Numbered from the stretch's first letter, positions 1-64,000 are shown. The stretch is DNA of 64,000 bases from Bacteroidota bacterium (GCA_033763735.1 JANRJY010000025.1:9917-73916); one strand, 5' to 3'. The notes: generated by a model not told the origin, from the sequence alone. Made by a program: numbers and translations.

Positions 1-1276
1 CCATTTTATGTTCTTCATCTGTTACTTTTAGCGGAGAGATAAGATCCGTTACTTTTAATAAGATAAATGATCCTACGAAAGCAAAAGCGCTTACAATTAC
101 TAATGCCATTAAATGAGTAAAGAATAATTTGGTTTCGCCAAATAATAATCCATTACCAGTAGTATTAGCAGAATTAACAGCTGTATGAGCAAAAATACCG
201 GTAAGTATCATCCCCATCATACCACCAACTCCATGGCAAGGAAATACATCCAAAGTATCGCTTAGTGTAGATTTTGATTTCCAGTCAGCAACAATGTTAC
301 TGATGATAGCAGCAATAACTCCAATAAATATACTTGAAGGAATTGTTACAAATCCGCAAGCTGGTGTAATAGCAACCAGACCAACTACTGCTCCAATACA
401 GAAACCAAGTGCAGATGGTTTTTTGCCTTTAACAACATCAAACAATACCCAAGCAAGTCCGGCAGCACCTGATGCGGTGTTAGTAGCACCAAAAGCACTT
501 ACTGCTAAAGGACCCGCACCAACAGCCGAACCACCATTGAATCCAAACCATCCAAACCACAACAAACCAGTTCCTAATAGTACAAAAGGAATGTTGGCAG
601 GTGAATGTGGATCAGTTGCTTTATCACCTTTAAGATATATAGATGCAGCTAATGCCGCTAAACCTGCAGACATATGCACAACTGTACCACCTGCAAAATC
701 CAATACGCCTAGTCCGAACAAATATCCACTTGGATGCCAAGTCATATGTGCAAGGGGTGCATATATAAACAAGCAGAACAAGCAAATAAATAATACATAC
801 GATTGAAAACGGATTCTTTCAGAGAATGTACCACTTATCAAAGCTGGAGTAATAATTGCAAATTTCAATTGGAAGAATGCAAATAAAGCCAATGGAATTG
901 TAGGCGCAAGTGACCATGGTTTACCATCAAGTACGCCTTGAAACATAAAGAAAGTCATAGGGTTACCAATGAAACCTCCAATAGTATCGCCAAATGCAAG
1001 TGAGAAGCCAATGACTACCCACAACACACTAATGATACCCATAGCAATAAAGCTTTGAAGCATAGTAGATATGATGTTTTTACTATCAATCATACCTCCG
1101 TAGAAATAAGCCAAACCAGGCGTCATAATCAATACAAGCGCAGTTGCGGTAAGCATCCATGCTGTGTCACCGGAATTAATACCTTCAGTAACTATAGTTG
1201 TTGGTACATTAGGTGTAAATAGTGCCAGTAAGCTAACCGCTACCAACACAATAAATGGAATTATAGATTTTTTCAT
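1..1276 (-). CDS. amt: Ammonium transporter (Amt/MEP family), partial: C-terminus lies beyond the left window edge
   Basis: Absent from the ORF track because it runs off the edge. The reverse frame from the ATG at 1276-1274 stays open to position 2. The translation MKKSIIPFIVLVAVSLLALF...DFAGGTVVHMSAGLAALAAS...LDVFPCHGVGGMMGMILTGIFA is typical Amt. The listed + ORF 294..806 is its antisense shadow. Confidence 0.9.
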   Translation of the reverse strand, partial: MKKSIIPFIVLVAVSLLALFTPNVPTTIVTEGINSGDTAWMLTATALVLIMTPGLAYFYGGMIDSKNIISTMLQSFIAMGIISVLWVVIGFSLAFGDTIGGFIGNPMTFFMFQGVLDGKPWSLAPTIPLALFAFFQLKFAIITPALISGTFSERIRFQSYVLFICLFCLFIYAPLAHMTWHPSGYLFGLGVLDFAGGTVVHMSAGLAALAASIYLKGDKATDPHSPANIPFVLLGTGLLWFGWFGFNGGSAVGAGPLAVSAFGATNTASGAAGLAWVLFDVVKGKKPSALGFCIGAVVGLVAITPACGFVTIPSSIFIGVIAAIISNIVADWKSKSTLSDTLDVFPCHGVGGMMGMILTGIFAHTAVNSANTTGNGLLFGETKLFFTHLMALVIVSAFAFVGSFILLKVTDLISPLKVTDEEHKM

Positions 1277-1312
1277 ATTGAAAAAGATTAGAAGGGTTTA
1301 ATTATTAGATAA

Positions 1313-1351
1313 TTTGAGGACACAAAATAGTAAATAAATTATGTCCTCAAA
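1313..1351 (-). terminator. Intercistronic stem-loop between porin and amt (attenuator or processing site, not a clear terminator)
   Basis: TTTGAGGACA (1313-1322) pairs with TGTCCTCAAA (1342-1351), giving a 10-bp stem with a 19-nt loop in the 86-nt gap between two co-directional genes. Confidence 0.3.
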
Positions 1352-1362
1352 TTAATTTTGAA

Positions 1363-2727
1363 TTAATATTTATAGATGAAGGCAACTCCAAATGTAGTTT
1401 GAGTTGTAGTTCCACCAGGACTAACATCCCCAGTAACAGCATCTAATGCACCAATTTTGCCATCTTTATCTTCATAATATGCTACTTTTTTACCTGTGCC
1501 ATAAACATATCTTTCACCAATGTCCATTCTGAATTCAGGTTTAATTATAAGATGACCATCTGCTAATGTAATTGGAACTGTAACTGTTACACTATTATTA
1601 ATCCCTCCAAAGTACCTAACAGCATTTTGATCATTAAAAAACTCGTAGCGAACACCAACGCCAATCATATCCGTAATTTGATAATTAGGATAAAGTGCAA
1701 CACCATACCATCCAATGGTGCTTGATGAATCCATTTTTCCTGTTGTAGGATCAAGTTTGCTTGAAGCTAAGGCTTGTTTTTTATCAAAACTATACATACC
1801 ATATGCGGCATTTAAACCAATATAGAACTTACTAGTTACCTGATATCCAGTTGTTAAATCAAACAACATTCTGTTATAGTTAGGTGTTGCAAAACCTGGT
1901 TCAACTTGGTTACCTACGATTTTGTAACCATCGTCATTATGACCTCCAATAAAATTCACATAAACATTCCATCCAGAAATTGGGCTTACATAAAATTGTC
2001 CAATAACTGATTTTTGTTTTTTCCAATCTGTTAAAGCATCCCAGTTATTAACAACTCCTAACATAACACCCAATTTGTCGGAGAATGCATAATTCAATTT
2101 ACCTCCAACATGGTAGAATGGACCATTGTTGAACAGATTCGATAATGAGTAATGATAATTCACAGGAGCATCAATTACTTCGTAACCAATATGTGTTCCA
2201 AACTGACCTACAGTGAAGCTTAGTTTATCAGTAATGTTATATTTGAAATAAGCCTGTTTAATAGCAGCGGAAGTACCATAAAGAGCTTGTTTACCTCCAA
2301 TTGTTGGATAATAACCTGCAGCAGTTCCACCACCAGTACCAGCATATCCAGTAACTGCACCTGTTGCAGGATCTGTTACTGCTGTAACTCCACTTATCAT
2401 TGGGCGTACATTACCAAAGTTACCTAACTCAGCATTTGGTCCAAAGGTTAAGTCAATTACCATTTCACTTTTTGAATTGGTGTATGCAAATCGAGTTTGA
2501 ACAAGTCCCAACCCAAATTGATCGGTAACCCTATCAAAAGCTCTACCAGCAGATGCTCCTAATAATTGTCCGGATTTTGGATTATTAAATGCTGTTAAAT
2601 AGTAAGAATCTATATAACCGTTTACAGTGAATTTTCCTTCGTCTTTTTTAGTTGCCGAAGTATCTTGTGCAAAAACTGAGGCGCAGCCAAGCAGCCCCAA
2701 GGCAATCGAGTAAATTGACTTTTTCAT
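1363..2727 (-). CDS. Outer-membrane beta-barrel porin, co-oriented upstream of amt
   Basis: Signal peptide MKKSIYSIALGLLGCASVFAQ. The sequence is rich in alternating aromatic/Gly/Asn beta-strand-like stretches and ends in the aromatic terminus FIYKY. It sits directly upstream of the ammonium transporter. Confidence 0.7.
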   Translation of the reverse strand: MKKSIYSIALGLLGCASVFAQDTSATKKDEGKFTVNGYIDSYYLTAFNNPKSGQLLGASAGRAFDRVTDQFGLGLVQTRFAYTNSKSEMVIDLTFGPNAELGNFGNVRPMISGVTAVTDPATGAVTGYAGTGGGTAAGYYPTIGGKQALYGTSAAIKQAYFKYNITDKLSFTVGQFGTHIGYEVIDAPVNYHYSLSNLFNNGPFYHVGGKLNYAFSDKLGVMLGVVNNWDALTDWKKQKSVIGQFYVSPISGWNVYVNFIGGHNDDGYKIVGNQVEPGFATPNYNRMLFDLTTGYQVTSKFYIGLNAAYGMYSFDKKQALASSKLDPTTGKMDSSSTIGWYGVALYPNYQITDMIGVGVRYEFFNDQNAVRYFGGINNSVTVTVPITLADGHLIIKPEFRMDIGERYVYGTGKKVAYYEDKDGKIGALDAVTGDVSPGGTTTQTTFGVAFIYKY

Positions 2728-3125
2728 AGAATTGTTTTTTAGGGTATTGAATTAATATTTAATTAGAATTTAATACAAACATAATAATAAAAGTATACCA
2801 TCACAATTTTTTATACATTTTTTTTGAAACAAGGTTTAAATTTTAACGTAGTATTTCATTTTTTATACTTTTTTTGGAAATACATGTATTTTATTAATGT
2901 TTAATTACAAATATCATTATATGATAAAATAGGAATATTTAGTTGTTATTTCACAAAGAGATTATAATATGTAAAATATAATTGTTTCTTAGTAAAATAC
3001 AATCTGTTTAAGTATTTCTACTTATATGTATCACAAAAAATGTAATTATTTTAAACAAGTTGCTTTGATTATGCGTTTATATTAAATAGATTTGAATTAT
3101 AGAGTTTTTTTTAACCACCTTTTAC

Positions 3126-4568
3126 ATGTCCAAGCTAAAAAATATAGTAAAACAACTTTCAGAGAAAGATTATCTCGAAATTGTAGCTTCCCTACAAGAT
3201 AGTAATGCAGAAAAATCAGCTTCATTACTTAAATATTTGAAAGAACGCCAGCTTTCAGATGCAAAAATAATGGTAGAATTAGACGTCAACCCCAATGCGT
3301 ATTACACACTTCGTTCGCGTTTGAATGAAAAAATCGAAGATTATTTAGTAAAACAAATGGAAAGTCCCAAAACGGACTTATTACGTAAGGTTGCAAATAT
3401 TAGTGAAATAATTTTCACTAAAAAGAAGACTATAGTTGTAGCTACACTCAAAAAACTCGAAAAAGAACTTTTGGATTATGACTTATCCAGTGAGCTTATC
3501 ATTGTATACAAAAATCTTAAAAAACAACATATCAATACTCCTGAACATTATCATTACTCACAACTATATAACAAGCACGTTGCTTATATGTTGGCAATTG
3601 ATAAAGCAGAATCAATTTTGGCAGATTATTTCAAAAAATTTGGTTCTTTGTTTTTAAGTGGTGATGAACTTATCAAAACAGAATTAACTCTATTGTGTAA
3701 GGAGATTAAAAATATTTCTCATTTATACCAATCACATCGGTTATATGTGTACCAAAGTTGTATGACTCTTTTTCATCGTTTTTTTGTAGAATATCCTTCA
3801 AAAAACACGGAAGAAGAAAAAACGGAGGTTATTTTTGAAAAAATAGATGAAATATTTGACACATATCCTTCTGACGCAACTTATCATCATCTTCAAATAG
3901 TATCTGATTATTTGAAGTTATGTTACTACACTGAAACCAAAAACACTAAAAAAGCTGAAAAGTATTTTGAAGAAGTAAAGGACTCTGCAGGAATATTTAT
4001 TGCGAATTATAGCTTATACACCTTTCCTCAAATGTTTTTTTTATATTCTTTAAATAAATGTACCAATCCCGACATTGCTAAAGCAATTATTGAAGAAAAC
4101 AAAGCAATATTTGCTGATTTTGAATGTGAATCGTCTGATATTTCCAAGTTTGTTACTTACAACTGTTACAGAGCCTTGTTGTATTTTTATGCTCAAAAAT
4201 ATGATATGTCATCCAAAATCATTAATACCATGTTGAATGATGTAAGCTTGAAAAAATATCCGGAACTATATGTTGAAACAAAAACTTTTCAAGCATTAAC
4301 TTATTGTTTGATTGATGATTATGATTTGTTTAATCAGTTGATGAATAGTATTCAAAGACAAGTGAGAATGCTAGGCAAAAAACGTTTGGAGCATATTACT
4401 TATCTGTCCAAAGCAATGAAAACTTCATTGAGTACAACCCCAAGTAGAGGTAAAACTGCAAAACTGAAGATGTTGGTGAACAAAATCAACATGAGCCACA
4501 TCAAATACTTTAGCCCATTGAAATTGGTGAAATTTGATGAATTCTTAATGGAAAAATTAAGTAGCTAG
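3126..4568 (+). CDS. Hypothetical helical-repeat protein with a possible N-terminal helix-turn-helix
   Basis: Clean 480-aa ORF. The segment LSDAKIMVELDVNPNAYYTLRSRLNEKI looks HTH-like, and the remainder is helical and TPR-like by eye. Function unknown. Confidence 0.5.
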   Translation: MSKLKNIVKQLSEKDYLEIVASLQDSNAEKSASLLKYLKERQLSDAKIMVELDVNPNAYYTLRSRLNEKIEDYLVKQMESPKTDLLRKVANISEIIFTKKKTIVVATLKKLEKELLDYDLSSELIIVYKNLKKQHINTPEHYHYSQLYNKHVAYMLAIDKAESILADYFKKFGSLFLSGDELIKTELTLLCKEIKNISHLYQSHRLYVYQSCMTLFHRFFVEYPSKNTEEEKTEVIFEKIDEIFDTYPSDATYHHLQIVSDYLKLCYYTETKNTKKAEKYFEEVKDSAGIFIANYSLYTFPQMFFLYSLNKCTNPDIAKAIIEENKAIFADFECESSDISKFVTYNCYRALLYFYAQKYDMSSKIINTMLNDVSLKKYPELYVETKTFQALTYCLIDDYDLFNQLMNSIQRQVRMLGKKRLEHITYLSKAMKTSLSTTPSRGKTAKLKMLVNKINMSHIKYFSPLKLVKFDEFLMEKLSS

Positions 4569-4981
4569 ATTCCTTCTGAAATTTTTGATAAATTTTCTTG
4601 AGTAAGAGGCTTGTTCAAATATTTGAGCACAAAAGCATTTTTCTTAGATTTTGATATATCTTTTGGATCAAGCGATGAAGTTAGCAAAACAATTTTACAA
4701 AAGTTTTTAGTAGAATCGTTTAGCTTTTCAAATTCATCAATAAATTGAAAACCGTCCATTAAAGGCATATCTATGTCTAAAAAAATAAGTTTAGGTAAAA
4801 ATTTGTCGGTAGAGTCTTTAATTTTTTCGATATTTTTCAAATATTCCAAAGCACTTTTTGCTCCGGAATGAACAAAAATATTATCGGCCAAACCTACTGA
4901 TTCAATCATTTTTTGATTAATTAAATTGTCAATCTCATTGTCATCAATAAGCATAACGGCATTTAATTTTTGAGTTTTCAT
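4565..4981 (-). CDS. Stand-alone response regulator receiver (CheY-like REC domain only)
   Basis: Acidic pocket MLIDDNEID, phospho-acceptor context IFLDIDMPLMDG, LLTSS, and NKPL with the conserved Lys. At 138 aa it has no output domain. Confidence 0.85.
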   Translation of the reverse strand: MKTQKLNAVMLIDDNEIDNLINQKMIESVGLADNIFVHSGAKSALEYLKNIEKIKDSTDKFLPKLIFLDIDMPLMDGFQFIDEFEKLNDSTKNFCKIVLLTSSLDPKDISKSKKNAFVLKYLNKPLTQENLSKISEGI

Positions 4982-5135
4982 GAATAAAGAGTTTATAATA
5001 TTTTCGAATGTAAAATATGTTGTTAAAAGATATCAATCATGTGATATGCAATAATAGCACTTTTTGAATTAAAAGGCATCAATTTTGTCAACAAATTGGC
5101 TTTGAAAAAATAAAAACAACAATTGAATATAAATT

Positions 5136-5163
5136 AAAAGTGCCACAAATTGTGGCACTTTTA
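5136..5163 (-). terminator. Rho-independent-type terminator after the DAHP synthase/chorismate mutase gene
   Basis: AAAAGTGCCAC-AAATT-GTGGCACTTTT. A GC-containing inverted repeat is flanked by an A-run and a T-run, immediately 3' of the minus-strand stop at 5170. Confidence 0.6.
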
Positions 5164-5169
5164 AACTTT

Positions 5170-6276
5170 TTAGTGATGCACTTCTACATCCTTGTTCATT
5201 ATCTCATTTTGCTGTCTGATAGATTCGCCATGGATTGCTGTGAGGAAAGTTTCCATAAATTCTTCAGAAAGCCCTTTATTTTTAGCTTCTTTTATGCGAG
5301 TTTCCATGATATCTTGCCATCGATCTGATTGCAAAATAGTGATATTATTATCTTTTTTATATGTGCCTATTTCTTTAGCAATTTCCATACGTTTCGAAAT
5401 CAAGCTCACAATATCTTTATCAAGACTATCAATAACATCACGTAGTTCTTCAAGCTTATTAATAAAAACAGGGTCCGTACTTACTCTGTCTCTAATTACC
5501 AAACTGTTCAATATATCATTAAGTACATCAGGCGTAACTTGTTGTTTGGCATCACTTAAAGCAACTTTAGGATTGATGTGTGACTCAATCATAAGTCCAT
5601 CATAATCCAAATCCATAGCTTTTTGAGCTACAAACTGGATGTATTCGGTTGTACCGCAAATATGACTTGGGTCGCAAATCATTGGCAAATTAGGAATACG
5701 TCTTCTCAATTCAAGAGCCAATTCCCACATGGGTTTGTTTCTATATTCTGATTTTATAGTTGTTGAAAAACCTCTGTGAATAGCACCTAATCGAGTGATT
5801 CCGGCTTTATTCAAACGTTCCAATCCACCAATCCAAAGTTCAAGATCAGGATTAATAGGATTTTTAACAAATACCGGCACATCTATTCCTTTAAGGGCAT
5901 CCGCAATTTCTTGCATTCCAAAAGGATTAACGGTAGTACGCGCACCTATCCAAAGAATTTGAACACCTGCTTTAAGGGCTTGTTCTAAGTGAGTGGCATT
6001 TGCTATTTCAGTTGCCACAGGTAACCCTACAGCTTTACCGGCATCCGTAAGCCAGCTAAGTCCTTCCATTCCAATGCCTTCAAAAGTACCAGGACGTGTA
6101 CGTGGCTTCCAAATACCAGCTCTGATAACCGAAACTTTTTTATTTTTGGCAACATTCACTACTGTTTCCATTACTTGCTCCGGACTTTCTGCACTGCAAG
6201 GGCCAGAAATAATCACAGGAGACTTTAAGCTGTATCCCCACTGCTCCAGCGGAAGTATGTTTAAATCAATTGTCAT
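5170..6276 (-). CDS. Bifunctional 3-deoxy-7-phosphoheptulonate (DAHP) synthase type I-beta / chorismate mutase type II
   Basis: The N-terminal two-thirds carry the DAHPS/KDO8PS-type motifs IISGPCSAES and MICDPSHICG. The C-terminal ~90 aa (LEELRDVIDSLDKDIVSLISKRMEIAKEIGTYK...) is a chorismate mutase II helix bundle. Confidence 0.85.
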   Translation of the reverse strand: MTIDLNILPLEQWGYSLKSPVIISGPCSAESPEQVMETVVNVAKNKKVSVIRAGIWKPRTRPGTFEGIGMEGLSWLTDAGKAVGLPVATEIANATHLEQALKAGVQILWIGARTTVNPFGMQEIADALKGIDVPVFVKNPINPDLELWIGGLERLNKAGITRLGAIHRGFSTTIKSEYRNKPMWELALELRRRIPNLPMICDPSHICGTTEYIQFVAQKAMDLDYDGLMIESHINPKVALSDAKQQVTPDVLNDILNSLVIRDRVSTDPVFINKLEELRDVIDSLDKDIVSLISKRMEIAKEIGTYKKDNNITILQSDRWQDIMETRIKEAKNKGLSEEFMETFLTAIHGESIRQQNEIMNKDVEVHH

Positions 6277-6362
6277 TTTTTAATTTTATTCTTATTTTAC
6301 AAAATAGATATAACAACGAAGGTACGAATAATTACGAATTGAGGATTAAAATATTTGAGAAT

Positions 6363-7523
6363 TTAATTTACAGCAGCGATTCGTTCGTATGCCAAATTAA
6401 GGTCTTCCACAGGTGTACAAACCGATATTCGCAAATAACCTTCGCCATTAGACCCAAAAATAAAACCGGGTGTGATAAATACGTGTGCTTTTTGAAGATA
6501 ATACTCTGTGAATTCCTCTGAAGTTTTAAATTTTGAAGGTATTCGTCCCCACATAAACATACCAACTTGCCTTTTATTATAGACGGACCCGATGGTGTCC
6601 ATTATTTTCCATATCACTTCTCTTCGTTTCTCATAAATATCGTTTTGAGCTTTATGCCATTCAGGTGTATTGTGAGTGGCTGCAGCTGCGGCATGTTGTA
6701 TTGGCAAAAAGTGACCTGAGTCAATATTGCTTTTAACTTTAAGAATACTATGAATGTAATCGGCTGCCCCAACTACCAACCCAACACGCCAGCCAGCCAT
6801 ATTATGTGATTTGCTCATAGAATTGAGTTCCAATGCCACCTCTTTAGCCCTTGGATATTTGAGAATACTCAACTGATTATAGTTGAGAATAGAACTATAT
6901 GGATTGTCGTGCACTAACAATATTTTGTGTTTTAAAGCAAAGTCAATATACTTTTTGAACACTTCTTCTGATGCAGGTGCTCCAGTGGGCATGTTAGGGT
7001 AATTGAGCCACATAATTTTTACTTTAGATAAATCTTGTTTATCTAAAGCTTCAAAATCAGGATAATAACCGTTTTTTTCTAGCAAATCATAGGTCCTAAT
7101 TTTAGCTTTTGCTATTCTGCTTGCTGAAGAATAAGTGGGATAACCGGGATTTGGAACCAATACTTCATCGCCCGGATCAAGGAAAGTAAGTGAAATATGC
7201 ATAATTCCTTCTTTAGAACCCAAAAGTGGCAACACCTCAGTATCCGGGTCTAAATCAACTCCATACAAATCGCGATACTTGTCAGTAAAACCTTTTCTGA
7301 ATTCTTTTAATCCAATATAACTTTGATATCCATGATTGTGTGGATTTGAAGCTGAATCAACTAATGCTTTAATAGTGTTGTTGGAGGGTGGCAAATCAGG
7401 ATTTCCAATGCCCATATTAATAACATGGATGCCGGCATCATTCATTTTTTTGATTTCCTTTAGTTTGAGTGAAAAGTAGTATTCTTTGGTTTCCTCTAAA
7501 GTGGCAGCAGGTTTGATAATCAT
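6363..7523 (-). CDS. Class I/II PLP-dependent aminotransferase (aromatic/prephenate aminotransferase candidate by context)
   Basis: LNYPNMPTG and the SMSKSHNMAGWRVG PLP-lysine motif. The gene lies between pheA and the DAHPS/CM gene. Confidence 0.8.
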   Translation of the reverse strand: MIIKPAATLEETKEYYFSLKLKEIKKMNDAGIHVINMGIGNPDLPPSNNTIKALVDSASNPHNHGYQSYIGLKEFRKGFTDKYRDLYGVDLDPDTEVLPLLGSKEGIMHISLTFLDPGDEVLVPNPGYPTYSSASRIAKAKIRTYDLLEKNGYYPDFEALDKQDLSKVKIMWLNYPNMPTGAPASEEVFKKYIDFALKHKILLVHDNPYSSILNYNQLSILKYPRAKEVALELNSMSKSHNMAGWRVGLVVGAADYIHSILKVKSNIDSGHFLPIQHAAAAATHNTPEWHKAQNDIYEKRREVIWKIMDTIGSVYNKRQVGMFMWGRIPSKFKTSEEFTEYYLQKAHVFITPGFIFGSNGEGYLRISVCTPVEDLNLAYERIAAVN

Positions 7524-7637
7524 TGTTTTTTGATGTGTTTAAGTGTTCACGTGTTAAAGTGTTCACGTTTTTGAGTTGTAGAGTTAGTGAGTTTTTGAGT
7601 TGTTAAGTTTAAAGTTTATTAGTTTTTATATATAAAG
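7524..7637. repeat. C-poor (G/T/A-rich) intergenic tract with two short direct repeats
   Basis: AAGTGTTCACGT occurs at 7541-7552 and 7557-7568 (period 16). GTTTTTGAGTTGT occurs at 7567-7579 and 7591-7603 (period 24). I count only four C residues in roughly 100 nt of the + strand. Confidence 0.7.
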
Positions 7638-8447
7638 TTAAATTCCTTTTATATAGTGTCCATGACTTTGGATATGGTTATCAAATAAAAAAGATTCCAT
7701 TTCAGAAACCGTCATTGAATATTCCAAATCGCAGAAAAATCTATAATTCCACTCTTTGCCAACAATGGGCAATGATTGAATATTAGCGATATTTACATTT
7801 TTGGTTAAAAACAAATCCATCAATTTTTTAAGTTGACCCTTTTCATTTGGGATTGAAAACGAAACTGTAGCTTTATTTGTTCCACTTTCAGTATTAGTAA
7901 TTGTTTTTTTAAGCACTAAAAATCTAGTAAAATTTCGATCACTATCCTCTATATTTGCTTTCAATATTTTTAAGTCAAATCTTTCAGCCACATTTTTTCC
8001 TGCAATTGCTGCTACACCCCTAGTTTGCTTTTCAGAAATTAACTGAGCCATGTAAGCGGTATCGATATCTTCAACTAATCGTATTTCAGGATATGATCTA
8101 AAAAACCGCATACACTGCATTATTGCCATTGGATGAGACCTAACTTCCTTAATATTTTCTAATTCTTGACCATTGAGTCCCATTAAAAAATGTTCGATTT
8201 TTAAAGAAGTTTCTGCTATTATTCTTAATCCCTGATATTGATGGAGAAGTGAATAGTTAAAAAGTATACTTCCTGCAATGGTGTTTTCAATAGCCATCAC
8301 TGCATAATCAGCCTGTCCTAAATCTAAGGCCTTAAAAAGATTAGGAAAGGAATCGCACATCACTAATTCAATATCAGAACCCAGCATTTTTTCTGCTGCT
8401 ATTGCATGAAATGAACCTGTAAATCCCTGAATTGCTACTTTAGTCAT
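7638..8447 (-). CDS. pheA: Prephenate dehydratase
   Basis: PDT domain beginning MTKVAIQGFTGSFHAIAAEKM, the TRF motif (NFTRFLVL), and a C-terminal ACT-like segment. The start is moved to the internal Met at 8447; the track ORF extends to 8495 with an implausible hydrophobic leader. Confidence 0.85.
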   Translation of the reverse strand: MTKVAIQGFTGSFHAIAAEKMLGSDIELVMCDSFPNLFKALDLGQADYAVMAIENTIAGSILFNYSLLHQYQGLRIIAETSLKIEHFLMGLNGQELENIKEVRSHPMAIMQCMRFFRSYPEIRLVEDIDTAYMAQLISEKQTRGVAAIAGKNVAERFDLKILKANIEDSDRNFTRFLVLKKTITNTESGTNKATVSFSIPNEKGQLKKLMDLFLTKNVNIANIQSLPIVGKEWNYRFFCDLEYSMTVSEMESFLFDNHIQSHGHYIKGI

Positions 8448-8496
8448 GATTATGAAAACGGGTGCAAAAGAACAGATAAAAAATGATGGTAGCAAA

Positions 8497-10911
8497 CTAT
8501 TTCATATTCCTTACCAATGCCTGTCTTTCTTTCGAAGAAATGTTACTTTTTTTAAGGTAATCTACTATTAATCGTTTTTGTGCAGATTGTTTATAGAAAT
8601 ATTGTATGGCATCTCCAGCGACAGTGTATAATCTACTATTAAAATGGGCAGCTGCATTTGCCAAATTAGTCACAACTTTATCATCCAAATGGTTAAGTTT
8701 TTTAAGCGCTTCTATGGCATTGGTACGAGTACGAAATTCATAAGACTGTGAAGAATAAGCGATTAGCTCATCTATATATTTGCTCTTTTCATTAATACAA
8801 GCAATTTCAAGCCATTTGATTCTGACATTTTTATTGTTATTTCCAAATTCAGACTTAGTAATTTCTAAATATGTATTTGTATTTTCTGGAAATTTGAATG
8901 CCAATTTCTCTAAAGTCAATTCAATAGCAACATAAGATGAGTCTTTAAGCAACTTGCGCAACTCAGTTTCTAATTCAGGTGAAATATTCTGAATATTAGT
9001 AATTACTGCCTTACGTACATTTGCATCCTTGTCATTTATAGCTCTTTTCAATAAATCAAAAGTTGATTTGGCAGTATCGTTTGCCAATTGAGATATAATC
9101 TCTGATTTGACAGCATGAAATTTTTCTTTCATGTATGTGCTAATCAATACATCACGTTTTTTACCAATATCAACCCCTTTGAGGGCAACCACTGCATCAT
9201 ACCTATCCAACATATAAGGGGCACGTAAAGCTTGATTCATCCACTCATCCAAATACTTATTAAATACTACGGACTTCATAATTTGTGCATTAGGGTCAAA
9301 AAGCACAAAATCAACGTCTACATTATTTTTATTATTTATTGCAACGGTATGGAAGGTGTTTTCCATAATTGTTTTGGATGTATCTTTTGTCCCATCTTTG
9401 TAAAACACCTCAATTTTAATTGGAACTTTAAATAAGCCAACCATATCATTGATTTCATGTGTTTGTTCAATTTTTATTTCTGTAACACGTTCATTTTTAG
9501 AGTTTTTCATATCCTGCCAATGTACTTTAAACGCAGGTTCTCCACCTTTGTATATCCATTCGTCCCAAAACCAATTCAATGAAATACCAAGCACATCATG
9601 AAAAGCTAATAAAAATTCATGGGAATCGACATTTTTATATCCGTATTTTTCAAGATAATATTTGATTACTCTATTGAATTGTTCTTTTCCGACCTGATTT
9701 TTGAGCATTTCAATTACAAATGCACCTTTAGGGTACCATCTTGTTGAACCCCCTTCAGAATGTGCTATAGCTTTTTTGTCGGTATTGGATGCTGCAATTG
9801 CTTGATTTATAGCTTGTTTGCGATTCCAATCGAATTGATCTTGACCAAAGACCTCACGGTCAAATACCCATTGATAATGCGTAGCAAAACTCTCCTGAAG
9901 CCAAGTATCGGAAGCCGAACGAGCCGTAATTAAGTCTCCAAACCACATATGAACCAATTCATGTGCATTGGTTCCTACATAATTACGATCTAAATATGCT
10001 CTTGCATCTACACAATAATAATCCGTGAATACAGTGGCAGTGGTGTTCTCCATAGCGCCATACATATAATCCTGCACTGGAATTTGAGAATAGGTAGTTT
10101 TCCAGGCATATGGTACGCCAAACTCCTTTTCAAAAAAATCCACCATTTTATCCGTGTATTTATAAATTACGTCTACCCTATCCTTATGTTCTGGATAATA
10201 ATAAAGCCTGATTGGTACTCCTGATTTAGATTTTATTTCTTTGATTTCATATTCACCAATACCTATCATAATTAAGTAAGGTGCATGAGGCATTTGCATA
10301 CGGTATTTCCAGGTTTTAGTACCATCCGAGTTTTCCTTTTCGCTTAATTTAGCCCCATTTGAAAGGACTTTATATTTTTTATCAAAAGTTACCTGAACCT
10401 CAGAAATGATTTTATCATTCATTTCGTCATACATTGGAATCCAGTTGCGGTTTTCAATTCCCTGACCTTGTGACCAAATTTGTTTTTTGGCTACATTTGT
10501 GGAATCATTCCACCCTACAAAATACAATCCCCGTTTAGGACGAGCTTCGTAGTTAAGTACTAAACTATATTTGTTGCCAAATAATACTTCCTGAGCAGGA
10601 TAAAAGGTATACCCAGCTGAATCGCGTTTGAATTCAATATTTACACCATTGATTTGAGCATCTTTAATAATCAATCCATCTTTTGCATCCAAAAAGAAAT
10701 TATCAACTTTGGTTCGAAGGGGAGTAAATATATGTGTTACTTTTCCTTTAACAAGACCTTGTTTGGGCTCAAAAGCTATTTCTAATTTCAACTCAATAAA
10801 GTCCAATGGATGCTCTCTTGGAGTAAGCAAATTGTCAACTTCGCGTTTGAACAGCTTTTGAGCAAAAATTAAATTGAGACTTAATAAAAATATAATTAGT
10901 GTGCGATACAT
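8497..10911 (-). CDS. M1 family zinc aminopeptidase with a C-terminal HEAT/ARM-like helical domain
   Basis: GAMENT exopeptidase motif and HELVHMWFGD...WLQESFA (HEXXH-18-E). A signal-like start MYRTLIIFLLSLNLIFAQ begins at 10911; the track ORF starts at 10974. Confidence 0.85.
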   Translation of the reverse strand: MYRTLIIFLLSLNLIFAQKLFKREVDNLLTPREHPLDFIELKLEIAFEPKQGLVKGKVTHIFTPLRTKVDNFFLDAKDGLIIKDAQINGVNIEFKRDSAGYTFYPAQEVLFGNKYSLVLNYEARPKRGLYFVGWNDSTNVAKKQIWSQGQGIENRNWIPMYDEMNDKIISEVQVTFDKKYKVLSNGAKLSEKENSDGTKTWKYRMQMPHAPYLIMIGIGEYEIKEIKSKSGVPIRLYYYPEHKDRVDVIYKYTDKMVDFFEKEFGVPYAWKTTYSQIPVQDYMYGAMENTTATVFTDYYCVDARAYLDRNYVGTNAHELVHMWFGDLITARSASDTWLQESFATHYQWVFDREVFGQDQFDWNRKQAINQAIAASNTDKKAIAHSEGGSTRWYPKGAFVIEMLKNQVGKEQFNRVIKYYLEKYGYKNVDSHEFLLAFHDVLGISLNWFWDEWIYKGGEPAFKVHWQDMKNSKNERVTEIKIEQTHEINDMVGLFKVPIKIEVFYKDGTKDTSKTIMENTFHTVAINNKNNVDVDFVLFDPNAQIMKSVVFNKYLDEWMNQALRAPYMLDRYDAVVALKGVDIGKKRDVLISTYMKEKFHAVKSEIISQLANDTAKSTFDLLKRAINDKDANVRKAVITNIQNISPELETELRKLLKDSSYVAIELTLEKLAFKFPENTNTYLEITKSEFGNNNKNVRIKWLEIACINEKSKYIDELIAYSSQSYEFRTRTNAIEALKKLNHLDDKVVTNLANAAAHFNSRLYTVAGDAIQYFYKQSAQKRLIVDYLKKSNISSKERQALVRNMK

Positions 10912-10973
10912 AAAAACAAAATTTTGATGCAATATAAAATGATTAGTTTTATAACGAAAACAATATCCAAACA

Positions 10974-11183
10974 TTGAAGTATCTGGCTATTATCATTATT
11001 CGTTTTTACAAGTATGCTATTTCGCCTTTTTTACCAATGGCCTGCAGGTATACTCCAACTTGTTCCTCATACACAGAAGAAGCAATTAAGAAATATGGAG
11101 TGTTAAAAGGAAGTTGGTTGGCTATCAAGCGAATAAGTAGTTGCCACCCATGGGGAGGAAGTGGATATGATCCGGTACCTTAG
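10974..11183 (+). CDS. yidD: Membrane protein insertion efficiency factor YidD
   Basis: 69 aa. [54 protein letters not shown] is the canonical YidD sequence. Confidence 0.9.
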
Positions 11184-11290
11184 AAGTGTTGACGATTTGA
11201 AGTGCTGACGCTTGGACGTGTATAAGTGTTATGTCTTATTATGTGTTCAAGTGTTAATGTTTTGAAGAGTTGTGTGATGTAAAATATTAT
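11183..11290. repeat. Second C-poor (G/T/A-rich) intergenic tract, related to 7524-7637
   Basis: GAAGTGTTGACG at 11183-11194 and GAAGTGCTGACG at 11199-11210 (period 16), with further AAGTGTT copies and TTTTGAAGAGTTGTGTGATG. It shares the core AAGTGyTsACG with the 7541/7557 repeats. Confidence 0.6.
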
Positions 11291-11342
11291 TCTTATTAAA
11301 TGAAGATTTAAACGTAAAAGTTAATTGTTTTCAGGTTGAAAC

Positions 11343-13685
11343 TTAAAATTTAAAATTATAAGTAACAGCCGGAATTATTGGAAAGAGAGAGACTTGTTTG
11401 AATAAATTCTTGATTTCCGTACTTCCATTGATGGCCGTATTTTGGCCTTCTTGCAAATCACCGGTATCCACATACACAAAATAAGGATTACGATTGTTAT
11501 AAGCATTATAGATGCTAAAAGTAAGGTCTGATGTGCCCCATTTGGGGTAAAATTTCCAAATCAATCCTAAATCCAACCGATGATATGCTGCCATTCGGGA
11601 ATTGTTGCGCTGATCATATACAGGAACAATTGCAGGATCAGAACCATTAATGCCTTGCTTTACAAATAATGCTACCGGTATTGTTAGTGTATTGCCCGTG
11701 CCATAAACCCAGGTAGCAGAAAAGCTTAATCTTTTTGAAAAATCGTAAACTGCCACAATAGATACATCGTGTCTTCTATCCACTCTTGAAGGAAATGCCT
11801 GTCCATTGTTAATTAATTCGAATTGACGCCAATTCCATGAAAGGGTATAACCTATCCATCCGTGTAGTTTTCCTTCTTTCTTTTCAATGTAAAATTCATT
11901 TCCATAAGCCCATCCTTTTCCAAAAACAAACTGACTATCTATTTGGTCAACATTGAATATATTTGCTCCGTCTTTCAGGTCAATTTGATTATTGAGCCAT
12001 TTGTAAAACAGCTCATTGGTTATCAATACTTTACCTTCAAACATGGTCATTGACACCCCTCCTGCTATCTGATCGGAATATTGAGGTTTTACCATTTGGT
12101 TGGAAGGATACCAAAAATCCCATGGAAGTGATGCCCCGGAGTTGGAAACTAAGTTGAGATATTGGTACATACGTGCATAACTTCCTTTTAATGAAAATCG
12201 CTCATTGATTTTATATCGTACAGCTGCCCTTGGTTCCGGATTAATATAATATGCATAAGTTTTAGGATTGTAAATGCCTGAAAATCTGAGTCCTGCATAT
12301 AACTTCCATCGCAAACTCAGGTCAAAATCATCACCAACATATGCAGCAAAACTATAAGCATTGATAGGAGTTTCGTTCAAAAAGTTTGATGAATTATCGG
12401 AAGTACTTATACTGATTCGGTTCAATACAAAATCATGCCTTGTAAATTGAGCTCCAAACTTGACGGCATGTCGCGTATTCAAATTGTAATCAAAATCATA
12501 CTTTATTGAATAATCTCTAATGGAGGAACCCAGACTAAACTTAAATGCATCAAGCGCATTTTTAATTTCATATCGGTAATCTGAAAATAGTATTGACAAA
12601 TTGGAAAACAAGCGACCGCTAAACACATGATTCCACCTGAATGTTGAATTAATGTTACCCCATGTGAAATCAATTTTGAAATTTCGTCTTTGAAAGCCAA
12701 ACACATCTTGACCAAAATATCCACTTAAAAATATTCTATCTCTATTTCCCAAAATATAGTTTGCTTTCAGATTCAAATCATAAAAATAATAAGCTGGGAT
12801 TGGCTCATAGTTTTTAACATTTTTATTCAATTGGTTATACATTTCAGTAAAAATATCGGCATAGGTTCTTCTTCCTGCAATTAAAATAGAGCCTTTATTT
12901 TTTACAATTGGCATTTCTATCATTCCACGAGAAGCAATTAATCCAATGCCCCCCGAACCTGAAAACTTGGTTTTGTTTCCTTCATTCATCCTTACATCTA
13001 CAATGGAAGAAAGCCTGCCTCCATATTGAGCAGGGAATCCACCTTTGTATAAATCGACCGACTTTACCGCATCCGGGTTGAATGTGCTAAAAAAACCAAA
13101 TAAATGACCGGGATTATACACGGTAGCTTCATCAAGCAAAAACATATTTTGATCTGCTCCCCCACCCCTTACATACAATCCGGCAAATCCTTCTCCACCA
13201 GATTGCACACCAGGTTTTAGCTGCAATACCTTAATCAAATCCACTTCACCCAAAATAACAGGAACCGATTTGGCTTCTTTTGTTGTTAGTTGAAGCATAC
13301 TTGTTTGGGTGGAATTAACTTGTTCTTTGTAAGCTGTGGATGTTACTTCTATTTCATCTATTTGCTTGGAAGCACTTATTAATTCAAAGTTGATGACAGT
13401 ATCTTTCTGCAATTCAAATGACCTGCTTTGCGTTTGATAACCCAGATATGAGCATAAAATACTGATTGTATCCGGTTTTGCACTTATAGAATAATGACCA
13501 TAACCATTGGTTGAAGTTGCTTGAGTTTTGGCTTTTATGGAAATTGTTCCTCCAATTAATTCCTCACCTGTGGTTTTATCTTTGACATAACCCGAAACTA
13601 CAAATTGTTTTTGAGCAAATATTATGGTCGAAAAAAAATAAAAAGTCAAGATTGCTTTTTTACTTATAGGATGCATTACATTCAA
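11343..13685 (-). CDS. TonB-dependent outer-membrane receptor with N-terminal carboxypeptidase-regulatory-like domain
   Basis: Signal peptide, then FVVSGYVKDKTTGEELIGGTISIK (CarboxypepD_reg-like), then a plug region (VDLIKVLQLKPGV), a long beta-barrel and the terminal aromatic YNFKF. Confidence 0.85.
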   Translation of the reverse strand: MNVMHPISKKAILTFYFFSTIIFAQKQFVVSGYVKDKTTGEELIGGTISIKAKTQATSTNGYGHYSISAKPDTISILCSYLGYQTQSRSFELQKDTVINFELISASKQIDEIEVTSTAYKEQVNSTQTSMLQLTTKEAKSVPVILGEVDLIKVLQLKPGVQSGGEGFAGLYVRGGGADQNMFLLDEATVYNPGHLFGFFSTFNPDAVKSVDLYKGGFPAQYGGRLSSIVDVRMNEGNKTKFSGSGGIGLIASRGMIEMPIVKNKGSILIAGRRTYADIFTEMYNQLNKNVKNYEPIPAYYFYDLNLKANYILGNRDRIFLSGYFGQDVFGFQRRNFKIDFTWGNINSTFRWNHVFSGRLFSNLSILFSDYRYEIKNALDAFKFSLGSSIRDYSIKYDFDYNLNTRHAVKFGAQFTRHDFVLNRISISTSDNSSNFLNETPINAYSFAAYVGDDFDLSLRWKLYAGLRFSGIYNPKTYAYYINPEPRAAVRYKINERFSLKGSYARMYQYLNLVSNSGASLPWDFWYPSNQMVKPQYSDQIAGGVSMTMFEGKVLITNELFYKWLNNQIDLKDGANIFNVDQIDSQFVFGKGWAYGNEFYIEKKEGKLHGWIGYTLSWNWRQFELINNGQAFPSRVDRRHDVSIVAVYDFSKRLSFSATWVYGTGNTLTIPVALFVKQGINGSDPAIVPVYDQRNNSRMAAYHRLDLGLIWKFYPKWGTSDLTFSIYNAYNNRNPYFVYVDTGDLQEGQNTAINGSTEIKNLFKQVSLFPIIPAVTYNFKF

Positions 13686-13740
13686 AATGTAGCAGTTCTT
13701 TACAATATTAAAGTCAGTTTCATAAAAATTTTTATCGGAA

Positions 13741-14862
13741 TTAACCTTTCAAATTGCTATTTAATATATTGGATAACAATAATATATCCTCTTTTGAATT
13801 GAATTGATGCAAACAAATCCGAAGTCGTTCGGTTCCTTTTTTGACTGTTGGAGAAAGAATAGGTTTAACCCATAATCGATTATTCTGTAAATCATTGCTT
13901 ATTTTTTTAGTTTCTTTAACATCGCCAATAATAATGACTTGAATAGGACTGTCTGAATCCATTTTCAAAACTTCAGAATTACATACCGACTTAAATAAGG
14001 CAATATTATTTTCTAATTGTAACTTCAGGTAAATATTTTCTTGAAGAAATTCAAATGCACAATCAATAGATACTAATGAGTGAAAAGGCAAAGCTGTTGC
14101 ATAAATAAAAGGTCGAGAAAAATTTATCAAAAAGTCTTTTACCATTCGGCTGCAAATGACCACTGCACCATGAACACCCATGCCTTTACCAAAAGTGTGA
14201 ATTCTGATACAAATGTCCTTTTCTATGTTCAAATCAACACACAATCCCTCCCCCATAGGACCATACACACCAGTGCTATGTGCCTCATCTACAATAATAT
14301 AGGCTTGATATTTTTTTGCAATATTTGTAATCTCAATTATTGAAGCTTCATCGCCATCCATTGAATAAATGCTTTCAATAACGATAAAAATTGTGCCTTG
14401 TGCATTCTTTATCTTTTTTTCTAAATCTGTAATATCATTATGACGGAATGCAAATTTTTCGGCAAAACTCAATCGTATGCCATCTTTGATACTTGAATGG
14501 CAAAGTTCATCATATAAAATGGTGTCCCCTTTTTGAGGAACAGATGAAAGTACACCTGTATTGGCGGCATACCCGGAATTAAAAATCAAAGCAGATTCAC
14601 CTTTGAAGAATACTCGCAGCTTTTCTTCTAATTGTTCGTAAAAAATGCAATTCCCACTTATCAATCTGGAGCCAGTGGCACCCAATTTGTTTTGAAAATC
14701 TGCTTGTTTAAATCTTTTCTCAATTAACTGAAACAACTCAGGATTACGAGCCAAACCTAAATAATCGTTGGAACAAAAATCTATTAAATTATTTTGCTTT
14801 GGAAGTGTTCTGAACGAATCTTCCTCGTGCCTTGTGTTGAGTTTATGAATCAGTTTGTCCAA
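13741..14862 (-). CDS. bioF: Alpha-oxoamine synthase, 8-amino-7-oxononanoate synthase-like (BioF/Kbl/Spt family)
   Basis: FCSNDYLGL, DEAHSTGVYG, and HTFGKGMGVHGA carrying the PLP lysine. No other bio genes are adjacent, so the substrate assignment is tentative. Confidence 0.65.
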   Translation of the reverse strand: MDKLIHKLNTRHEEDSFRTLPKQNNLIDFCSNDYLGLARNPELFQLIEKRFKQADFQNKLGATGSRLISGNCIFYEQLEEKLRVFFKGESALIFNSGYAANTGVLSSVPQKGDTILYDELCHSSIKDGIRLSFAEKFAFRHNDITDLEKKIKNAQGTIFIVIESIYSMDGDEASIIEITNIAKKYQAYIIVDEAHSTGVYGPMGEGLCVDLNIEKDICIRIHTFGKGMGVHGAVVICSRMVKDFLINFSRPFIYATALPFHSLVSIDCAFEFLQENIYLKLQLENNIALFKSVCNSEVLKMDSDSPIQVIIIGDVKETKKISNDLQNNRLWVKPILSPTVKKGTERLRICLHQFNSKEDILLLSNILNSNLKG

Positions 14863-14867
14863 TTCAA

Positions 14868-15452
14868 TTACTTTTTTAGTGCTATCGAATCCTTTAACGC
14901 CTTGTACTCTTCAGGTTTCAAATTCTTATAACCTATTTGCTGCTGAATATCTGATTGATTTACATATATAAAAGCTTTGCTAATCTGATTTTGCAATATT
15001 AAAAACTTCACATGCACCCTGAAAATAGCCCAGGTATTATAATCGCGATTGTGAAACTTTGCTGTGTAATAATGCATTACCCATACTTCCGATTTGTTTT
15101 TATCATTTTTCTTTATGGAAATAAAACTTTCGGGATTTTGATAAAACATAGAATCATTGCGTAGATGCGTACTTTTCCAACTAATGATTAGTTTTTCTTT
15201 ATTGAGTGAATCTTTTAGCTTTGGACCGTAAAAAACAAGGTCGTTGGCTAGTATTTTTTCTAAAGTACCATATTTTTCATCAAAGGCTGCCTTAAAATAC
15301 TGTTCCACCAACTGTTTTGGACTTACTGATGCCTCTTTTTTAACCAGTTGTTTATATCTTCTTTTTTTTCTTCTAGCACCATTACAAAGTATTGAAAAAC
15401 ATAATAATATAAGGGTTAAAAAAACAAACCTATTCTTGAAATTAGTAAACAT
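14868..15452 (-). CDS. Hypothetical secreted protein (possibly NTF2/SnoaL-like fold)
   Basis: 194-aa ORF with an N-terminal hydrophobic signal-like segment. It sits 5 nt from the upstream bioF-like stop on the same strand. Function unknown. Confidence 0.45.
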   Translation of the reverse strand: MFTNFKNRFVFLTLILLCFSILCNGARRKKRRYKQLVKKEASVSPKQLVEQYFKAAFDEKYGTLEKILANDLVFYGPKLKDSLNKEKLIISWKSTHLRNDSMFYQNPESFISIKKNDKNKSEVWVMHYYTAKFHNRDYNTWAIFRVHVKFLILQNQISKAFIYVNQSDIQQQIGYKNLKPEEYKALKDSIALKK

Positions 15453-15461
15453 TATGGAGGT

Positions 15462-16439
15462 TTAGCCTAAGCTTTGATTTTCAATAGAAGCTAATTCTAT
15501 GAGTTCTTCGTAATCTTTTGGAGATAAATCATTGAAGAAATAATGAATAGGATTTACCATAACACCGCCTTTAATTACTTCATAATGCAAATGTGGTGCA
15601 GTAGCTGTGCCAGTGCTGCCTACATATCCAATCACCTCACCTCTTTTAACTTTTTGTCCATTTTTAATATTGATTTTGTCCAAATGAGCATATCGGGTCA
15701 CAAATCCAAATCCATGATCCACTTCAATAAATCTACCATAGCCATCGTATGATGCATTTCCAATATATGCCATTCCATCTCCTGTTGCATATACAGGCGT
15801 GCCTCTTACTGCCGAAAAGTCAATGCCGGTGTGAAATTTTTTCACTTTATATATAGGATGAATTCTCATTCCAAATCCGGAAGCCAAACTTTTTAAAGTT
15901 TTATTAGAAATGGGCTGAATAGCAGGGATACTAGCCAACATTTGTTCTTTATTACGAGCAAGATTTATTATTTCATCATATGATTTACTTTGGATATATA
16001 TCTTACGTTTAAGTTCTTCCACTTTACTAAGTGTAGATGCAATGATTTTTTCACGATCAATACCTTGCACCACCATGTTTGCATATTTTTCGGCACCACC
16101 TACACCTGCATTTCTTTTGGATTGAGGAATAGGATCCGTTTCAAAAATCACCCTGTAAATGTTGTCATCTCTATCTTGTAACTGACTCAGCACTTCATTG
16201 GACTCAACAAGCTGTCTGTTGATAATATCGTAATACGTTTTGAGTTGTTCGTTCTCTTTTTTAAGCAAAACTTCCTTTGGAGAATCAAAAAATTTGAAAT
16301 AAAGATAAAAAAGCAAGGATGCTAGCGATAATGAAAGTGCAACAAAGCCTGCCAAATTGAGCAATATATCAGAAGTTTTGGTTACTGACCGCTCGTATTT
16401 GCAAGTTTCTGTATTATAGTAATATTTTATTCTCGCCAT
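15462..16439 (-). CDS. M23 family metallopeptidase (membrane-anchored, with coiled coil)
   Basis: HTGIDFSAVRGTPVYATGDG (HxxxD) and APHLHYEV (HxH), with an N-terminal TM helix. Confidence 0.85.
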   Translation of the reverse strand: MARIKYYYNTETCKYERSVTKTSDILLNLAGFVALSLSLASLLFYLYFKFFDSPKEVLLKKENEQLKTYYDIINRQLVESNEVLSQLQDRDDNIYRVIFETDPIPQSKRNAGVGGAEKYANMVVQGIDREKIIASTLSKVEELKRKIYIQSKSYDEIINLARNKEQMLASIPAIQPISNKTLKSLASGFGMRIHPIYKVKKFHTGIDFSAVRGTPVYATGDGMAYIGNASYDGYGRFIEVDHGFGFVTRYAHLDKINIKNGQKVKRGEVIGYVGSTGTATAPHLHYEVIKGGVMVNPIHYFFNDLSPKDYEELIELASIENQSLG

Positions 16440-16495
16440 AACTTAAATCAAATAATATGAACAAATTCAGTTATAAAACATCTTCATTATTCATT

Positions 16496-16517
16496 TATTT
16501 GCACAATATTTGCACAA
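16496..16517. repeat. Perfect tandem duplication of TATTTGCACAA in the divergent M23/alaS promoter region
   Basis: TATTTGCACAA occurs at 16496-16506 and again at 16507-16517. Confidence 0.8.
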
Positions 16518-16591
16518 CAAATTCAACATCAATACGCAAATTACAAACTAATATTACATTTTCAAATTAAGTAGCTTTAAAATAGTAGTCA

Positions 16592-19273
16592 ATGAATTCG
16601 AGGGAGATACGTGAACAATTTCTTACATTTTTTAAATCAAAACAACATACCATAGTTGCTTCTGCACCTTTGGTTATTAAAAACGACCCTACACTAATGT
16701 TCACTAATGCAGGGATGAATCAGTTTAAAGATTTTTTTTTAGGGAATAAAAAACCAATTGACAAACGTGTAGCTGATACACAAAAATGCCTTCGCGTTTC
16801 CGGTAAACACAATGATCTTGAGGATGTTGGGTTTGACACATATCATCACACCATGTTTGAAATGCTCGGTAATTGGTCGTTTGGTGATTATTTCAAAAAT
16901 GAAGCCATTTCATGGGCTTGGGAATTACTGACTGATGTGTACAAACTACCCAAAGAACGTTTGTATGTAACTGTATTTGAAGGCGATACAAAAGAAGGAC
17001 TGGAATTTGATCAAGAAGCTTATAATATATGGTCAAAGTTTGTTGAACCCGGACGAATACTAAAAGGAAACAAAAAAGATAACTTTTGGGAAATGGGTGA
17101 TCAGGGACCTTGTGGCCCTTGTTCTGAAATCCATATTGACTTACGCCCTCAAAGTGAAATTGATAAAGTTCCTGGAAAAGACAGGGTAAACAATGACGAC
17201 CCTCAGGTAATTGAAATATGGAACAATGTATTTATACAATATAATCGTAAAGCGGATGGCTCGCTTGAACCATTACCTGATAAACATGTGGATACAGGAA
17301 TGGGGTTTGAACGTTTGGTCAGAGTCATTCAAGGCAAAAGCTCCAATTATGACACCGATTTATTTCAATATTTAATCAATTTTCTTGAAACTGAATCCGG
17401 CATTAAATACCAAACTGAAGACAGCAAACCTATAGGAGCAAAAGGAACAAGTACTGATAAAAAAACTGACATAGCTATGCGTGTGGTGGCTGACCATGTA
17501 AGGGCTGTATCGTTTGCTATTGCAGACGGACAATTGCCATCAAATGCAAAAGCTGGATATGTAATAAGGCGTATTTTGCGAAGAGCCATTCGATATGGAT
17601 ATACTTATTTGGGATTCAAAGAACCTTTTGTTTATAAATTAGTTGCTGTACTTGCCAAACAATTTGATGGCGTATTTCCTGAACTTATTGCCCAAGAAGC
17701 TTTTGTTGCTAATGTTATCAAAGAAGAAGAGGCTTCGTTTTTAAGGACATTAGATAATGGAATAAAGCTAATTGATACGGCAATTAAAAATCAAACCAAT
17801 TCAAAAGTGATTGATGGAAAAACGGTATTTGAGCTATATGATACGTATGGTTTTCCTGTGGACTTGACTTCATTAATTGCCAGAGAAAATGGATTTTCGG
17901 TGGATGAAACGGGTTTTCAAAAGGAAATGGAAATCCAAAAGGAAAGATCTAGAAATGCTGCCTCTCAAGAAACAGGTGATTGGATAATTGTAAATGAAGC
18001 AGATAAAGTTGATTTTGTTGGTTATGATCAATTGGAAACCACTTCGCAAATTGTCAAATACAGATCTGTAAAATTAAAAGACAAAACAATTTATCAACTA
18101 GTACTTGACAAAACCCCTTTCTATGCTGAAAGTGGAGGACAAGTAGGTGACACTGGTACTTTGACCTTGAATAATGGAAATGTAATTCAAGTGCTCGACA
18201 CGAAAAAAGAAAATGACTTAATTATACATTTTGTTGATAAAGACATATCCAAAATCGATCAACTTGCCAATATCAGCATTATTGCAAAAGTCGATTCCAA
18301 TAAAAGGCTTCTGACTCAAAACAATCATAGCGCTACCCATTTATTGCAATCGGCACTCAGAATAGTATTGGGTAACCATGTGCAACAAAAGGGAAGTTAC
18401 GTTTCAGACCAAATTCTGAGATTTGACTTTGCTCATTTTGCAAAAATGACTGACGAAGAACTGGTACGCACAGAAAGAATCGTTAATGAACATATCCGCC
18501 AAAATATCCCTTTGGATGAAAAAAGAAATATACCCATCAAGCAGGCTCTTGAATATGGTGCTACCGCTTTGTTTGGTGAAAAGTATGGCGATTTCGTTAG
18601 AGTAATAACATTTGATAAGAACTATTCAGTGGAGCTCTGTGGAGGAACACATGTATCTGCTACAGGTAATATTGGATATTTTAAAATCATTTCTGAAAGT
18701 TCGGTAGCTGCTGGGGTTCGTAGAATTGAGGCTGTTACAGCAAACGGTGTTGAAGATTATATCCACACTTTATCAAGTACTATAGAAAAAGCAAATGATT
18801 TGCTTAAAAATCCCAGGGATATCAATCAGGCAATTGAAGCCTTAATACAAGAAAAAGCAGAATTACAGAAGAAATTGAGCGAATTTGAAAGCAATCAATT
18901 GCAAGTCATTAAAAAAGAGCTACTTACAAAAGTCAAAAACCTTGATGGAATTAATTTTATCAATGAAAAAGTAGCCGTAAAAAATGCGGATGCTGTAAAA
19001 ACCCTTGCTTTTGAATTGAAAAATGAAGTTGAAAATTTGTTTTGTGTACTTACAGCTATTACCGATGATAAACCTCACATAGCGGTAATTATTTCTGATA
19101 ATTTGGTAAAAGAAAAAGGTTTTAATGCTTCAAATATTGTTAGAGAATTGGCCAAAGAAATTCAAGGTGGTGGAGGTGGTCAACCGTTTTTTGCAACAGC
19201 TGGAGGAAAAGATATTAATGGACTCGAACGTGTATTTATTAGAGCTTCTGATTACTTAAAAGTACTTGCGTAA
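16592..19273 (+). CDS. alaS: Alanine--tRNA ligase
   Basis: 893 aa. FTNAGMNQFKD, the editing-domain motifs HSATHLL and CGGTHV, and a C-terminal DHHA1-like GGGGQPFFATAGG. Confidence 0.97.
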   Translation: MNSREIREQFLTFFKSKQHTIVASAPLVIKNDPTLMFTNAGMNQFKDFFLGNKKPIDKRVADTQKCLRVSGKHNDLEDVGFDTYHHTMFEMLGNWSFGDYFKNEAISWAWELLTDVYKLPKERLYVTVFEGDTKEGLEFDQEAYNIWSKFVEPGRILKGNKKDNFWEMGDQGPCGPCSEIHIDLRPQSEIDKVPGKDRVNNDDPQVIEIWNNVFIQYNRKADGSLEPLPDKHVDTGMGFERLVRVIQGKSSNYDTDLFQYLINFLETESGIKYQTEDSKPIGAKGTSTDKKTDIAMRVVADHVRAVSFAIADGQLPSNAKAGYVIRRILRRAIRYGYTYLGFKEPFVYKLVAVLAKQFDGVFPELIAQEAFVANVIKEEEASFLRTLDNGIKLIDTAIKNQTNSKVIDGKTVFELYDTYGFPVDLTSLIARENGFSVDETGFQKEMEIQKERSRNAASQETGDWIIVNEADKVDFVGYDQLETTSQIVKYRSVKLKDKTIYQLVLDKTPFYAESGGQVGDTGTLTLNNGNVIQVLDTKKENDLIIHFVDKDISKIDQLANISIIAKVDSNKRLLTQNNHSATHLLQSALRIVLGNHVQQKGSYVSDQILRFDFAHFAKMTDEELVRTERIVNEHIRQNIPLDEKRNIPIKQALEYGATALFGEKYGDFVRVITFDKNYSVELCGGTHVSATGNIGYFKIISESSVAAGVRRIEAVTANGVEDYIHTLSSTIEKANDLLKNPRDINQAIEALIQEKAELQKKLSEFESNQLQVIKKELLTKVKNLDGINFINEKVAVKNADAVKTLAFELKNEVENLFCVLTAITDDKPHIAVIISDNLVKEKGFNASNIVRELAKEIQGGGGGQPFFATAGGKDINGLERVFIRASDYLKVLA

Positions 19274-19282
19274 CCTAAATCC

Positions 19283-19804
19283 ATGAGCAAATACAATAAA
19301 AAATTATCCTATGGCGCAAACAATACCGTAATTGCTTTGGATGATTATTTTGTGGCAAAAATATATGAAGGAGATACGCGCTCTGATATAGGTTCAGAAG
19401 CTGAAAAAATGAAGTATGCTAACAAAATAAATGATTTGGTTGTAAAATTTGAAAGACTTGATTATGATACAACCAACAATTGGGATATGTTAGTAATGGA
19501 ACGTATTTATCCATTAGATTTTCGTGGTATAGATGTGGAAAAAAGACAATTAATTTTATCTGTTTTCATAGATGAATTAAAACAACTACATACCAATGGA
19601 TTTGTGCACAGGGATATTTGTCGACCTTCAAATATCCCTGGTGAAAAGTTTGACAATATTATGCTCACCAAAGAAGGATTACGATTAATTGATGTGGGAA
19701 TATCTGCAATAAAAGAACAGGTGGGTGATAAACTATTTGAAAAGTATGTTGAAAATGAACTTGCCGAGGTAAAAATATTTGAAGAATATTTTATTAATAG
19801 GTAA
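19283..19804 (+). CDS. Minimal protein-kinase-like (Bud32/RIO-like) protein, 173 aa
   Basis: YGANNTVIALDDYFVAKIY (Gly-rich loop plus VAK lysine), SEAEKMKYA (helix C Glu), the catalytic loop FVHRDICRPSN, and LIDVG in the DFG position. It starts 9 nt after the alaS stop. Confidence 0.55.
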   Translation: MSKYNKKLSYGANNTVIALDDYFVAKIYEGDTRSDIGSEAEKMKYANKINDLVVKFERLDYDTTNNWDMLVMERIYPLDFRGIDVEKRQLILSVFIDELKQLHTNGFVHRDICRPSNIPGEKFDNIMLTKEGLRLIDVGISAIKEQVGDKLFEKYVENELAEVKIFEEYFINR

Positions 19805-20095
19805 ATGAATAAAAAAGAGATTCTGCAAAAAATATCTGAAAATAAACCATTTTTATTGCAAAGCTTTTCTGTAATTGAAATAGGGTTATTTGGTTCATAT
19901 ATTCGGAATGAACAAACCAGTAATAGCGTAATAGATATTCTTGTTGATTTCAATCAAAAAGTTGATTTTTTTAAATTTCTGGAATTGGAAGAATACTTAC
20001 AAAATTTGTTAGGAAATAAAGTTGATTTAGTTCCTAAAAAAAATCTAAAACCTGTAATTGGTAAAATAATACTTTCTGAAGTTGAATACATATGA
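19805..20095 (+). CDS. MNT-type nucleotidyltransferase domain protein (MntA-like) with a degenerate active-site motif
   Basis: GLFGSYIRNEQTSNSVIDILVDF aligns by eye to GSxxRGxxxxxSDxDxxV, but with N in place of G and V in place of the first Asp. The ATG directly follows the upstream TAA (TAAATG). Confidence 0.65.
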   Translation: MNKKEILQKISENKPFLLQSFSVIEIGLFGSYIRNEQTSNSVIDILVDFNQKVDFFKFLELEEYLQNLLGNKVDLVPKKNLKPVIGKIILSEVEYI

Positions 20096-20195
20096 GTAGA
20101 AAAATAAACCTTACGGAATAAAAATATTAATAAATCAAATCAATTTGAATATTATAATTCAAAATTTAACATTCAACATTTATCATTTCTAAGTA

Positions 20196-21194
20196 ATGAC
20201 TTCAAAAAAAATACTCATCACAGGTGGTGCCGGATATATTGGATCGCACACTGTTCGTCTTTTAGCTGAAAAAGGATACAGTCTCATTGTACTTGACAAT
20301 TTGGTATATGGACATCGTGAATCCATTATCAATCCTGAAGTAGAACTAATCGTTGGAGACTTGGGTGACAAAGATTTGACCGGACGATTATTTGAGTACA
20401 ATGACATTGAAGCGGTTATTCACTTTGCAGCATATGCCTATGTGGGAGAGTCAGTTACTGAACCGGAAAAATATTATTTCAACAATATTGTAGCACCATT
20501 GAACTTGCTTCATGTGATGAAAAAATATGGTTGCAAAAACTTTATATTTTCCTCAACCTGTGCTACTTATGGCAATCCACAATACACTCCATTAGACGAA
20601 AAACATCCACAAAAACCAATCAATCCATACGGCACCAGCAAATTCATGCTAGAACTAATACTTAGGGACTATGCTCATGCATATGGCTTTAAATATGCCT
20701 TCTTAAGATATTTCAATGCTTCAGGCGCATCACCTGATGGACTTATTGGTGAAGATCACAATCCGGAATCACATTTGATACCACTTATATTAGAGGCAAT
20801 TAATGGTGACCGACCACATATTACTGTTTTTGGTACCGATTACGATACACCTGATGGTACATGCATCAGAGATTATATTCATGTGGATGATCTTGCAACG
20901 GCACATTTGGCTGCATTGGAACATCTTTCAAGTGGTAAAGAATCAATAGTATGTAATTTAGGCACCGGCATAGGTGTATCGGTGAAAGAAATGATTCAGG
21001 TAGTGGAAGAAGTAACCGGCAAAAAAGTTCCCGTAGTATATGGAGATCGTAGAGCAGGAGACCCACCATATTTGTTTGCAAACCCTGCAGCAGCCAAGGA
21101 ATTATTGGGTTGGGAAGCCAAATATAAAGATGTAAAAGAAACGGTGGCCCACGCTTGGAAATGGAAAACAGGCCCAAAAGGAGGTCATTTTTGA
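20196..21194 (+). CDS. galE: UDP-glucose 4-epimerase
   Basis: [20 protein letters not shown] and YGTSKFMLE (YxxxK), with GalE-like length and sequence. Confidence 0.85.
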   Translation: MTSKKILITGGAGYIGSHTVRLLAEKGYSLIVLDNLVYGHRESIINPEVELIVGDLGDKDLTGRLFEYNDIEAVIHFAAYAYVGESVTEPEKYYFNNIVAPLNLLHVMKKYGCKNFIFSSTCATYGNPQYTPLDEKHPQKPINPYGTSKFMLELILRDYAHAYGFKYAFLRYFNASGASPDGLIGEDHNPESHLIPLILEAINGDRPHITVFGTDYDTPDGTCIRDYIHVDDLATAHLAALEHLSSGKESIVCNLGTGIGVSVKEMIQVVEEVTGKKVPVVYGDRRAGDPPYLFANPAAAKELLGWEAKYKDVKETVAHAWKWKTGPKGGHF

Positions 21195-21236
21195 TAATTC
21201 ATCGGAAATATTTTATAAATTCGTTTATGATAAAAT

Positions 21237-21821
21237 ATGTCTGAAAAAATAACTTCGTTGTCGCAGCTTGATTTGAACAAGCAATACACTTATGCAGACT
21301 ACCTCAATTGGTGGTTTGATGAGCGTGTGGAATTAATTAAGGGATTCATAAAAAAAATGTCCCACGATCCAAATAATATTCACCAAAGAGTAAGTGCAAA
21401 TTTGTCTATTGAAATTGGCAGATTCCTAAAAAAGCAAAAATGCCAATTACGGTTTGCGCCTTTTGATGTTAGACTTACTCGAAAACTTAATGACCGAGAA
21501 GTAACAACGGTAGTGCAACCTGACATTTGCATCATTTGTAATCCCGAACTATTAGATGAAAAAGGATGTAATGATGCACCCGACATGATTATTGAAATTT
21601 TATCAGAGTCAAACAGAAAACACGATTTGGTTACCAAATTTCAGCTATATGAAGAAGCTGGAGTAAGTGAATACTGGATAGCCTACCCTTTGGATTGCAT
21701 GATTGAGGTGTATTTATTGAAAAATGGCAAATATTATTTGGATAAAAAATACATTGAAGATGACATTGCACCTGTTTTTACGATTCCGGGGTTAAAAATT
21801 GATTTGAAGGATATTTTTTAA
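21237..21821 (+). CDS. Uma2 family (DUF820) PD-(D/E)xK endonuclease-like protein
   Basis: VVQPDICII...APDMIIEILSESNRKHDLVTKFQLYEEAGVSEYWIAYP matches the Uma2 core layout. Confidence 0.75.
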   Translation: MSEKITSLSQLDLNKQYTYADYLNWWFDERVELIKGFIKKMSHDPNNIHQRVSANLSIEIGRFLKKQKCQLRFAPFDVRLTRKLNDREVTTVVQPDICIICNPELLDEKGCNDAPDMIIEILSESNRKHDLVTKFQLYEEAGVSEYWIAYPLDCMIEVYLLKNGKYYLDKKYIEDDIAPVFTIPGLKIDLKDIF

Positions 21822-21852
21822 TAGAAACTTTAAAATTCAAATAATAAATTAA

Positions 21853-22899
21853 CTACCCCATCACCCACAATTTCCATACGGCCGATATAAAAATTAAAAG
21901 TAATGAAGCCGGAGTAAGAACTTTCCAACCTATGTACATCAGTTGATCAATCCTTACCCTTGGGAAAGTCCATCGAATCCAAATTTGAATTAAGAGAAAT
22001 ATCATTGCTTTTAACACCAGCCAAAAGCCACTTAACAGATATCCACTAAAGGTTCCGGGTATTCCATTTGTCCAATCAAAAAGCGAAATATTACCTATGT
22101 TTGGTAATGGTGAATTCCACCCTCCAAAAAATATTATGGCACCAACAATACTTACTAAAATCATAAGGGCATATTCTGCCAAAAAGAAAATAGCAAATCT
22201 AAATCCCGAATATTCCACATGAAAACCTGCTACTAGTTCACTTTCAGCTTCGGGTATATCAAAAGGCGCTCTGTTGCACTCTGCCAATGAAGAAATAAAA
22301 AAAATAATCCATGCTATAAATAAATGTGGTGCCTTAATGACATTCCAAGATAAAAATCCCCCAGAAACGAAAGTATTTGAACTATTTGATTGAAAGACAC
22401 TTATTTCTGACAAATCAAGTGTTTCAGTAATCATTATTACAGATAATACACTGAAACCAAGGGGGATTTCATAAGATATAATCTGGGCAACTGATCGCAT
22501 GGATCCAAAAAGTGCATATTTATTATTAGAAGCCCAACCTGCAATTAATAACCCAATAATATCTAGGCTTACAATTGCCATCATAAAAAACACACCTGTA
22601 GAAATACTTGCACCTTTTAATCCATTGCAAAGTGGAACTACTGCAAACCCTGTAAATACAGATGCCAAAATTAAGTATGGTGCAATTTTGAATAAAAATG
22701 GGTCAGCCGCACTTGGAACTATGTCTTCTTTTTGGAATAATTTTATCAAATCGGCCACTGGTTGTAATATGCCCCACTTTCCTACATGTGTTGGTCCTAA
22801 TCTGTCTTGAATGAAAGATGCTATTTTTCTTTCAGCATAAAAAACTATGAGAACTGTAATCAGAATAAAGACAAGATAAATAACTGGTATCCAAGGCAT
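21853..22899 (-). CDS. nuoH: NADH-quinone oxidoreductase subunit H
   Basis: YAERKIASFIQDRLGPTHVGKWGILQPVADLIKLF, ECNRAPFDIPEAESELVAGFHVEYSG and FLAEY are canonical NuoH/ND1 motifs. Confidence 0.9.
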   Translation of the reverse strand: MPWIPVIYLVFILITVLIVFYAERKIASFIQDRLGPTHVGKWGILQPVADLIKLFQKEDIVPSAADPFLFKIAPYLILASVFTGFAVVPLCNGLKGASISTGVFFMMAIVSLDIIGLLIAGWASNNKYALFGSMRSVAQIISYEIPLGFSVLSVIMITETLDLSEISVFQSNSSNTFVSGGFLSWNVIKAPHLFIAWIIFFISSLAECNRAPFDIPEAESELVAGFHVEYSGFRFAIFFLAEYALMILVSIVGAIIFFGGWNSPLPNIGNISLFDWTNGIPGTFSGYLLSGFWLVLKAMIFLLIQIWIRWTFPRVRIDQLMYIGWKVLTPASLLLIFISAVWKLWVMG

Positions 22900-22902
22900 A
22901 AA

Positions 22903-23652
22903 TTAATTATCTACCAAATCATCTTTGAAATAATGAAGAATTGAATTTTGAATAAGATGATCATCTTCTAATACTTTTTCTAAAGGAATTCTAAAGTAAT
23001 ATTCCACACCTGCAGCATCAGTAAGATAAAAGGTATATTCCATCTTAACAGTTCCATCTGGCAAATATATTTTTTCTTTTCTAGCGAAATTACGTGCTTC
23101 AAAAGCAGCCAGTTCCTTTTCAAAACCATTATTTTTCAAATCTTCATATAATATCTTGCAAATGGGTTGATTGATTGCATTAAAACTAAACTCGGCAGGT
23201 ATAAACAAAGTGACCGACTGCATTTTATAAGTCTTTGAATTTCGCTCAATATCCAAATTAATACTATCGTTCAACTCAATACCTACCAATTTAATATTCA
23301 AAATATCAGATTCACTTACTTTATTTGAATCTATTTGCTTTTTAAGTCCTTCAGATACAAGATTATACATCACCCTTTTGTAACTAATTTTATTGTTATC
23401 TTCGGAGTAGGCTTGAATTTTACCTTCTCTTATTAAATTGATTACTTTAGGAGTAAAATCTGCATAAATTTCATTGCCCTCTACAGGTACCATCTTACCC
23501 GGATTTATGGTATCCGACCAATCTATTTCATTTACTCTTAAAAACCATGATCCTTGAAACTTTAAAAGATCTGTACCTTTTTCCTTTTTTTGTTTGTCGC
23601 ATGAAATCAAAAGTATAGTAGAAATAACTAATAGAATAAAAATTTTTTTCAT
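22903..23652 (-). CDS. Hypothetical lipoprotein
   Basis: MKKIFILLVISTILLISC lipobox-like signal. The stop codon lies 3 nt upstream of the nuoH start codon on the same strand. Function unknown. Confidence 0.55.
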   Translation of the reverse strand: MKKIFILLVISTILLISCDKQKKEKGTDLLKFQGSWFLRVNEIDWSDTINPGKMVPVEGNEIYADFTPKVINLIREGKIQAYSEDNNKISYKRVMYNLVSEGLKKQIDSNKVSESDILNIKLVGIELNDSINLDIERNSKTYKMQSVTLFIPAEFSFNAINQPICKILYEDLKNNGFEKELAAFEARNFARKEKIYLPDGTVKMEYTFYLTDAAGVEYYFRIPLEKVLEDDHLIQNSILHYFKDDLVDN

Positions 23653-23729
23653 TAGAAAAGAGTTAAAATATGCCGTTTTTATACAAAAGATTATGCTAAA
23701 TAAGCGATTTTTTTAAAATTTAAATCTAA

Positions 23730-23771
23730 AATCTCTATGAGAATAACTAAACCATATTCTTTGAAGAGATT
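23730..23771 (-). terminator. Putative terminator hairpin after gcvP
   Basis: AATCTCT..GAGAATA / TATTCTt..AGAGATT imperfect inverted repeat just 3' of the gcvP stop, followed on the minus strand by T-rich sequence. Confidence 0.4.
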
Positions 23772-23782
23772 ATAGAATATTA

Positions 23783-26644
23783 TTATGCAAATGCTTCAAT
23801 TGGTATGCAACTGCAAACCAAATTTCTATCACCAAAGGCACCATCTATTCTGCTAACTGTAGGCCAAAATTTTGATTCTCTAACAAAAGACAAAGGGAAT
23901 GCAGCTTTGTTTCTACTGTATGGATATTCCCAATTATCCGACATAATTACTTCTGCTGTGTGTGGTGCATTTTTTAGTACATTGTTATCTTTTGCAAATA
24001 AACCTTTTTCAATTTCTTCAATTTCAGTTCTGATTTGAATCATTGCGTCACAGAAGCGATCTAATTCATTTTTACTTTCACTTTCTGTAGGTTCTATCAT
24101 TAAAGTTCCTGCAACTGGAAATGAAACAGTAGGCGCATGAAAACCATAATCCATTAATCGTTTGGCAATATCTTCTACTTCAATTCCGGTTTGTGATTTG
24201 AAACTTCGGCAATCAATAATCATTTCATGTGCACATCGTCCATTGCTTCCTGAATATAAAATTGGGAAATGCTTTTCCAATCGTGTTTTGATGTAATTTG
24301 CATTCAAAATGGCATATTTAGTTGAATGAGTAATTCCATTGCTACCCATCATTGCTATATACCCATATGATATTGGCAAAATAGAAGCACTAGCGTAAGG
24401 TGCTGCAGACACAGCCCCTTTAGTTCCTTGAATATAATGACCGGGCAAAAATGGTACTAAATGCTTGGCAACTCCAATTGGTCCCATACCTGGACCACCA
24501 CCTCCATGAGGAATGCAAAATGTTTTGTGCAAATTCAAATGGCAAACATCAGCGCCTATAAATCCAGGAGCAGTTAGACCCACCTGAGCATTCATATTAG
24601 CCCCATCCATGTATACTTGTCCGCCATTATCATGAATTATTTTGCAAATTTCTTTAATTCCTTCTTCAAAAACACCGTGTGTTGAAGGATAAGTGACCAT
24701 TAAGCATGCCAAATTTTCTTTATGTTTCTCTGCATGAAGTTTAAGGTCTTCGATATCAACATTTCCTTTTTCATCGCATTTAGTCACAACTACTTGCATG
24801 CCAGCCATAACCGCACTTGCCGGATTAGTACCATGAGCCGATGAAGGAATTAACGCGATTTTTCTGTGTCCTTCTCCTTTGTTGATTAAATAATTACGAA
24901 TTACCATCAAACCTGCATATTCACCCTGTGCTCCTGAATTAGGTTGTAAACTAACTCCGGCAAAACCTGTAATTTCAGCAAGCCAATTTTGTAAGGTGTC
25001 GAATAATTGATGGTAACCTAAAGTTTGTTCCTTTGGTGCAAAGGGATGCAATTGTCCAAATTCAGGCCATGTAACCGGTATCATTTCTGTGGTTGCATTT
25101 AATTTCATAGTACAAGATCCTAATGAAATCATGGAATGAACCATTGATAAGTCTTTGTTTTCCAATCGTTTCATATATCGAAGCATTTCATGTTCGGTAT
25201 GATAACTATTGAAAACAGGATGCGTCATGAAATCGGTATGCCTTGCCAATCCTTTGGGAAATGAATTATCTTTATTTGTAAATTGAAAGTTTGAAGCAGG
25301 TTTTCCAACAGATTTAGCTAACACATCTATTATCGCTTTTATGTCATCGTTGTCGACCGTTTCGTCTAAAGCTATCTGAAATTGATTATTTGTATAATAA
25401 AAATTAATTTCTTGTTGTTGTGCATTCCTTTTTATGGTGTCTAATAACTCGTTTGATTTTACTTCATAAGTTAAAGTATCAAAAAAACTGCCATTTTTAT
25501 TATTGTATCCTAATCCAACTAATGTTTCATTAAGTTGAACGGCAAAGTTGTGAATTCGATTTGCTATTCGTTTTACACCATTTGGGCCATGATATACAGC
25601 ATACATTCCAGCCATTACAGATAATAGCACCTGTGCAGTGCAAATATTTGATGTTGCTTTTTCTCTCCTAATATGTTGTTCTCGGGTTTGCAAAGCCATT
25701 CGGTAGGCTTTTTTACCTTTTGCATCAACAGAAACACCAATAATTCTCCCGGGTATATTTCTTTTGTAAATATCTTTTGTGGCGAAAAAAGCAGCATGTG
25801 GCCCCCCAAAACCCATAGGAACGCCAAATCGTTGAGAAGAACCAAAAGCAATATCAGCCCCCATTTCACCGGGAGGGGTAAGTAATGTTAAAGCCATCAA
25901 ATCAGTAGCTACAGCCACAAGAACATTGTTTTCTTTTGCTGAAGCAATTAAACTTGAATAATCTTGTACATTACCCTCACAATCAGGATATTGAAGCAAT
26001 ATACCATACAAATTTGGGTTGGTTAAATCAAGTTTATCCAAAGAATTAATTTGTAAATTTATATCCAAAGGAGCAGCTCTTGTTTCGAGTACATCTATAG
26101 TTTGAGGAAATACTTTGTCCGAAACAAAAAAAGTATGTGCATTTTGCTTGCTTGAACCACGTAAACCATGCAACATGGTCATAGCTTCTGCTCCTGCAGT
26201 TGCTTCATCGAGCAATGATGCATTGGCTATTTCCATACCGGTAAGGTCCATTACCATCGTTTGATAATTGATTAATGCTTCAAGCCTACCTTGCGCAATT
26301 TCTGCCTGATAAGGCGTGTAAGCGGTATACCATCCCGGATTTTCTAAAATATTACGCAAAATAACCGGTGGCGTAATCGTATTGTAGTACCCCAATCCAA
26401 TATAGGTTTTCCATAGCTGATTTTTATTTGCAATAGCTTTGATGTCTTTTAAATATTCAAATTCTGTTTTAGGTTCTACAAAAGAAAGTGATTTTGGTAA
26501 TCTGATTCCTTGTGGAACTGTTTGACTGATAAGTGTTTCCAATGAATCTACACCAATTTGTTGAAGCATTTGACTTAATTCGGTACTATTGCTGCTAATA
26601 TGGCGATCAATAAATGGCGTTTGGGATAAATTAAAAGAACCCAT
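23783..26644 (-). CDS. gcvP: Glycine dehydrogenase (decarboxylating), glycine cleavage P protein
   Basis: 953 aa single-chain P protein with the PLP site [18 protein letters not shown]. Overall typical GcvP. Confidence 0.95.
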
Positions 26645-26761
26645 AAATAATTTGATGGTTAAATAATTGTTAATTCTTACAAAATAAGTAAATTATTAAT
26701 GCCAATGTTTCAATTGTGGATAAAATCAAAATCATAAAAACTGTAAATATTATAGTTTAAA

Positions 26762-27319
26762 ATGCAAGAACCTGATTTACAATACATACCAAACTTTATT
26801 GATGCAAAAAAATCTGATGAATTATTCCAAAAATTCAAAGAAAATATTCATTGGAATCATGAACAAATTACACTCTTTGGGAAGAAAATATTTGAACCTC
26901 GATTAACCGCATGGTTTGGCTCTAAAAGTTATAAATATTCTGGCAAAAATATGCAACCTCAAAGCCTCAATTCTGATTTGGAATGGATTATTCAAAAGAT
27001 AAATTCTGATGTAGGGCTTGAATTTAACACCGTACTATTGAATTATTACAGAAATGGCACTGATAGTATGGGTTGGCATAGTGATGATGAAAAGGAATTG
27101 GGCCCTTCTCCAATAATAGCATCCATTAGCATGGGTGCAGAAAGGACTATTCACTTTCGATTGAAAGAAAATCACAAGATTGTTAAAAAATGTTTACTTC
27201 ATCACGGTAGTTTATTAATTATGAAAGGCAATACACAACTACTTTGGCAACATGCCTTACCTAAAGTCAAAAATTTAGAACAACCTCGTATTAATTTGAC
27301 ATTTAGAAAAATAAATTGA
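26762..27319 (+). CDS. alkB: Fe(II)/2-oxoglutarate-dependent dioxygenase, AlkB-like
   Basis: GWHSDDE (HxD), a distal His in WQHALPK, and RINLTFRKI. Confidence 0.8.
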   Translation: MQEPDLQYIPNFIDAKKSDELFQKFKENIHWNHEQITLFGKKIFEPRLTAWFGSKSYKYSGKNMQPQSLNSDLEWIIQKINSDVGLEFNTVLLNYYRNGTDSMGWHSDDEKELGPSPIIASISMGAERTIHFRLKENHKIVKKCLLHHGSLLIMKGNTQLLWQHALPKVKNLEQPRINLTFRKIN

Positions 27320-27339
27320 AAAGTATCTGAAAAAAATAT

Positions 27340-27465
27340 TACATTTGCGGTTCGTTAATTTTGTCTTCAGACATTTCCTTTTCGTTTCCCTCTCCTTTCA
27401 GATTGTGACGTGCACGAAATAAAATGCCTCAAGGCACTTGTCACACAATTTAAACATTCATTTCA
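27340..27465 (+). promoter_or_regulatory. Candidate -7 promoter box plus long structured 5' leader of the DEAD-box helicase gene
   Basis: TACATTTG at 27340-27347 fits TAnnTTTG. A CU-rich tract spans 27374-27399. An imperfect stem pairs GTGACGTGC (27405-27413) with GCACttGTCAC (27434-27444). The ATG is at 27466. Confidence 0.4.
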
Positions 27466-29187
27466 ATGACAGAAAACCTTATGTTTTCGGATTTTGCTAT
27501 ATCCGAAGAAATCAAGATGGCCCTTACCGATATGGGCTTTGTAGCACCTTCGCCTATTCAATCACAAGCGATTCCTTTATTACTCGAAGGAAGAGACATT
27601 ATTGGCCAAGCACAAACCGGAACCGGCAAAACTGCTGCTTTTGGTATACCAATGATTCAAGCAATTGACCCTGCTAAAAGAAAAATTCAATCTATTGTGC
27701 TTTGTCCTACACGTGAACTTGCAGTTCAAGTAGCAGAAGAAATTAAAAAGATGACAAAATATCTAAGGGGTATTAAAGTGCTTCCTATATATGGTGGGGC
27801 ATCTATCGACCGCCAAATACAAGACCTTCGCAATGGGGTTCAAATTGTGGTAGGTACACCCGGAAGAGTAATAGATCATTTAAACAGAGGGACTTTAGAC
27901 TTAGGTCATGTTTCTATTTTGGTTCTTGATGAAGCCGATGAAATGTTAAACATGGGATTTATAGAAGATATCGAAATGATTCTTACCCATTTACCTGAAG
28001 ATCGTCAAACTGTTTTCTTTTCTGCAACCATGCCAAAACCAATTTTGGATTTAACACGCAGATTTCAGCAAAATCCTGAATTGATTAAAGTTGCAAATAA
28101 GGAACTTACGGTAACTAATATTGAACAATTATACTTTGAAGTTAAGCAATCGCTTAAAACGGAGGCTATGTGCCGATTGATAGATATGCATGGGCTTAAA
28201 ATGATGCTTGTTTTTTGCAATACCAAACGTGGGGTTGATGCTTTAGTGGAAGAACTTCAATTGAGAAATATTTCAGCCGAAGGATTGCATGGCGACTTAC
28301 GACAAACGCAAAGAAGCAATGTGTTGGCCAAATTCAAAGCAGGTGTTGTTTCGGTTTTAGTTGCTACCGATGTAGCAGCAAGAGGAATAGATGTACAAGG
28401 TGTAGATGCGGTATTTAACTTTGATATGCCTTTGGATCAGGAAAACTATGTTCACAGAATTGGTAGAACAGGTAGAGCCGGTAGGTTAGGCAAATCATTC
28501 ACCTTTATTTCAGGCAGAAAAGATGTGTTGAAATTGAAAGATGTAATGCATTATACCAAAGCCCAGGTTGCGCAAGGTACTATTCCGAGCAATGAAGAAA
28601 TTAAAGAATTCAGAAAAAGACAATTTCTTGACAAACTTTCTGCGACCATGTATACTGATGAAATCAAAGAATTTTTGCCAATAGCTGATGAGATTCTGGA
28701 AAGTAACATCGCACCTAAAAATATTATTGCAGGATTGTTGAAATTACATTTGGGGACATTGACTCCAGAAAAACGTGAAGAAACAAATTTTGCTATGAGT
28801 GCCTCAAGGAGAGACGAAAGCAGTGATGGAGGAGGTAGAGACAGGAACAGAAATTTTCGAGATAGAGATGACAGAGGTAGAGGGGATGAAAGAGATAGAG
28901 GAAGAGATAGGGACAGAGGTCGTGACCGTGAACGCAGTTATGGTGGCGATGCTAACATGGTTAAACTGTTTTTTAATGTTGGTCGCAATCAGAATATAAG
29001 ACCAGGAGATTTTGTTGGTGCTATTGCCGGTGAATGCGGGGTCGATGGAAAGGACATAGGAAATATTGAAATTAAAGATAAGTTCTCTTTTGTTTATGTT
29101 CCTAAAAATCTGGTAAACACCATTATGGATACTATGATTGGTAACAAAATCAAAGGGTACAAAGTAAATTTGGAAATAGCACAGTAA
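27466..29187 (+). CDS. deaD: DEAD-box ATP-dependent RNA helicase (DeaD/CsdA-like) with RD/RG-rich linker and C-terminal DbpA-like RNA-binding domain
   Basis: AQTGTGKT, VLDEADEML, SAT, HRIGRTGRAG, the low-complexity segment GGGRDRNRNFRDRDDRGRGDERDRGRDRDRGRDRE, and a C-terminal small domain. Confidence 0.9.
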   Translation: MTENLMFSDFAISEEIKMALTDMGFVAPSPIQSQAIPLLLEGRDIIGQAQTGTGKTAAFGIPMIQAIDPAKRKIQSIVLCPTRELAVQVAEEIKKMTKYLRGIKVLPIYGGASIDRQIQDLRNGVQIVVGTPGRVIDHLNRGTLDLGHVSILVLDEADEMLNMGFIEDIEMILTHLPEDRQTVFFSATMPKPILDLTRRFQQNPELIKVANKELTVTNIEQLYFEVKQSLKTEAMCRLIDMHGLKMMLVFCNTKRGVDALVEELQLRNISAEGLHGDLRQTQRSNVLAKFKAGVVSVLVATDVAARGIDVQGVDAVFNFDMPLDQENYVHRIGRTGRAGRLGKSFTFISGRKDVLKLKDVMHYTKAQVAQGTIPSNEEIKEFRKRQFLDKLSATMYTDEIKEFLPIADEILESNIAPKNIIAGLLKLHLGTLTPEKREETNFAMSASRRDESSDGGGRDRNRNFRDRDDRGRGDERDRGRDRDRGRDRERSYGGDANMVKLFFNVGRNQNIRPGDFVGAIAGECGVDGKDIGNIEIKDKFSFVYVPKNLVNTIMDTMIGNKIKGYKVNLEIAQ

Positions 29188-29203
29188 ATTATTCTACATT
29201 AAA

Positions 29204-29246
29204 CTCCAACAAAGATGATAAATGTCATTGTTGGAGTTTTTTTTTT
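29204..29246 (+). terminator. Rho-independent terminator after deaD
   Basis: CTCCAACAA (29204-29212) pairs with TTGTTGGAG (29228-29236), followed by a run of ten T. Confidence 0.75.
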
Positions 29247-29272
29247 GCTATTAATTGCTTCTTAAATACACT

Positions 29273-29683
29273 ATGAAGCAAGACATTAATTCAAGAGACG
29301 AATTAAATTTTTTAATAAATAAATTTTCAGAAAAACTTAAAACGGATGCTGTTTTAGCACCATATTTCGAAAAATACACCGGATTAAATTGGGAAGTACA
29401 CGAAAGCAGGATGGTTGACTTTTGGAATTTCATCTTGTTTAATTCAACTGAATTTAATGGAGATGTATTAGGAAAACATTCCAATATTTTTTCAAATATG
29501 CCATTTCTCCTAGCTCATTTTGAACAGTGGATAATGCATTTTAAAGAAACCATTGATGAACATTTTGAAGGAAAAAAATCAAATGAACTCAAAAACTTTG
29601 CGTCTCATATTGCTAATGTGCTTAAAATAAAACTGATAGGTACATCAACAAACAACTTAAAACAAAATTTGGCCTTTGAATAA
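29273..29683 (+). CDS. Truncated hemoglobin, group III-like
   Basis: Layout F..K...D..LAPYF.....W..H..R...FW...LF......G....H.......F..W..HF resembles Ctb-type trHb III. The start is taken at the Met of MKQDINS; the track ORF starts at 29255. Confidence 0.55.
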   Translation: MKQDINSRDELNFLINKFSEKLKTDAVLAPYFEKYTGLNWEVHESRMVDFWNFILFNSTEFNGDVLGKHSNIFSNMPFLLAHFEQWIMHFKETIDEHFEGKKSNELKNFASHIANVLKIKLIGTSTNNLKQNLAFE

Positions 29684-29687
29684 GTGA

Positions 29688-30620
29688 TTAATTGCAAGGT
29701 TTGAGTTGAACAGATACGCAAGTATCTTTCTTTATCACAAAAGTCCCTTGCCAAGCACATTTTTTGTCGGCCGACAGCGCTAGGTAACTATAAGTCCCTG
29801 CCATTTTCTTTTCATTTGAAGTTCCTGTGAGTGCATCCCCACAAGTATAATCACTATTTATTGCAGTTTGAAGCACCGGCATTGATTCAATTTCATTGAG
29901 GGTGATGGAAATTGGGAATAAAGTGGAGGTTTTGGTTCTTGTCCAAAATACAACTGTTCCAAGTTCACATGCTTCTAGTTTAATTGGCAAGAAATCGCCT
30001 GATTTCACTTTAAACTTGCCAGTCCAAGCACAACCCAACGCATTTTTTGCATAGTAGGTATGCGTGCCTTTTTGAATTGTTTTGTATACAATATTAGGGT
30101 CGCTCGCAACTGTCGGAGCTGTATTTCTTGGACTTTGGAGTAATAAAGTATCTTCTATCATTACTACTTGAATCGGAAATACATTATCTGATGCTGACCA
30201 AAATCCTACATTGGCACTTGTAGGTATCAGTTTTACATCAACCGAAATATCAATATTTTTCGGCAAATCATTTATTGCATTGCTATATCCTTCATTTGTA
30301 AAAATAAGTTTTCGTACTTCATCATTATATTGGATATAAAGCCAGTACGATGTATTGCTATTTAAATTTACTACTGCTACTCCATTGGTACTCACAGTGC
30401 TGTCAATCGCATATTTACCGGTAAAATTTCCTGCTGCCAGTTCATAATCGCGTAGTGTAGCCAATAAATAAACTTTTGCATTGGTCAGTTTATTTCCTAC
30501 ATCATCTCTAATATTCAAAGTAATACGAACAGACTTTGTTTTTGGCAAATCCTCATTACGACTGCAGGTACAAGCGTATAAAAAAATGAGCGAGTAGGTT
30601 AGTAACTTGGATAACTTCAT
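29688..30620 (-). CDS. Hypothetical lipoprotein with internally duplicated Cys-containing C-terminal modules
   Basis: MKLSKLLTYSLIFLYACTCS signal beginning at 30620. The track ORF start at 30692 would run through the tsf terminator hairpin. Internal repeats are described in the findings. Confidence 0.55.
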   Translation of the reverse strand: MKLSKLLTYSLIFLYACTCSRNEDLPKTKSVRITLNIRDDVGNKLTNAKVYLLATLRDYELAAGNFTGKYAIDSTVSTNGVAVVNLNSNTSYWLYIQYNDEVRKLIFTNEGYSNAINDLPKNIDISVDVKLIPTSANVGFWSASDNVFPIQVVMIEDTLLLQSPRNTAPTVASDPNIVYKTIQKGTHTYYAKNALGCAWTGKFKVKSGDFLPIKLEACELGTVVFWTRTKTSTLFPISITLNEIESMPVLQTAINSDYTCGDALTGTSNEKKMAGTYSYLALSADKKCAWQGTFVIKKDTCVSVQLKPCN

Positions 30621-30687
30621 CAAAAGTAATTGTGTAAAATTAATACGAAAAAATCGCTCGAGGTAACTTTTATTGTAAAAATAATTT

Positions 30688-30720
30688 GGCAAATAGTTTC
30701 TTTATCGAAACCTATTTGCC
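30688..30720 (-). terminator. Putative terminator hairpin after tsf
   Basis: GGCAAATAGTTTC...GAAACcTATTTGCC inverted repeat with a 1-nt bulge, 13 nt 3' of the tsf stop. AT-rich and T-rich sequence follows on the minus strand. Confidence 0.5.
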
Positions 30721-30733
30721 AAATGTTTAAATA

Positions 30734-31564
30734 TTAACCAATTTGAACTCTTTTGAATTTGCTAACTGTGAGTCCTTTTGACACACTATCAAGTAATTGA
30801 GCAATTGTTTTTGAAGTATCTTTTACAAAATCCTGATTTAGTAAAGTACTGTCTTTGTAAAATTTGTTCAATTTACCCAAAGCAATTTTTTCAAGCATGG
30901 CTTCCGGTTTTCCTTCAGCACGTGCTTGTTCTTTACCAATTTCAATTTCACGTTCTATCGTACTTGGGTCAACATCATCTTTATCAACGGCCACAGGTTT
31001 CATTGCTGCAATTTGCATTGCAACATCCTTGCCAACTTCAGTTACATCTTTGCCGTTTACATTTTTAAATGCTACCAATACTCCTACTTTGTTATTTGAG
31101 TGAATATAAGGTACTATTTTTTCGGCTTCATAATTCTCAAATGAGCTTACTTCAAGTTTCTCTCCAATTTTACCCATCAAATCAATAAGCAAATCACTTA
31201 CTTTTTTACCGGAAATGGTCATTTCTAATAATGCAGCAGCATTGGAAATGTTGTTTTTAAGAGCTTCAGAGGCAATATTCTTGCCTAGTGAGACAAACTC
31301 TTCATTTTTGGCAACAAAATCAGTTTCGCAACTTATTGAGAAAATGATTCCTTTTGTATTATCAGAGTTGGTTGTTACGAATACTGCTCCTTCATTAGCT
31401 TCTTTGTCAGCCCTGGAAGCTGATACTTTTTGACCCTTTTTGCGCAAGAAATCAATGGCTGCTTCAAAATCACCATTCGATTCAGTAAGAGCTTTTTTGC
31501 AATCCATCATACCGGCACCGGTCATTTGTCTTAATTTATTTACATCTGTAGCGGAAATAGACAT
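30734..31564 (-). CDS. tsf: Translation elongation factor Ts
   Basis: ISATDVNKLRQMTGAGMMDCKKALTESNGDFEAAIDFLRKKG (UBA-like N-terminus) followed by the EF-Ts core. Confidence 0.95.
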   Translation of the reverse strand: MSISATDVNKLRQMTGAGMMDCKKALTESNGDFEAAIDFLRKKGQKVSASRADKEANEGAVFVTTNSDNTKGIIFSISCETDFVAKNEEFVSLGKNIASEALKNNISNAAALLEMTISGKKVSDLLIDLMGKIGEKLEVSSFENYEAEKIVPYIHSNNKVGVLVAFKNVNGKDVTEVGKDVAMQIAAMKPVAVDKDDVDPSTIEREIEIGKEQARAEGKPEAMLEKIALGKLNKFYKDSTLLNQDFVKDTSKTIAQLLDSVSKGLTVSKFKRVQIG

Positions 31565-31685
31565 ATTTGTATGTTATTAGGTTTTTGTTAAAATCGGTTG
31601 CAAAGCTATGTTTTTTTATTTTATTACCATCCGGTGTTAAATAAATTTAATTTTTGGTTATTTTGGCAGCCATTTTTGAATAAAT

Positions 31686-32303
31686 ATGAGCAAAAAGGTA
31701 AATCAAAAAAGCACCCCAATACCGCCTAAAAAGGTTGTTGCTCCTCAAATAATTAAAGAAACCAAAAACGCTTTTTTTCAAATGTCATTTTTTAAAAACT
31801 TTATTCAATTGCTTGTGATATTGGCAGTTATACTTATTTGTATGAAAGGAAATGAAGGGTATTCGTGGGTCTGGAGTGATTTGATTAATGAAAATTTGAA
31901 ATTTATCAGTAAAAACAAACAATTGAACACTGCCCAAAAGTATCAAGCAAAGTTTGGTGTCGATGCAGCGGCCCTCGATTATATTAAACTTAAAACCCCA
32001 GATACTGCTATAATACTTTTCCCATACTACAACACTATCATTAGTGATAGTTCCGGATATCAATTTATTAAAGGGCTAGGTGGAATTAAAATAAGAGTAT
32101 GGTCAACATATTTTTTGTATCCACGCAAACTTGTGTACATGGATGAATTTGAAAAAAATAGGTATAAAAACAAGATCACACATGTAGTTTGCATGGGCAA
32201 TTGGGGTTATAATTATTTGGATTATCCGGTAGAAAGCAGAAAAATGTTTGATGTTTTGCCTTTGCATTCCAACAAATCGCAATTGAATTTAATGGGTAAT
32301 TAA
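31686..32303 (+). CDS. Hypothetical single-pass membrane protein; first gene of the glycan locus
   Basis: One TM helix (FIQLLVILAVILICM) after a Lys/Pro-rich N-terminus, then a ~150-aa extracytoplasmic domain. The stop lies 1 nt before the next ATG. Confidence 0.5.
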   Translation: MSKKVNQKSTPIPPKKVVAPQIIKETKNAFFQMSFFKNFIQLLVILAVILICMKGNEGYSWVWSDLINENLKFISKNKQLNTAQKYQAKFGVDAAALDYIKLKTPDTAIILFPYYNTIISDSSGYQFIKGLGGIKIRVWSTYFLYPRKLVYMDEFEKNRYKNKITHVVCMGNWGYNYLDYPVESRKMFDVLPLHSNKSQLNLMGN

Positions 32304-32304
32304 G

Positions 32305-33666
32305 ATGGGGATATTTGCATTTATATTATTTTTTATTTTAGGATTTGCGTTGGTTAACCGATTTGCCAATACACTTTCAATTATCGAAAAAATTGGTTTT
32401 TCTTTTCCTATTGGATTGGGGTTGGTTACTGTACTTATGTTTTTGTTGGATATCAGCAAAGTTGGAATTACAATAGCTCCTATATTATTAGGAGTAATAA
32501 TTTTAATAATATTATTTGGGTATCCACTTTTTAAAACTACACGGCTATATTGGATTGATTCTTTCAAATTACTTAACATTAAATACTCCTTTGGATGGTT
32601 TTTCTTAATTGGATTTATAATTTACTTACTTTATGGTATAACTTCTAAAGGACTTTATTGGCCTCCTGCAGAACACGATTCGTTGACAGGATACGACTTA
32701 CAAGCCAAAATGATAGCAAATGAAGGTACATTTGTAACAAGTCAATTTGATTATCCTTACAACAGCACCTATGACTTAGCAAGGTTTATTTACCCTCCTT
32801 TATCATCTGCTGGATTTGCATTAGCTTATATATTTGGATTTGACAATAGTAAAATAACAGTTATCTTATTGTTTTACAGCCTTTTAATCTCATTTTATGG
32901 ATTAATCCGTAAGTCAATTAATGATACTTGGGCGCTGTTATTCACTTTTTTTATGATGATAACACCTGAAATGTTTTCGCATGCCTCTCTTTCACTAACA
33001 AATCTCCCAAACACAGTATATACTTCTATTTCAGTTATTTGCTTGTATTATTGGCTTATTTCCAATGATAAGTCCTATTTTATTATTTCATTAAGTTGTA
33101 TGTTTTTGAGTAATTGGAGTCGAAGTGATAGCATAGTTTTTGTAATAGCTACCCTTGCAGTTATTCTATTTTTTAACTTAAAAAATATTCAATGGAAGAA
33201 TATAATAATTTATGGAGTAATTTCAATAATTCCATTTATTGTATGGGGATTATTTATAAAGATGAATATTGGTGCAAATTCTTCTGACTTTTTTGTCAAA
33301 ACGTTGTTTTGGGATAGCCAAAAAATGTCTGAAATATTGTCCAAATGTATGGTAATTGTGCTTGGAAATGGCGTATATTATGGAATCACCTTTTTTGTAT
33401 TTGTGGCAATTGCCGGATTGAATGTGGTTGATATATTTCAAACAAGAAATCCGGTAGCAATGTTTATATTTATTGCTTGGATGGGTTATACACTTTTATA
33501 TTATCAAATAGATTATAATTTTGCAGGTAGTATTGATGCATATATTAATGCTTCGTATAAAAGAGGGATGTTTAACTTTGTACCATTATGCTGGTTCTTT
33601 ATTGGAACAAGTCCATTTTCAATAAAATGGCTGGGAAAAGCAGATATGTTTTTTAACAAAAACTAA
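32305..33666 (+). CDS. Polytopic membrane protein, possible GT-C / ArnT-PMT_2-like glycosyltransferase
   Basis: 453 aa with at least 10 hydrophobic helices by eye. The loop segment PPAEHDSLTGYDLQAKMIANEG resembles the D-E/S...A..M..G motif of PMT_2-type enzymes. Weak assignment. Confidence 0.4.
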   Translation: MGIFAFILFFILGFALVNRFANTLSIIEKIGFSFPIGLGLVTVLMFLLDISKVGITIAPILLGVIILIILFGYPLFKTTRLYWIDSFKLLNIKYSFGWFFLIGFIIYLLYGITSKGLYWPPAEHDSLTGYDLQAKMIANEGTFVTSQFDYPYNSTYDLARFIYPPLSSAGFALAYIFGFDNSKITVILLFYSLLISFYGLIRKSINDTWALLFTFFMMITPEMFSHASLSLTNLPNTVYTSISVICLYYWLISNDKSYFIISLSCMFLSNWSRSDSIVFVIATLAVILFFNLKNIQWKNIIIYGVISIIPFIVWGLFIKMNIGANSSDFFVKTLFWDSQKMSEILSKCMVIVLGNGVYYGITFFVFVAIAGLNVVDIFQTRNPVAMFIFIAWMGYTLLYYQIDYNFAGSIDAYINASYKRGMFNFVPLCWFFIGTSPFSIKWLGKADMFFNKN

Positions 33667-33670
33667 TAAC

Positions 33671-34210
33671 GTGGGGAACAGAAAAGTAATATTGTATATT
33701 TCGATGAGTTTAGACGGGTTTATTGCCCGTCAGAATGATGATATTGAATGGCTTTCATTGGTTGAAAAGAAAGGAGAGGATTATGGTTATAATGAATTCT
33801 ATAATACAATTGACACAGTAATCATGGGTCGTAGAACTTATGAAAAAGTGCTATCATTTGGAATAGATTTCCCGCATAGAAACAAAAAATGCTTTGTTTT
33901 TTCTTCTGCCAAAACTTTTATAGACCCATACGTAACATTTGTTGATCAATCTCCTGAAATTTGGCTTAAGAAGTATAAAACAACTGAAGGTGGCGATATT
34001 TACTGCGATGGTGGTGCTACATTGGTACACACTTTGCTGAAATATGGATTAATTGACGAAATGGTTATCTCAATAATACCAATTTTATTAGGCGAAGGCA
34101 AAAGATTGTTTTCCAGACATTTACCTGAAAATTCTGTAAAACTTATTAATTCTAATACCTTTGATACAGGTTTAGTACAGTTGACATATAAAATATTGAT
34201 TAAAAAATAA
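33671..34210 (+). CDS. Dihydrofolate-reductase-like (RibD C-terminal domain) NADPH-dependent reductase family protein
   Basis: A GTG start gives MGNRKVILYISMSLDGFIARQNDDIEW...VIMGRRTYE...YCDGGATLVHTLL, the typical RibD_C/DHFR-like layout. Confidence 0.7.
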   Translation: MGNRKVILYISMSLDGFIARQNDDIEWLSLVEKKGEDYGYNEFYNTIDTVIMGRRTYEKVLSFGIDFPHRNKKCFVFSSAKTFIDPYVTFVDQSPEIWLKKYKTTEGGDIYCDGGATLVHTLLKYGLIDEMVISIIPILLGEGKRLFSRHLPENSVKLINSNTFDTGLVQLTYKILIKK

Positions 34211-34290
34211 TATTTTTATTTCAAAACAAAACATCTGTAAATAAATGAATCACAATGAAAAATGTAGTTTATTTTCTAATTTTTTAAAAT

Positions 34291-36315
34291 ATGAAAAATT
34301 CTAAAAATAAATCTTTAGAAAATAATACATCTTCCAATCTTGCCTCTTTACAACAAAGAGCCAATAATGATTTTTTTAGTTTTAATTTCGGCAATAAAGA
34401 AAAGTGGTTTATAGGAATTTCACTTTTACTATACTTTTCATTCATATTATTGAAATGGAATGGTTCATCAATTTCAGTATGGAATCAAATATTTGGAACC
34501 ATTCAAAACACTAAAAAAAGTGTAATTTTTGGAGAAGCAGTACCCATCAGACAAGATGAATGGATGGTTTATACACCCATGCTTTTAAACCAATACGAAA
34601 ATGGAATGAATGTTATAAATGAAAGTTTAGGAGAAGGTAATATAACATTACCTATTAATGTTCCAGTGAAACATTTTTCTATTTTTTTCAAACCCAACAT
34701 GATATTTTTTTTATTTCTTAATAAAGAACAAGGGTATTCTGCTTTTTGGAATTTCAAAATCTTTGGGATTATTATTTCTGTTTTTTTGTTTTTGAGTTGT
34801 CTAACTAAAAACAATTTTTTACTTTCCGTTTTTGGGGCATTTTGGGTGTATTTGTCTCCTGTTACACAATGGTGGTTTTCTACAAATATTCCGGAAATGA
34901 CTACATCATTTTGCCTTACATTCTTTTTTTTAATTCAGTTTATTAATTCTACGAAAAAATTACACTCTATTCTTTATTCGTTTGGTCTTGTATATTCCAT
35001 GTTTTTCTTTGCAATGCAATTATATCCGCCATATATGTTTCCCTTTGCCCATTTTGGAGTTTTTTTATTGATTGCAATTATTTTTGAAAAGAGAGAGTTA
35101 ATCAAATTGGTTTTTTTGGATAAGATCAAAATGATTAGCTTCATTTTTTTGACTATTATTTCAGGACTATTGTTTGCACTTTTTTTACAAGAAATGAAAA
35201 GTATTGTTGACACAATGTTACAAACGGAATATCCTGGAAAACGAGATTTTACTGGGGTAACCATTATATCTTATTTAGATGCATTTACAGCATACTTTGA
35301 TTTCTTTCATACTAAAACTAAATTTCCAATGTATCCCGGTAGTGGAAGTCAATCAGAAATAGCAGAGGCTTTATGGATATTTCCATTTGCTTTTTTTGGT
35401 GTCGTTTATAATGCCATTAGATATAAGACACACGATTATGTTTTATACGTTTTCCTGATTTATTTCATCTTTATTGTGCTATGGGTTTTTGTTGGTCTAC
35501 CTCCTTTTTTGTACAAAATTTTACTTTTAGATATGACTACCCCTGATCGAGGAAGTCAAATAATAGGAATTTGTGGAATCTTTATAACGATTATTTATAT
35601 ATCTAGAACGAGTAAAAATGCAAATATGAATACCTTTGCATCAATTATTTTTTCTATATTAATTTTTGTCTTTGTTGCATTTATTGGATATAAATCAAAT
35701 GAAGTTTTAAATAATTTTTTTACAAGTACTCAAATTTTAGTTGCTGCATTCTTAATCTCGTTATCAGGCTTTTGCATGTTTAATTTTAATAATATGTTTT
35801 TAAGATTTGGTTTTGTAGGTATTATTTTATTTATATCTTTCAAAAATATTGCCATAAATCCGATACAAGTTGGACTTTCTCCTATTACCAAAAATCCATT
35901 ATATGATAATGTAAAATCAATTTACCGTTTAAATCCTGATAAAGGTTGGATTGTTATGGGTAGTTCTATGGTAGCAAATTTCATAAGATGCACAGGAGCT
36001 AAAGTAATTAACGGTGTCAATTATATTCCTAATTACAAATATACGTCTGTATTGGACCCTGAAAATAAAAACAAAAAAGTTTACAACAGATATGCCCACA
36101 TTACATGTTATCCGTTTATTAATAATACAGATACCATTGCATTTACGCTTAATAATGCTGATGCATACTCAATGGGTATCGACCCTTCTTCTGAAAAACT
36201 CAAAAAAATAGGAGTGAAATATGTTGTTTTTACTTACGATCCCCAACCTATTGAGGTTAGAAATCTAGAACAAATCTCAAAAGATGGCATATCAATTTAT
36301 CAATTTAAAGACTAA
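34291..36315 (+). CDS. Large polytopic membrane protein with C-terminal soluble domain; uncharacterised GT-C-like family (paralog of 41730..43736)
   Basis: 674 aa. TM1 is followed by the loop KSVIFGEAVPIRQDEWMVYTP, many further TM helices, and a ~130-aa C-terminal domain (TGAKVINGVNY...NRYAHITCYPFINNTD...FTYDPQPIEVR). Confidence 0.5.
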   Translation: MKNSKNKSLENNTSSNLASLQQRANNDFFSFNFGNKEKWFIGISLLLYFSFILLKWNGSSISVWNQIFGTIQNTKKSVIFGEAVPIRQDEWMVYTPMLLNQYENGMNVINESLGEGNITLPINVPVKHFSIFFKPNMIFFLFLNKEQGYSAFWNFKIFGIIISVFLFLSCLTKNNFLLSVFGAFWVYLSPVTQWWFSTNIPEMTTSFCLTFFFLIQFINSTKKLHSILYSFGLVYSMFFFAMQLYPPYMFPFAHFGVFLLIAIIFEKRELIKLVFLDKIKMISFIFLTIISGLLFALFLQEMKSIVDTMLQTEYPGKRDFTGVTIISYLDAFTAYFDFFHTKTKFPMYPGSGSQSEIAEALWIFPFAFFGVVYNAIRYKTHDYVLYVFLIYFIFIVLWVFVGLPPFLYKILLLDMTTPDRGSQIIGICGIFITIIYISRTSKNANMNTFASIIFSILIFVFVAFIGYKSNEVLNNFFTSTQILVAAFLISLSGFCMFNFNNMFLRFGFVGIILFISFKNIAINPIQVGLSPITKNPLYDNVKSIYRLNPDKGWIVMGSSMVANFIRCTGAKVINGVNYIPNYKYTSVLDPENKNKKVYNRYAHITCYPFINNTDTIAFTLNNADAYSMGIDPSSEKLKKIGVKYVVFTYDPQPIEVRNLEQISKDGISIYQFKD

Positions 36316-36317
36316 AA

Positions 36318-37559
36318 ATGTATAAAGAAGTTAATGTTTGCCGAATTTGCGGTAACACAAAATTTGAACCTATAGTTTCTCTTGGTGTCCAATCACTTAC
36401 CGGTGTTTTTCCAAAATCTATTGACGATAAAGTTGATAAAGGTCCCCTTGATTTAGTACAATGTAAAGGAGATAATTCATGTGGATTAGTACAATTAAAA
36501 CATTCTTTTAGTCATGAAGAAATGTATGGAATGAATTATGGGTATAGATCAGGGCTAAACAAATCTATGGTTATGCATTTGTCCTCAATAACAAAGAAAG
36601 TTTCTCAAATTATTGAATTAAAAGACAATGATGTAATAATTGATATTGGAAGCAATGATTCAACCTTATTGCAATCATATGCCCAGGTAACAAAGGCAAA
36701 ACTTAATTTAATAGGAATTGACCCAACCGGAATCAAGTTTAAAAAGTATTACCCTGAAAATATTAATTTGATTGCTGACTTTTTTTCTGCAAATATCTTT
36801 AAAAAGGCTTATCCAAACAAAAAAGCTAAAGTTGTTTCTTCAATTGCAATGTTTTACGATTTAGAAGACCCTACTTCATTTATGGAGGACATTTATAATG
36901 TGTTATCTGACGATGGAATTTGGATATTTGAACAAAGCTATCTTTTAACCATGTTGGAAGTCAATGCATATGACACAATTTGTCATGAACATATCGAATA
37001 TTATGCAATAAGACAAATTGAATGGATGGCTAAAAAAGTTGGTTTCAAGCTTGTTGATATTATCTTAAATGATATCAATGGAGGAAGTTTTCAAATAATT
37101 TGCACAAAGGCTATAAATAATAATATTAAATCAAGCAGTAATTTGGACAAATTAATAATCAATGAGAATGACAACCTTCATAAACTTTTGATTAATTATA
37201 AAATACAGGTTGAAAATCATCGTAATGAATTAATAAAATTATTAACCAAACTTAAAACTGAAGGCAAAAAAGTATTTGGTTATGGGGCCTCCACAAAGGG
37301 AAATGTTATATTACAATATTGCGGCATTGATAAAAATTTGATGCCTTACATCGCAGAAGTAAATGAAGATAAGTTTGGATCTTTTACACCAGGCACTCTA
37401 ATTCCAATTATCTCTGAAAATGAAGCAAGAGCATTAAAACCGGATTATTTCCTGGTTTTACCTTGGCATTTTAGAGCAGGCATTTTAGAAAGAGAAAAAG
37501 AGTTTTTAAAAAATGGAGGTAAATTCATTTTTCCATTGCCAAAAATTGAAATAGTTTGA
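36318..37559 (+). CDS. Zinc-ribbon SAM-dependent methyltransferase of the NDP-hexose C-methyltransferase (TylCIII-like) architecture
   Basis: N-terminal CRIC...C....C Cys cluster, a class I SAM fold (VIIDIGSNDSTLL), and a C-terminal domain (VFGYGASTKGNVILQYCG...YFLVLPWHF) typical of Methyltransf_13/14-type enzymes. Confidence 0.6.
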   Translation: MYKEVNVCRICGNTKFEPIVSLGVQSLTGVFPKSIDDKVDKGPLDLVQCKGDNSCGLVQLKHSFSHEEMYGMNYGYRSGLNKSMVMHLSSITKKVSQIIELKDNDVIIDIGSNDSTLLQSYAQVTKAKLNLIGIDPTGIKFKKYYPENINLIADFFSANIFKKAYPNKKAKVVSSIAMFYDLEDPTSFMEDIYNVLSDDGIWIFEQSYLLTMLEVNAYDTICHEHIEYYAIRQIEWMAKKVGFKLVDIILNDINGGSFQIICTKAINNNIKSSSNLDKLIINENDNLHKLLINYKIQVENHRNELIKLLTKLKTEGKKVFGYGASTKGNVILQYCGIDKNLMPYIAEVNEDKFGSFTPGTLIPIISENEARALKPDYFLVLPWHFRAGILEREKEFLKNGGKFIFPLPKIEIV

Positions 37560-38509
37560 TGAGAAAAACTGCTTTAATTGTTGGATTTACTGGACAAGAT
37601 GGTCAAATTCTATGGAAGTATCTTGAAAATTTAGGTTACAATTTAATAGGTATTTCAACAAACAAAATAATTTCGAACTATTATAGTCTAAATCACTCTA
37701 ATTTTAATATAAGTTCTGAATCAGATATTAAATCATTGATTTCAACTATATATATTGATGAAATATACTTTCTTGCAGCTGTGCACCAATCTTCTACTGA
37801 CGTACTTGATAACGAATTAGATTATTTTAGGAAAAGTAATGAAGTAAATTTTGTATCTCCAAGTACAATTCTTTCTTGTATTTTTAACTATTCAAAAAAG
37901 ACCAAATTTTTTTATGCTTCATCTTCTCACATTTTTAGAGGCTCAGTACAAACGCCACAAAATGAAGAAACAAAACCAGTTCCGTTGTGTATATACGGAA
38001 TTACAAAAACTTCTGGTACTTATATTACTCAGTACTTTGCAAATAAAGGTGTATTTGCTTCTGTGGGAATCTTATATAATCACGAGTCAATTTTTAGAGA
38101 TCGAAAATTCGTTTCACAAAAAATTATAAAAGGAGCAGTTGCAATCAAAAAAGGACTTTTAGATTCATTAACTTTGGGCTCATTGGATGCTAAAATTGAT
38201 TGGGGTTATGCACCTGATTTTGTAAAGGCTTATCATATGATCTTAAATATTTCAAAGCCAGATACTTTTATTATAAGTACATATAAGCTGACATCTATTG
38301 CTGATTTTGTAGAAGAAACCTTTAATCAGCTCGGACTGGACTGGAGAAAATATATTAAAATTGACAGTGAAATCATAAAGAAAGGCTTACAAAACAATCT
38401 TTTAGGAGATCATTCTAAGCTAAAAAATATGACTGGATGGTATCCTGAAACCACTTTTTCTGAAATGATTAAAATATTATTAGATTATGAACTTAGCAAC
38501 AATGGATAA
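37556..38509 (+). CDS. Gmd-family extended SDR (GDP-sugar 4,6-dehydratase/reductase-like)
   Basis: ALIVGFTGQDGQILWKYL (GxTGQDG), YGITK (YxxxK) and LYNHESIFRDRKFVSQKI. The usual T-S-E catalytic segment reads SSSHIF. The start overlaps the upstream stop (ATGA). Confidence 0.6.
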   Translation: MMRKTALIVGFTGQDGQILWKYLENLGYNLIGISTNKIISNYYSLNHSNFNISSESDIKSLISTIYIDEIYFLAAVHQSSTDVLDNELDYFRKSNEVNFVSPSTILSCIFNYSKKTKFFYASSSHIFRGSVQTPQNEETKPVPLCIYGITKTSGTYITQYFANKGVFASVGILYNHESIFRDRKFVSQKIIKGAVAIKKGLLDSLTLGSLDAKIDWGYAPDFVKAYHMILNISKPDTFIISTYKLTSIADFVEETFNQLGLDWRKYIKIDSEIIKKGLQNNLLGDHSKLKNMTGWYPETTFSEMIKILLDYELSNNG

Positions 38510-39242
38510 TTTATCAGAAATTCTTGTAGCAATTCCAACATATAATGAAGCTGAAAATGTCAAAAAATTATTTGAACAAATTTTTAAACTCAATTTCAAG
38601 AAAGATATTTTGTTTTTGGATGACAACTCTCCGGATGGAACAGGTGAAATAATTAAAATGATCCAATCAGAAAATAAAAATGTTTTTGCTATACATAGAA
38701 TAGGTAAGCTTGGAATTGGTAGTGCTCATCAAGAAATCATTAATTTTGCATATCAAAAAGGATATAAAATTCTTGTTACAATGGATTGTGATTTTACACA
38801 TTCCCCATCATCAATAATTGACTTCATTAATAACTCCGACAATTATGATGTAGTAGTAGGTTCAAGATATATGAAAAAAGATAGTCTCAAGGACTGGAAT
38901 CTAATCCGAAAATTTTTAACCAATTTTGGCCATATACTAACAAAGTATGTTTTAAATTTGAAAGAAGATGCAACAGGAGCCTTTCGATTATACAAATTAA
39001 ATAATATTCCAAAGCAACTTTTCTCATTAGTTGAGTCAAAAAGCTATTCTTTTTTCTTTGAAAGTCTGTTTATTATTTCCTTCAATAAATTTAAAATAAA
39101 AGAAATACCTATAGATTTGCCTTCACGTACTTATGGAAATTCAAAAATGGAAATAAAAGATGTTATTAAGAGTTTAAAATATTTGTATTTATTATTAATG
39201 AGAAAATATTTTAACAGGCAGTCCTTAATAATCAAGAATTAA
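38502..39242 (+). CDS. GT2 polyprenol-phosphate glycosyltransferase (DPM1/ArnC-like)
   Basis: ILVAIPTYNEAENV, FLDDNSPDGTGEII, VTMDCDFTH and VVVGSRYM match the dolichyl/undecaprenyl-phosphate sugar synthase layout. An alternative start lies at 38487. Confidence 0.65.
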   Translation: MDNLSEILVAIPTYNEAENVKKLFEQIFKLNFKKDILFLDDNSPDGTGEIIKMIQSENKNVFAIHRIGKLGIGSAHQEIINFAYQKGYKILVTMDCDFTHSPSSIIDFINNSDNYDVVVGSRYMKKDSLKDWNLIRKFLTNFGHILTKYVLNLKEDATGAFRLYKLNNIPKQLFSLVESKSYSFFFESLFIISFNKFKIKEIPIDLPSRTYGNSKMEIKDVIKSLKYLYLLLMRKYFNRQSLIIKN

Positions 39243-39243
39243 T

Positions 39244-39927
39244 ATGGCACTAACTTACGAACAAATAGAACAAGATTGGGAGATTTACTGGGGAGCTCAA
39301 GGTAAACCCACCAGTAAAACATATGATTTAATCGCAGAGTTTTACAGAAGAAATATTATTATTAAAATTCTGAATCATTTCTTAAAAAAACATTATAAAG
39401 AGCATGAAAATGTTTTGCATGCCGGATGCGGAAGTGGACAAGTTGATTTAGATGCTAATATTTACTTGAATATTACAGCTCTTGACATATCATCAAAAGC
39501 GCTTGAAATTTACAAAAAAGTTAATCCTTCTAATAAAAAAACAGTAAAGGGAACAATTTTTGATTTGCCGTTTGAAGACAACTCTTTTGATGGAATTTAT
39601 AACCTTGGAGTTATGGAACACTTTACTGAAGAAGAAATTCAACTGATCTTGAAAGAATTCAAAAGAGTAGTCAAAAAAGAAGGTAAGATTATTTTATTCT
39701 GGCCTCCTACCCGTGGAATCACTGTTAATTTCTTAGACTCAGTACATTTTATTTGTAATAAGATATTTCAAATGAATGTTAAACTCCATCCCGATGAGAT
39801 TACAAGAATCAGATCCAAAAAACATGCTCAAGAAATTATCGAAAAATCTGGAATGAATTTGATTGACTATTATTTTGGCATTAAAGATATATTCACTCAA
39901 GCAGTTATAGTTGCTCAAAAAAAATAG
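39244..39927 (+). CDS. Class I SAM-dependent methyltransferase
   Basis: VLHAGCGSGQVDL (motif I), DGIYNLGVMEHF and GKIILFWP. Confidence 0.7.
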   Translation: MALTYEQIEQDWEIYWGAQGKPTSKTYDLIAEFYRRNIIIKILNHFLKKHYKEHENVLHAGCGSGQVDLDANIYLNITALDISSKALEIYKKVNPSNKKTVKGTIFDLPFEDNSFDGIYNLGVMEHFTEEEIQLILKEFKRVVKKEGKIILFWPPTRGITVNFLDSVHFICNKIFQMNVKLHPDEITRIRSKKHAQEIIEKSGMNLIDYYFGIKDIFTQAVIVAQKK

Positions 39928-39935
39928 GCTTTGTT

Positions 39936-41717
39936 ATGAATTTGGACAAAAAAAATAAACTAAGCAATATACTTCCTTCTGTATTTGTTGCAATAGTAAT
40001 AATTAGTTTCAGCTTTAGTTTGTTTAAGAATATTTCTTACCCATTGCTTTGGAATGATGAAACTGATGCAGCTATGTGGTCAACCAGAATAATGGAGTTT
40101 GGCTATCCTAAAGTTCATGATGGTAAAAACAAAGTATTTTTAGTATATGCCCCAAATATGAAAATGGGCTATAAAAAGGAACATGATGCATATATTTATA
40201 TAACTTGGGGTGGGTATTATTTTGCGGTAATTGGAGAATTTCTTTCAAAATTTACAAACGACATTTATGTTAAAACGGCTTTAATGCGCATTCCTTTCGC
40301 TTTGGCCGGTTTTATTGGTATTATTTTGATGGTGTTATCGATCAAAGACTTTTTCCTCCAAAATCGAACATTACTTTGGTTAGCAATCATATTTGGTATT
40401 TTTGAAATTTTATCCATATCACTTGTATTACACATGCGAGAAGTACGATATTTTTCTTTAGTAATCTTTTTTACAGGAATATTGTTTTTTATATTTTTTA
40501 GGTTTCAGCTTCTTAATAAAATGTCATTAATCGCTTATAGTATTGCAATGACTATCTTGTTATTCTTAACATTCAATACTAATTTTATAGTTTTTGCAAT
40601 TTTTGTTGGAACAATTGGATTTTATCAATTCATTTTATTTTTATTTCAATTTAAAAATGGTAAATCATTTGACAAAAAATCAGGTAATACTGAATCATGG
40701 AAAGTCAGAATCATAAATCTATTTATTCAATATATACCTTTGTTTATTTCTATATTGTTGGCAATTCCACTGATTTCTTATTTTGAAATAATTGAATCAT
40801 CTGCTGAATTGTCAAAATTCAAAAATTTCAATTTAAATCTTTATTTTTCAAATCTTTCAAGTGTGTTAAAATACTTTACTAAACTTGAATATCTATATCT
40901 GGCAATCGTTGTCAAAATTATTCTTTTATTAACTTTTTTAACCGTAAAAAAATCTATATCCGAAAAACCAACCAAAAACAAAGAAAATGAAATTGTAATT
41001 ACTAAAATTCCATTTACAATCAATTATAAAATAATGGTTTCAAATTTTATGTTATTATTTATTTTAATTTATGCGCTTATTAATTGTCGATTACCATATT
41101 TTTATGTGCGCCATTTTATTGTATTACAACCTGTAATGTCACTTATGATGGTATTGGATATTTTTATTGTTTTTCAAATTTTTAATGAAAATGTTAAAAA
41201 AACCAGTATAACTTTTTCAAAAGCACTAATTTCTTTTGTCATTATTATTGCGTTTGCAGTTAACACAGGTAACAAATTAAAATATATTAATTTGCACTTA
41301 TATGAACTAACTCATCAATATAAAGGAGTGCTTGATTATATTATTCCCTATATTAAGGAAAACTATAAAAACCCTGAGAAACTAACAATTGCTACGAATT
41401 ATGAAGAATTAGCTTATATGTTTTACTTAAAATCTAAAACTACAATAGGTTTTATTAAAAATAATTTAGAAGAAGACAAAAAATATCAACCTGATATTAT
41501 TATTTACAGAAGAGGTTGGGGTTGGCAAAATGACCAAAATATTTTTAATGATTTCTTTCAAAAAGCCAAATACAAACCCATACAATTTCCGGTAGTGGAT
41601 TTCTATGTGAATAATATGCCAGAAATAAATGAAAAAGATCCGGTTACACATCAGTTTAAGACATTAACAACGAATGACCCTAATCAGATGATGACAATAT
41701 ATGTTAAAGAAGATTAA
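39936..41717 (+). CDS. Polytopic GT-C glycosyltransferase, ArnT/PMT_2 (GT39/83)-like
   Basis: 593 aa. TM1 is followed by YPLLWNDETDAAMWSTRIMEFGYP (DE...A..S..M..G as in ArnT-type enzymes), many TM helices, and a ~130-aa C-terminal soluble region. Confidence 0.55.
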   Translation: MNLDKKNKLSNILPSVFVAIVIISFSFSLFKNISYPLLWNDETDAAMWSTRIMEFGYPKVHDGKNKVFLVYAPNMKMGYKKEHDAYIYITWGGYYFAVIGEFLSKFTNDIYVKTALMRIPFALAGFIGIILMVLSIKDFFLQNRTLLWLAIIFGIFEILSISLVLHMREVRYFSLVIFFTGILFFIFFRFQLLNKMSLIAYSIAMTILLFLTFNTNFIVFAIFVGTIGFYQFILFLFQFKNGKSFDKKSGNTESWKVRIINLFIQYIPLFISILLAIPLISYFEIIESSAELSKFKNFNLNLYFSNLSSVLKYFTKLEYLYLAIVVKIILLLTFLTVKKSISEKPTKNKENEIVITKIPFTINYKIMVSNFMLLFILIYALINCRLPYFYVRHFIVLQPVMSLMMVLDIFIVFQIFNENVKKTSITFSKALISFVIIIAFAVNTGNKLKYINLHLYELTHQYKGVLDYIIPYIKENYKNPEKLTIATNYEELAYMFYLKSKTTIGFIKNNLEEDKKYQPDIIIYRRGWGWQNDQNIFNDFFQKAKYKPIQFPVVDFYVNNMPEINEKDPVTHQFKTLTTNDPNQMMTIYVKED

Positions 41718-41729
41718 TTATTAAAACAA

Positions 41730-43736
41730 ATGTCTTCGATTAAAAAAAAAGATACTAAAATTATTTCAATAGAGAATGCGAAACCTGAATTGAAGGGTAA
41801 TCTTATAATATTTGACCGTAAAGTCAAAATATTCATTTCTGTTTGCTTCATCGCATTTTTTATATGTGTTTTATTTAAATTACATGGATCTTCAATAGGG
41901 ATTTGGGATTCAATAACAGGAAATACAAGTCTTAAAAATAAAAGCGTAATCTTAGGAACACCAAAAAGTATTCGCTCAGATGAATGGCTTGTTCAGACTC
42001 CTTTTTTAATTTCTCAATTTAACAGAAAATTTTCAAATGAAAACGAATCATGGGGCGCATATAATTCACCTGTGGCAATGGGTGGCCCCGCAAATGATTT
42101 AACATCACATATTAAATTAAATTACCTTGGGTTTTATTTATTTAACATTGAGTACGGTTATTCCTTTTATTGGAATTTTAAAATTTATTTTCTCTTAATA
42201 TCCTCATTTCTGCTTTTTATGTTGCTTACTAAAAACAACTTTTGGTTGAGCATTTTTGGCTCTTTTTGGCTTTATTTGTCGAGTGGAGTTCAATGGTGGT
42301 TTTCAACAAGTCTGCCGGAAATGCTTATTTCTTTATGTATCATTACGACTTCTTTATTATATTTATCCTATGCAAAAAATCTTTTTCACATTATAATATC
42401 CTCTGTTTCAATACTCTTGTTTTCTTGGGTTCTTGTTTTTCATATTTATCCTCCTTTTCAATTATTAACTTTTTATACTATCGTAGTTTTATTCTTGGTT
42501 TTACTTTTAATGTATTGGGATAAAATTCTTTTTCGCAAAAATATTTATCTAAAAATATGTATATGTCTCGTTATTTTATCAATTGATATTTTATTGATTT
42601 ACTTTTTTTATATCGATACCAAACAAACTATTGAAATTGTTCAACAAACTATTTACCCAGGTCAAAGATTAGTTGATCATGCAAACTTTACCTGGTCAAG
42701 ATTTTTTGTCAATTTTTTTGATGTATTCTTAAATGAAACAAAGTTTCCTAACTTAAATGTTTGGTACAATATTTGTGAAAGTAGTGGATTTTTAATGCTT
42801 TTTCCTTTTATTATTCCTGCAATAGTATTTCAACAAATCAGAAAAAAAGCTATTGATTACACTTATACTATCATTTTATCATTAATTTTTTTGCTTACGT
42901 TTAGTTGCTTTGTTGAATTACCTGATTTTTTATATAAAATAACTTTATTAAGCATGATTTCATCCGTAAGATGCCATCTTTTTGTTGGATTTTTAAGTTT
43001 AGTTCTAACGATTTACTTTTTAAATGACATTTCTAAGAATTCAAAATTTACAAATCTGGAAAGGGTAATAACCATATCAATTGCTGCTTTAATTTATCTC
43101 TCAATTTATTTAAATATTAAAGAAATTTTGGATCAGTATATCACTGGAAATCAATTTATTATTGCTTTAATATTAATTTTAATTCTGACTAGTCTGACTT
43201 TGTTTAATTTTAAATTCAGAGAATTAGTTTTTGTTGGCATAATAATCTTATTCCTTTCTTCTAATTTATTGGTTAATCCAATAACCAAAGGTCTTGGCCC
43301 CATATTAAATAATCCGCTCTATAAACAAGTGAAAAATTTAAATAATCAAAATTCGAAATGGGTTGTGTTCGGACAAATGACTTTTTCAAATTTTATCAAA
43401 ACTACCGGTGCAAAAGTGATAAGTGGCGTAAATTATACTCCTGAGAAAGAAAAGTTAGATATTCTAGATTCAAAAAATCAATTTCAGCACATACACAATA
43501 GATATGCTCATATTTCATTTTATCCTTTTATTAACGGAACTGATTCTGTAGCTTTTGTTTACGATGGGAATAAATTTACAGATTCTTATACTATAGCCAT
43601 GGACCCTTGTTCTCCAAAACTAAAAGCATTAGGGGTACAATATTATTTTTTTACTTATCAACCACAACCAGCAGAAGTAAGGTGTCTTGATTTGGTAGAC
43701 CAAAATCCATTTCCAATATACAAACTAAAAGACTAA
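41730..43736 (+). CDS. Large polytopic membrane protein with C-terminal soluble domain; paralog of 34291..36315
   Basis: 668 aa. Shares with 34291: GSSIxxW, KSVIxGxPxxIRxDEWxVxTP, LTKNNFxLSxFGxFWxYLSxxxQWWFST, YPP, TxYPGxR, LPxFLYKIxLL, VNPIxxGLxPIxxNPLY, TGAKVIxGVNY, NRYAHIxxYPFIN and FTYxPQPxEVR. Confidence 0.5.
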   Translation: MSSIKKKDTKIISIENAKPELKGNLIIFDRKVKIFISVCFIAFFICVLFKLHGSSIGIWDSITGNTSLKNKSVILGTPKSIRSDEWLVQTPFLISQFNRKFSNENESWGAYNSPVAMGGPANDLTSHIKLNYLGFYLFNIEYGYSFYWNFKIYFLLISSFLLFMLLTKNNFWLSIFGSFWLYLSSGVQWWFSTSLPEMLISLCIITTSLLYLSYAKNLFHIIISSVSILLFSWVLVFHIYPPFQLLTFYTIVVLFLVLLLMYWDKILFRKNIYLKICICLVILSIDILLIYFFYIDTKQTIEIVQQTIYPGQRLVDHANFTWSRFFVNFFDVFLNETKFPNLNVWYNICESSGFLMLFPFIIPAIVFQQIRKKAIDYTYTIILSLIFLLTFSCFVELPDFLYKITLLSMISSVRCHLFVGFLSLVLTIYFLNDISKNSKFTNLERVITISIAALIYLSIYLNIKEILDQYITGNQFIIALILILILTSLTLFNFKFRELVFVGIIILFLSSNLLVNPITKGLGPILNNPLYKQVKNLNNQNSKWVVFGQMTFSNFIKTTGAKVISGVNYTPEKEKLDILDSKNQFQHIHNRYAHISFYPFINGTDSVAFVYDGNKFTDSYTIAMDPCSPKLKALGVQYYFFTYQPQPAEVRCLDLVDQNPFPIYKLKD

Positions 43737-43741
43737 CTTAA

Positions 43742-44674
43742 GTGAATATTGCTGTAATTATACCTTGTTATAAAGTAGAAAATCATATTGAAAATGTTAT
43801 TAATACATTACCCAGTATAATAACTTATATTATTGTAGTTAATGATTGTTCTCCTGACAATACTAAATTGATTCTTAATAAAATAGGTACAACAAATAAT
43901 AAAGTTATTTACTTAGAACATACGCAGAATCAAGGTGTAGGGGGGGCAATGAAAACAGGGTTTGTAAAAGCCTTAGAACTTAATGCTGATATTATTATTA
44001 AACTTGACGGGGATGGTCAAATGAACCCAAAATATATTCCAGAATTTATTAAACCAATTATCGAAGGGAAAGCAGATTTTACCAAAGGGAATAGGTTCAG
44101 AAATTACCGAACCATTCAAAGAATGCCTATTATAAGACGCATTGGAAATTTAGGATTGAGCTTTTTAACAAAAGCAGCCTCAGGTTATTGGAATATTTTT
44201 GATCCTACGAACGGTTATTTCGCTATGAATATAACCACACTTAAGCTAATAAATCTTGAAACGCTTCATAACCGTTATTTTTTTGAAAGTTCGTTGTTAA
44301 TTGAAATGTATCATAGTGATACAGTTATTCAAGATATTCCTATCGATGCTCAGTATGGAGAGGAGATTTCAAATTTGTCTGTAACAAAAACATTATTTGA
44401 ATTCCCACCAAAATTATTCTTAGCTTTCATTAAAAGAATTTTATTCAAATATTTTCTATATGATTTTAATATAGCTTCAATTTATATAATGTTAGGTTTT
44501 CCAATATTTACATTGGGTGCTTGGTATGGTTTAATCAATTATATTAAATACACTCATTTACATATTGTAGCTCCGACCGGTACTGTAGTTATTCCAACTT
44601 TGCTCATTACTTTGGGATTTCAGTTAATACTTTCAGCAGTTAATTTTGATGTATCCAATTATCCAAAAAAATAA
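43742..44674 (+). CDS. GT2 bactoprenol-phosphate glycosyltransferase (GtrB/ArnC-like) with C-terminal TM helices
   Basis: GTG start. IAVIIPCYKVENHI, VVNDCSPDNT, KLDGDGQMNP, and two C-terminal hydrophobic helices (IYIMLGFPIFTLGAWYGLI, VVIPTLLITLGFQLILSAV). Confidence 0.7.
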   Translation: MNIAVIIPCYKVENHIENVINTLPSIITYIIVVNDCSPDNTKLILNKIGTTNNKVIYLEHTQNQGVGGAMKTGFVKALELNADIIIKLDGDGQMNPKYIPEFIKPIIEGKADFTKGNRFRNYRTIQRMPIIRRIGNLGLSFLTKAASGYWNIFDPTNGYFAMNITTLKLINLETLHNRYFFESSLLIEMYHSDTVIQDIPIDAQYGEEISNLSVTKTLFEFPPKLFLAFIKRILFKYFLYDFNIASIYIMLGFPIFTLGAWYGLINYIKYTHLHIVAPTGTVVIPTLLITLGFQLILSAVNFDVSNYPKK

Positions 44675-44711
44675 TAAAGTAATTATTTAAAACTTTACCA
44701 AATTGAATAAA

Positions 44712-45422
44712 ATGGAAATATCTGATTTACCGGTATTATTATTAGCAGGGGGTAAAGGAACCAGAATACAACATTTACTCAATGATTTACCAAAGCCGAT
44801 GTATCCTGTATTCAACAGACCATTTTTGGACTATCAAATTGATTATTTGTTAAAATTTGGGTTTCAAAATTTTTATATTTCTACTGGTTATCAAGGTCAT
44901 GTAATTGCAAACTATTACCGAAATAATAAAAATATCAATATAATTCACGAGACTCAGCCACTTGGCACTGGAGGAGGCATTTTATTTGCGATGTCAAAAA
45001 TCAAAGAGCCTAATGTAATTGTTCTAAATGGTGACACACTTTATTTATTAGATTTTTTTTCTTTTGTCAATCATGCATTAAACAACCCATTACACACATG
45101 TATAGCTTTGAAAACTGTTGTTGACTCCACTAGATACGGTACAGTAATATTAGATAACTTTAATAAAATAACCCATTTTATTGAAAAAGGGAAAAGCAAC
45201 ACCGGACCTGGATTAATTAATGCGGGAATATATTATTTGAACAAGCAACAAATCTTAAATTATAGTTTTCCTGAAATATGCAGTATTGAAGAAACCATTT
45301 TTCCCAAAATAATAGAATCAGGTATTTATGGATTTAAGGCTCATAATGAATTTATTGATATTGGCACCCCAGAAACATTACATGAAATAGAAAATTTTGT
45401 CAAAGTAAACAACCTAATATAG
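44712..45422 (+). CDS. hddC: Sugar-1-phosphate nucleotidylyltransferase, D-glycero-alpha-D-manno-heptose-1-phosphate guanylyltransferase-like
   Basis: LLAGGKGTRIQHLLNDLPKPM (GxGTR), LGTGGGI and LNGDT, with a size of about 236 aa. The track ORF uses a TTG at 44703. Specificity is inferred from the neighbouring hddA/gmhA. Confidence 0.6.
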   Translation: MEISDLPVLLLAGGKGTRIQHLLNDLPKPMYPVFNRPFLDYQIDYLLKFGFQNFYISTGYQGHVIANYYRNNKNINIIHETQPLGTGGGILFAMSKIKEPNVIVLNGDTLYLLDFFSFVNHALNNPLHTCIALKTVVDSTRYGTVILDNFNKITHFIEKGKSNTGPGLINAGIYYLNKQQILNYSFPEICSIEETIFPKIIESGIYGFKAHNEFIDIGTPETLHEIENFVKVNNLI

Positions 45423-45431
45423 TAATTTTAA

Positions 45432-46259
45432 ATGGCTGCATTGACGGTAATTATGACTTTTTTTAATGAATCTCCTGATTTATTGAAACGCTCGGTATAT
45501 TCGATTTTAAACCAAACTTTCAATGATTTCGAGTTTATTATTATAGCTGGAAACCCTGAAAATTCTGCAGGCATTAATTTTATACTTAATGCTCAAAAAA
45601 CAGACTCAAGAATTATCTTTAAAGTATATGAAACTAAACTATTGATGACAGTATGTCTAAATATTGCAATAAAAATGGCTAAAACTCCTTTAATAGCCAT
45701 TCAAGAAGCAGATGATGAGTCTTTGCCTCTAAGATTTGAAAAGCAAATTGAAGTTTTTAATACCAATTCAAATATTGACGTAGTAGGAACCGCTATTAGA
45801 TATGTAGACAATTTTACAGGAAAAGAAATAGTAACCAGATATTACCCCCAATATAGTTTTAAAGAATTTAACAGATTTGCAGCTATTGCACACCCAACAG
45901 TAATGGCAAAAAAATATTTATATGAAAAATACGGATTTTATAGCGAAGAAGAGAAACATAGGAACAGCCCTGATTTTGAATTATGGGTAAGGTGGAAGCA
46001 ACAAGGTGTGATTTTTTATAATATTCAGGAAGTGCTATTTCTATATTACCAAAGTCAAGATAATGGAAGAAATAAGAATGTAAAAAAAACACTTAAATCT
46101 GTCATAAATATTAAGGAACACCATTTAAGTAAATTAAAATTTACATTTAATGATTATCTATTTTTGTTTGCAGAAAAAACATTATTACTTTTTCCTGCCT
46201 CGTTTATTTCAAAATTGTTTTATGTTTGGGGTCAAACTCAAAAAAAATCAAATAATTGA
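45432..46259 (+). CDS. Family 2 glycosyltransferase
   Basis: LTVIMTFFNESPDLLKRSVYSILNQTFNDFEFIII and the acidic EADDES motif. Confidence 0.7.
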   Translation: MAALTVIMTFFNESPDLLKRSVYSILNQTFNDFEFIIIAGNPENSAGINFILNAQKTDSRIIFKVYETKLLMTVCLNIAIKMAKTPLIAIQEADDESLPLRFEKQIEVFNTNSNIDVVGTAIRYVDNFTGKEIVTRYYPQYSFKEFNRFAAIAHPTVMAKKYLYEKYGFYSEEEKHRNSPDFELWVRWKQQGVIFYNIQEVLFLYYQSQDNGRNKNVKKTLKSVINIKEHHLSKLKFTFNDYLFLFAEKTLLLFPASFISKLFYVWGQTQKKSNN

Positions 46260-46262
46260 TTA

Positions 46263-47249
46263 ATGATTATTTCAAAAACACCACTTAGAATAAGCTTTTT
46301 TGGCGGAGGCACTGATTACCCCGATTATTTTAAACAATATGGGGGCGCAGTTTTATCAACTTCAATTAATAAATACGTATATATCTCAGTAAATCAAATA
46401 TCTGCAATTTCTGAATATAAATACAAAAATACATATTCAAAAGTTGAACAAGTACAAACTATAGACGAAATCATTCATCCTTCTGTTAGGGAATGTTTGC
46501 GATACATGAAAATTAATGATGGTCTTGAAGTACATACAATCAGTGATTTACCTGCAAAAACAGGGTTAGGATCTTCTTCTTCGTTCACTGTGGGACTGCT
46601 AAATGCTTTGCATGAGTATCAAAACACAAAAAGAACTGCTTTGGAACTGGCTAAGGAAGCAATATATGTAGAGCAAAAATTAATAGGTGAAAAAGTAGGT
46701 GTTCAAGATCAAAGTGCTGCTGCTGTTGGGGGGCTTAATTATTTTGAGTTTAATACAGATGAATCAATCTCCTATAAGCCGGTACCCATATCAAAAGAAA
46801 GAATTGTTGCTTTTAAAAATCATATGTTACTTTTTTATACAGGTGTGCAAAGATTTGCAGAGGATGTATTAAAAGAACAAATTGAAAAAACAAAAACAGG
46901 GGAAGTAAAGCAAGATCTTGCTTCCATTCGAAAAATGGTAGATAAAGGATATGAAATTCTCACTTCAAATAGTTCTCTTTTGGAGTTCGGAAAACTTTTG
47001 GATGAAGCCTGGAAACTTAAAAAGAACTTATCATCTTCAATTTCAAACAATTACCTGGATGAAATGTATAATACTGCAATTAATGCCGGAGCCTCTGGAG
47101 GAAAACTATTAGGAGCTGGCGGAGGTGGATTTTTTCTCTTTTTTGCAGATCCATCTAAACACATTGAAATTCGAAAAGCATTAAATCAATATCAAGAAAT
47201 CCAATTCGATTTTGATAATGATGGAAGTAAAATCATATTCGTACACTAA
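46263..47249 (+). CDS. hddA: GHMP sugar kinase, D-glycero-alpha-D-manno-heptose-7-phosphate kinase-like
   Basis: TPLRISFFGGGTDYPDY, PAKTGLGSSSSFTVGL (GHMP motif II) and GGKLLGAGGGGFFLFF (motif III). Confidence 0.7.
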   Translation: MIISKTPLRISFFGGGTDYPDYFKQYGGAVLSTSINKYVYISVNQISAISEYKYKNTYSKVEQVQTIDEIIHPSVRECLRYMKINDGLEVHTISDLPAKTGLGSSSSFTVGLLNALHEYQNTKRTALELAKEAIYVEQKLIGEKVGVQDQSAAAVGGLNYFEFNTDESISYKPVPISKERIVAFKNHMLLFYTGVQRFAEDVLKEQIEKTKTGEVKQDLASIRKMVDKGYEILTSNSSLLEFGKLLDEAWKLKKNLSSSISNNYLDEMYNTAINAGASGGKLLGAGGGGFFLFFADPSKHIEIRKALNQYQEIQFDFDNDGSKIIFVH

Positions 47250-47261
47250 ATTAACTTAAGA

Positions 47262-48182
47262 ATGAAAAAAATATTTGATTACATAGTCTCGAAAAGTTTT
47301 GATATGGTATATTTTTTTACTGATAAAATGGGTATATTTTATTATATTTCCCCTTTTTTTACGAAATTAAATGAATTAATTCATCTTTCGAATACGATTT
47401 TTGTAAGAAATCTTATAAAAAAACAATCAAAAAACAACAATATAATTGCTCCCAATGTAAATAATTCTTTGGAAAACACGGGTGGAATCAAAATTAGTGA
47501 AGAACAAATTATTGAAAAAATTAACTCAAAAGTTTTAATTGGCTCTAAACCTTCAAGGTTAGCTAATTTTGAAGGAGTGGCTTTAGATGATGCTTTGAGC
47601 TATAAGTATGAATGGAGACACTTAAGTTTTTACCCAATAACGAAAGCAATTGATGCCATTTCTAAAAAATATTTAAAAATCAATCATTTCAGTTTGTTAG
47701 AATTGGGATGTGGAGCTGGAAGTATATTTGAATTTTTAAAATACAATGATTGCAAAGAGTATTTAGGATTAGATGCTAATATTATTGCGTTAAAAAACAG
47801 CCCTTACATAAAAGGATTTGAGAGTAATTTTAAGGAGGTGAATTTAGATCAAGAAATTAATTTTCAATATAAATTTGATATTATTATTTCATTTGAGGTT
47901 CTGGAACATTTAAAAAAAACCACTATACCAAACATTTTAAAAACAATAAAAAATCACATGCATGATAATTCAATATTTTTAGGTACGGCCTGTCTTAGAG
48001 AAATGGAAGTGCATTTGACAGTTGAGTCAAAAACTTGGTGGTTAAAACAATTCGAAGAAGCAGGATTAATACCACATCCTAAGGAAAAGGAAATTATTGA
48101 AATTTTACAAGATCATCACCCTTATAATTGGAATCTAGCTACATCAATATTGTTTGCAATGGTTAAAAAAAATGATAATTAA
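47262..48182 (+). CDS. SAM-dependent methyltransferase (C-terminal class I fold) with an uncharacterised N-terminal region
   Basis: LLELGCGAGSIFEFL (motif I) and FDIIISFEVLEHL. Confidence 0.6.
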   Translation: MKKIFDYIVSKSFDMVYFFTDKMGIFYYISPFFTKLNELIHLSNTIFVRNLIKKQSKNNNIIAPNVNNSLENTGGIKISEEQIIEKINSKVLIGSKPSRLANFEGVALDDALSYKYEWRHLSFYPITKAIDAISKKYLKINHFSLLELGCGAGSIFEFLKYNDCKEYLGLDANIIALKNSPYIKGFESNFKEVNLDQEINFQYKFDIIISFEVLEHLKKTTIPNILKTIKNHMHDNSIFLGTACLREMEVHLTVESKTWWLKQFEEAGLIPHPKEKEIIEILQDHHPYNWNLATSILFAMVKKNDN

Positions 48183-48555
48183 ATTTATTTCATATTTGGT
48201 ACTTTTTTCTCTTTCCGCAGCAGGTTCAACTACATTAATGGGAGACAAAGACATGTTAGCCGGAAATTTGTTATCTAAAGAAGGAATTTTAACTTTGATC
48301 ATGAATTGGAGATTTTATTTAGCAATTTTTTTAGCTATTTTGAGCAGATTCACCTTTGTTCTTATGAATAGTGAACTTTTAAAAATAGAATATACGCGAA
48401 ATAACGCGACAAATATTACTACAATTGTTTCGATTGCTTCAATAATTGTGGTCTTTTTTTCAAACTATATATTTTTGAATGAATGGCTTACATCAAAGCA
48501 ATTTGTTGGTTCAGTTATTATCTTATTTGGAGTTTGGCTAGTTTTAACAAGATAA
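48172..48555 (+). CDS. Small four-helix DMT/EamA-half membrane protein, ArnE/ArnF- or GtrA-type lipid-linked sugar flippase candidate
   Basis: About 127 aa with four hydrophobic helices and the EamA-like C-terminal helix FVGSVIILFGVWLVL. The ATG at 48172 overlaps the upstream gene by 11 nt. The track ORF uses a TTG at 48154. Confidence 0.5.
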   Translation: MIIKFISYLVLFSLSAAGSTTLMGDKDMLAGNLLSKEGILTLIMNWRFYLAIFLAILSRFTFVLMNSELLKIEYTRNNATNITTIVSIASIIVVFFSNYIFLNEWLTSKQFVGSVIILFGVWLVLTR

Positions 48556-48565
48556 ATACAAAATT

Positions 48566-49774
48566 ATGAAATGTAGAGTATGTGATTCTGAACACTTAGA
48601 GTTAGCAGTGGATTTAGGAAACCAACCTTGGTGTAACAATTTTCTTAAAAAAGAAGAAATAGGTAAGGAGCCTTATTATCCACTTAGATTAATGTATTGC
48701 CACGATTGTGCTACAACACAACTTGATTATACCGTTAAAAAGGAAATAATGTTTGGCGATCACACTTATCTATCAGGCGTTACCAAATCGTTATCTGCTC
48801 ATTTTGAGCGCATAGCAAAGGAAACCGATGAATTATTTTGTAAAGGTAAAAATGAGAAATGGGTTTTGGATATTGGCTCAAATGATGGTACTCAGCTAAA
48901 ACATTTTTTAAAATTAGGATACAATGTGGTGGGGGTCGAATCTTCTAAAACCACCGCAAAAATGGCAAATGATGCAGGCGTATATACCATTAACGAATAC
49001 TTTAATGAAGATTTAATCAATAAATATAACTTTAAAGAAAAGTTTGATTTATTCAATGCCGCTGGAGTTTTTTTTCATTTAGAAGAACTCCATTCTGTGA
49101 CTCGAGGCATTAAAAAAGGGCTTAAAAAAGAGGGGGTTTTTGTTGTTCAGTTTTTGTATATGAAGCGAATTGTAGAAAACTTAGCTTTTGATCAAATATA
49201 TCACGAACATCTACTCTATTATACTCTTAAAACTATTGAAGTCCTTTTGAATAGACATGGCTTAAGTATGTTTGATGCTTACGTTGACCCAATTCATGGA
49301 GGTTCAGTTATTGGCTATATAACACACAAAGAAGCCAATAAACCAGCATCTGATCGACTACAAATATTAAGAGAGGAAGAAGAAAAGGATAAAATCAATG
49401 AATTTTCAACCTATGTAGAGTTTGCAGAAAGAATTAAAAAAATGAAGGAAGAAAATCTAAAATATTTGACTTCAGCGAAAAAAGCAGGGAAAAGAATTTG
49501 GGGAATGGGAGCACCTGTCAAAGGCAACACAATGCTTAATTATTTTGGTGTTGGAACTCAATACATTGATTTTCTTGTTGAAAAGAATAAACTGAGAAAA
49601 GGATTATATTCACCTGGCCAACATATTCCAATAGTTATTGAGGAAGAACTAACGGAATTGCCGGATATATATTATGGTTTAGCGTGGAACTTCAAGAAGG
49701 AGATTTTGGCAAATAACCAAGATTTAATTAAAAAAGGAGTAGAATTTTACTTTCCAGTAAATCCTAAAGAATAA
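48566..49774 (+). CDS. Zinc-ribbon SAM-dependent methyltransferase of the NDP-hexose C-methyltransferase architecture (paralog of 36318..37559)
   Basis: CRVC...C..C Cys cluster, VLDIGSNDGTQL, and a C-terminal domain IWGMGAPVKGNTMLNYFG...YYGLAWNF. Confidence 0.6.
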   Translation: MKCRVCDSEHLELAVDLGNQPWCNNFLKKEEIGKEPYYPLRLMYCHDCATTQLDYTVKKEIMFGDHTYLSGVTKSLSAHFERIAKETDELFCKGKNEKWVLDIGSNDGTQLKHFLKLGYNVVGVESSKTTAKMANDAGVYTINEYFNEDLINKYNFKEKFDLFNAAGVFFHLEELHSVTRGIKKGLKKEGVFVVQFLYMKRIVENLAFDQIYHEHLLYYTLKTIEVLLNRHGLSMFDAYVDPIHGGSVIGYITHKEANKPASDRLQILREEEEKDKINEFSTYVEFAERIKKMKEENLKYLTSAKKAGKRIWGMGAPVKGNTMLNYFGVGTQYIDFLVEKNKLRKGLYSPGQHIPIVIEEELTELPDIYYGLAWNFKKEILANNQDLIKKGVEFYFPVNPKE

Positions 49775-49776
49775 AA

Positions 49777-50703
49777 ATGAATATTTTAGTAACTGGGGCA
49801 ACGGGGTTTCTTGGACAATTTCTAATTCAAAAATTAGAAGCTGAGGGCCATAATGTTGTAAAAATAAATTCAAAAAACGCAGATTTAACAACGCAAGTAT
49901 CACTGAATAATTTTAATTCAGTAAAATACGACCTAATTTATCACTTGGCTGCATGGACGCAGGCAGGTGATTTTTGTCTGTACCATCCAGGTGAACAATG
50001 GGTTATAAATCAAAAAATCAACACTAATGTTTTAGGCTGGTGGTCAGAATTTCAACCGCAGTCAAAATTTATAAGCATGGGTACAAGTTGTTCCTATGCT
50101 CCTGAAAATCAACTTATTGAAAAAAATTATTTATTAGGCGAACCAATTGATAGTTTGTATACATATGCACATACTAAAAGAATGTTACAAATAGGGCTTC
50201 AGTCTTTAAATAAACAATATGGCCTTAAATATCTAACTGTAGTGCCTTCTACTTTGTATGGTGAAAGTTATCATAATGATGGCAGACAAATGCATTTCAT
50301 ATTTGATTTAATAAGAAAAATTATCAGAGGAAAAGAATTTGGAGAAGAGGTTATATTATGGGGAGATGGATTCCAAAAAAGAGAACTTATTTATGTCAAA
50401 GATTTTGTAGAAGCCCTATATTTTTTATCAGGTATTTCAGAAAATGAAATTATCAATATAGGTGGAGGCAAAGAGTATACAATTCGTGAATTCGCAGATT
50501 CAATTTGCAATATTGTTGGATATGATCATTCTAAAATTATATATGACACATCAAAATATACAGGTGCAAAATCAAAATTTTTGTCAATTGAAAAATTAAT
50601 GAAAATTTATCCAAAATTCAGTCAAATATCACTTGAATCAGGTTTAAGAAAAACTATAGATTGGTTTTATACTTCCAAAGCGTATTTACCCCCAAGTAAT
50701 TAA
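49777..50703 (+). CDS. GDP-L-fucose-synthase-like SDR (NDP-4-keto-6-deoxy sugar 3,5-epimerase/4-reductase family)
   Basis: ILVTGATGFLG, MGTSCSYAPE (compare GSSCIYP in Fcl/GMER) and YAHTK (YxxxK). Confidence 0.6.
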   Translation: MNILVTGATGFLGQFLIQKLEAEGHNVVKINSKNADLTTQVSLNNFNSVKYDLIYHLAAWTQAGDFCLYHPGEQWVINQKINTNVLGWWSEFQPQSKFISMGTSCSYAPENQLIEKNYLLGEPIDSLYTYAHTKRMLQIGLQSLNKQYGLKYLTVVPSTLYGESYHNDGRQMHFIFDLIRKIIRGKEFGEEVILWGDGFQKRELIYVKDFVEALYFLSGISENEIINIGGGKEYTIREFADSICNIVGYDHSKIIYDTSKYTGAKSKFLSIEKLMKIYPKFSQISLESGLRKTIDWFYTSKAYLPPSN

Positions 50704-50723
50704 ACCCCAAATTTTCTTATGAG

Positions 50724-50757
50724 CTAAACGATAAAATCAATTTGTTTTATCGTTTAG
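50724..50757 (+). terminator. Strong hairpin after the 18-gene block (terminator or attenuator)
   Basis: CTAAACGATAAAA (50724-50736) pairs with TTTTATCGTTTAG (50745-50757), a 13-bp stem. It is AT-rich and has no clean T-run after it. Confidence 0.5.
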
Positions 50758-50772
50758 TATAAAATATATTTG
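50741..50772 (+). promoter_or_regulatory. Candidate Bacteroidota sigma-A promoter for gmhA
   Basis: TTTG at 50741-50744, a 20-nt spacer, then TATATTTG at 50765-50772 (TAnnTTTG), 29 nt before the gmhA ATG. Confidence 0.45.
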
Positions 50773-50801
50773 CGACCATTTTATTCGAATTACCTCGCAC
50801 C

Positions 50802-51380
50802 ATGTTAGTAAAAAATAATTTTAGTTTAGCAGCAAAAGTTTTGTCTGATTTTAGTAATGAAGAAAATTTTAAAAAAATTGAGCTTGCTGCCAGTTGGATG
50901 ATTGAATCAGTAAAAAACGGAGGAAAAGTAATAAGTTGTGGTAATGGCGGTTCCATGAGCGATGCAATGCATTTTGCTGAAGAGATGACCGGTCGTTTTC
51001 AAAAAAACCGACCTGCTATTGCAGCTGTTGCTATTTCGGACCCTGCTCATATAACTTGTGTTGCTAATGATTACGGATATGAATTTATTTTCTCCAGATT
51101 CGTAGAATCGGTAGGGACTAAAAACGATGTGTTATTAGGAATCAGCACCAGTGGTAATAGTCAAAATGTTATAAACGCAGTTGAAGCTGCTAAGAAAAAA
51201 GGAATAAAAACAGTGGTTTTGACGGGCAAAGATGGAGGAAAGTTAGCCTCATTAGCAGATCTTGAAATTCGAGTGGCACATCTTGGTTGGGCAGACAGAA
51301 TACAAGAAGTTCATATCAAAATAATTCACACGCTTATTCAATTAATAGAACAGGCTATTTATCCTGAACTTTGTAATTAA
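50802..51380 (+). CDS. gmhA: D-sedoheptulose-7-phosphate isomerase (phosphoheptose isomerase)
   Basis: SIS domain with [48 protein letters not shown] and [10 protein letters not shown]. Confidence 0.85.
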
Positions 51381-53490
<2,110 letters not shown>

Positions 53491-53501
53491 GTATTAAAAA
53501 A

Positions 53502-54950
53502 TCAATTATTCAAATCAATTCCTTTGTAAAACTCTAGAATTTTAATTTTAAGTGCAAGGTCGTAAGTTGCTTGTAGCAATTCTGAGTTCGCTCTATTCAA
53601 ATTATTTAAAACTACCATATAATCAATAGAATTTGCAACTCCCGCTAAATATCTTTTTTCGGAAATTCTGAATGATTCATCAGCTGCGTTTTTTTGCAAT
53701 ATAGAGGCTGACTTACGTTTTAAAGCTGCTTCTACATTGTAATAGGCTTGAATTATTCTGTTTTTCAATTGAATTTTAGCATTTTGAAAATTAAGTTCGG
53801 CATTTTTTTGACGAATTTGCGCCTGATCAATACTTGTTTTAATGTTTCTATTATTGAATATCGGAATGGTCAAATTTAACGATACAGATTGAGAAATATT
53901 ATCGTTTACCTGATTTACAAAAGGATATTCATTAAAACTTGGAATTACAGTGGGTTGGGACACCGTTTGGGTAGGGTCATTGGTAAGATACCCAATTGTT
54001 ACAGGTTGTCCAAGTGAATAACCTTTAAATTGAGTTCTTGAACTTGAGTAAATGGTATACACATTCCCTTGAAGTGTTAATCTTGGATACACTGATGCCT
54101 TTGCCACTTTTACTCCAATATTTGCACTAATTATGCGGTGATAGGGACCTAATATTGAAGGCTGCTTTTTTTCAGCAATGGTATATATTTCATCGGGGCT
54201 TCCATAGTTAATATTTGTGTCTTTAGGGATGTTAATGGGTTCAATATCAAACAATTCCAAACTATCTGCCATCATTTTTGTATTCATTAACATTATCAAA
54301 TTAAGTTTTGCCTGATTCAATTGATTATTGGCATTCACTATAGCTAATTCATCTGTACTTAATTGTGATTTAAGCGTGTATAAATTGGTTTCGGGTAATA
54401 TTCCTGACTGCACTAGTTTTTGAGTCCTTTCTAATTGGGAATTTGTTAAATTAGACTGATTTTGATTGTTTTTCAACAATTCTTTATTGAACAGAACTTG
54501 AAGATATGCATTTACTACATTCAAGATCAGATTGTTTTTATTTTCTTCATATTCATATTGTGTTGCTTTTTCAGTTGCATTTGCCTGTGCAATAGTATGT
54601 TGGATTCTAAAGCCATTGAACAAAATCAAGTTTGATGAAATACCAAAGTTATTTGATCGAATTTGTTGGTTAACAAATTGATTAGTACTTGGGTCAATTG
54701 AACGACCAAAGTTCCACCCTTGGTTGGCATTTGCATTTAAATCAGGTAATATGGCTGCATTTGCTTGTTTGCGGAGTATTTCTGATTGGTCAATTTGGAG
54801 TTTCGACTGTAGTAATTGAATGTTATTTGTTATTGCCTCGTTTACACAGGTTTGCAAACTGATTAATGTTTTTGAATTTTGCCCCATGCTCACTGAGACT
54901 ATAAAAAATAATACTATTAAAATACGCATCGGGGGTTTACTGAATTTCAT
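53502..54950 (-). CDS. tolC: TolC family outer-membrane efflux protein
   Basis: Signal peptide followed by two OEP-type repeats (e.g. CVNEAITNNIQLLQSKLQIDQSE..., YPRLTLQGNVY). No adjacent MFP or pump genes. Confidence 0.75.
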   Translation of the reverse strand: MKFSKPPMRILIVLFFIVSVSMGQNSKTLISLQTCVNEAITNNIQLLQSKLQIDQSEILRKQANAAILPDLNANANQGWNFGRSIDPSTNQFVNQQIRSNNFGISSNLILFNGFRIQHTIAQANATEKATQYEYEENKNNLILNVVNAYLQVLFNKELLKNNQNQSNLTNSQLERTQKLVQSGILPETNLYTLKSQLSTDELAIVNANNQLNQAKLNLIMLMNTKMMADSLELFDIEPINIPKDTNINYGSPDEIYTIAEKKQPSILGPYHRIISANIGVKVAKASVYPRLTLQGNVYTIYSSSRTQFKGYSLGQPVTIGYLTNDPTQTVSQPTVIPSFNEYPFVNQVNDNISQSVSLNLTIPIFNNRNIKTSIDQAQIRQKNAELNFQNAKIQLKNRIIQAYYNVEAALKRKSASILQKNAADESFRISEKRYLAGVANSIDYMVVLNNLNRANSELLQATYDLALKIKILEFYKGIDLNN

Positions 54951-54972
54951 TTACAACGTTCAAATTCAGCAA

Positions 54973-55482
54973 TTATTCTTTTGAAAGCTTAAGAATTAAT
55001 TCTTTATACTCCGAAAAATCTGTTAACAATTGTTCTTGTTTTGCCATTTCGAAATCAGCAAAATCAAAACCCGGTGCCACTACACAACTAACCAAACTAT
55101 ATCCTTCATTTCCACTCGATTGTGCTCCAAACCAACAATTTTTAGGTATCATTGCTTGAAAACATGGAAAACTTTCATTCATATCGCCTAATGTTATTTT
55201 AATCAAATCATTATTCTCCAAAATGAAGATTTCAAGTGGATCACCCATATGAAAGTACCAAAGTTCGTCCGATTTTATTCTATGAAATGCAGAAAAATCA
55301 TTCTTTTGTAAAAGGAAGTATATCGATGTATAAATATTTCTTTTATTGCCAGTATAGCCTAATGGTAATGAATCAATCGAAATATAATCTGCCGATCTGA
55401 ATATTTCTTTATAATACCCACCTTCGGGATGTGGTTGAAGCTGTAATTTATTAATTAATTGACTAGCATCCATTTTATACAT
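54973..55482 (-). CDS. Cupin superfamily protein (DUF985-like)
   Basis: LQPHPEGGYYKEIFRS, FHRIKSDELWYFHMGDPL and GYSLVSCVVAPGFDFADFE. Confidence 0.75.
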   Translation of the reverse strand: MYKMDASQLINKLQLQPHPEGGYYKEIFRSADYISIDSLPLGYTGNKRNIYTSIYFLLQKNDFSAFHRIKSDELWYFHMGDPLEIFILENNDLIKITLGDMNESFPCFQAMIPKNCWFGAQSSGNEGYSLVSCVVAPGFDFADFEMAKQEQLLTDFSEYKELILKLSKE

Positions 55483-55487
55483 CAGAA

Positions 55488-56528
55488 TTAAAGTTCTATC
55501 ACAACTTCTTCAGTGGCAGGATGTCCACAACAAGTAAGCACATATCCTTTTGCAATTTCGCCATCAGTAAGTCCATCCGGATTGTCCATTATTACCTTAC
55601 CAAAAGTACACTTACCCATGCAAGCGGTACACATGCCACTTTGGCAAGAATAGGGAAGTTTGTAACCAAGTTTTAGTCCCGTTTCTAGTATAGTATTTTT
55701 AGTTTCTACTTCAAATTGATACGTTTTACTTCCATCTTTAACCGTAACTTTACTTTTGGTAAATCCTTTTGCTTCAGCAGGAGCTCCGGTATTTTCGTTA
55801 TGGAAACTTTCTTTGTGTATAAAGTCTTTTTGAACGCCTTTGGATATTAAGTACTGTGTCAAATCATCCATCATTATTTTAGGCCCACAAATAAAGTATT
55901 CAACCGACTGATATTCAGAGTTGTTTTGTGCCAATACGTATTTTTGAACAAGTTCTGTTCTAATCCTTCCAGTTTCTTTTGTCCAATTTCCATTTGGTTT
56001 TGATATTACTGGAATGTAATTGAATCTAGAAGGATATTCGTTTGAATATTTTATTAAAGTATGATTAAAAATTATCGAATCTTCTGTTCGGTTACCATAT
56101 AATAAAGTTACAATACTTTGAGGTTCTTTCATAAGTATAGAAGTTAACATTGACATTAGTGGTGTAATGCCACTCCCGGCTCCAATCAATACTATATGTC
56201 TTTTTTTTGAAGAAGGAACACATACGAAATGTCCCATAGGTTCGATTACTTCTATTTTATCCCCTACTTTTAATTGATTGTTCAAATATTTTGATACAAA
56301 TCCATTCTCAACTTCCTTAACTGCAACAGATATTAGAGCATCTACATATGGAGAAGAACAAATTGAATACGAGCGCCTTACTTCCTTGCCATCAAGTTGG
56401 AGTACAAATGTTATAAACTGTCCTGATTCATAGGCAATTCTTTCAATAGCGTTATCAAAAGTTATTTTTATGGATTGAGGCGTTTCTCTGGCTATTTCTT
56501 TAACTGTTAAAGAATATGATTTCATCAA
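55488..56528 (-). CDS. Ferredoxin-NAD(P) reductase-type flavoprotein with C-terminal plant-type 2Fe-2S domain (PaaE/FNR-like)
   Basis: RSYSICS (FAD RxYS), GAGSGITPLMSM (NAD binding) and CQSGMCTACMGKC (2Fe-2S). Confidence 0.8.
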   Translation of the reverse strand: MMKSYSLTVKEIARETPQSIKITFDNAIERIAYESGQFITFVLQLDGKEVRRSYSICSSPYVDALISVAVKEVENGFVSKYLNNQLKVGDKIEVIEPMGHFVCVPSSKKRHIVLIGAGSGITPLMSMLTSILMKEPQSIVTLLYGNRTEDSIIFNHTLIKYSNEYPSRFNYIPVISKPNGNWTKETGRIRTELVQKYVLAQNNSEYQSVEYFICGPKIMMDDLTQYLISKGVQKDFIHKESFHNENTGAPAEAKGFTKSKVTVKDGSKTYQFEVETKNTILETGLKLGYKLPYSCQSGMCTACMGKCTFGKVIMDNPDGLTDGEIAKGYVLTCCGHPATEEVVIEL

Positions 56529-56689
56529 ATTAAATTAAGTTTCAAAAATAATGGATATTTTATGGAATAAAGTAAATAAATTAAACTTAAAATCAAGCTT
56601 AACTAAAGTTTTAGTAATACTTTCGATATTTCAACATCATGTTTTGAAATAATGTTTTTAAATATTAATGATTGTATCTTCGTGCTTCA

Positions 56690-57727
56690 ATGTTAGCATA
56701 TTTTAAAATTTGTATTTTATTTTTTATTATAATAATGCAATCTTTTAATTCAGTAGCACATACACAATCTGATTCACTTGGAACTTTATTTATTTATTTC
56801 AATGGTGAATATAATGGGAAAACAAGAGGATTCCCTTTGTATTTAAATGACACTTTGATTGGATATATAAAAGAAGGTGTAAAATTTCGAATTCCTACTA
56901 ATCCCGGAAGAATTTCTTTATTAGGCAAAACATGGCTTAACTCTAAAATTTATCTCAAAGTTGAAAGTAGAAAAGAATATTATTTTAAATGCCAACTTGA
57001 TAATGAGGGAGCATCTCCCAGGCCAGAAATCATTTTACAAGATTCTATAAATGGCAAAATAGAATATGAAGCCATATCATACGAAAAAGATAAAATTTTA
57101 GCGATTGAGAATGATGACGTTAGTGTTTCCTATTTTCAAAAAAAACAAGAATCATACAATTCTTTTAAAGAACCTAAAGGTGAAACCGTTACAATAAATA
57201 AGCCTCTCAAAATGTATATTGGAGGCTCAAGCGGGATCAATAACATCAGTGGAATAATAGGTCCAACGTTTGAATATTTCTTTTCAAAAAAATGGACTGC
57301 GATATCTGGTTTCGGAATTGGATCCTGGGGATTAAAATTTTCTGCCGGTACCAGGTTTTACTTTACTCCACCACACAAATCATCAATTAATATATTTTAT
57401 ACTTATGTAACCGGAATTAAAAATATTACCCAAACAGCTGAAGTTCAATCTGTTTCAGGAATGAATAACACTATTGTTGAAAAGCAAGTTTTGGTAGATT
57501 TACTTCCTTTTCATGTATTTAGCTTAAGTTACGTTTATCATTATAAAATTGCTGGTCCTGTTAGAGGGTATTTTGAAATAGGCTATCCGATTTCATTTCC
57601 TGCTTTGGGGAAAGTTATTGAGGTGAAAGATGGGTCTGTTTTGACTTTGGATGGCAGAAATTCAATTGAAAGGTGGCAACCTGGAACTTTCATTATAATA
57701 GGATTCGGATTCAATGTGGGTTTTTAA
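56690..57727 (+). CDS. Hypothetical secreted/outer-membrane protein
   Basis: MLAYFKICILFFIIIMQSFNSVAHT signal-like start; the track ORF uses a TTG at 56672. The C-terminal half is rich in Gly and aromatic beta-strand-like segments and ends FGFNVGF. Confidence 0.45.
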   Translation: MLAYFKICILFFIIIMQSFNSVAHTQSDSLGTLFIYFNGEYNGKTRGFPLYLNDTLIGYIKEGVKFRIPTNPGRISLLGKTWLNSKIYLKVESRKEYYFKCQLDNEGASPRPEIILQDSINGKIEYEAISYEKDKILAIENDDVSVSYFQKKQESYNSFKEPKGETVTINKPLKMYIGGSSGINNISGIIGPTFEYFFSKKWTAISGFGIGSWGLKFSAGTRFYFTPPHKSSINIFYTYVTGIKNITQTAEVQSVSGMNNTIVEKQVLVDLLPFHVFSLSYVYHYKIAGPVRGYFEIGYPISFPALGKVIEVKDGSVLTLDGRNSIERWQPGTFIIIGFGFNVGF

Positions 57728-57866
57728 ACTAAATGGGGTTGGTAATGGTTATTAAAGTATTAATATTCCAAATTTTATTACAAGCCCAATTTAACTTACA
57801 ACATCTTATCAATAAGTTACGTATTCTTATACTTAATAGTAAATTGCAGTCAAATTAGGGTAAAAA

Positions 57867-58742
57867 GTGAAAATCATTTTAAACAAATTATTTCTAAGTT
57901 TTTTATTATTAATTCAATTCTCTTTTACACAACCGGACGCTAATACTTATTATGAATCCGGAGTAAAAAGCATTAAATCAAAGGATTATATTAAGGCCAT
58001 TGGTGATTTTACTAATGCAGTCTCAATGAGGGCTAATTATGCCGAAGCCTATTTGCAAAGAGCCAAAGCAAAAATACTCTTAGGGGAGCAAATGGGTTTC
58101 GTTAATTCTGAAGCCTGTGGTGACTTGGTAATGGCAATGCGATATGGGAACAAAGAAGCAGTCGATTTATTAGAAAAAAATTGTATGGGTGAATGCTTTG
58201 ATTCAAAGCTTGCATTTGATGAACCTGATATGGTATATTGCGGAGACTTTAGTAACAAAGTGCTATACGAAATTCCAACTGATGTTTCTAAGCTTGTTAA
58301 TGTTGTCAAAATCAGCTTATTCAATAATAAGCTTACAAAATTATCCGAAAGAATTTCTCCACTTTATACTTTAATTTCGCTCGATGTTAGCAGCAACAAA
58401 ATCACAGAAGTTTCTCCTGAAATTTCTAAATTAAATGCACTTCGCGAATTAAATCTAAGTAAAAATCTTATCACAGAATTACCATATGAATTTGGAAATC
58501 TGACCGAACTGCGATTCCTTAATTTAAGAAGTAATATGCTTGCCCAATTGCCTAAATCAGTAGCACGATGCAAGAATTTACAAGTTTTGGATTTGTCTTT
58601 GAACAAACTTACTACACTACCCATTGAAGTGGCAACCATGAAATCCTTAAAAGAATTGAATTTAGTGGGAAACGATATTCCCAAAGACAAACAGGCTGTT
58701 ATTTCTTCTCTCCTCCCAAATACCAAAATATATTTCGAATAA
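57867..58742 (+). CDS. Secreted TPR + leucine-rich-repeat protein
   Basis: GTG start with a signal-like N-terminus. TPR-like YYESGVKSIKSKDYIKAIGDFTNAV...AEAYLQRAKA, then about six ~23-residue LRRs (LxxLxLxxNxLxxLP). Confidence 0.7.
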   Translation: MKIILNKLFLSFLLLIQFSFTQPDANTYYESGVKSIKSKDYIKAIGDFTNAVSMRANYAEAYLQRAKAKILLGEQMGFVNSEACGDLVMAMRYGNKEAVDLLEKNCMGECFDSKLAFDEPDMVYCGDFSNKVLYEIPTDVSKLVNVVKISLFNNKLTKLSERISPLYTLISLDVSSNKITEVSPEISKLNALRELNLSKNLITELPYEFGNLTELRFLNLRSNMLAQLPKSVARCKNLQVLDLSLNKLTTLPIEVATMKSLKELNLVGNDIPKDKQAVISSLLPNTKIYFE

Positions 58743-58820
58743 AAATACTGTTTTTTTGTGCTTTTGATTTGCACTCAAATATTTTGTCCTTTCTAAATTC
58801 CAAAATTCAATTTCAGGCAC

Positions 58821-59294
58821 TCATTTTACCCTAATTATCGCATTTTCTTTGTAATTAGCCAAAACAATCATGCTGGTCATATTGCCTATTTCTTCTATTT
58901 GGCTCAATTTTTCCATTAAAAATTTATGATAATTATCTATATCCTCCACCAAAATCTTTACCAAAAAATCTCCAGCTCCCGTAATATGATATACTTCTAA
59001 TATTTCTTCGAGTTTGGTTATTTTTTCTATAAATGTATTGATTTGATTGATTTTGTGACTTGAAATGGTAATCATTAAAAAAACGGTTACACCCAATCCA
59101 AGTTGTTTGGTATTCAGTTCTGCATGATATCCTTTAATTAAACCCGACTGCTCGAGTTTTTTTACCCTCTCTAAAGTAGGAGCTGGCGACAATCCAATAT
59201 CCTTTGCAAGCTGTGAATTAGTAATGTTTCCATCTTTTTGTAAAATTTCTAATATTTTTTTGTCAGTTGTGTCTAACTTTAGGGCTTGGCTCAT
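58821..59294 (-). CDS. lrp: Lrp/AsnC family transcriptional regulator
   Basis: ILEILQKDGNITNSQLAKDIGLSPAPTLERVKKLEQSGLIKGY (wHTH) followed by a RAM domain. Confidence 0.9.
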   Translation of the reverse strand: MSQALKLDTTDKKILEILQKDGNITNSQLAKDIGLSPAPTLERVKKLEQSGLIKGYHAELNTKQLGLGVTVFLMITISSHKINQINTFIEKITKLEEILEVYHITGAGDFLVKILVEDIDNYHKFLMEKLSQIEEIGNMTSMIVLANYKENAIIRVK

Positions 59295-59351
59295 AATTAG
59301 ATTTGAATTATAAAATTGAATCGACCAAAAATAAAATAAAATTTTGTTAAA

Positions 59352-60221
59352 TTGAAAATAAGTAGAATTTCCTTGTTTGTTTTTGCTTTTTTTAAGTTAA
59401 TTAGGGTTAAAAATTTGCTTATTTTAGCATTTACACAATTATGTACCCGTCTTTTTATTATTGGACCTAGGAAATCTTATTCGACTATTTTACTAGAACC
59501 CGAAATATATTATTTAATAATTTCGACTATGTTAGTCGCGGCTGCAGGTTATATAATCAACGATTATTATGATATTAAAATTGATATGATTAACAAACCC
59601 AAACGCGTTGTTTTGGGTAAAACAATTAACAGAAGAATAGGATTACTCATGCACCTTTTGCTAAATACAATTGCAATAGGGATTTCCTTTTTCTTCCTTT
59701 CTTTCAACGTTTCATTGTTTATTATAACTTGCCAATTTTTGCTTTGGATTTATTCTAACTATTTCAAAAGAACACCATTTATAGGTAATATCTTAATATC
59801 ACTTTTAGCTTTTGCATCTCTATTTATTATTGGTTTGTTTTATAAAGATCAAATGAATAAAATTATATTCTTCGGAATTTTTGCATTCATTACCAATTTA
59901 ATAAGAGAAATCATTAAAGATACTGAGGATATTGAAGGAGATAAAACCTATGGAAGCAATACTTTACCCATTCTAATTGGAGTAAAAAAAACAAAAAATG
60001 TACTTTATGCTTTAATATTTATTGAAGTAAGTTTACTTATATATTCTTACTGGCTTATCAATAATCTTCTCTTTGGATTTTTAACAGCATTTGTAATAAT
60101 TCCATTTTTGTACATTTCATATTTAACTTTTAAAGCAGATAATCCTGGTGATTTTTCAAGATTAAGTGCTATTACAAAGGTCATAATGGTTTTTGGAATT
60201 ATGAGTATGGTACTAATTTAA
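59352..60221 (+). CDS. UbiA family aromatic/isoprenoid prenyltransferase
   Basis: NDYYDIKIDMINKPKR (NDxxDxxxD), a second acidic motif KDTEDIEGD, and about 8 TM helices. There is no in-frame ATG before the conserved N-terminus, so the TTG start at 59352 is uncertain. Confidence 0.75.
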   Translation: MKISRISLFVFAFFKLIRVKNLLILAFTQLCTRLFIIGPRKSYSTILLEPEIYYLIISTMLVAAAGYIINDYYDIKIDMINKPKRVVLGKTINRRIGLLMHLLLNTIAIGISFFFLSFNVSLFIITCQFLLWIYSNYFKRTPFIGNILISLLAFASLFIIGLFYKDQMNKIIFFGIFAFITNLIREIIKDTEDIEGDKTYGSNTLPILIGVKKTKNVLYALIFIEVSLLIYSYWLINNLLFGFLTAFVIIPFLYISYLTFKADNPGDFSRLSAITKVIMVFGIMSMVLI

Positions 60222-60226
60222 AACAA

Positions 60227-60814
60227 ATGTCAAAAAAAATTAATATTGCCATATTTGCATCAGGTTCCGGCTCTAATGCAGAAGAATTAATCAAATATTT
60301 TAATTCACATCCTTTAATACAGGTTTCATTAATTTTATCAAATAAGAAAGATGCTTATGTGTTGGAACGAGCAAAAAAATTTGCAATTCCAGCAATAACT
60401 TTCAACAAAGATACCTATTTGAACCCTGATATGTTTTTACCAATTTTAATCAATCAAAAAATCGATTTTATCATTCTGGCAGGATTTTTATGGTTAATAC
60501 CTGAATATTTAGTGAATTTTTATCAAGGCAAAATCATTAATATTCATCCGGCACTTTTACCCAAATTTGGAGGAAAAGGTATGTATGGACGTTATGTACA
60601 TGAGGCAGTAAAACTTTCAAATGAAAAAGAAACCGGAATTACTATTCATTTGGTAAATAAAAATTATGACGAAGGCGACATTGTTTTTCAAGAAAAAGTT
60701 TCCTTAAATCATTCAGACACCCCTGACACAATTGCTTCCAAAGTACACCAATTGGAACACAAATACTATCCAATAATTTCTGAGCAAATTGTAAAAAAAG
60801 TTTTTGGCGTTTGA
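60227..60814 (+). CDS. purN: Phosphoribosylglycinamide formyltransferase
   Basis: IAIFASGSGSNAEELI, INIHPALLPKFGGKGMYG and HLVNKNYDEGDI. Confidence 0.9.
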   Translation: MSKKINIAIFASGSGSNAEELIKYFNSHPLIQVSLILSNKKDAYVLERAKKFAIPAITFNKDTYLNPDMFLPILINQKIDFIILAGFLWLIPEYLVNFYQGKIINIHPALLPKFGGKGMYGRYVHEAVKLSNEKETGITIHLVNKNYDEGDIVFQEKVSLNHSDTPDTIASKVHQLEHKYYPIISEQIVKKVFGV

Positions 60815-60830
60815 TTTTTTACTATATTTG
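60803..60830 (+). promoter_or_regulatory. Candidate promoter for infC-rpmI-rplT
   Basis: TTTG at 60803-60806, a 16-nt spacer, then TATATTTG at 60823-60830 (TAnnTTTG). Confidence 0.4.
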
Positions 60831-60865
60831 CACCCTTATTTTGAGAAAACTAAATATTTACCAAA

Positions 60866-61447
60866 ATCGCACAGCAGTTTAATTCATCAAGTTCGCCTTT
60901 CAGTAGGGGTCCGCGTACATTCAAAAAAGAGGAAGAACCTTATAAGATTAATGATCGCATAAGATCTCCACGAGTAAGGTTAGTAGGTGACAATATTGAA
61001 TCTAGAGTATGCAGTATTGATGAAGCATTGCAGGTTGCGGTGCAGATGGGTTTGGACTTGGTGGAAATTTCACCAACTGCAGATCCACCGGTTTGTAAGA
61101 TTGTAGATTACTCAAAATTTAAATACGAACAAAAAAAGAAACAAAAGGAAATTAAAGCTAAGGCTCAAAAAGCGGTTTTGAAAGAAATTCGCTTTGGACC
61201 TAATACTGATGATCATGATTTTGATTTTAAAGTAAAGCATGCAATTAATTTCTTAAAAGAAGGTTCTAAAGTGAAAGCATATGTGCATTTTGCAGGACGT
61301 TCTATCGTATATAAAGAAAGAGGTGAATTGTTGTTATTAAGGTTCGCACAGTCACTTGAAGAAGTTGGAAAAGTTGAGCAACTCCCCACTTTGGAAGGTA
61401 AAAGAATGCAATTGATGATGATTCCAAAACCGGGAGTTAAAAAATAA
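60866..61447 (+). CDS. infC: Translation initiation factor IF-3, with a non-AUG start (exact start uncertain within 60854-60947)
   Basis: The track ORF (61028) begins mid-protein. The frame is open from the TAA at 60851-60853 and encodes ...[44 protein letters not shown]. This matches the IF3 N-domain, but there is no in-frame ATG, GTG or TTG upstream of it. Candidate starts are ATA at 60854, ATC at 60866 and ATT at 60947. Confidence 0.8.
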
Positions 61448-61458
61448 ATTTAAGTATC

Positions 61459-61659
61459 ATGCCAAAAGTTAAAACAAATTCGTCGGCTACCAAAAGGTTC
61501 AAAATAACCGGTACAGGAAAGATTAAAAGAAAGCATGCTTTCAAAAATCATATCCTTACCAAAAAGACCACGAAACAAAAAAGACACTTGACCAAAAAAG
61601 GTCTGGTTAGCAAACCTGATATGAATAATATATCAATGCTGCTTAGAGGGTTGGTTTAG
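61459..61659 (+). CDS. rpmI: 50S ribosomal protein L35
   Basis: [36 protein letters not shown]. Confidence 0.95.
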
Positions 61660-61676
61660 TCACCACCTCAATATTG

Positions 61677-61755
61677 AAGAACATAGTTTGTTCTTTGGTT
61701 CAATTGTTCAACCCGATGTAAGGCAAAAAGTGTAACCGGAGTGTTGCCGTCTTAC
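61677..61755 (+). promoter_or_regulatory. Two stem-loops in the unusually long rpmI-rplT spacer
   Basis: AAGAACA (61677-61683) pairs with TGTTCTT (61689-61695). GTAAGGCA (61718-61725) pairs with TGCcgtCTTAC (61745-61755). Confidence 0.35.
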
Positions 61756-61773
61756 TTCAAAAACTATTAAAAT

Positions 61774-62118
61774 ATGCCACGTTCAGTCAATGCACCCGCG
61801 TCAAGAGCCAGAAGAAAGAAATTCTTAAACATGGCCAAAGGGTATTGGGGAGGTAACAGTCGCCTTTATACCGTTGCTCGTAACAGAGTAGAAAAAGGAT
61901 TAACCTACGCTTATCGCGATAGAAAAGCAAAAAAACGCGAATTCCGTGCTATATGGATTCAAAGGATTAATGCAGCCGTTCGTAACTATGGAATGTCATA
62001 TTCTGTATTTATGGGAAAATTCAACAAATCAGGCTTAGAACTTGATCGTAAAGTACTTGCCGACTTGGCTATGAACCATCCAGAAGCCTTCAAACAAGTA
62101 GTAGACAAAATAAAGTAA
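61774..62118 (+). CDS. rplT: 50S ribosomal protein L20
   Basis: [26 protein letters not shown]... Confidence 0.95.
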
Positions 62119-62138
62119 GAAGATTTATTATCTTATTT

Positions 62139-62170
62139 AAGAGGGCAATTCACATTGCCCTCTTTTTTTA
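62139..62170 (+). terminator. Rho-independent terminator after rplT
   Basis: AAGAGGGCAAT (62139-62149), loop TCAC, ATTGCCCTCTT (62154-62164), then a T-run. Confidence 0.85.
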
Positions 62171-62171
62171 T

Positions 62172-62798
62172 ATGAATATTTTAGTTGAATCACTGTTTTT
62201 ACCTCCAATTGCCTTTTTTCAAGAAGTTATAAATTTTTCAAAAATTAACATCGAAATACACGAACATTTTCAAAAACAAACCTTTAGAAATCGTTGCTAT
62301 ATTCTCTCCGCTAATGGGCCACAAATACTGACAGTGCCAGTGCACCATTCCGGCAAAATCCATTCAAAAGACATTATTATTGATAACTCACAACGATGGA
62401 ATTCAATAATGTGGAGAAGTGTATGTACTTCATATGGAAATAGCCCTTTTTTTGAACATTATAGAGATGATTTTGAAAAAATTATTTTGACAAAAAATGA
62501 AACATTAGTTGAGTTAAATACTAAATTACTTAAGTTGTGTTTTAAGTTGCTGAATATCAATAATATAATTGAATTCACAACAGAATATGAAAGCCAATGC
62601 GAAATTAATATTAAAGATATTCGTAATAAGTATTTACCTTCTATATTCAAACCCGTATTAACCTCTGAATATAATCACAAGTATTTTCAACAGTTTGGCA
62701 ACATTTTTGTTCTGAATTTATCTATACTTGATTTGTTATTCAATGTTGGAACGAATTCGAGTGAATATTTGTATTATATTTCAAATCAATTCGAATAA
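62172..62798 (+). CDS. WbqC family protein
   Basis: FLPPIAFFQEVINFSKINIEIHEHFQKQTFRNRCYILSANGPQILTVPV matches the WbqC-like family N-terminus. Confidence 0.7.
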   Translation: MNILVESLFLPPIAFFQEVINFSKINIEIHEHFQKQTFRNRCYILSANGPQILTVPVHHSGKIHSKDIIIDNSQRWNSIMWRSVCTSYGNSPFFEHYRDDFEKIILTKNETLVELNTKLLKLCFKLLNINNIIEFTTEYESQCEINIKDIRNKYLPSIFKPVLTSEYNHKYFQQFGNIFVLNLSILDLLFNVGTNSSEYLYYISNQFE

Positions 62799-62887
62799 AT
62801 ATTAAGTTGTTGTTAACAAAGACAAAATAATTTATATATTTAAGTCGAAATATTTGTTGAGATACAGGTCGTTATAAAATTTATATT

Positions 62888-64000
62888 ATGGAAGCAAAGT
62901 TTTCAGAAAAAGTTAAAGAAGTTATCTCATATGCACGTGAGGAAGCATTGCGACTTGGTCACGATTATATAGGTACAGAACATTTAGTTTTGGGAATGAT
63001 TCGTGAAGGCGAAGGAATTGCCTTGGCAATTCTAAAAAAATTAGGTGTGTCAATGGATGAACTCAAAAAAAATATTGAGTTATATACCAAAAAAACGGCA
63101 ACGTTTCATCAGATAAAAAATATTGAACAAATTCCATTGACAAAACAATCGGAAAAAGTGCTCAAAATCACATATTTAGAAGCTAAAGTATTTAAAAGTG
63201 AACTTATTGGTACTGAGCATGTAATGCTTTCAATTTTGAGAGATTCTGAAAACTTGGCAACTCAGATACTTAATAAGTTTGATGTATCGTATGATGTATT
63301 CAAAGAGATGCTTGAATACCACGTTTCAAACCCAACTCCAAAAGCGACTTCCGATACTGATGATCCGGATGATGAAAGTGGCAGAATGTTTTCAGGTCAA
63401 GGTGGTGCTCAGGGACAAGGAGGAAAAGAATCAACTTCAAAGTCACAAGAAAAATCAAGAACTCCGGTTTTAGATAATTTTGGGCGAGATTTAACAAAAA
63501 TTGCAGAAGATGGAAAACTTGATCCAATTATTGGTAGAGAAAAAGAAATTGAACGTGTGGCTCAAATATTGAGTCGAAGAAAGAAAAATAATCCAATACT
63601 TATTGGAGAACCCGGAGTTGGTAAAACAGCAATCGCAGAAGGGTTAGCCCTTAGAATTGTTCAGAAAAAAGTGTCTCGGGTTTTGTTTGGCAAAAGAGTA
63701 ATTACACTTGACTTAGCATCTTTAGTTGCTGGTACCAAGTATCGTGGTCAGTTTGAAGAACGTATGAAAGCGGTCATGAATGAACTTGAAAAATCTCCGG
63801 ATGTAATTTTGTTTATTGATGAATTGCACACCATTGTAGGTGCTGGAGGTGCATCAGGTTCATTGGATGCATCGAACATGTTCAAACCTGCTTTGGCAAG
63901 AGGGGATATTCAATGTATTGGTGCAACAACTTTAGACGAATATCGCCAGTATATCGAAAAAGATGGTGCATTGGCACGTAGGTTCCAAGTAGTAATGGTT
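62888..64000 (+). CDS. clpC: ATP-dependent Clp protease ATP-binding subunit ClpC-like (AAA+), partial: continues beyond the right edge
   Basis: Absent from the ORF track because it has no stop in the window. ATG at 62888. Double Clp_N repeats ([31 protein letters not shown]), a Walker [11 protein letters not shown], and [13 protein letters not shown]. Track ORFs 63279..63473 and 63300..63527 lie inside it in wrong frames. Confidence 0.9.

Follow-up and report, generated by a model that had tools for sequence, protein, structure and literature searches.

A GDP-heptose pathway in a Bacteroidota envelope-glycan operon and its predicted extension to a C-methyl-branched heptose

Results

Within the 64-kb stretch of DNA analysed here (the window), a Bacteroidota MAG carries an operon at 31.7–52.3 kb, made up of 20 co-directional genes (31686-52322; intergenic gaps of -29 to +98 bp), that most likely produces modified sugars and exports them for use in an envelope glycan (Table 1). 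The GDP-heptose pathway in this locus is real, and we favour, with moderate confidence, a seven-step route with export in which GDP-heptose would be oxidised to a 4-keto sugar, C-methylated and reduced at C4 to give a GDP-linked C-methyl-branched heptose. If this is true, the product would be an undescribed methyl-branched seven-carbon sugar. Literature searches found neither a C-methyl heptose nor a description of such a pathway and, to our knowledge, no C-methyl heptose is known, so the product is a prediction without chemical precedent.

Table 1. Features of the operon, with coordinates in the window and the evidence for each assignment.
Feature	Coordinates	Strand	Evidence
453-aa membrane protein, weakly PMT_2-like, possible GT-C	32305..33666	+	Pfam PMT_2 19.7 bits (cut-off 26.1)
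Second DUF7657/DUF7654 paralogue	34291..36315	+	Pfam DUF7657 3e-95; 35% identical to the first by alignment
Separate conserved cassette (next four genes)	36318..39927	+	Pfam, NCBIfam
Cassette C-methyltransferase	36318..37559	+	Pfam, NCBIfam
GMD-like SDR	37556..38509	+	Pfam, NCBIfam
DPM1/PpgS-like GT2	38487..39242	+	Pfam, NCBIfam
Cassette methyltransferase	39244..39927	+	Pfam, NCBIfam
593-aa polytopic membrane protein	39936..41717	+	No Pfam/NCBIfam match
DUF7657/DUF7654 membrane protein, predicted GT-C glycosyltransferase	41730..43736	+	Pfam DUF7657 5e-102, DUF7654 8e-27
310-aa GT2, GtrB/ArnC/AglJ-like, candidate polyprenyl-phosphate sugar synthase	43742..44674	+	Pfam GT2, two C-terminal membrane helices
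HddC-type heptose-1-P guanylyltransferase	44703..45422	+	NCBIfam, PDB; single domain, 239 aa
275-aa GT2 glycosyltransferase	45432..46259	+	Pfam Glycos_transf_2; adjoins the 310-aa GT2 also in L006, L008
HddA-type GHMP kinase (D-glycero-D-manno-heptose-7-P 1-kinase, alpha-anomer route)	46263..47249	+	NCBIfam, PDB, residues, neighbourhood
Class I SAM methyltransferase, possible sugar O-methyltransferase	47262..48182	+	Pfam Methyltransf_23/12
Small EamA-type membrane protein, candidate polyprenyl-P-sugar flippase (ArnE/F-like)	48154..48555	+	Pfam EamA 30.4 bits (cut-off 28.2)
NDP-4-keto-sugar C-methyltransferase (TylC3/TcaB9/MtmC type)	48566..49774	+	Pfam Methyltransf_13 + Methyltransf_14, PDB, motifs
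Fcl-like SDR, predicted C4-ketoreductase of methylated 4-keto-heptose	49777..50703	+	NCBIfam, PDB, neighbourhood
GmhA, sedoheptulose-7-phosphate isomerase	50802..51380	+	Two NCBIfam equivalogs, Pfam SIS_2, motifs
Cj1427-type GDP-heptose C4-dehydrogenase (SDR)	51387..52322	+	PDB 6vo6/6vo8, co-occurrence with kinase

An earlier, sequence-only reading of this DNA had proposed a GDP-heptose route from GmhA, a GHMP kinase and a nucleotidyltransferase, and had likened the neighbouring Gmd-like and Fcl-like SDRs to 6-deoxyheptose tailoring enzymes of the DmhA/DmhB type. The first part of this proposal stands; the second is not supported as the main modification. All three ORFs and the quoted motifs lie where that reading put them, with a 15-residue motif at nt 50940-50984 and ISTSGNS at 51141-51161 in GmhA, PAKTGLGSSSSFTVGL at 46551-46598 and GAGGGGFF at 47112-47135 in the kinase, and GGKGTR at 44748-44765 in the transferase, for which TTG 44703 and ATG 44712 are both possible starts. 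None of the ORFs is a chance one (Pfam SIS_2 2e-28; GHMP_kinases_N/C 2e-15 and 3e-8; NTP_transferase 9e-29), and GmhA scored above the cut-offs of NCBIfam NF001628 (277.5 bits; cut-off 265) and TIGR00441 (236.9 bits; cut-off 209.45). The kinase and transferase score far under the equivalog cut-offs of their top NCBIfam models (HddA, 175 bits against 600; HddC, 136.6 bits against 300); they are, judged by sequence, divergent members of their families, not close orthologues of characterised enzymes.

Fucokinase and mannose-1-phosphate guanylyltransferase had been named among the specificities with which these two enzymes might instead group. Among PDB matches, the heptokinases (3k85, WcbL 4usm and C. 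jejuni 4n3o; 1e-45 to 1e-41) came ahead of fucokinase (1e-18) for the kinase, and Yersinia HddC (6jq8/5xhw, 6e-33) came ahead of ManC (1e-22) for the transferase, although on NCBIfam models a mycobacterial ManC-type model followed closely (131 bits), so that the transferase appears only modestly separated from ManC-type enzymes. The WcbL residues R13, D22, S118-120, Q162 and D163, mutation of which abolishes activity, correspond to R9, D18, S104-106, Q148 and D149 of the kinase; all five mutationally validated residues are retained, and they are invariant or nearly so across the family. In other phyla, orthologous kinase genes cluster with gmhA, HAD-type gmhB and hddC. In a kinase-centred sample of 89 fetched loci from many phyla, 49 of which had full flanks, the full-flank loci carried genes for HddC-like (33/49) and Cj1427-like (40/49) proteins, GmhA (15/49) and HAD GmhB (12/49), and at least 8 loci of the whole sample had complete gmhA-hddA-gmhB-hddC sets.

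The strongest evidence for the GDP-heptose pathway is the SDR gene next to gmhA, a Cj1427 orthologue whose product aligned with PDB 6vo6/6vo8 gap-free and over its full length (E 1e-128; 191/308 residues identical, 62%). We identified the PDB chain as Cj1427 because RAFKMMKV, the peptide encoded by the published primer Cj1427cF918, occurs in it. This gene lies just beyond the segment covered by the sequence-only reading and was missed there, and the C-methyltransferase was left unconnected.

The C-methyltransferase and the Fcl-like SDR form a conserved pair. The best PDB match of the former was MtmC (4rv9, 2e-63), with MtmC, KijD1 and TcaB9 spanning 2e-63 to 3e-47, and its CxxC...CxxC and YHEH motifs are kept. 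The Fcl-like SDR scored 148.5 bits on its top NCBIfam model, GDP-L-fucose synthase (cut-off 500), matched GDP-fucose synthases in the PDB at ~1e-28, and was 53-58% identical to the reductase that related Bacteroidota loci encode 3' of their RmlC-like epimerase. Among 80 metagenomic orthologues of the C-methyltransferase (58-77% identity), the next gene downstream encoded an Fcl-like orthologue (≥50% identity) in 48 of the 58 loci with room for one, and the 17 loci with ≥6 kb on both sides carried Cj1427-like (16), HddA (16), HddC (15) and GMD-like (2) genes. One Nostocaceae locus (L031) holds the complete heptose set, the pair and a HAD GmhB, with no GMD. Methyltransferases fill the position after the kinase, equivalent to that of the class I enzyme here, in L004, L006 and L008.

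Discussion

In the route that we favour, GmhA would convert sedoheptulose-7-P to D-glycero-D-manno-heptose-7-P, the HddA-type kinase would phosphorylate O1 to give the alpha-1,7-bisphosphate, a phosphatase encoded elsewhere, as in C. jejuni, would strip the 7-phosphate (GmhB or a substitute), and the HddC-type guanylyltransferase would yield GDP-heptose. The Cj1427 orthologue would then oxidise C4 to a 4-keto sugar, the TcaB9/MtmC-type enzyme would methylate a carbon adjoining the ketone (C3 is likelier, C5 possible), and the Fcl-like SDR would reduce C4 to give GDP-C-methyl-heptose, which class I methyltransferases may further O-methylate. Homology and conserved gene neighbourhood make the isomerase, kinase, guanylyltransferase and C4-oxidation steps (1, 2, 4 and 5) most likely; the phosphatase step (3) is suggested by precedent, and the methylation and reduction steps (6 and 7) by family chemistry together with a strongly conserved neighbourhood.

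The claim that the window holds no HAD-type GmhB was borne out over all 64 kb. Neither a phmmer search with E. coli GmhB nor a HAD motif-I scan, both over all six frames, gave a match; a profile HMM combining E. coli GmhB with 27 GmhB-like genes of related loci likewise had no hit in the window (best E 0.25), and Pfam scans of the remaining window ORFs found no phosphatase. The close Bacteroidota loci L004, L006, L008 and L027 also have no HAD gmhB, the gene is absent from 37 of the 49 full-flank related loci and from 8 of the 15 of these with gmhA, and the C. jejuni capsule cluster likewise has no gmhB and uses one encoded elsewhere (PMC10680097). Since most related loci and the C. jejuni cluster share this absence, it is ordinary, but no phosphatase for the third step was found in the window, which weighs against the favoured route. 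An organism without any GmhB, in which the step is bypassed (e.g. through a GDP-heptose-7-phosphate intermediate) or performed by a non-HAD phosphatase, maybe an unassigned operon protein, seems quite improbable. The lack of a HAD gene in the window and in the four close loci would fit such an organism, as would the several proteins of these loci that have no family assignment, and other activities can replace GmhB, because an H. pylori gmhB knockout still yields some mature LPS (PMC8204981). However, C. jejuni is documented to encode its gmhB in trans, B. thetaiotaomicron possesses an alpha-anomer-preferring GmhB, and 27 loci of the wider family carry HAD gmhB.

Other readings of the sugar were weighed against the C-methyl-heptose. 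It is unlikely that the GMD-like SDR (as DmhA) and the Fcl-like SDR (as DmhB) turn GDP-heptose into a 6-deoxy-heptose while the C-methyltransferases serve another sugar. Both SDRs are in the operon, Yersinia DmhA is itself a GMD relative, and a divergent SIS gene adjoins the GMD-like cassette in L171-L173; however, the Fcl-like gene is tied to clusters with the C-methyltransferase and Cj1427-like genes, and its orthologues are almost never near a GMD (2 of the 17 well-flanked loci). The GMD-like SDR, which scored 179 bits against a gmd cut-off of 415, also resembles true GMDs (3e-47) far more than the one solved heptose 4,6-dehydratase, 7us5 (1e-8), its four-gene cassette recurs in the same order in L006 and L171-L174, in the latter of which neither hddA nor hddC lies closer than 8 kb, and the Cj1427 orthologue would already provide a 4-keto intermediate. 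The Fcl-like reductase belongs with the Cj1427-like dehydrogenase and C-methyltransferase, and the GMD-like gene with a separate conserved cassette, which other Bacteroidota carry without hddA/hddC.

We give still less weight to an arrangement in which the C-methyltransferase/Fcl-like pair would use GDP-4-keto-6-deoxymannose made by the GMD-like enzyme, giving a virenose- or evalose-like 6-deoxy-3-C-methyl-hexose and leaving the heptose unmodified or only oxidised and reduced. All three enzyme types are in the window, and a GMD, an Fcl-like enzyme and a candidate C-methyltransferase are likewise combined in the proposed Coxiella GDP-virenose route (PMC3204966), but orthologues of this C-methyltransferase almost always accompany Cj1427-like, HddA and HddC genes and almost never GMD, L031, which carries the pair beside a full heptose set, lacks a GMD, and the GMD-like gene is served by a C-methyltransferase of its own that shares only 29% identity with that of the pair. 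Because the locus encodes this further C-methyltransferase as well as a GMD-like enzyme, there may be cross-talk between the two branches. Hexose activation by the kinase and transferase (fucose/mannose salvage), with a functionally separate SIS protein, is highly improbable: despite scores under equivalog cut-offs for both enzymes and a nearly equal ManC-type score for the transferase, fucokinase/galactokinase matches are ≥25 orders of magnitude weaker than heptokinase matches, the kinase family co-locates with gmhA and gmhB, and an adjacent gene encodes an orthologue (62% identity) of a dehydrogenase specific for GDP-heptose.

Compared to C. jejuni capsule heptose synthesis (Cj1423 HddC, Cj1424 GmhA, Cj1425 HddA, Cj1427 C4-dehydrogenase, Cj1430 epimerase and Cj1428 reductase, with GmhB, Cj1152, encoded elsewhere), the predicted pathway reaches the 4-keto intermediate with the same four enzymes and likewise has a heptose cluster missing gmhB, a methyltransferase nearby and an Fcl-like C4 reductase at its end. 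Here, however, a TcaB9/MtmC-type C-methyltransferase replaces the RmlC-like C3/C5 epimerase, and a branched sugar is therefore predicted; L004, L006 and L008, close Bacteroidota loci, retain the epimerase together with the reductase. The Campylobacter kinase and transferase are only distantly related to those of this window, and in place of a Kps-type capsule system the genes are surrounded by GT-C-like proteins and GT2s of the polyprenyl-phosphate type. The GDP-heptose and 6-deoxyheptose route of Aneurinibacillus thermoaerophilus and Yersinia pseudotuberculosis (GmhA, HddA, GmhB, HddC, DmhA and DmhB) shares with this locus an HddC for which the Yersinia enzyme is the best solved match, but here gmhB is not in the cluster, the sugar would be tailored by an oxidase of the Cj1427 type and not by a demonstrated DmhA, and the GMD-like gene sits in a different cassette. 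Like TylC3, TcaB9, KijD1, MtmC and the enzyme of the proposed Coxiella route, the C-methyltransferase has a zinc-binding N-terminus followed by SAM and C-terminal domains, YHEH is conserved, and the predicted order of 4-keto formation, methylation of the adjoining carbon and reduction is the same; known 3-C-methyltransferases use dTDP-linked 2,6-dideoxy or 6-deoxy hexoses, whereas the substrate here would be a GDP-heptose that keeps its C6 and C7 hydroxyls.

It is plausible that the heptose reaches the surface on a lipid carrier, by a polyprenyl-phosphate/GT-C route, because the first DUF7657 protein models as a GT-C enzyme and sits near GT2s of the polyprenyl-phosphate type as well as a small EamA protein; fold and adjacency are the basis of this suggestion. 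More tentatively, the 310-aa GT2 would load the sugar on polyprenyl phosphate, the EamA protein would flip it and a DUF7657 protein would transfer it to a periplasmic acceptor. The AlphaFold model of the first DUF7657 protein (pLDDT 89, pTM 0.91) gave GT-C proteins (STT3, PglB, DPY19, ArnT) as all of its best 12 Foldseek matches in the PDB, at low TM-scores of 0.3-0.44; R82 and D84 are invariant, and the PDB holds no sequence-level relative. The closest NCBIfam models of the 310-aa GT2, all under cut-off, were AglJ, PpgS and other polyprenyl/dolichyl-phosphate sugar synthases, its C-terminal hydrophobic segments are visible in the sequence, and orthologues 63-65% identical to it adjoin DUF7657 and heptose genes in L006 and L008 (order in L008: GmhA, DUF7657, GT2-311, Cj1427-like, HddC). 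Relatives of DUF7657 adjoin small GT2s and EamA/DUF2304 proteins, including a 116-aa EamA protein in L176. GtrB/GtrA/GtrC, ArnC/ArnE-F/ArnT and CsbB/YfhO likewise bring together a GT2 with C-terminal helices, a small multi-helix protein and a large GT-C-fold protein; unlike in these systems, the GT-C fold match of the candidate here is distant and its donor would be a GDP-derived heptose. Of the remaining membrane proteins, the 593-aa protein showed no relation to DUF7657 by hhalign, and the 453-aa protein scored 24 bits on the NCBIfam LA_3751/2 family.

Identity of the GDP-heptose genes

Twenty consecutive genes that all read in one direction, spaced by -29 to +98 bp, contain the heptose genes; the window as a whole has a low G+C content (26–36%). 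The three ORFs that had been named as GmhA, a GHMP kinase and a nucleotidyltransferase all exist, with every motif quoted for them in its place. Two start codons are possible for the transferase.

Features of the operon and of the rest of the window (positions in nucleotides of the window)
Feature	Position	Strand	Length	Remark
Co-directional operon	31686–52322	+	20 genes	
First operon gene	31686–32303	+	205 aa	No Pfam or NCBIfam match
RibD_C/DHFR-like reductase	33671–34210	+	179 aa	Between PMT_2-like membrane protein and first DUF7657 gene
DUF7657/DUF7654 protein, first	34291–36315	+		
GMD-like cassette	36318–39927	+		C-methyltransferase (~417 aa), GMD-like SDR (~317 aa), overlapping GT2 (~245–250 aa), methyltransferase (~226 aa)
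GMD-like SDR	37556–38509	+		
GT2	38487–39242	+	251 aa	
Polytopic membrane protein	39936–41717	+	593 aa	No Pfam or NCBIfam match
DUF7657/DUF7654 protein, second	41730–43736	+		
GT2	43742–44674	+	310 aa	
HddC-type transferase	44703 (TTG) or 44712 (ATG)–45422	+	239 aa	
HddA-type kinase	46263–47249	+		
C-methyltransferase	48566–49774	+		
Fcl-like SDR	49777–50703	+		
GmhA	50802–51380	+		
Cj1427-like SDR	51387–52322	+		
Polytopic protein	52309–53490	-	393 aa	14-bp overlap with 3' end of Cj1427-like gene
TolC-like outer-membrane gene	53502–54950			Next after the 393-aa protein gene
Leucine-rich-repeat protein	57867–58742			
WbqC-family protein	62172–62798			~10 kb off operon
GalE/GMD-fold SDR	20196–21194		332 aa	
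Uma2-family endonuclease	21237–21821			Adjoins the 332-aa SDR

GmhA scored above the cut-offs of both NCBIfam models (NF001628, 277.5 bits against 265; TIGR00441, 236.9 against 209.45) and matched Pfam SIS_2 at 2e-28, so that its assignment from family models is secure. The kinase carries the GHMP N- and C-terminal domains (PF00288 and PF08544) and is therefore not of the HldE/PfkB type. When kinase and transferase were compared with other specificities, HddA and HddC were the top NCBIfam models. For the kinase, HddA (175.2 bits) ranked ahead of fucokinase (104) and mevalonate kinase (86), and the PDB entries that it matched best, at 4e-45 to 1e-40, were three heptokinase-type proteins: 3k85 of B. 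thetaiotaomicron, WcbL of B. pseudomallei (4usm/4usk) and 4n3o of C. jejuni. Fucokinase came at 1e-18 and galactokinase at 2e-14. In WcbL, the substitutions R13A, D22A, S118A/S119A/S120A, Q162L and D163A each kill activity, and D163 is the proposed catalytic base (PMC4691232). These residues correspond in the phmmer alignment to R9, D18, S104-106, Q148 and D149 of the kinase; across a 17-member family alignment (A1), S104 is nearly invariant and the rest are invariant. A protein with locus tag SFY32_03880 (MAG: Bacteroidota bacterium) shares 100% identity with the kinase, whose nearest relatives belong to Chitinophagaceae, Saprospiraceae and other Bacteroidota.

The transferase is a single RmlA-like domain. 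Its best PDB match was Yersinia pseudotuberculosis HddC (6jq8/5xhw, 6e-33), ahead of mannose-1-P guanylyltransferases (ManC, 1e-22), whereas the NCBIfam models gave no clear separation from ManC (HddC 136.6 bits, mycobacterial ManC-type 131.1). The equivalog cut-offs were not reached by the kinase (600 bits) or the transferase (300 bits), which places both in the HddA and HddC lineages, but as divergent forms and not as close orthologues of characterised enzymes. A reading of the two genes as hexose salvage (fucokinase/ManC) was rejected because the PDB matches of the kinase to fucokinase and galactokinase were far weaker than those to heptokinases, its family lies together with gmhA and gmhB, and an orthologue of a GDP-heptose-specific dehydrogenase adjoins gmhA in the operon. 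The GmhA-HddA-HddC route proposed from sequence is thus upheld as regards GmhA and the lineages of the other two enzymes, with the qualification that these two are divergent.

A further SDR, outside the coordinates of the sequence-only reading, begins six bases past gmhA. It aligned with PDB 6vo6/6vo8 over its full length and without gaps (E 1e-128, 191/308 identical). We assigned this chain to Cj1427 because the reverse complement of the published primer Cj1427cF918 (PMC3546167) encodes RAFKMMKV, a peptide that occurs in the chain at about residue 299; the same paper gives m/z 634 for GDP-heptose. From this close full-length similarity, the SDR is a putative Cj1427-type GDP-heptose C4-dehydrogenase, and of all single arguments for GDP-heptose as the nucleotide sugar, this 62%-identical Cj1427 orthologue beside gmhA carries the most weight. 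This orthologue of a GDP-heptose-specific dehydrogenase also indirectly supports a probable GTP/heptose-1-P specificity for the transferase. The core of the operon adds a further member, from a new host, to a pathway already known.

Neighbourhoods of the kinase and the missing gmhB

We mapped the window proteins and E. coli GmhB by tblastn onto 89 loci around kinase relatives; the E. coli query was validated by the matches obtained. Those loci that came from the genome collection had, among the matches listed, kinase relatives at 43–52% identity from other phyla. Counts are given for the 49 loci whose flanks each extended for about 10 kb. A Cj1427-like SDR was found in 40 of these (median identity 57% over all 89 loci), an HddC-like gene in 33, an Fcl-like gene in 31, GmhA in 15 and a HAD-type GmhB in 12. 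Complete gmhA-hddA-gmhB-hddC sets were present in at least 8 of the 89 loci (L011, L031, L042, L053, L055, L066, L076 and L088). Together with the co-occurrence counts, these sets indicate that the kinases of this family, taken as a whole, behave like heptokinases of a GDP-heptose route. In one Saprospiraceae assembly (GCA_016718505.1; loci L002/L003), a 59%-identical kinase orthologue stands alone, flanked by genes for an SMC-like ATPase and a PlsC-type acyltransferase, with no heptose genes within 10 kb, so either the family is not always clustered or that member has another role.

The sequence-only reading had seen no gmhB in the window, and every search agreed: a HAD motif scan and phmmer over all six frames found no HAD-IIIA/GmhB phosphatase, a profile HMM made from E. 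coli GmhB and 27 GmhB-like sequences linked to the loci reached no better than E 0.25 over the six frames, and Pfam scans of nearly all window ORFs of at least 100 aa found no phosphatase. Of the 49 full-flank loci, 37 have no gmhB, and among these are 8 of the 15 loci with gmhA; the gene is also missing from the closest Bacteroidota loci (L004, L006, L008 and L027). A gmhB-free cluster is thus the usual state for such loci and no anomaly. In the C. jejuni capsule pathway, GmhB is Cj1152, located in the LOS cluster (PMC10680097); B. thetaiotaomicron has a GmhB, tied to capsule synthesis, that prefers the alpha anomer, and in H. pylori some mature LPS is still made after knockout of gmhB (both PMC8204981). 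We infer that in this host gmhB is encoded in trans elsewhere in the genome.

A C-methyltransferase coupled to the Cj1427-type oxidase

The enzyme encoded next to the Fcl-like gene has a Methyltransf_13 zinc domain (2e-21), a SAM domain and a Methyltransf_14 domain (2e-48) in Pfam, the three-domain build of sugar C-methyltransferases of the TylC3/TcaB9 type. Its best PDB match was MtmC (4rv9, 2e-63), with CxxC...CxxC and YHEH motifs aligned, and KijD1 and TcaB9 also matched; all three are NDP-4-keto-sugar 3-C-methyltransferases. The Fcl-like SDR starts two bases past its end. At the equivalent position in L004, L006 and L008, an RmlC-like epimerase is followed by a reductase 53–58% identical to the Fcl-like SDR, the same arrangement as Campylobacter Cj1430/Cj1428, whereas in the window the epimerase slot is filled by the C-methyltransferase.

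Scanning metagenome contigs with the C-methyltransferase yielded 80 orthologous loci (58–77% identity). In 58 loci the contig extended far enough to contain the next gene, and in 48 of these an Fcl-like orthologue (at least 50% identity) followed immediately downstream. Seventeen loci had flanks of 6 kb or more to either side; among them, Cj1427-like and HddA genes were each present in 16, HddC in 15, GmhA in 9 and GmhB in 4. The cassette of Cj1427-like, HddC, HddA, C-methyltransferase and Fcl-like genes was seen in Bacteroidota, cyanobacteria, Chlamydiae, Saccharibacteria and many metagenomes. One carrier, Pseudanabaena sp. 'Roaring Creek' (L037), has a record that does not label it as a MAG. 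A Nostocaceae locus (L031) reads Wzm/Wzt ABC transporter, Cj1427-like, HddC, HddA, large glycosyltransferase, FkbM methyltransferase, C-methyltransferase (74% identity), Fcl-like SDR (67%), GmhA and HAD GmhB, with no GMD in the locus.

From its family and its conserved linkage to the Cj1427-like oxidase, we infer that this C-methyltransferase would act on an NDP-4-keto sugar. Oxidation of the Cj1427 type would make a 4-ketone on GDP-heptose, the C-methyltransferase would methylate the carbon beside it via an enolate, and the Fcl-like SDR would then reduce C4, giving GDP-C-methyl-heptose. Such a tailoring route of oxidase, C-methyltransferase and reductase would be the simplest chemistry consistent with the families concerned. 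C3 is the likelier site, since every one of the nearest homologues of known structure is a sugar 3-C-methyltransferase; methylation at C5, as by NovU-type enzymes, is possible.

The sequence-only reading had instead likened the GMD-like and Fcl-like SDRs to the DmhA/DmhB-type tailoring that yields 6-deoxy-heptoses. Such a pairing of the two is not supported: the Fcl-like gene is coupled to the C-methyltransferase, and a GMD-like gene was present in only 2 of the 17 loci. The GMD-like SDR itself scored 179 bits on the gmd model (cut-off 415) and matched true GMDs in the PDB at 3e-47, as against 1e-8 for the solved C. jejuni heptose 4,6-dehydratase. It belongs to a separate cassette with a DPM1-like overlapping GT2. 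Many Bacteroidota keep this cassette (for one of its proteins, 100 index blocks are listed); it recurs in L006 and L171-L174, where genes for TPR or PMT_2 membrane proteins come next. Within 8 kb of the cassette in L171-L174 there was no GHMP kinase or nucleotidyltransferase; in L171-L173 a divergent SIS gene adjoins it, the product being 35% identical to the window GmhA and scoring 82 bits on the gmhA model (cut-off 209). The cassette has no C4 reductase of its own, which means that the reductase is encoded elsewhere or that the chemistry is unlike the usual GMD route. Its starting compound may be GDP-mannose or GDP-heptose, so a DmhA-type role is possible for the GMD-like enzyme, with a partner other than the Fcl-like SDR.

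The observation of the heptose genes is confirmed, and its interpretation is supported in part. The operon as a whole couples a Cj1427-type oxidase with a sugar C-methyltransferase, a widespread and undescribed pairing, beside a GT-C-like family. Within the literature library searched, there was no description of a C-methyl heptose, a heptose C-methyltransferase or such a pathway. Because the C-methyltransferase and reductase are repeatedly coupled to the Cj1427-type oxidase across several phyla, a new class of branched heptoses is predicted, and this prediction is directly testable with enzymes and substrates already used for the Campylobacter pathway.

A possible lipid-carrier and GT-C context

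The 251-aa and 310-aa GT2 proteins had polyprenyl/dolichyl-phosphate sugar synthases (such as PpgS, PgfS, ArnC and AglJ) as best NCBIfam models, below cut-off, and the larger has two hydrophobic segments at its C-terminal end. A model of the 668-aa DUF7657/DUF7654 protein encoded at 41730–43736 (43-sequence alignment) reached a pLDDT of 89 and a pTM of 0.91. The top 12 Foldseek matches in the PDB were all GT-C proteins (STT3, PglB, DPY19 and ArnT), with AftD and EmbB lower, at probabilities of 0.94–1.00 yet TM-scores of just 0.3–0.44; a profile search of the PDB at the sequence level gave no meaningful match. A GT-C membrane fold is predicted from this model for DUF7657/DUF7654. R82 and D84 are invariant in the alignment, inside an RSDEW consensus after the first helix; this motif may hold the conserved acidic residue that GT-C enzymes have in their first extracytoplasmic loop.

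Locus L008 has the order GmhA, DUF7657, GT2-311, Cj1427-like and HddC, and DUF7657 relatives elsewhere adjoin a small GT2 and EamA or DUF2304 small membrane proteins. This layout of GT2, small membrane protein and predicted GT-C protein is that of the GtrB/GtrA/GtrC and ArnC/ArnE-F/ArnT systems. On grounds of fold and adjacency, the earlier remark on a polyprenyl-phosphate/GT-C route is a reasonable one, and the neighbouring GT2, EamA and DUF2304 genes suggest that a polyprenyl-(di)phosphate-linked donor may serve DUF7657. A heptose donor on such a carrier, which that remark had called unusual, would be new as far as we found: literature searches on DUF7657, and on GDP-heptose with GT-C and undecaprenyl, returned nothing relevant.

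Taken as a single proposal, a widespread cassette for GDP-C-methyl-heptose, with the sugar in this operon carried by polyprenyl phosphate and attached in the periplasm by DUF7657 as a new GT-C family, is speculative, and we consider it rather unlikely to hold in full. If true, the pathway would lead to a branched seven-carbon sugar for which no precedent is described, and the operon would have the first heptose donor linked to a lipid phosphate. For the DUF7657/DUF7654 family, the analysis offers a first setting in which to seek its function, together with a predicted GT-C fold. This lead and that of the branched heptoses would widen knowledge of bacterial surface-sugar chemistry and lipid-carrier glycosylation.

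The DUF7657/DUF7654 family (P0175, P0184, P0187 and P0200) also occurs in Streptococcus (S. uberis, S. suis and S. danieliae), Clostridia and Paenibacillus, and given this presence in Gram-positive bacteria it may have a part in cell-wall polysaccharide decoration there.

Other genes in and around the operon

The 593-aa polytopic membrane protein showed no detectable relation to DUF7657 or to the PMT_2-like protein. The gene for the 393-aa polytopic protein runs towards the operon from the opposite strand; the protein has a weak match (24.7 bits, below cut-off) to Wzy_C/O-antigen ligase. The assignment of the WbqC-family protein (PF08889) is that of the annotation already computed for an identical Logan contig; this family is usually linked to LPS sugar modification. 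The 332-aa GalE/GMD-fold SDR (Epimerase, 2.5e-63) lies amid housekeeping genes. The leucine-rich-repeat protein has an N-terminal TPR-like segment and a signal-peptide-like start, as read from its translation alone.
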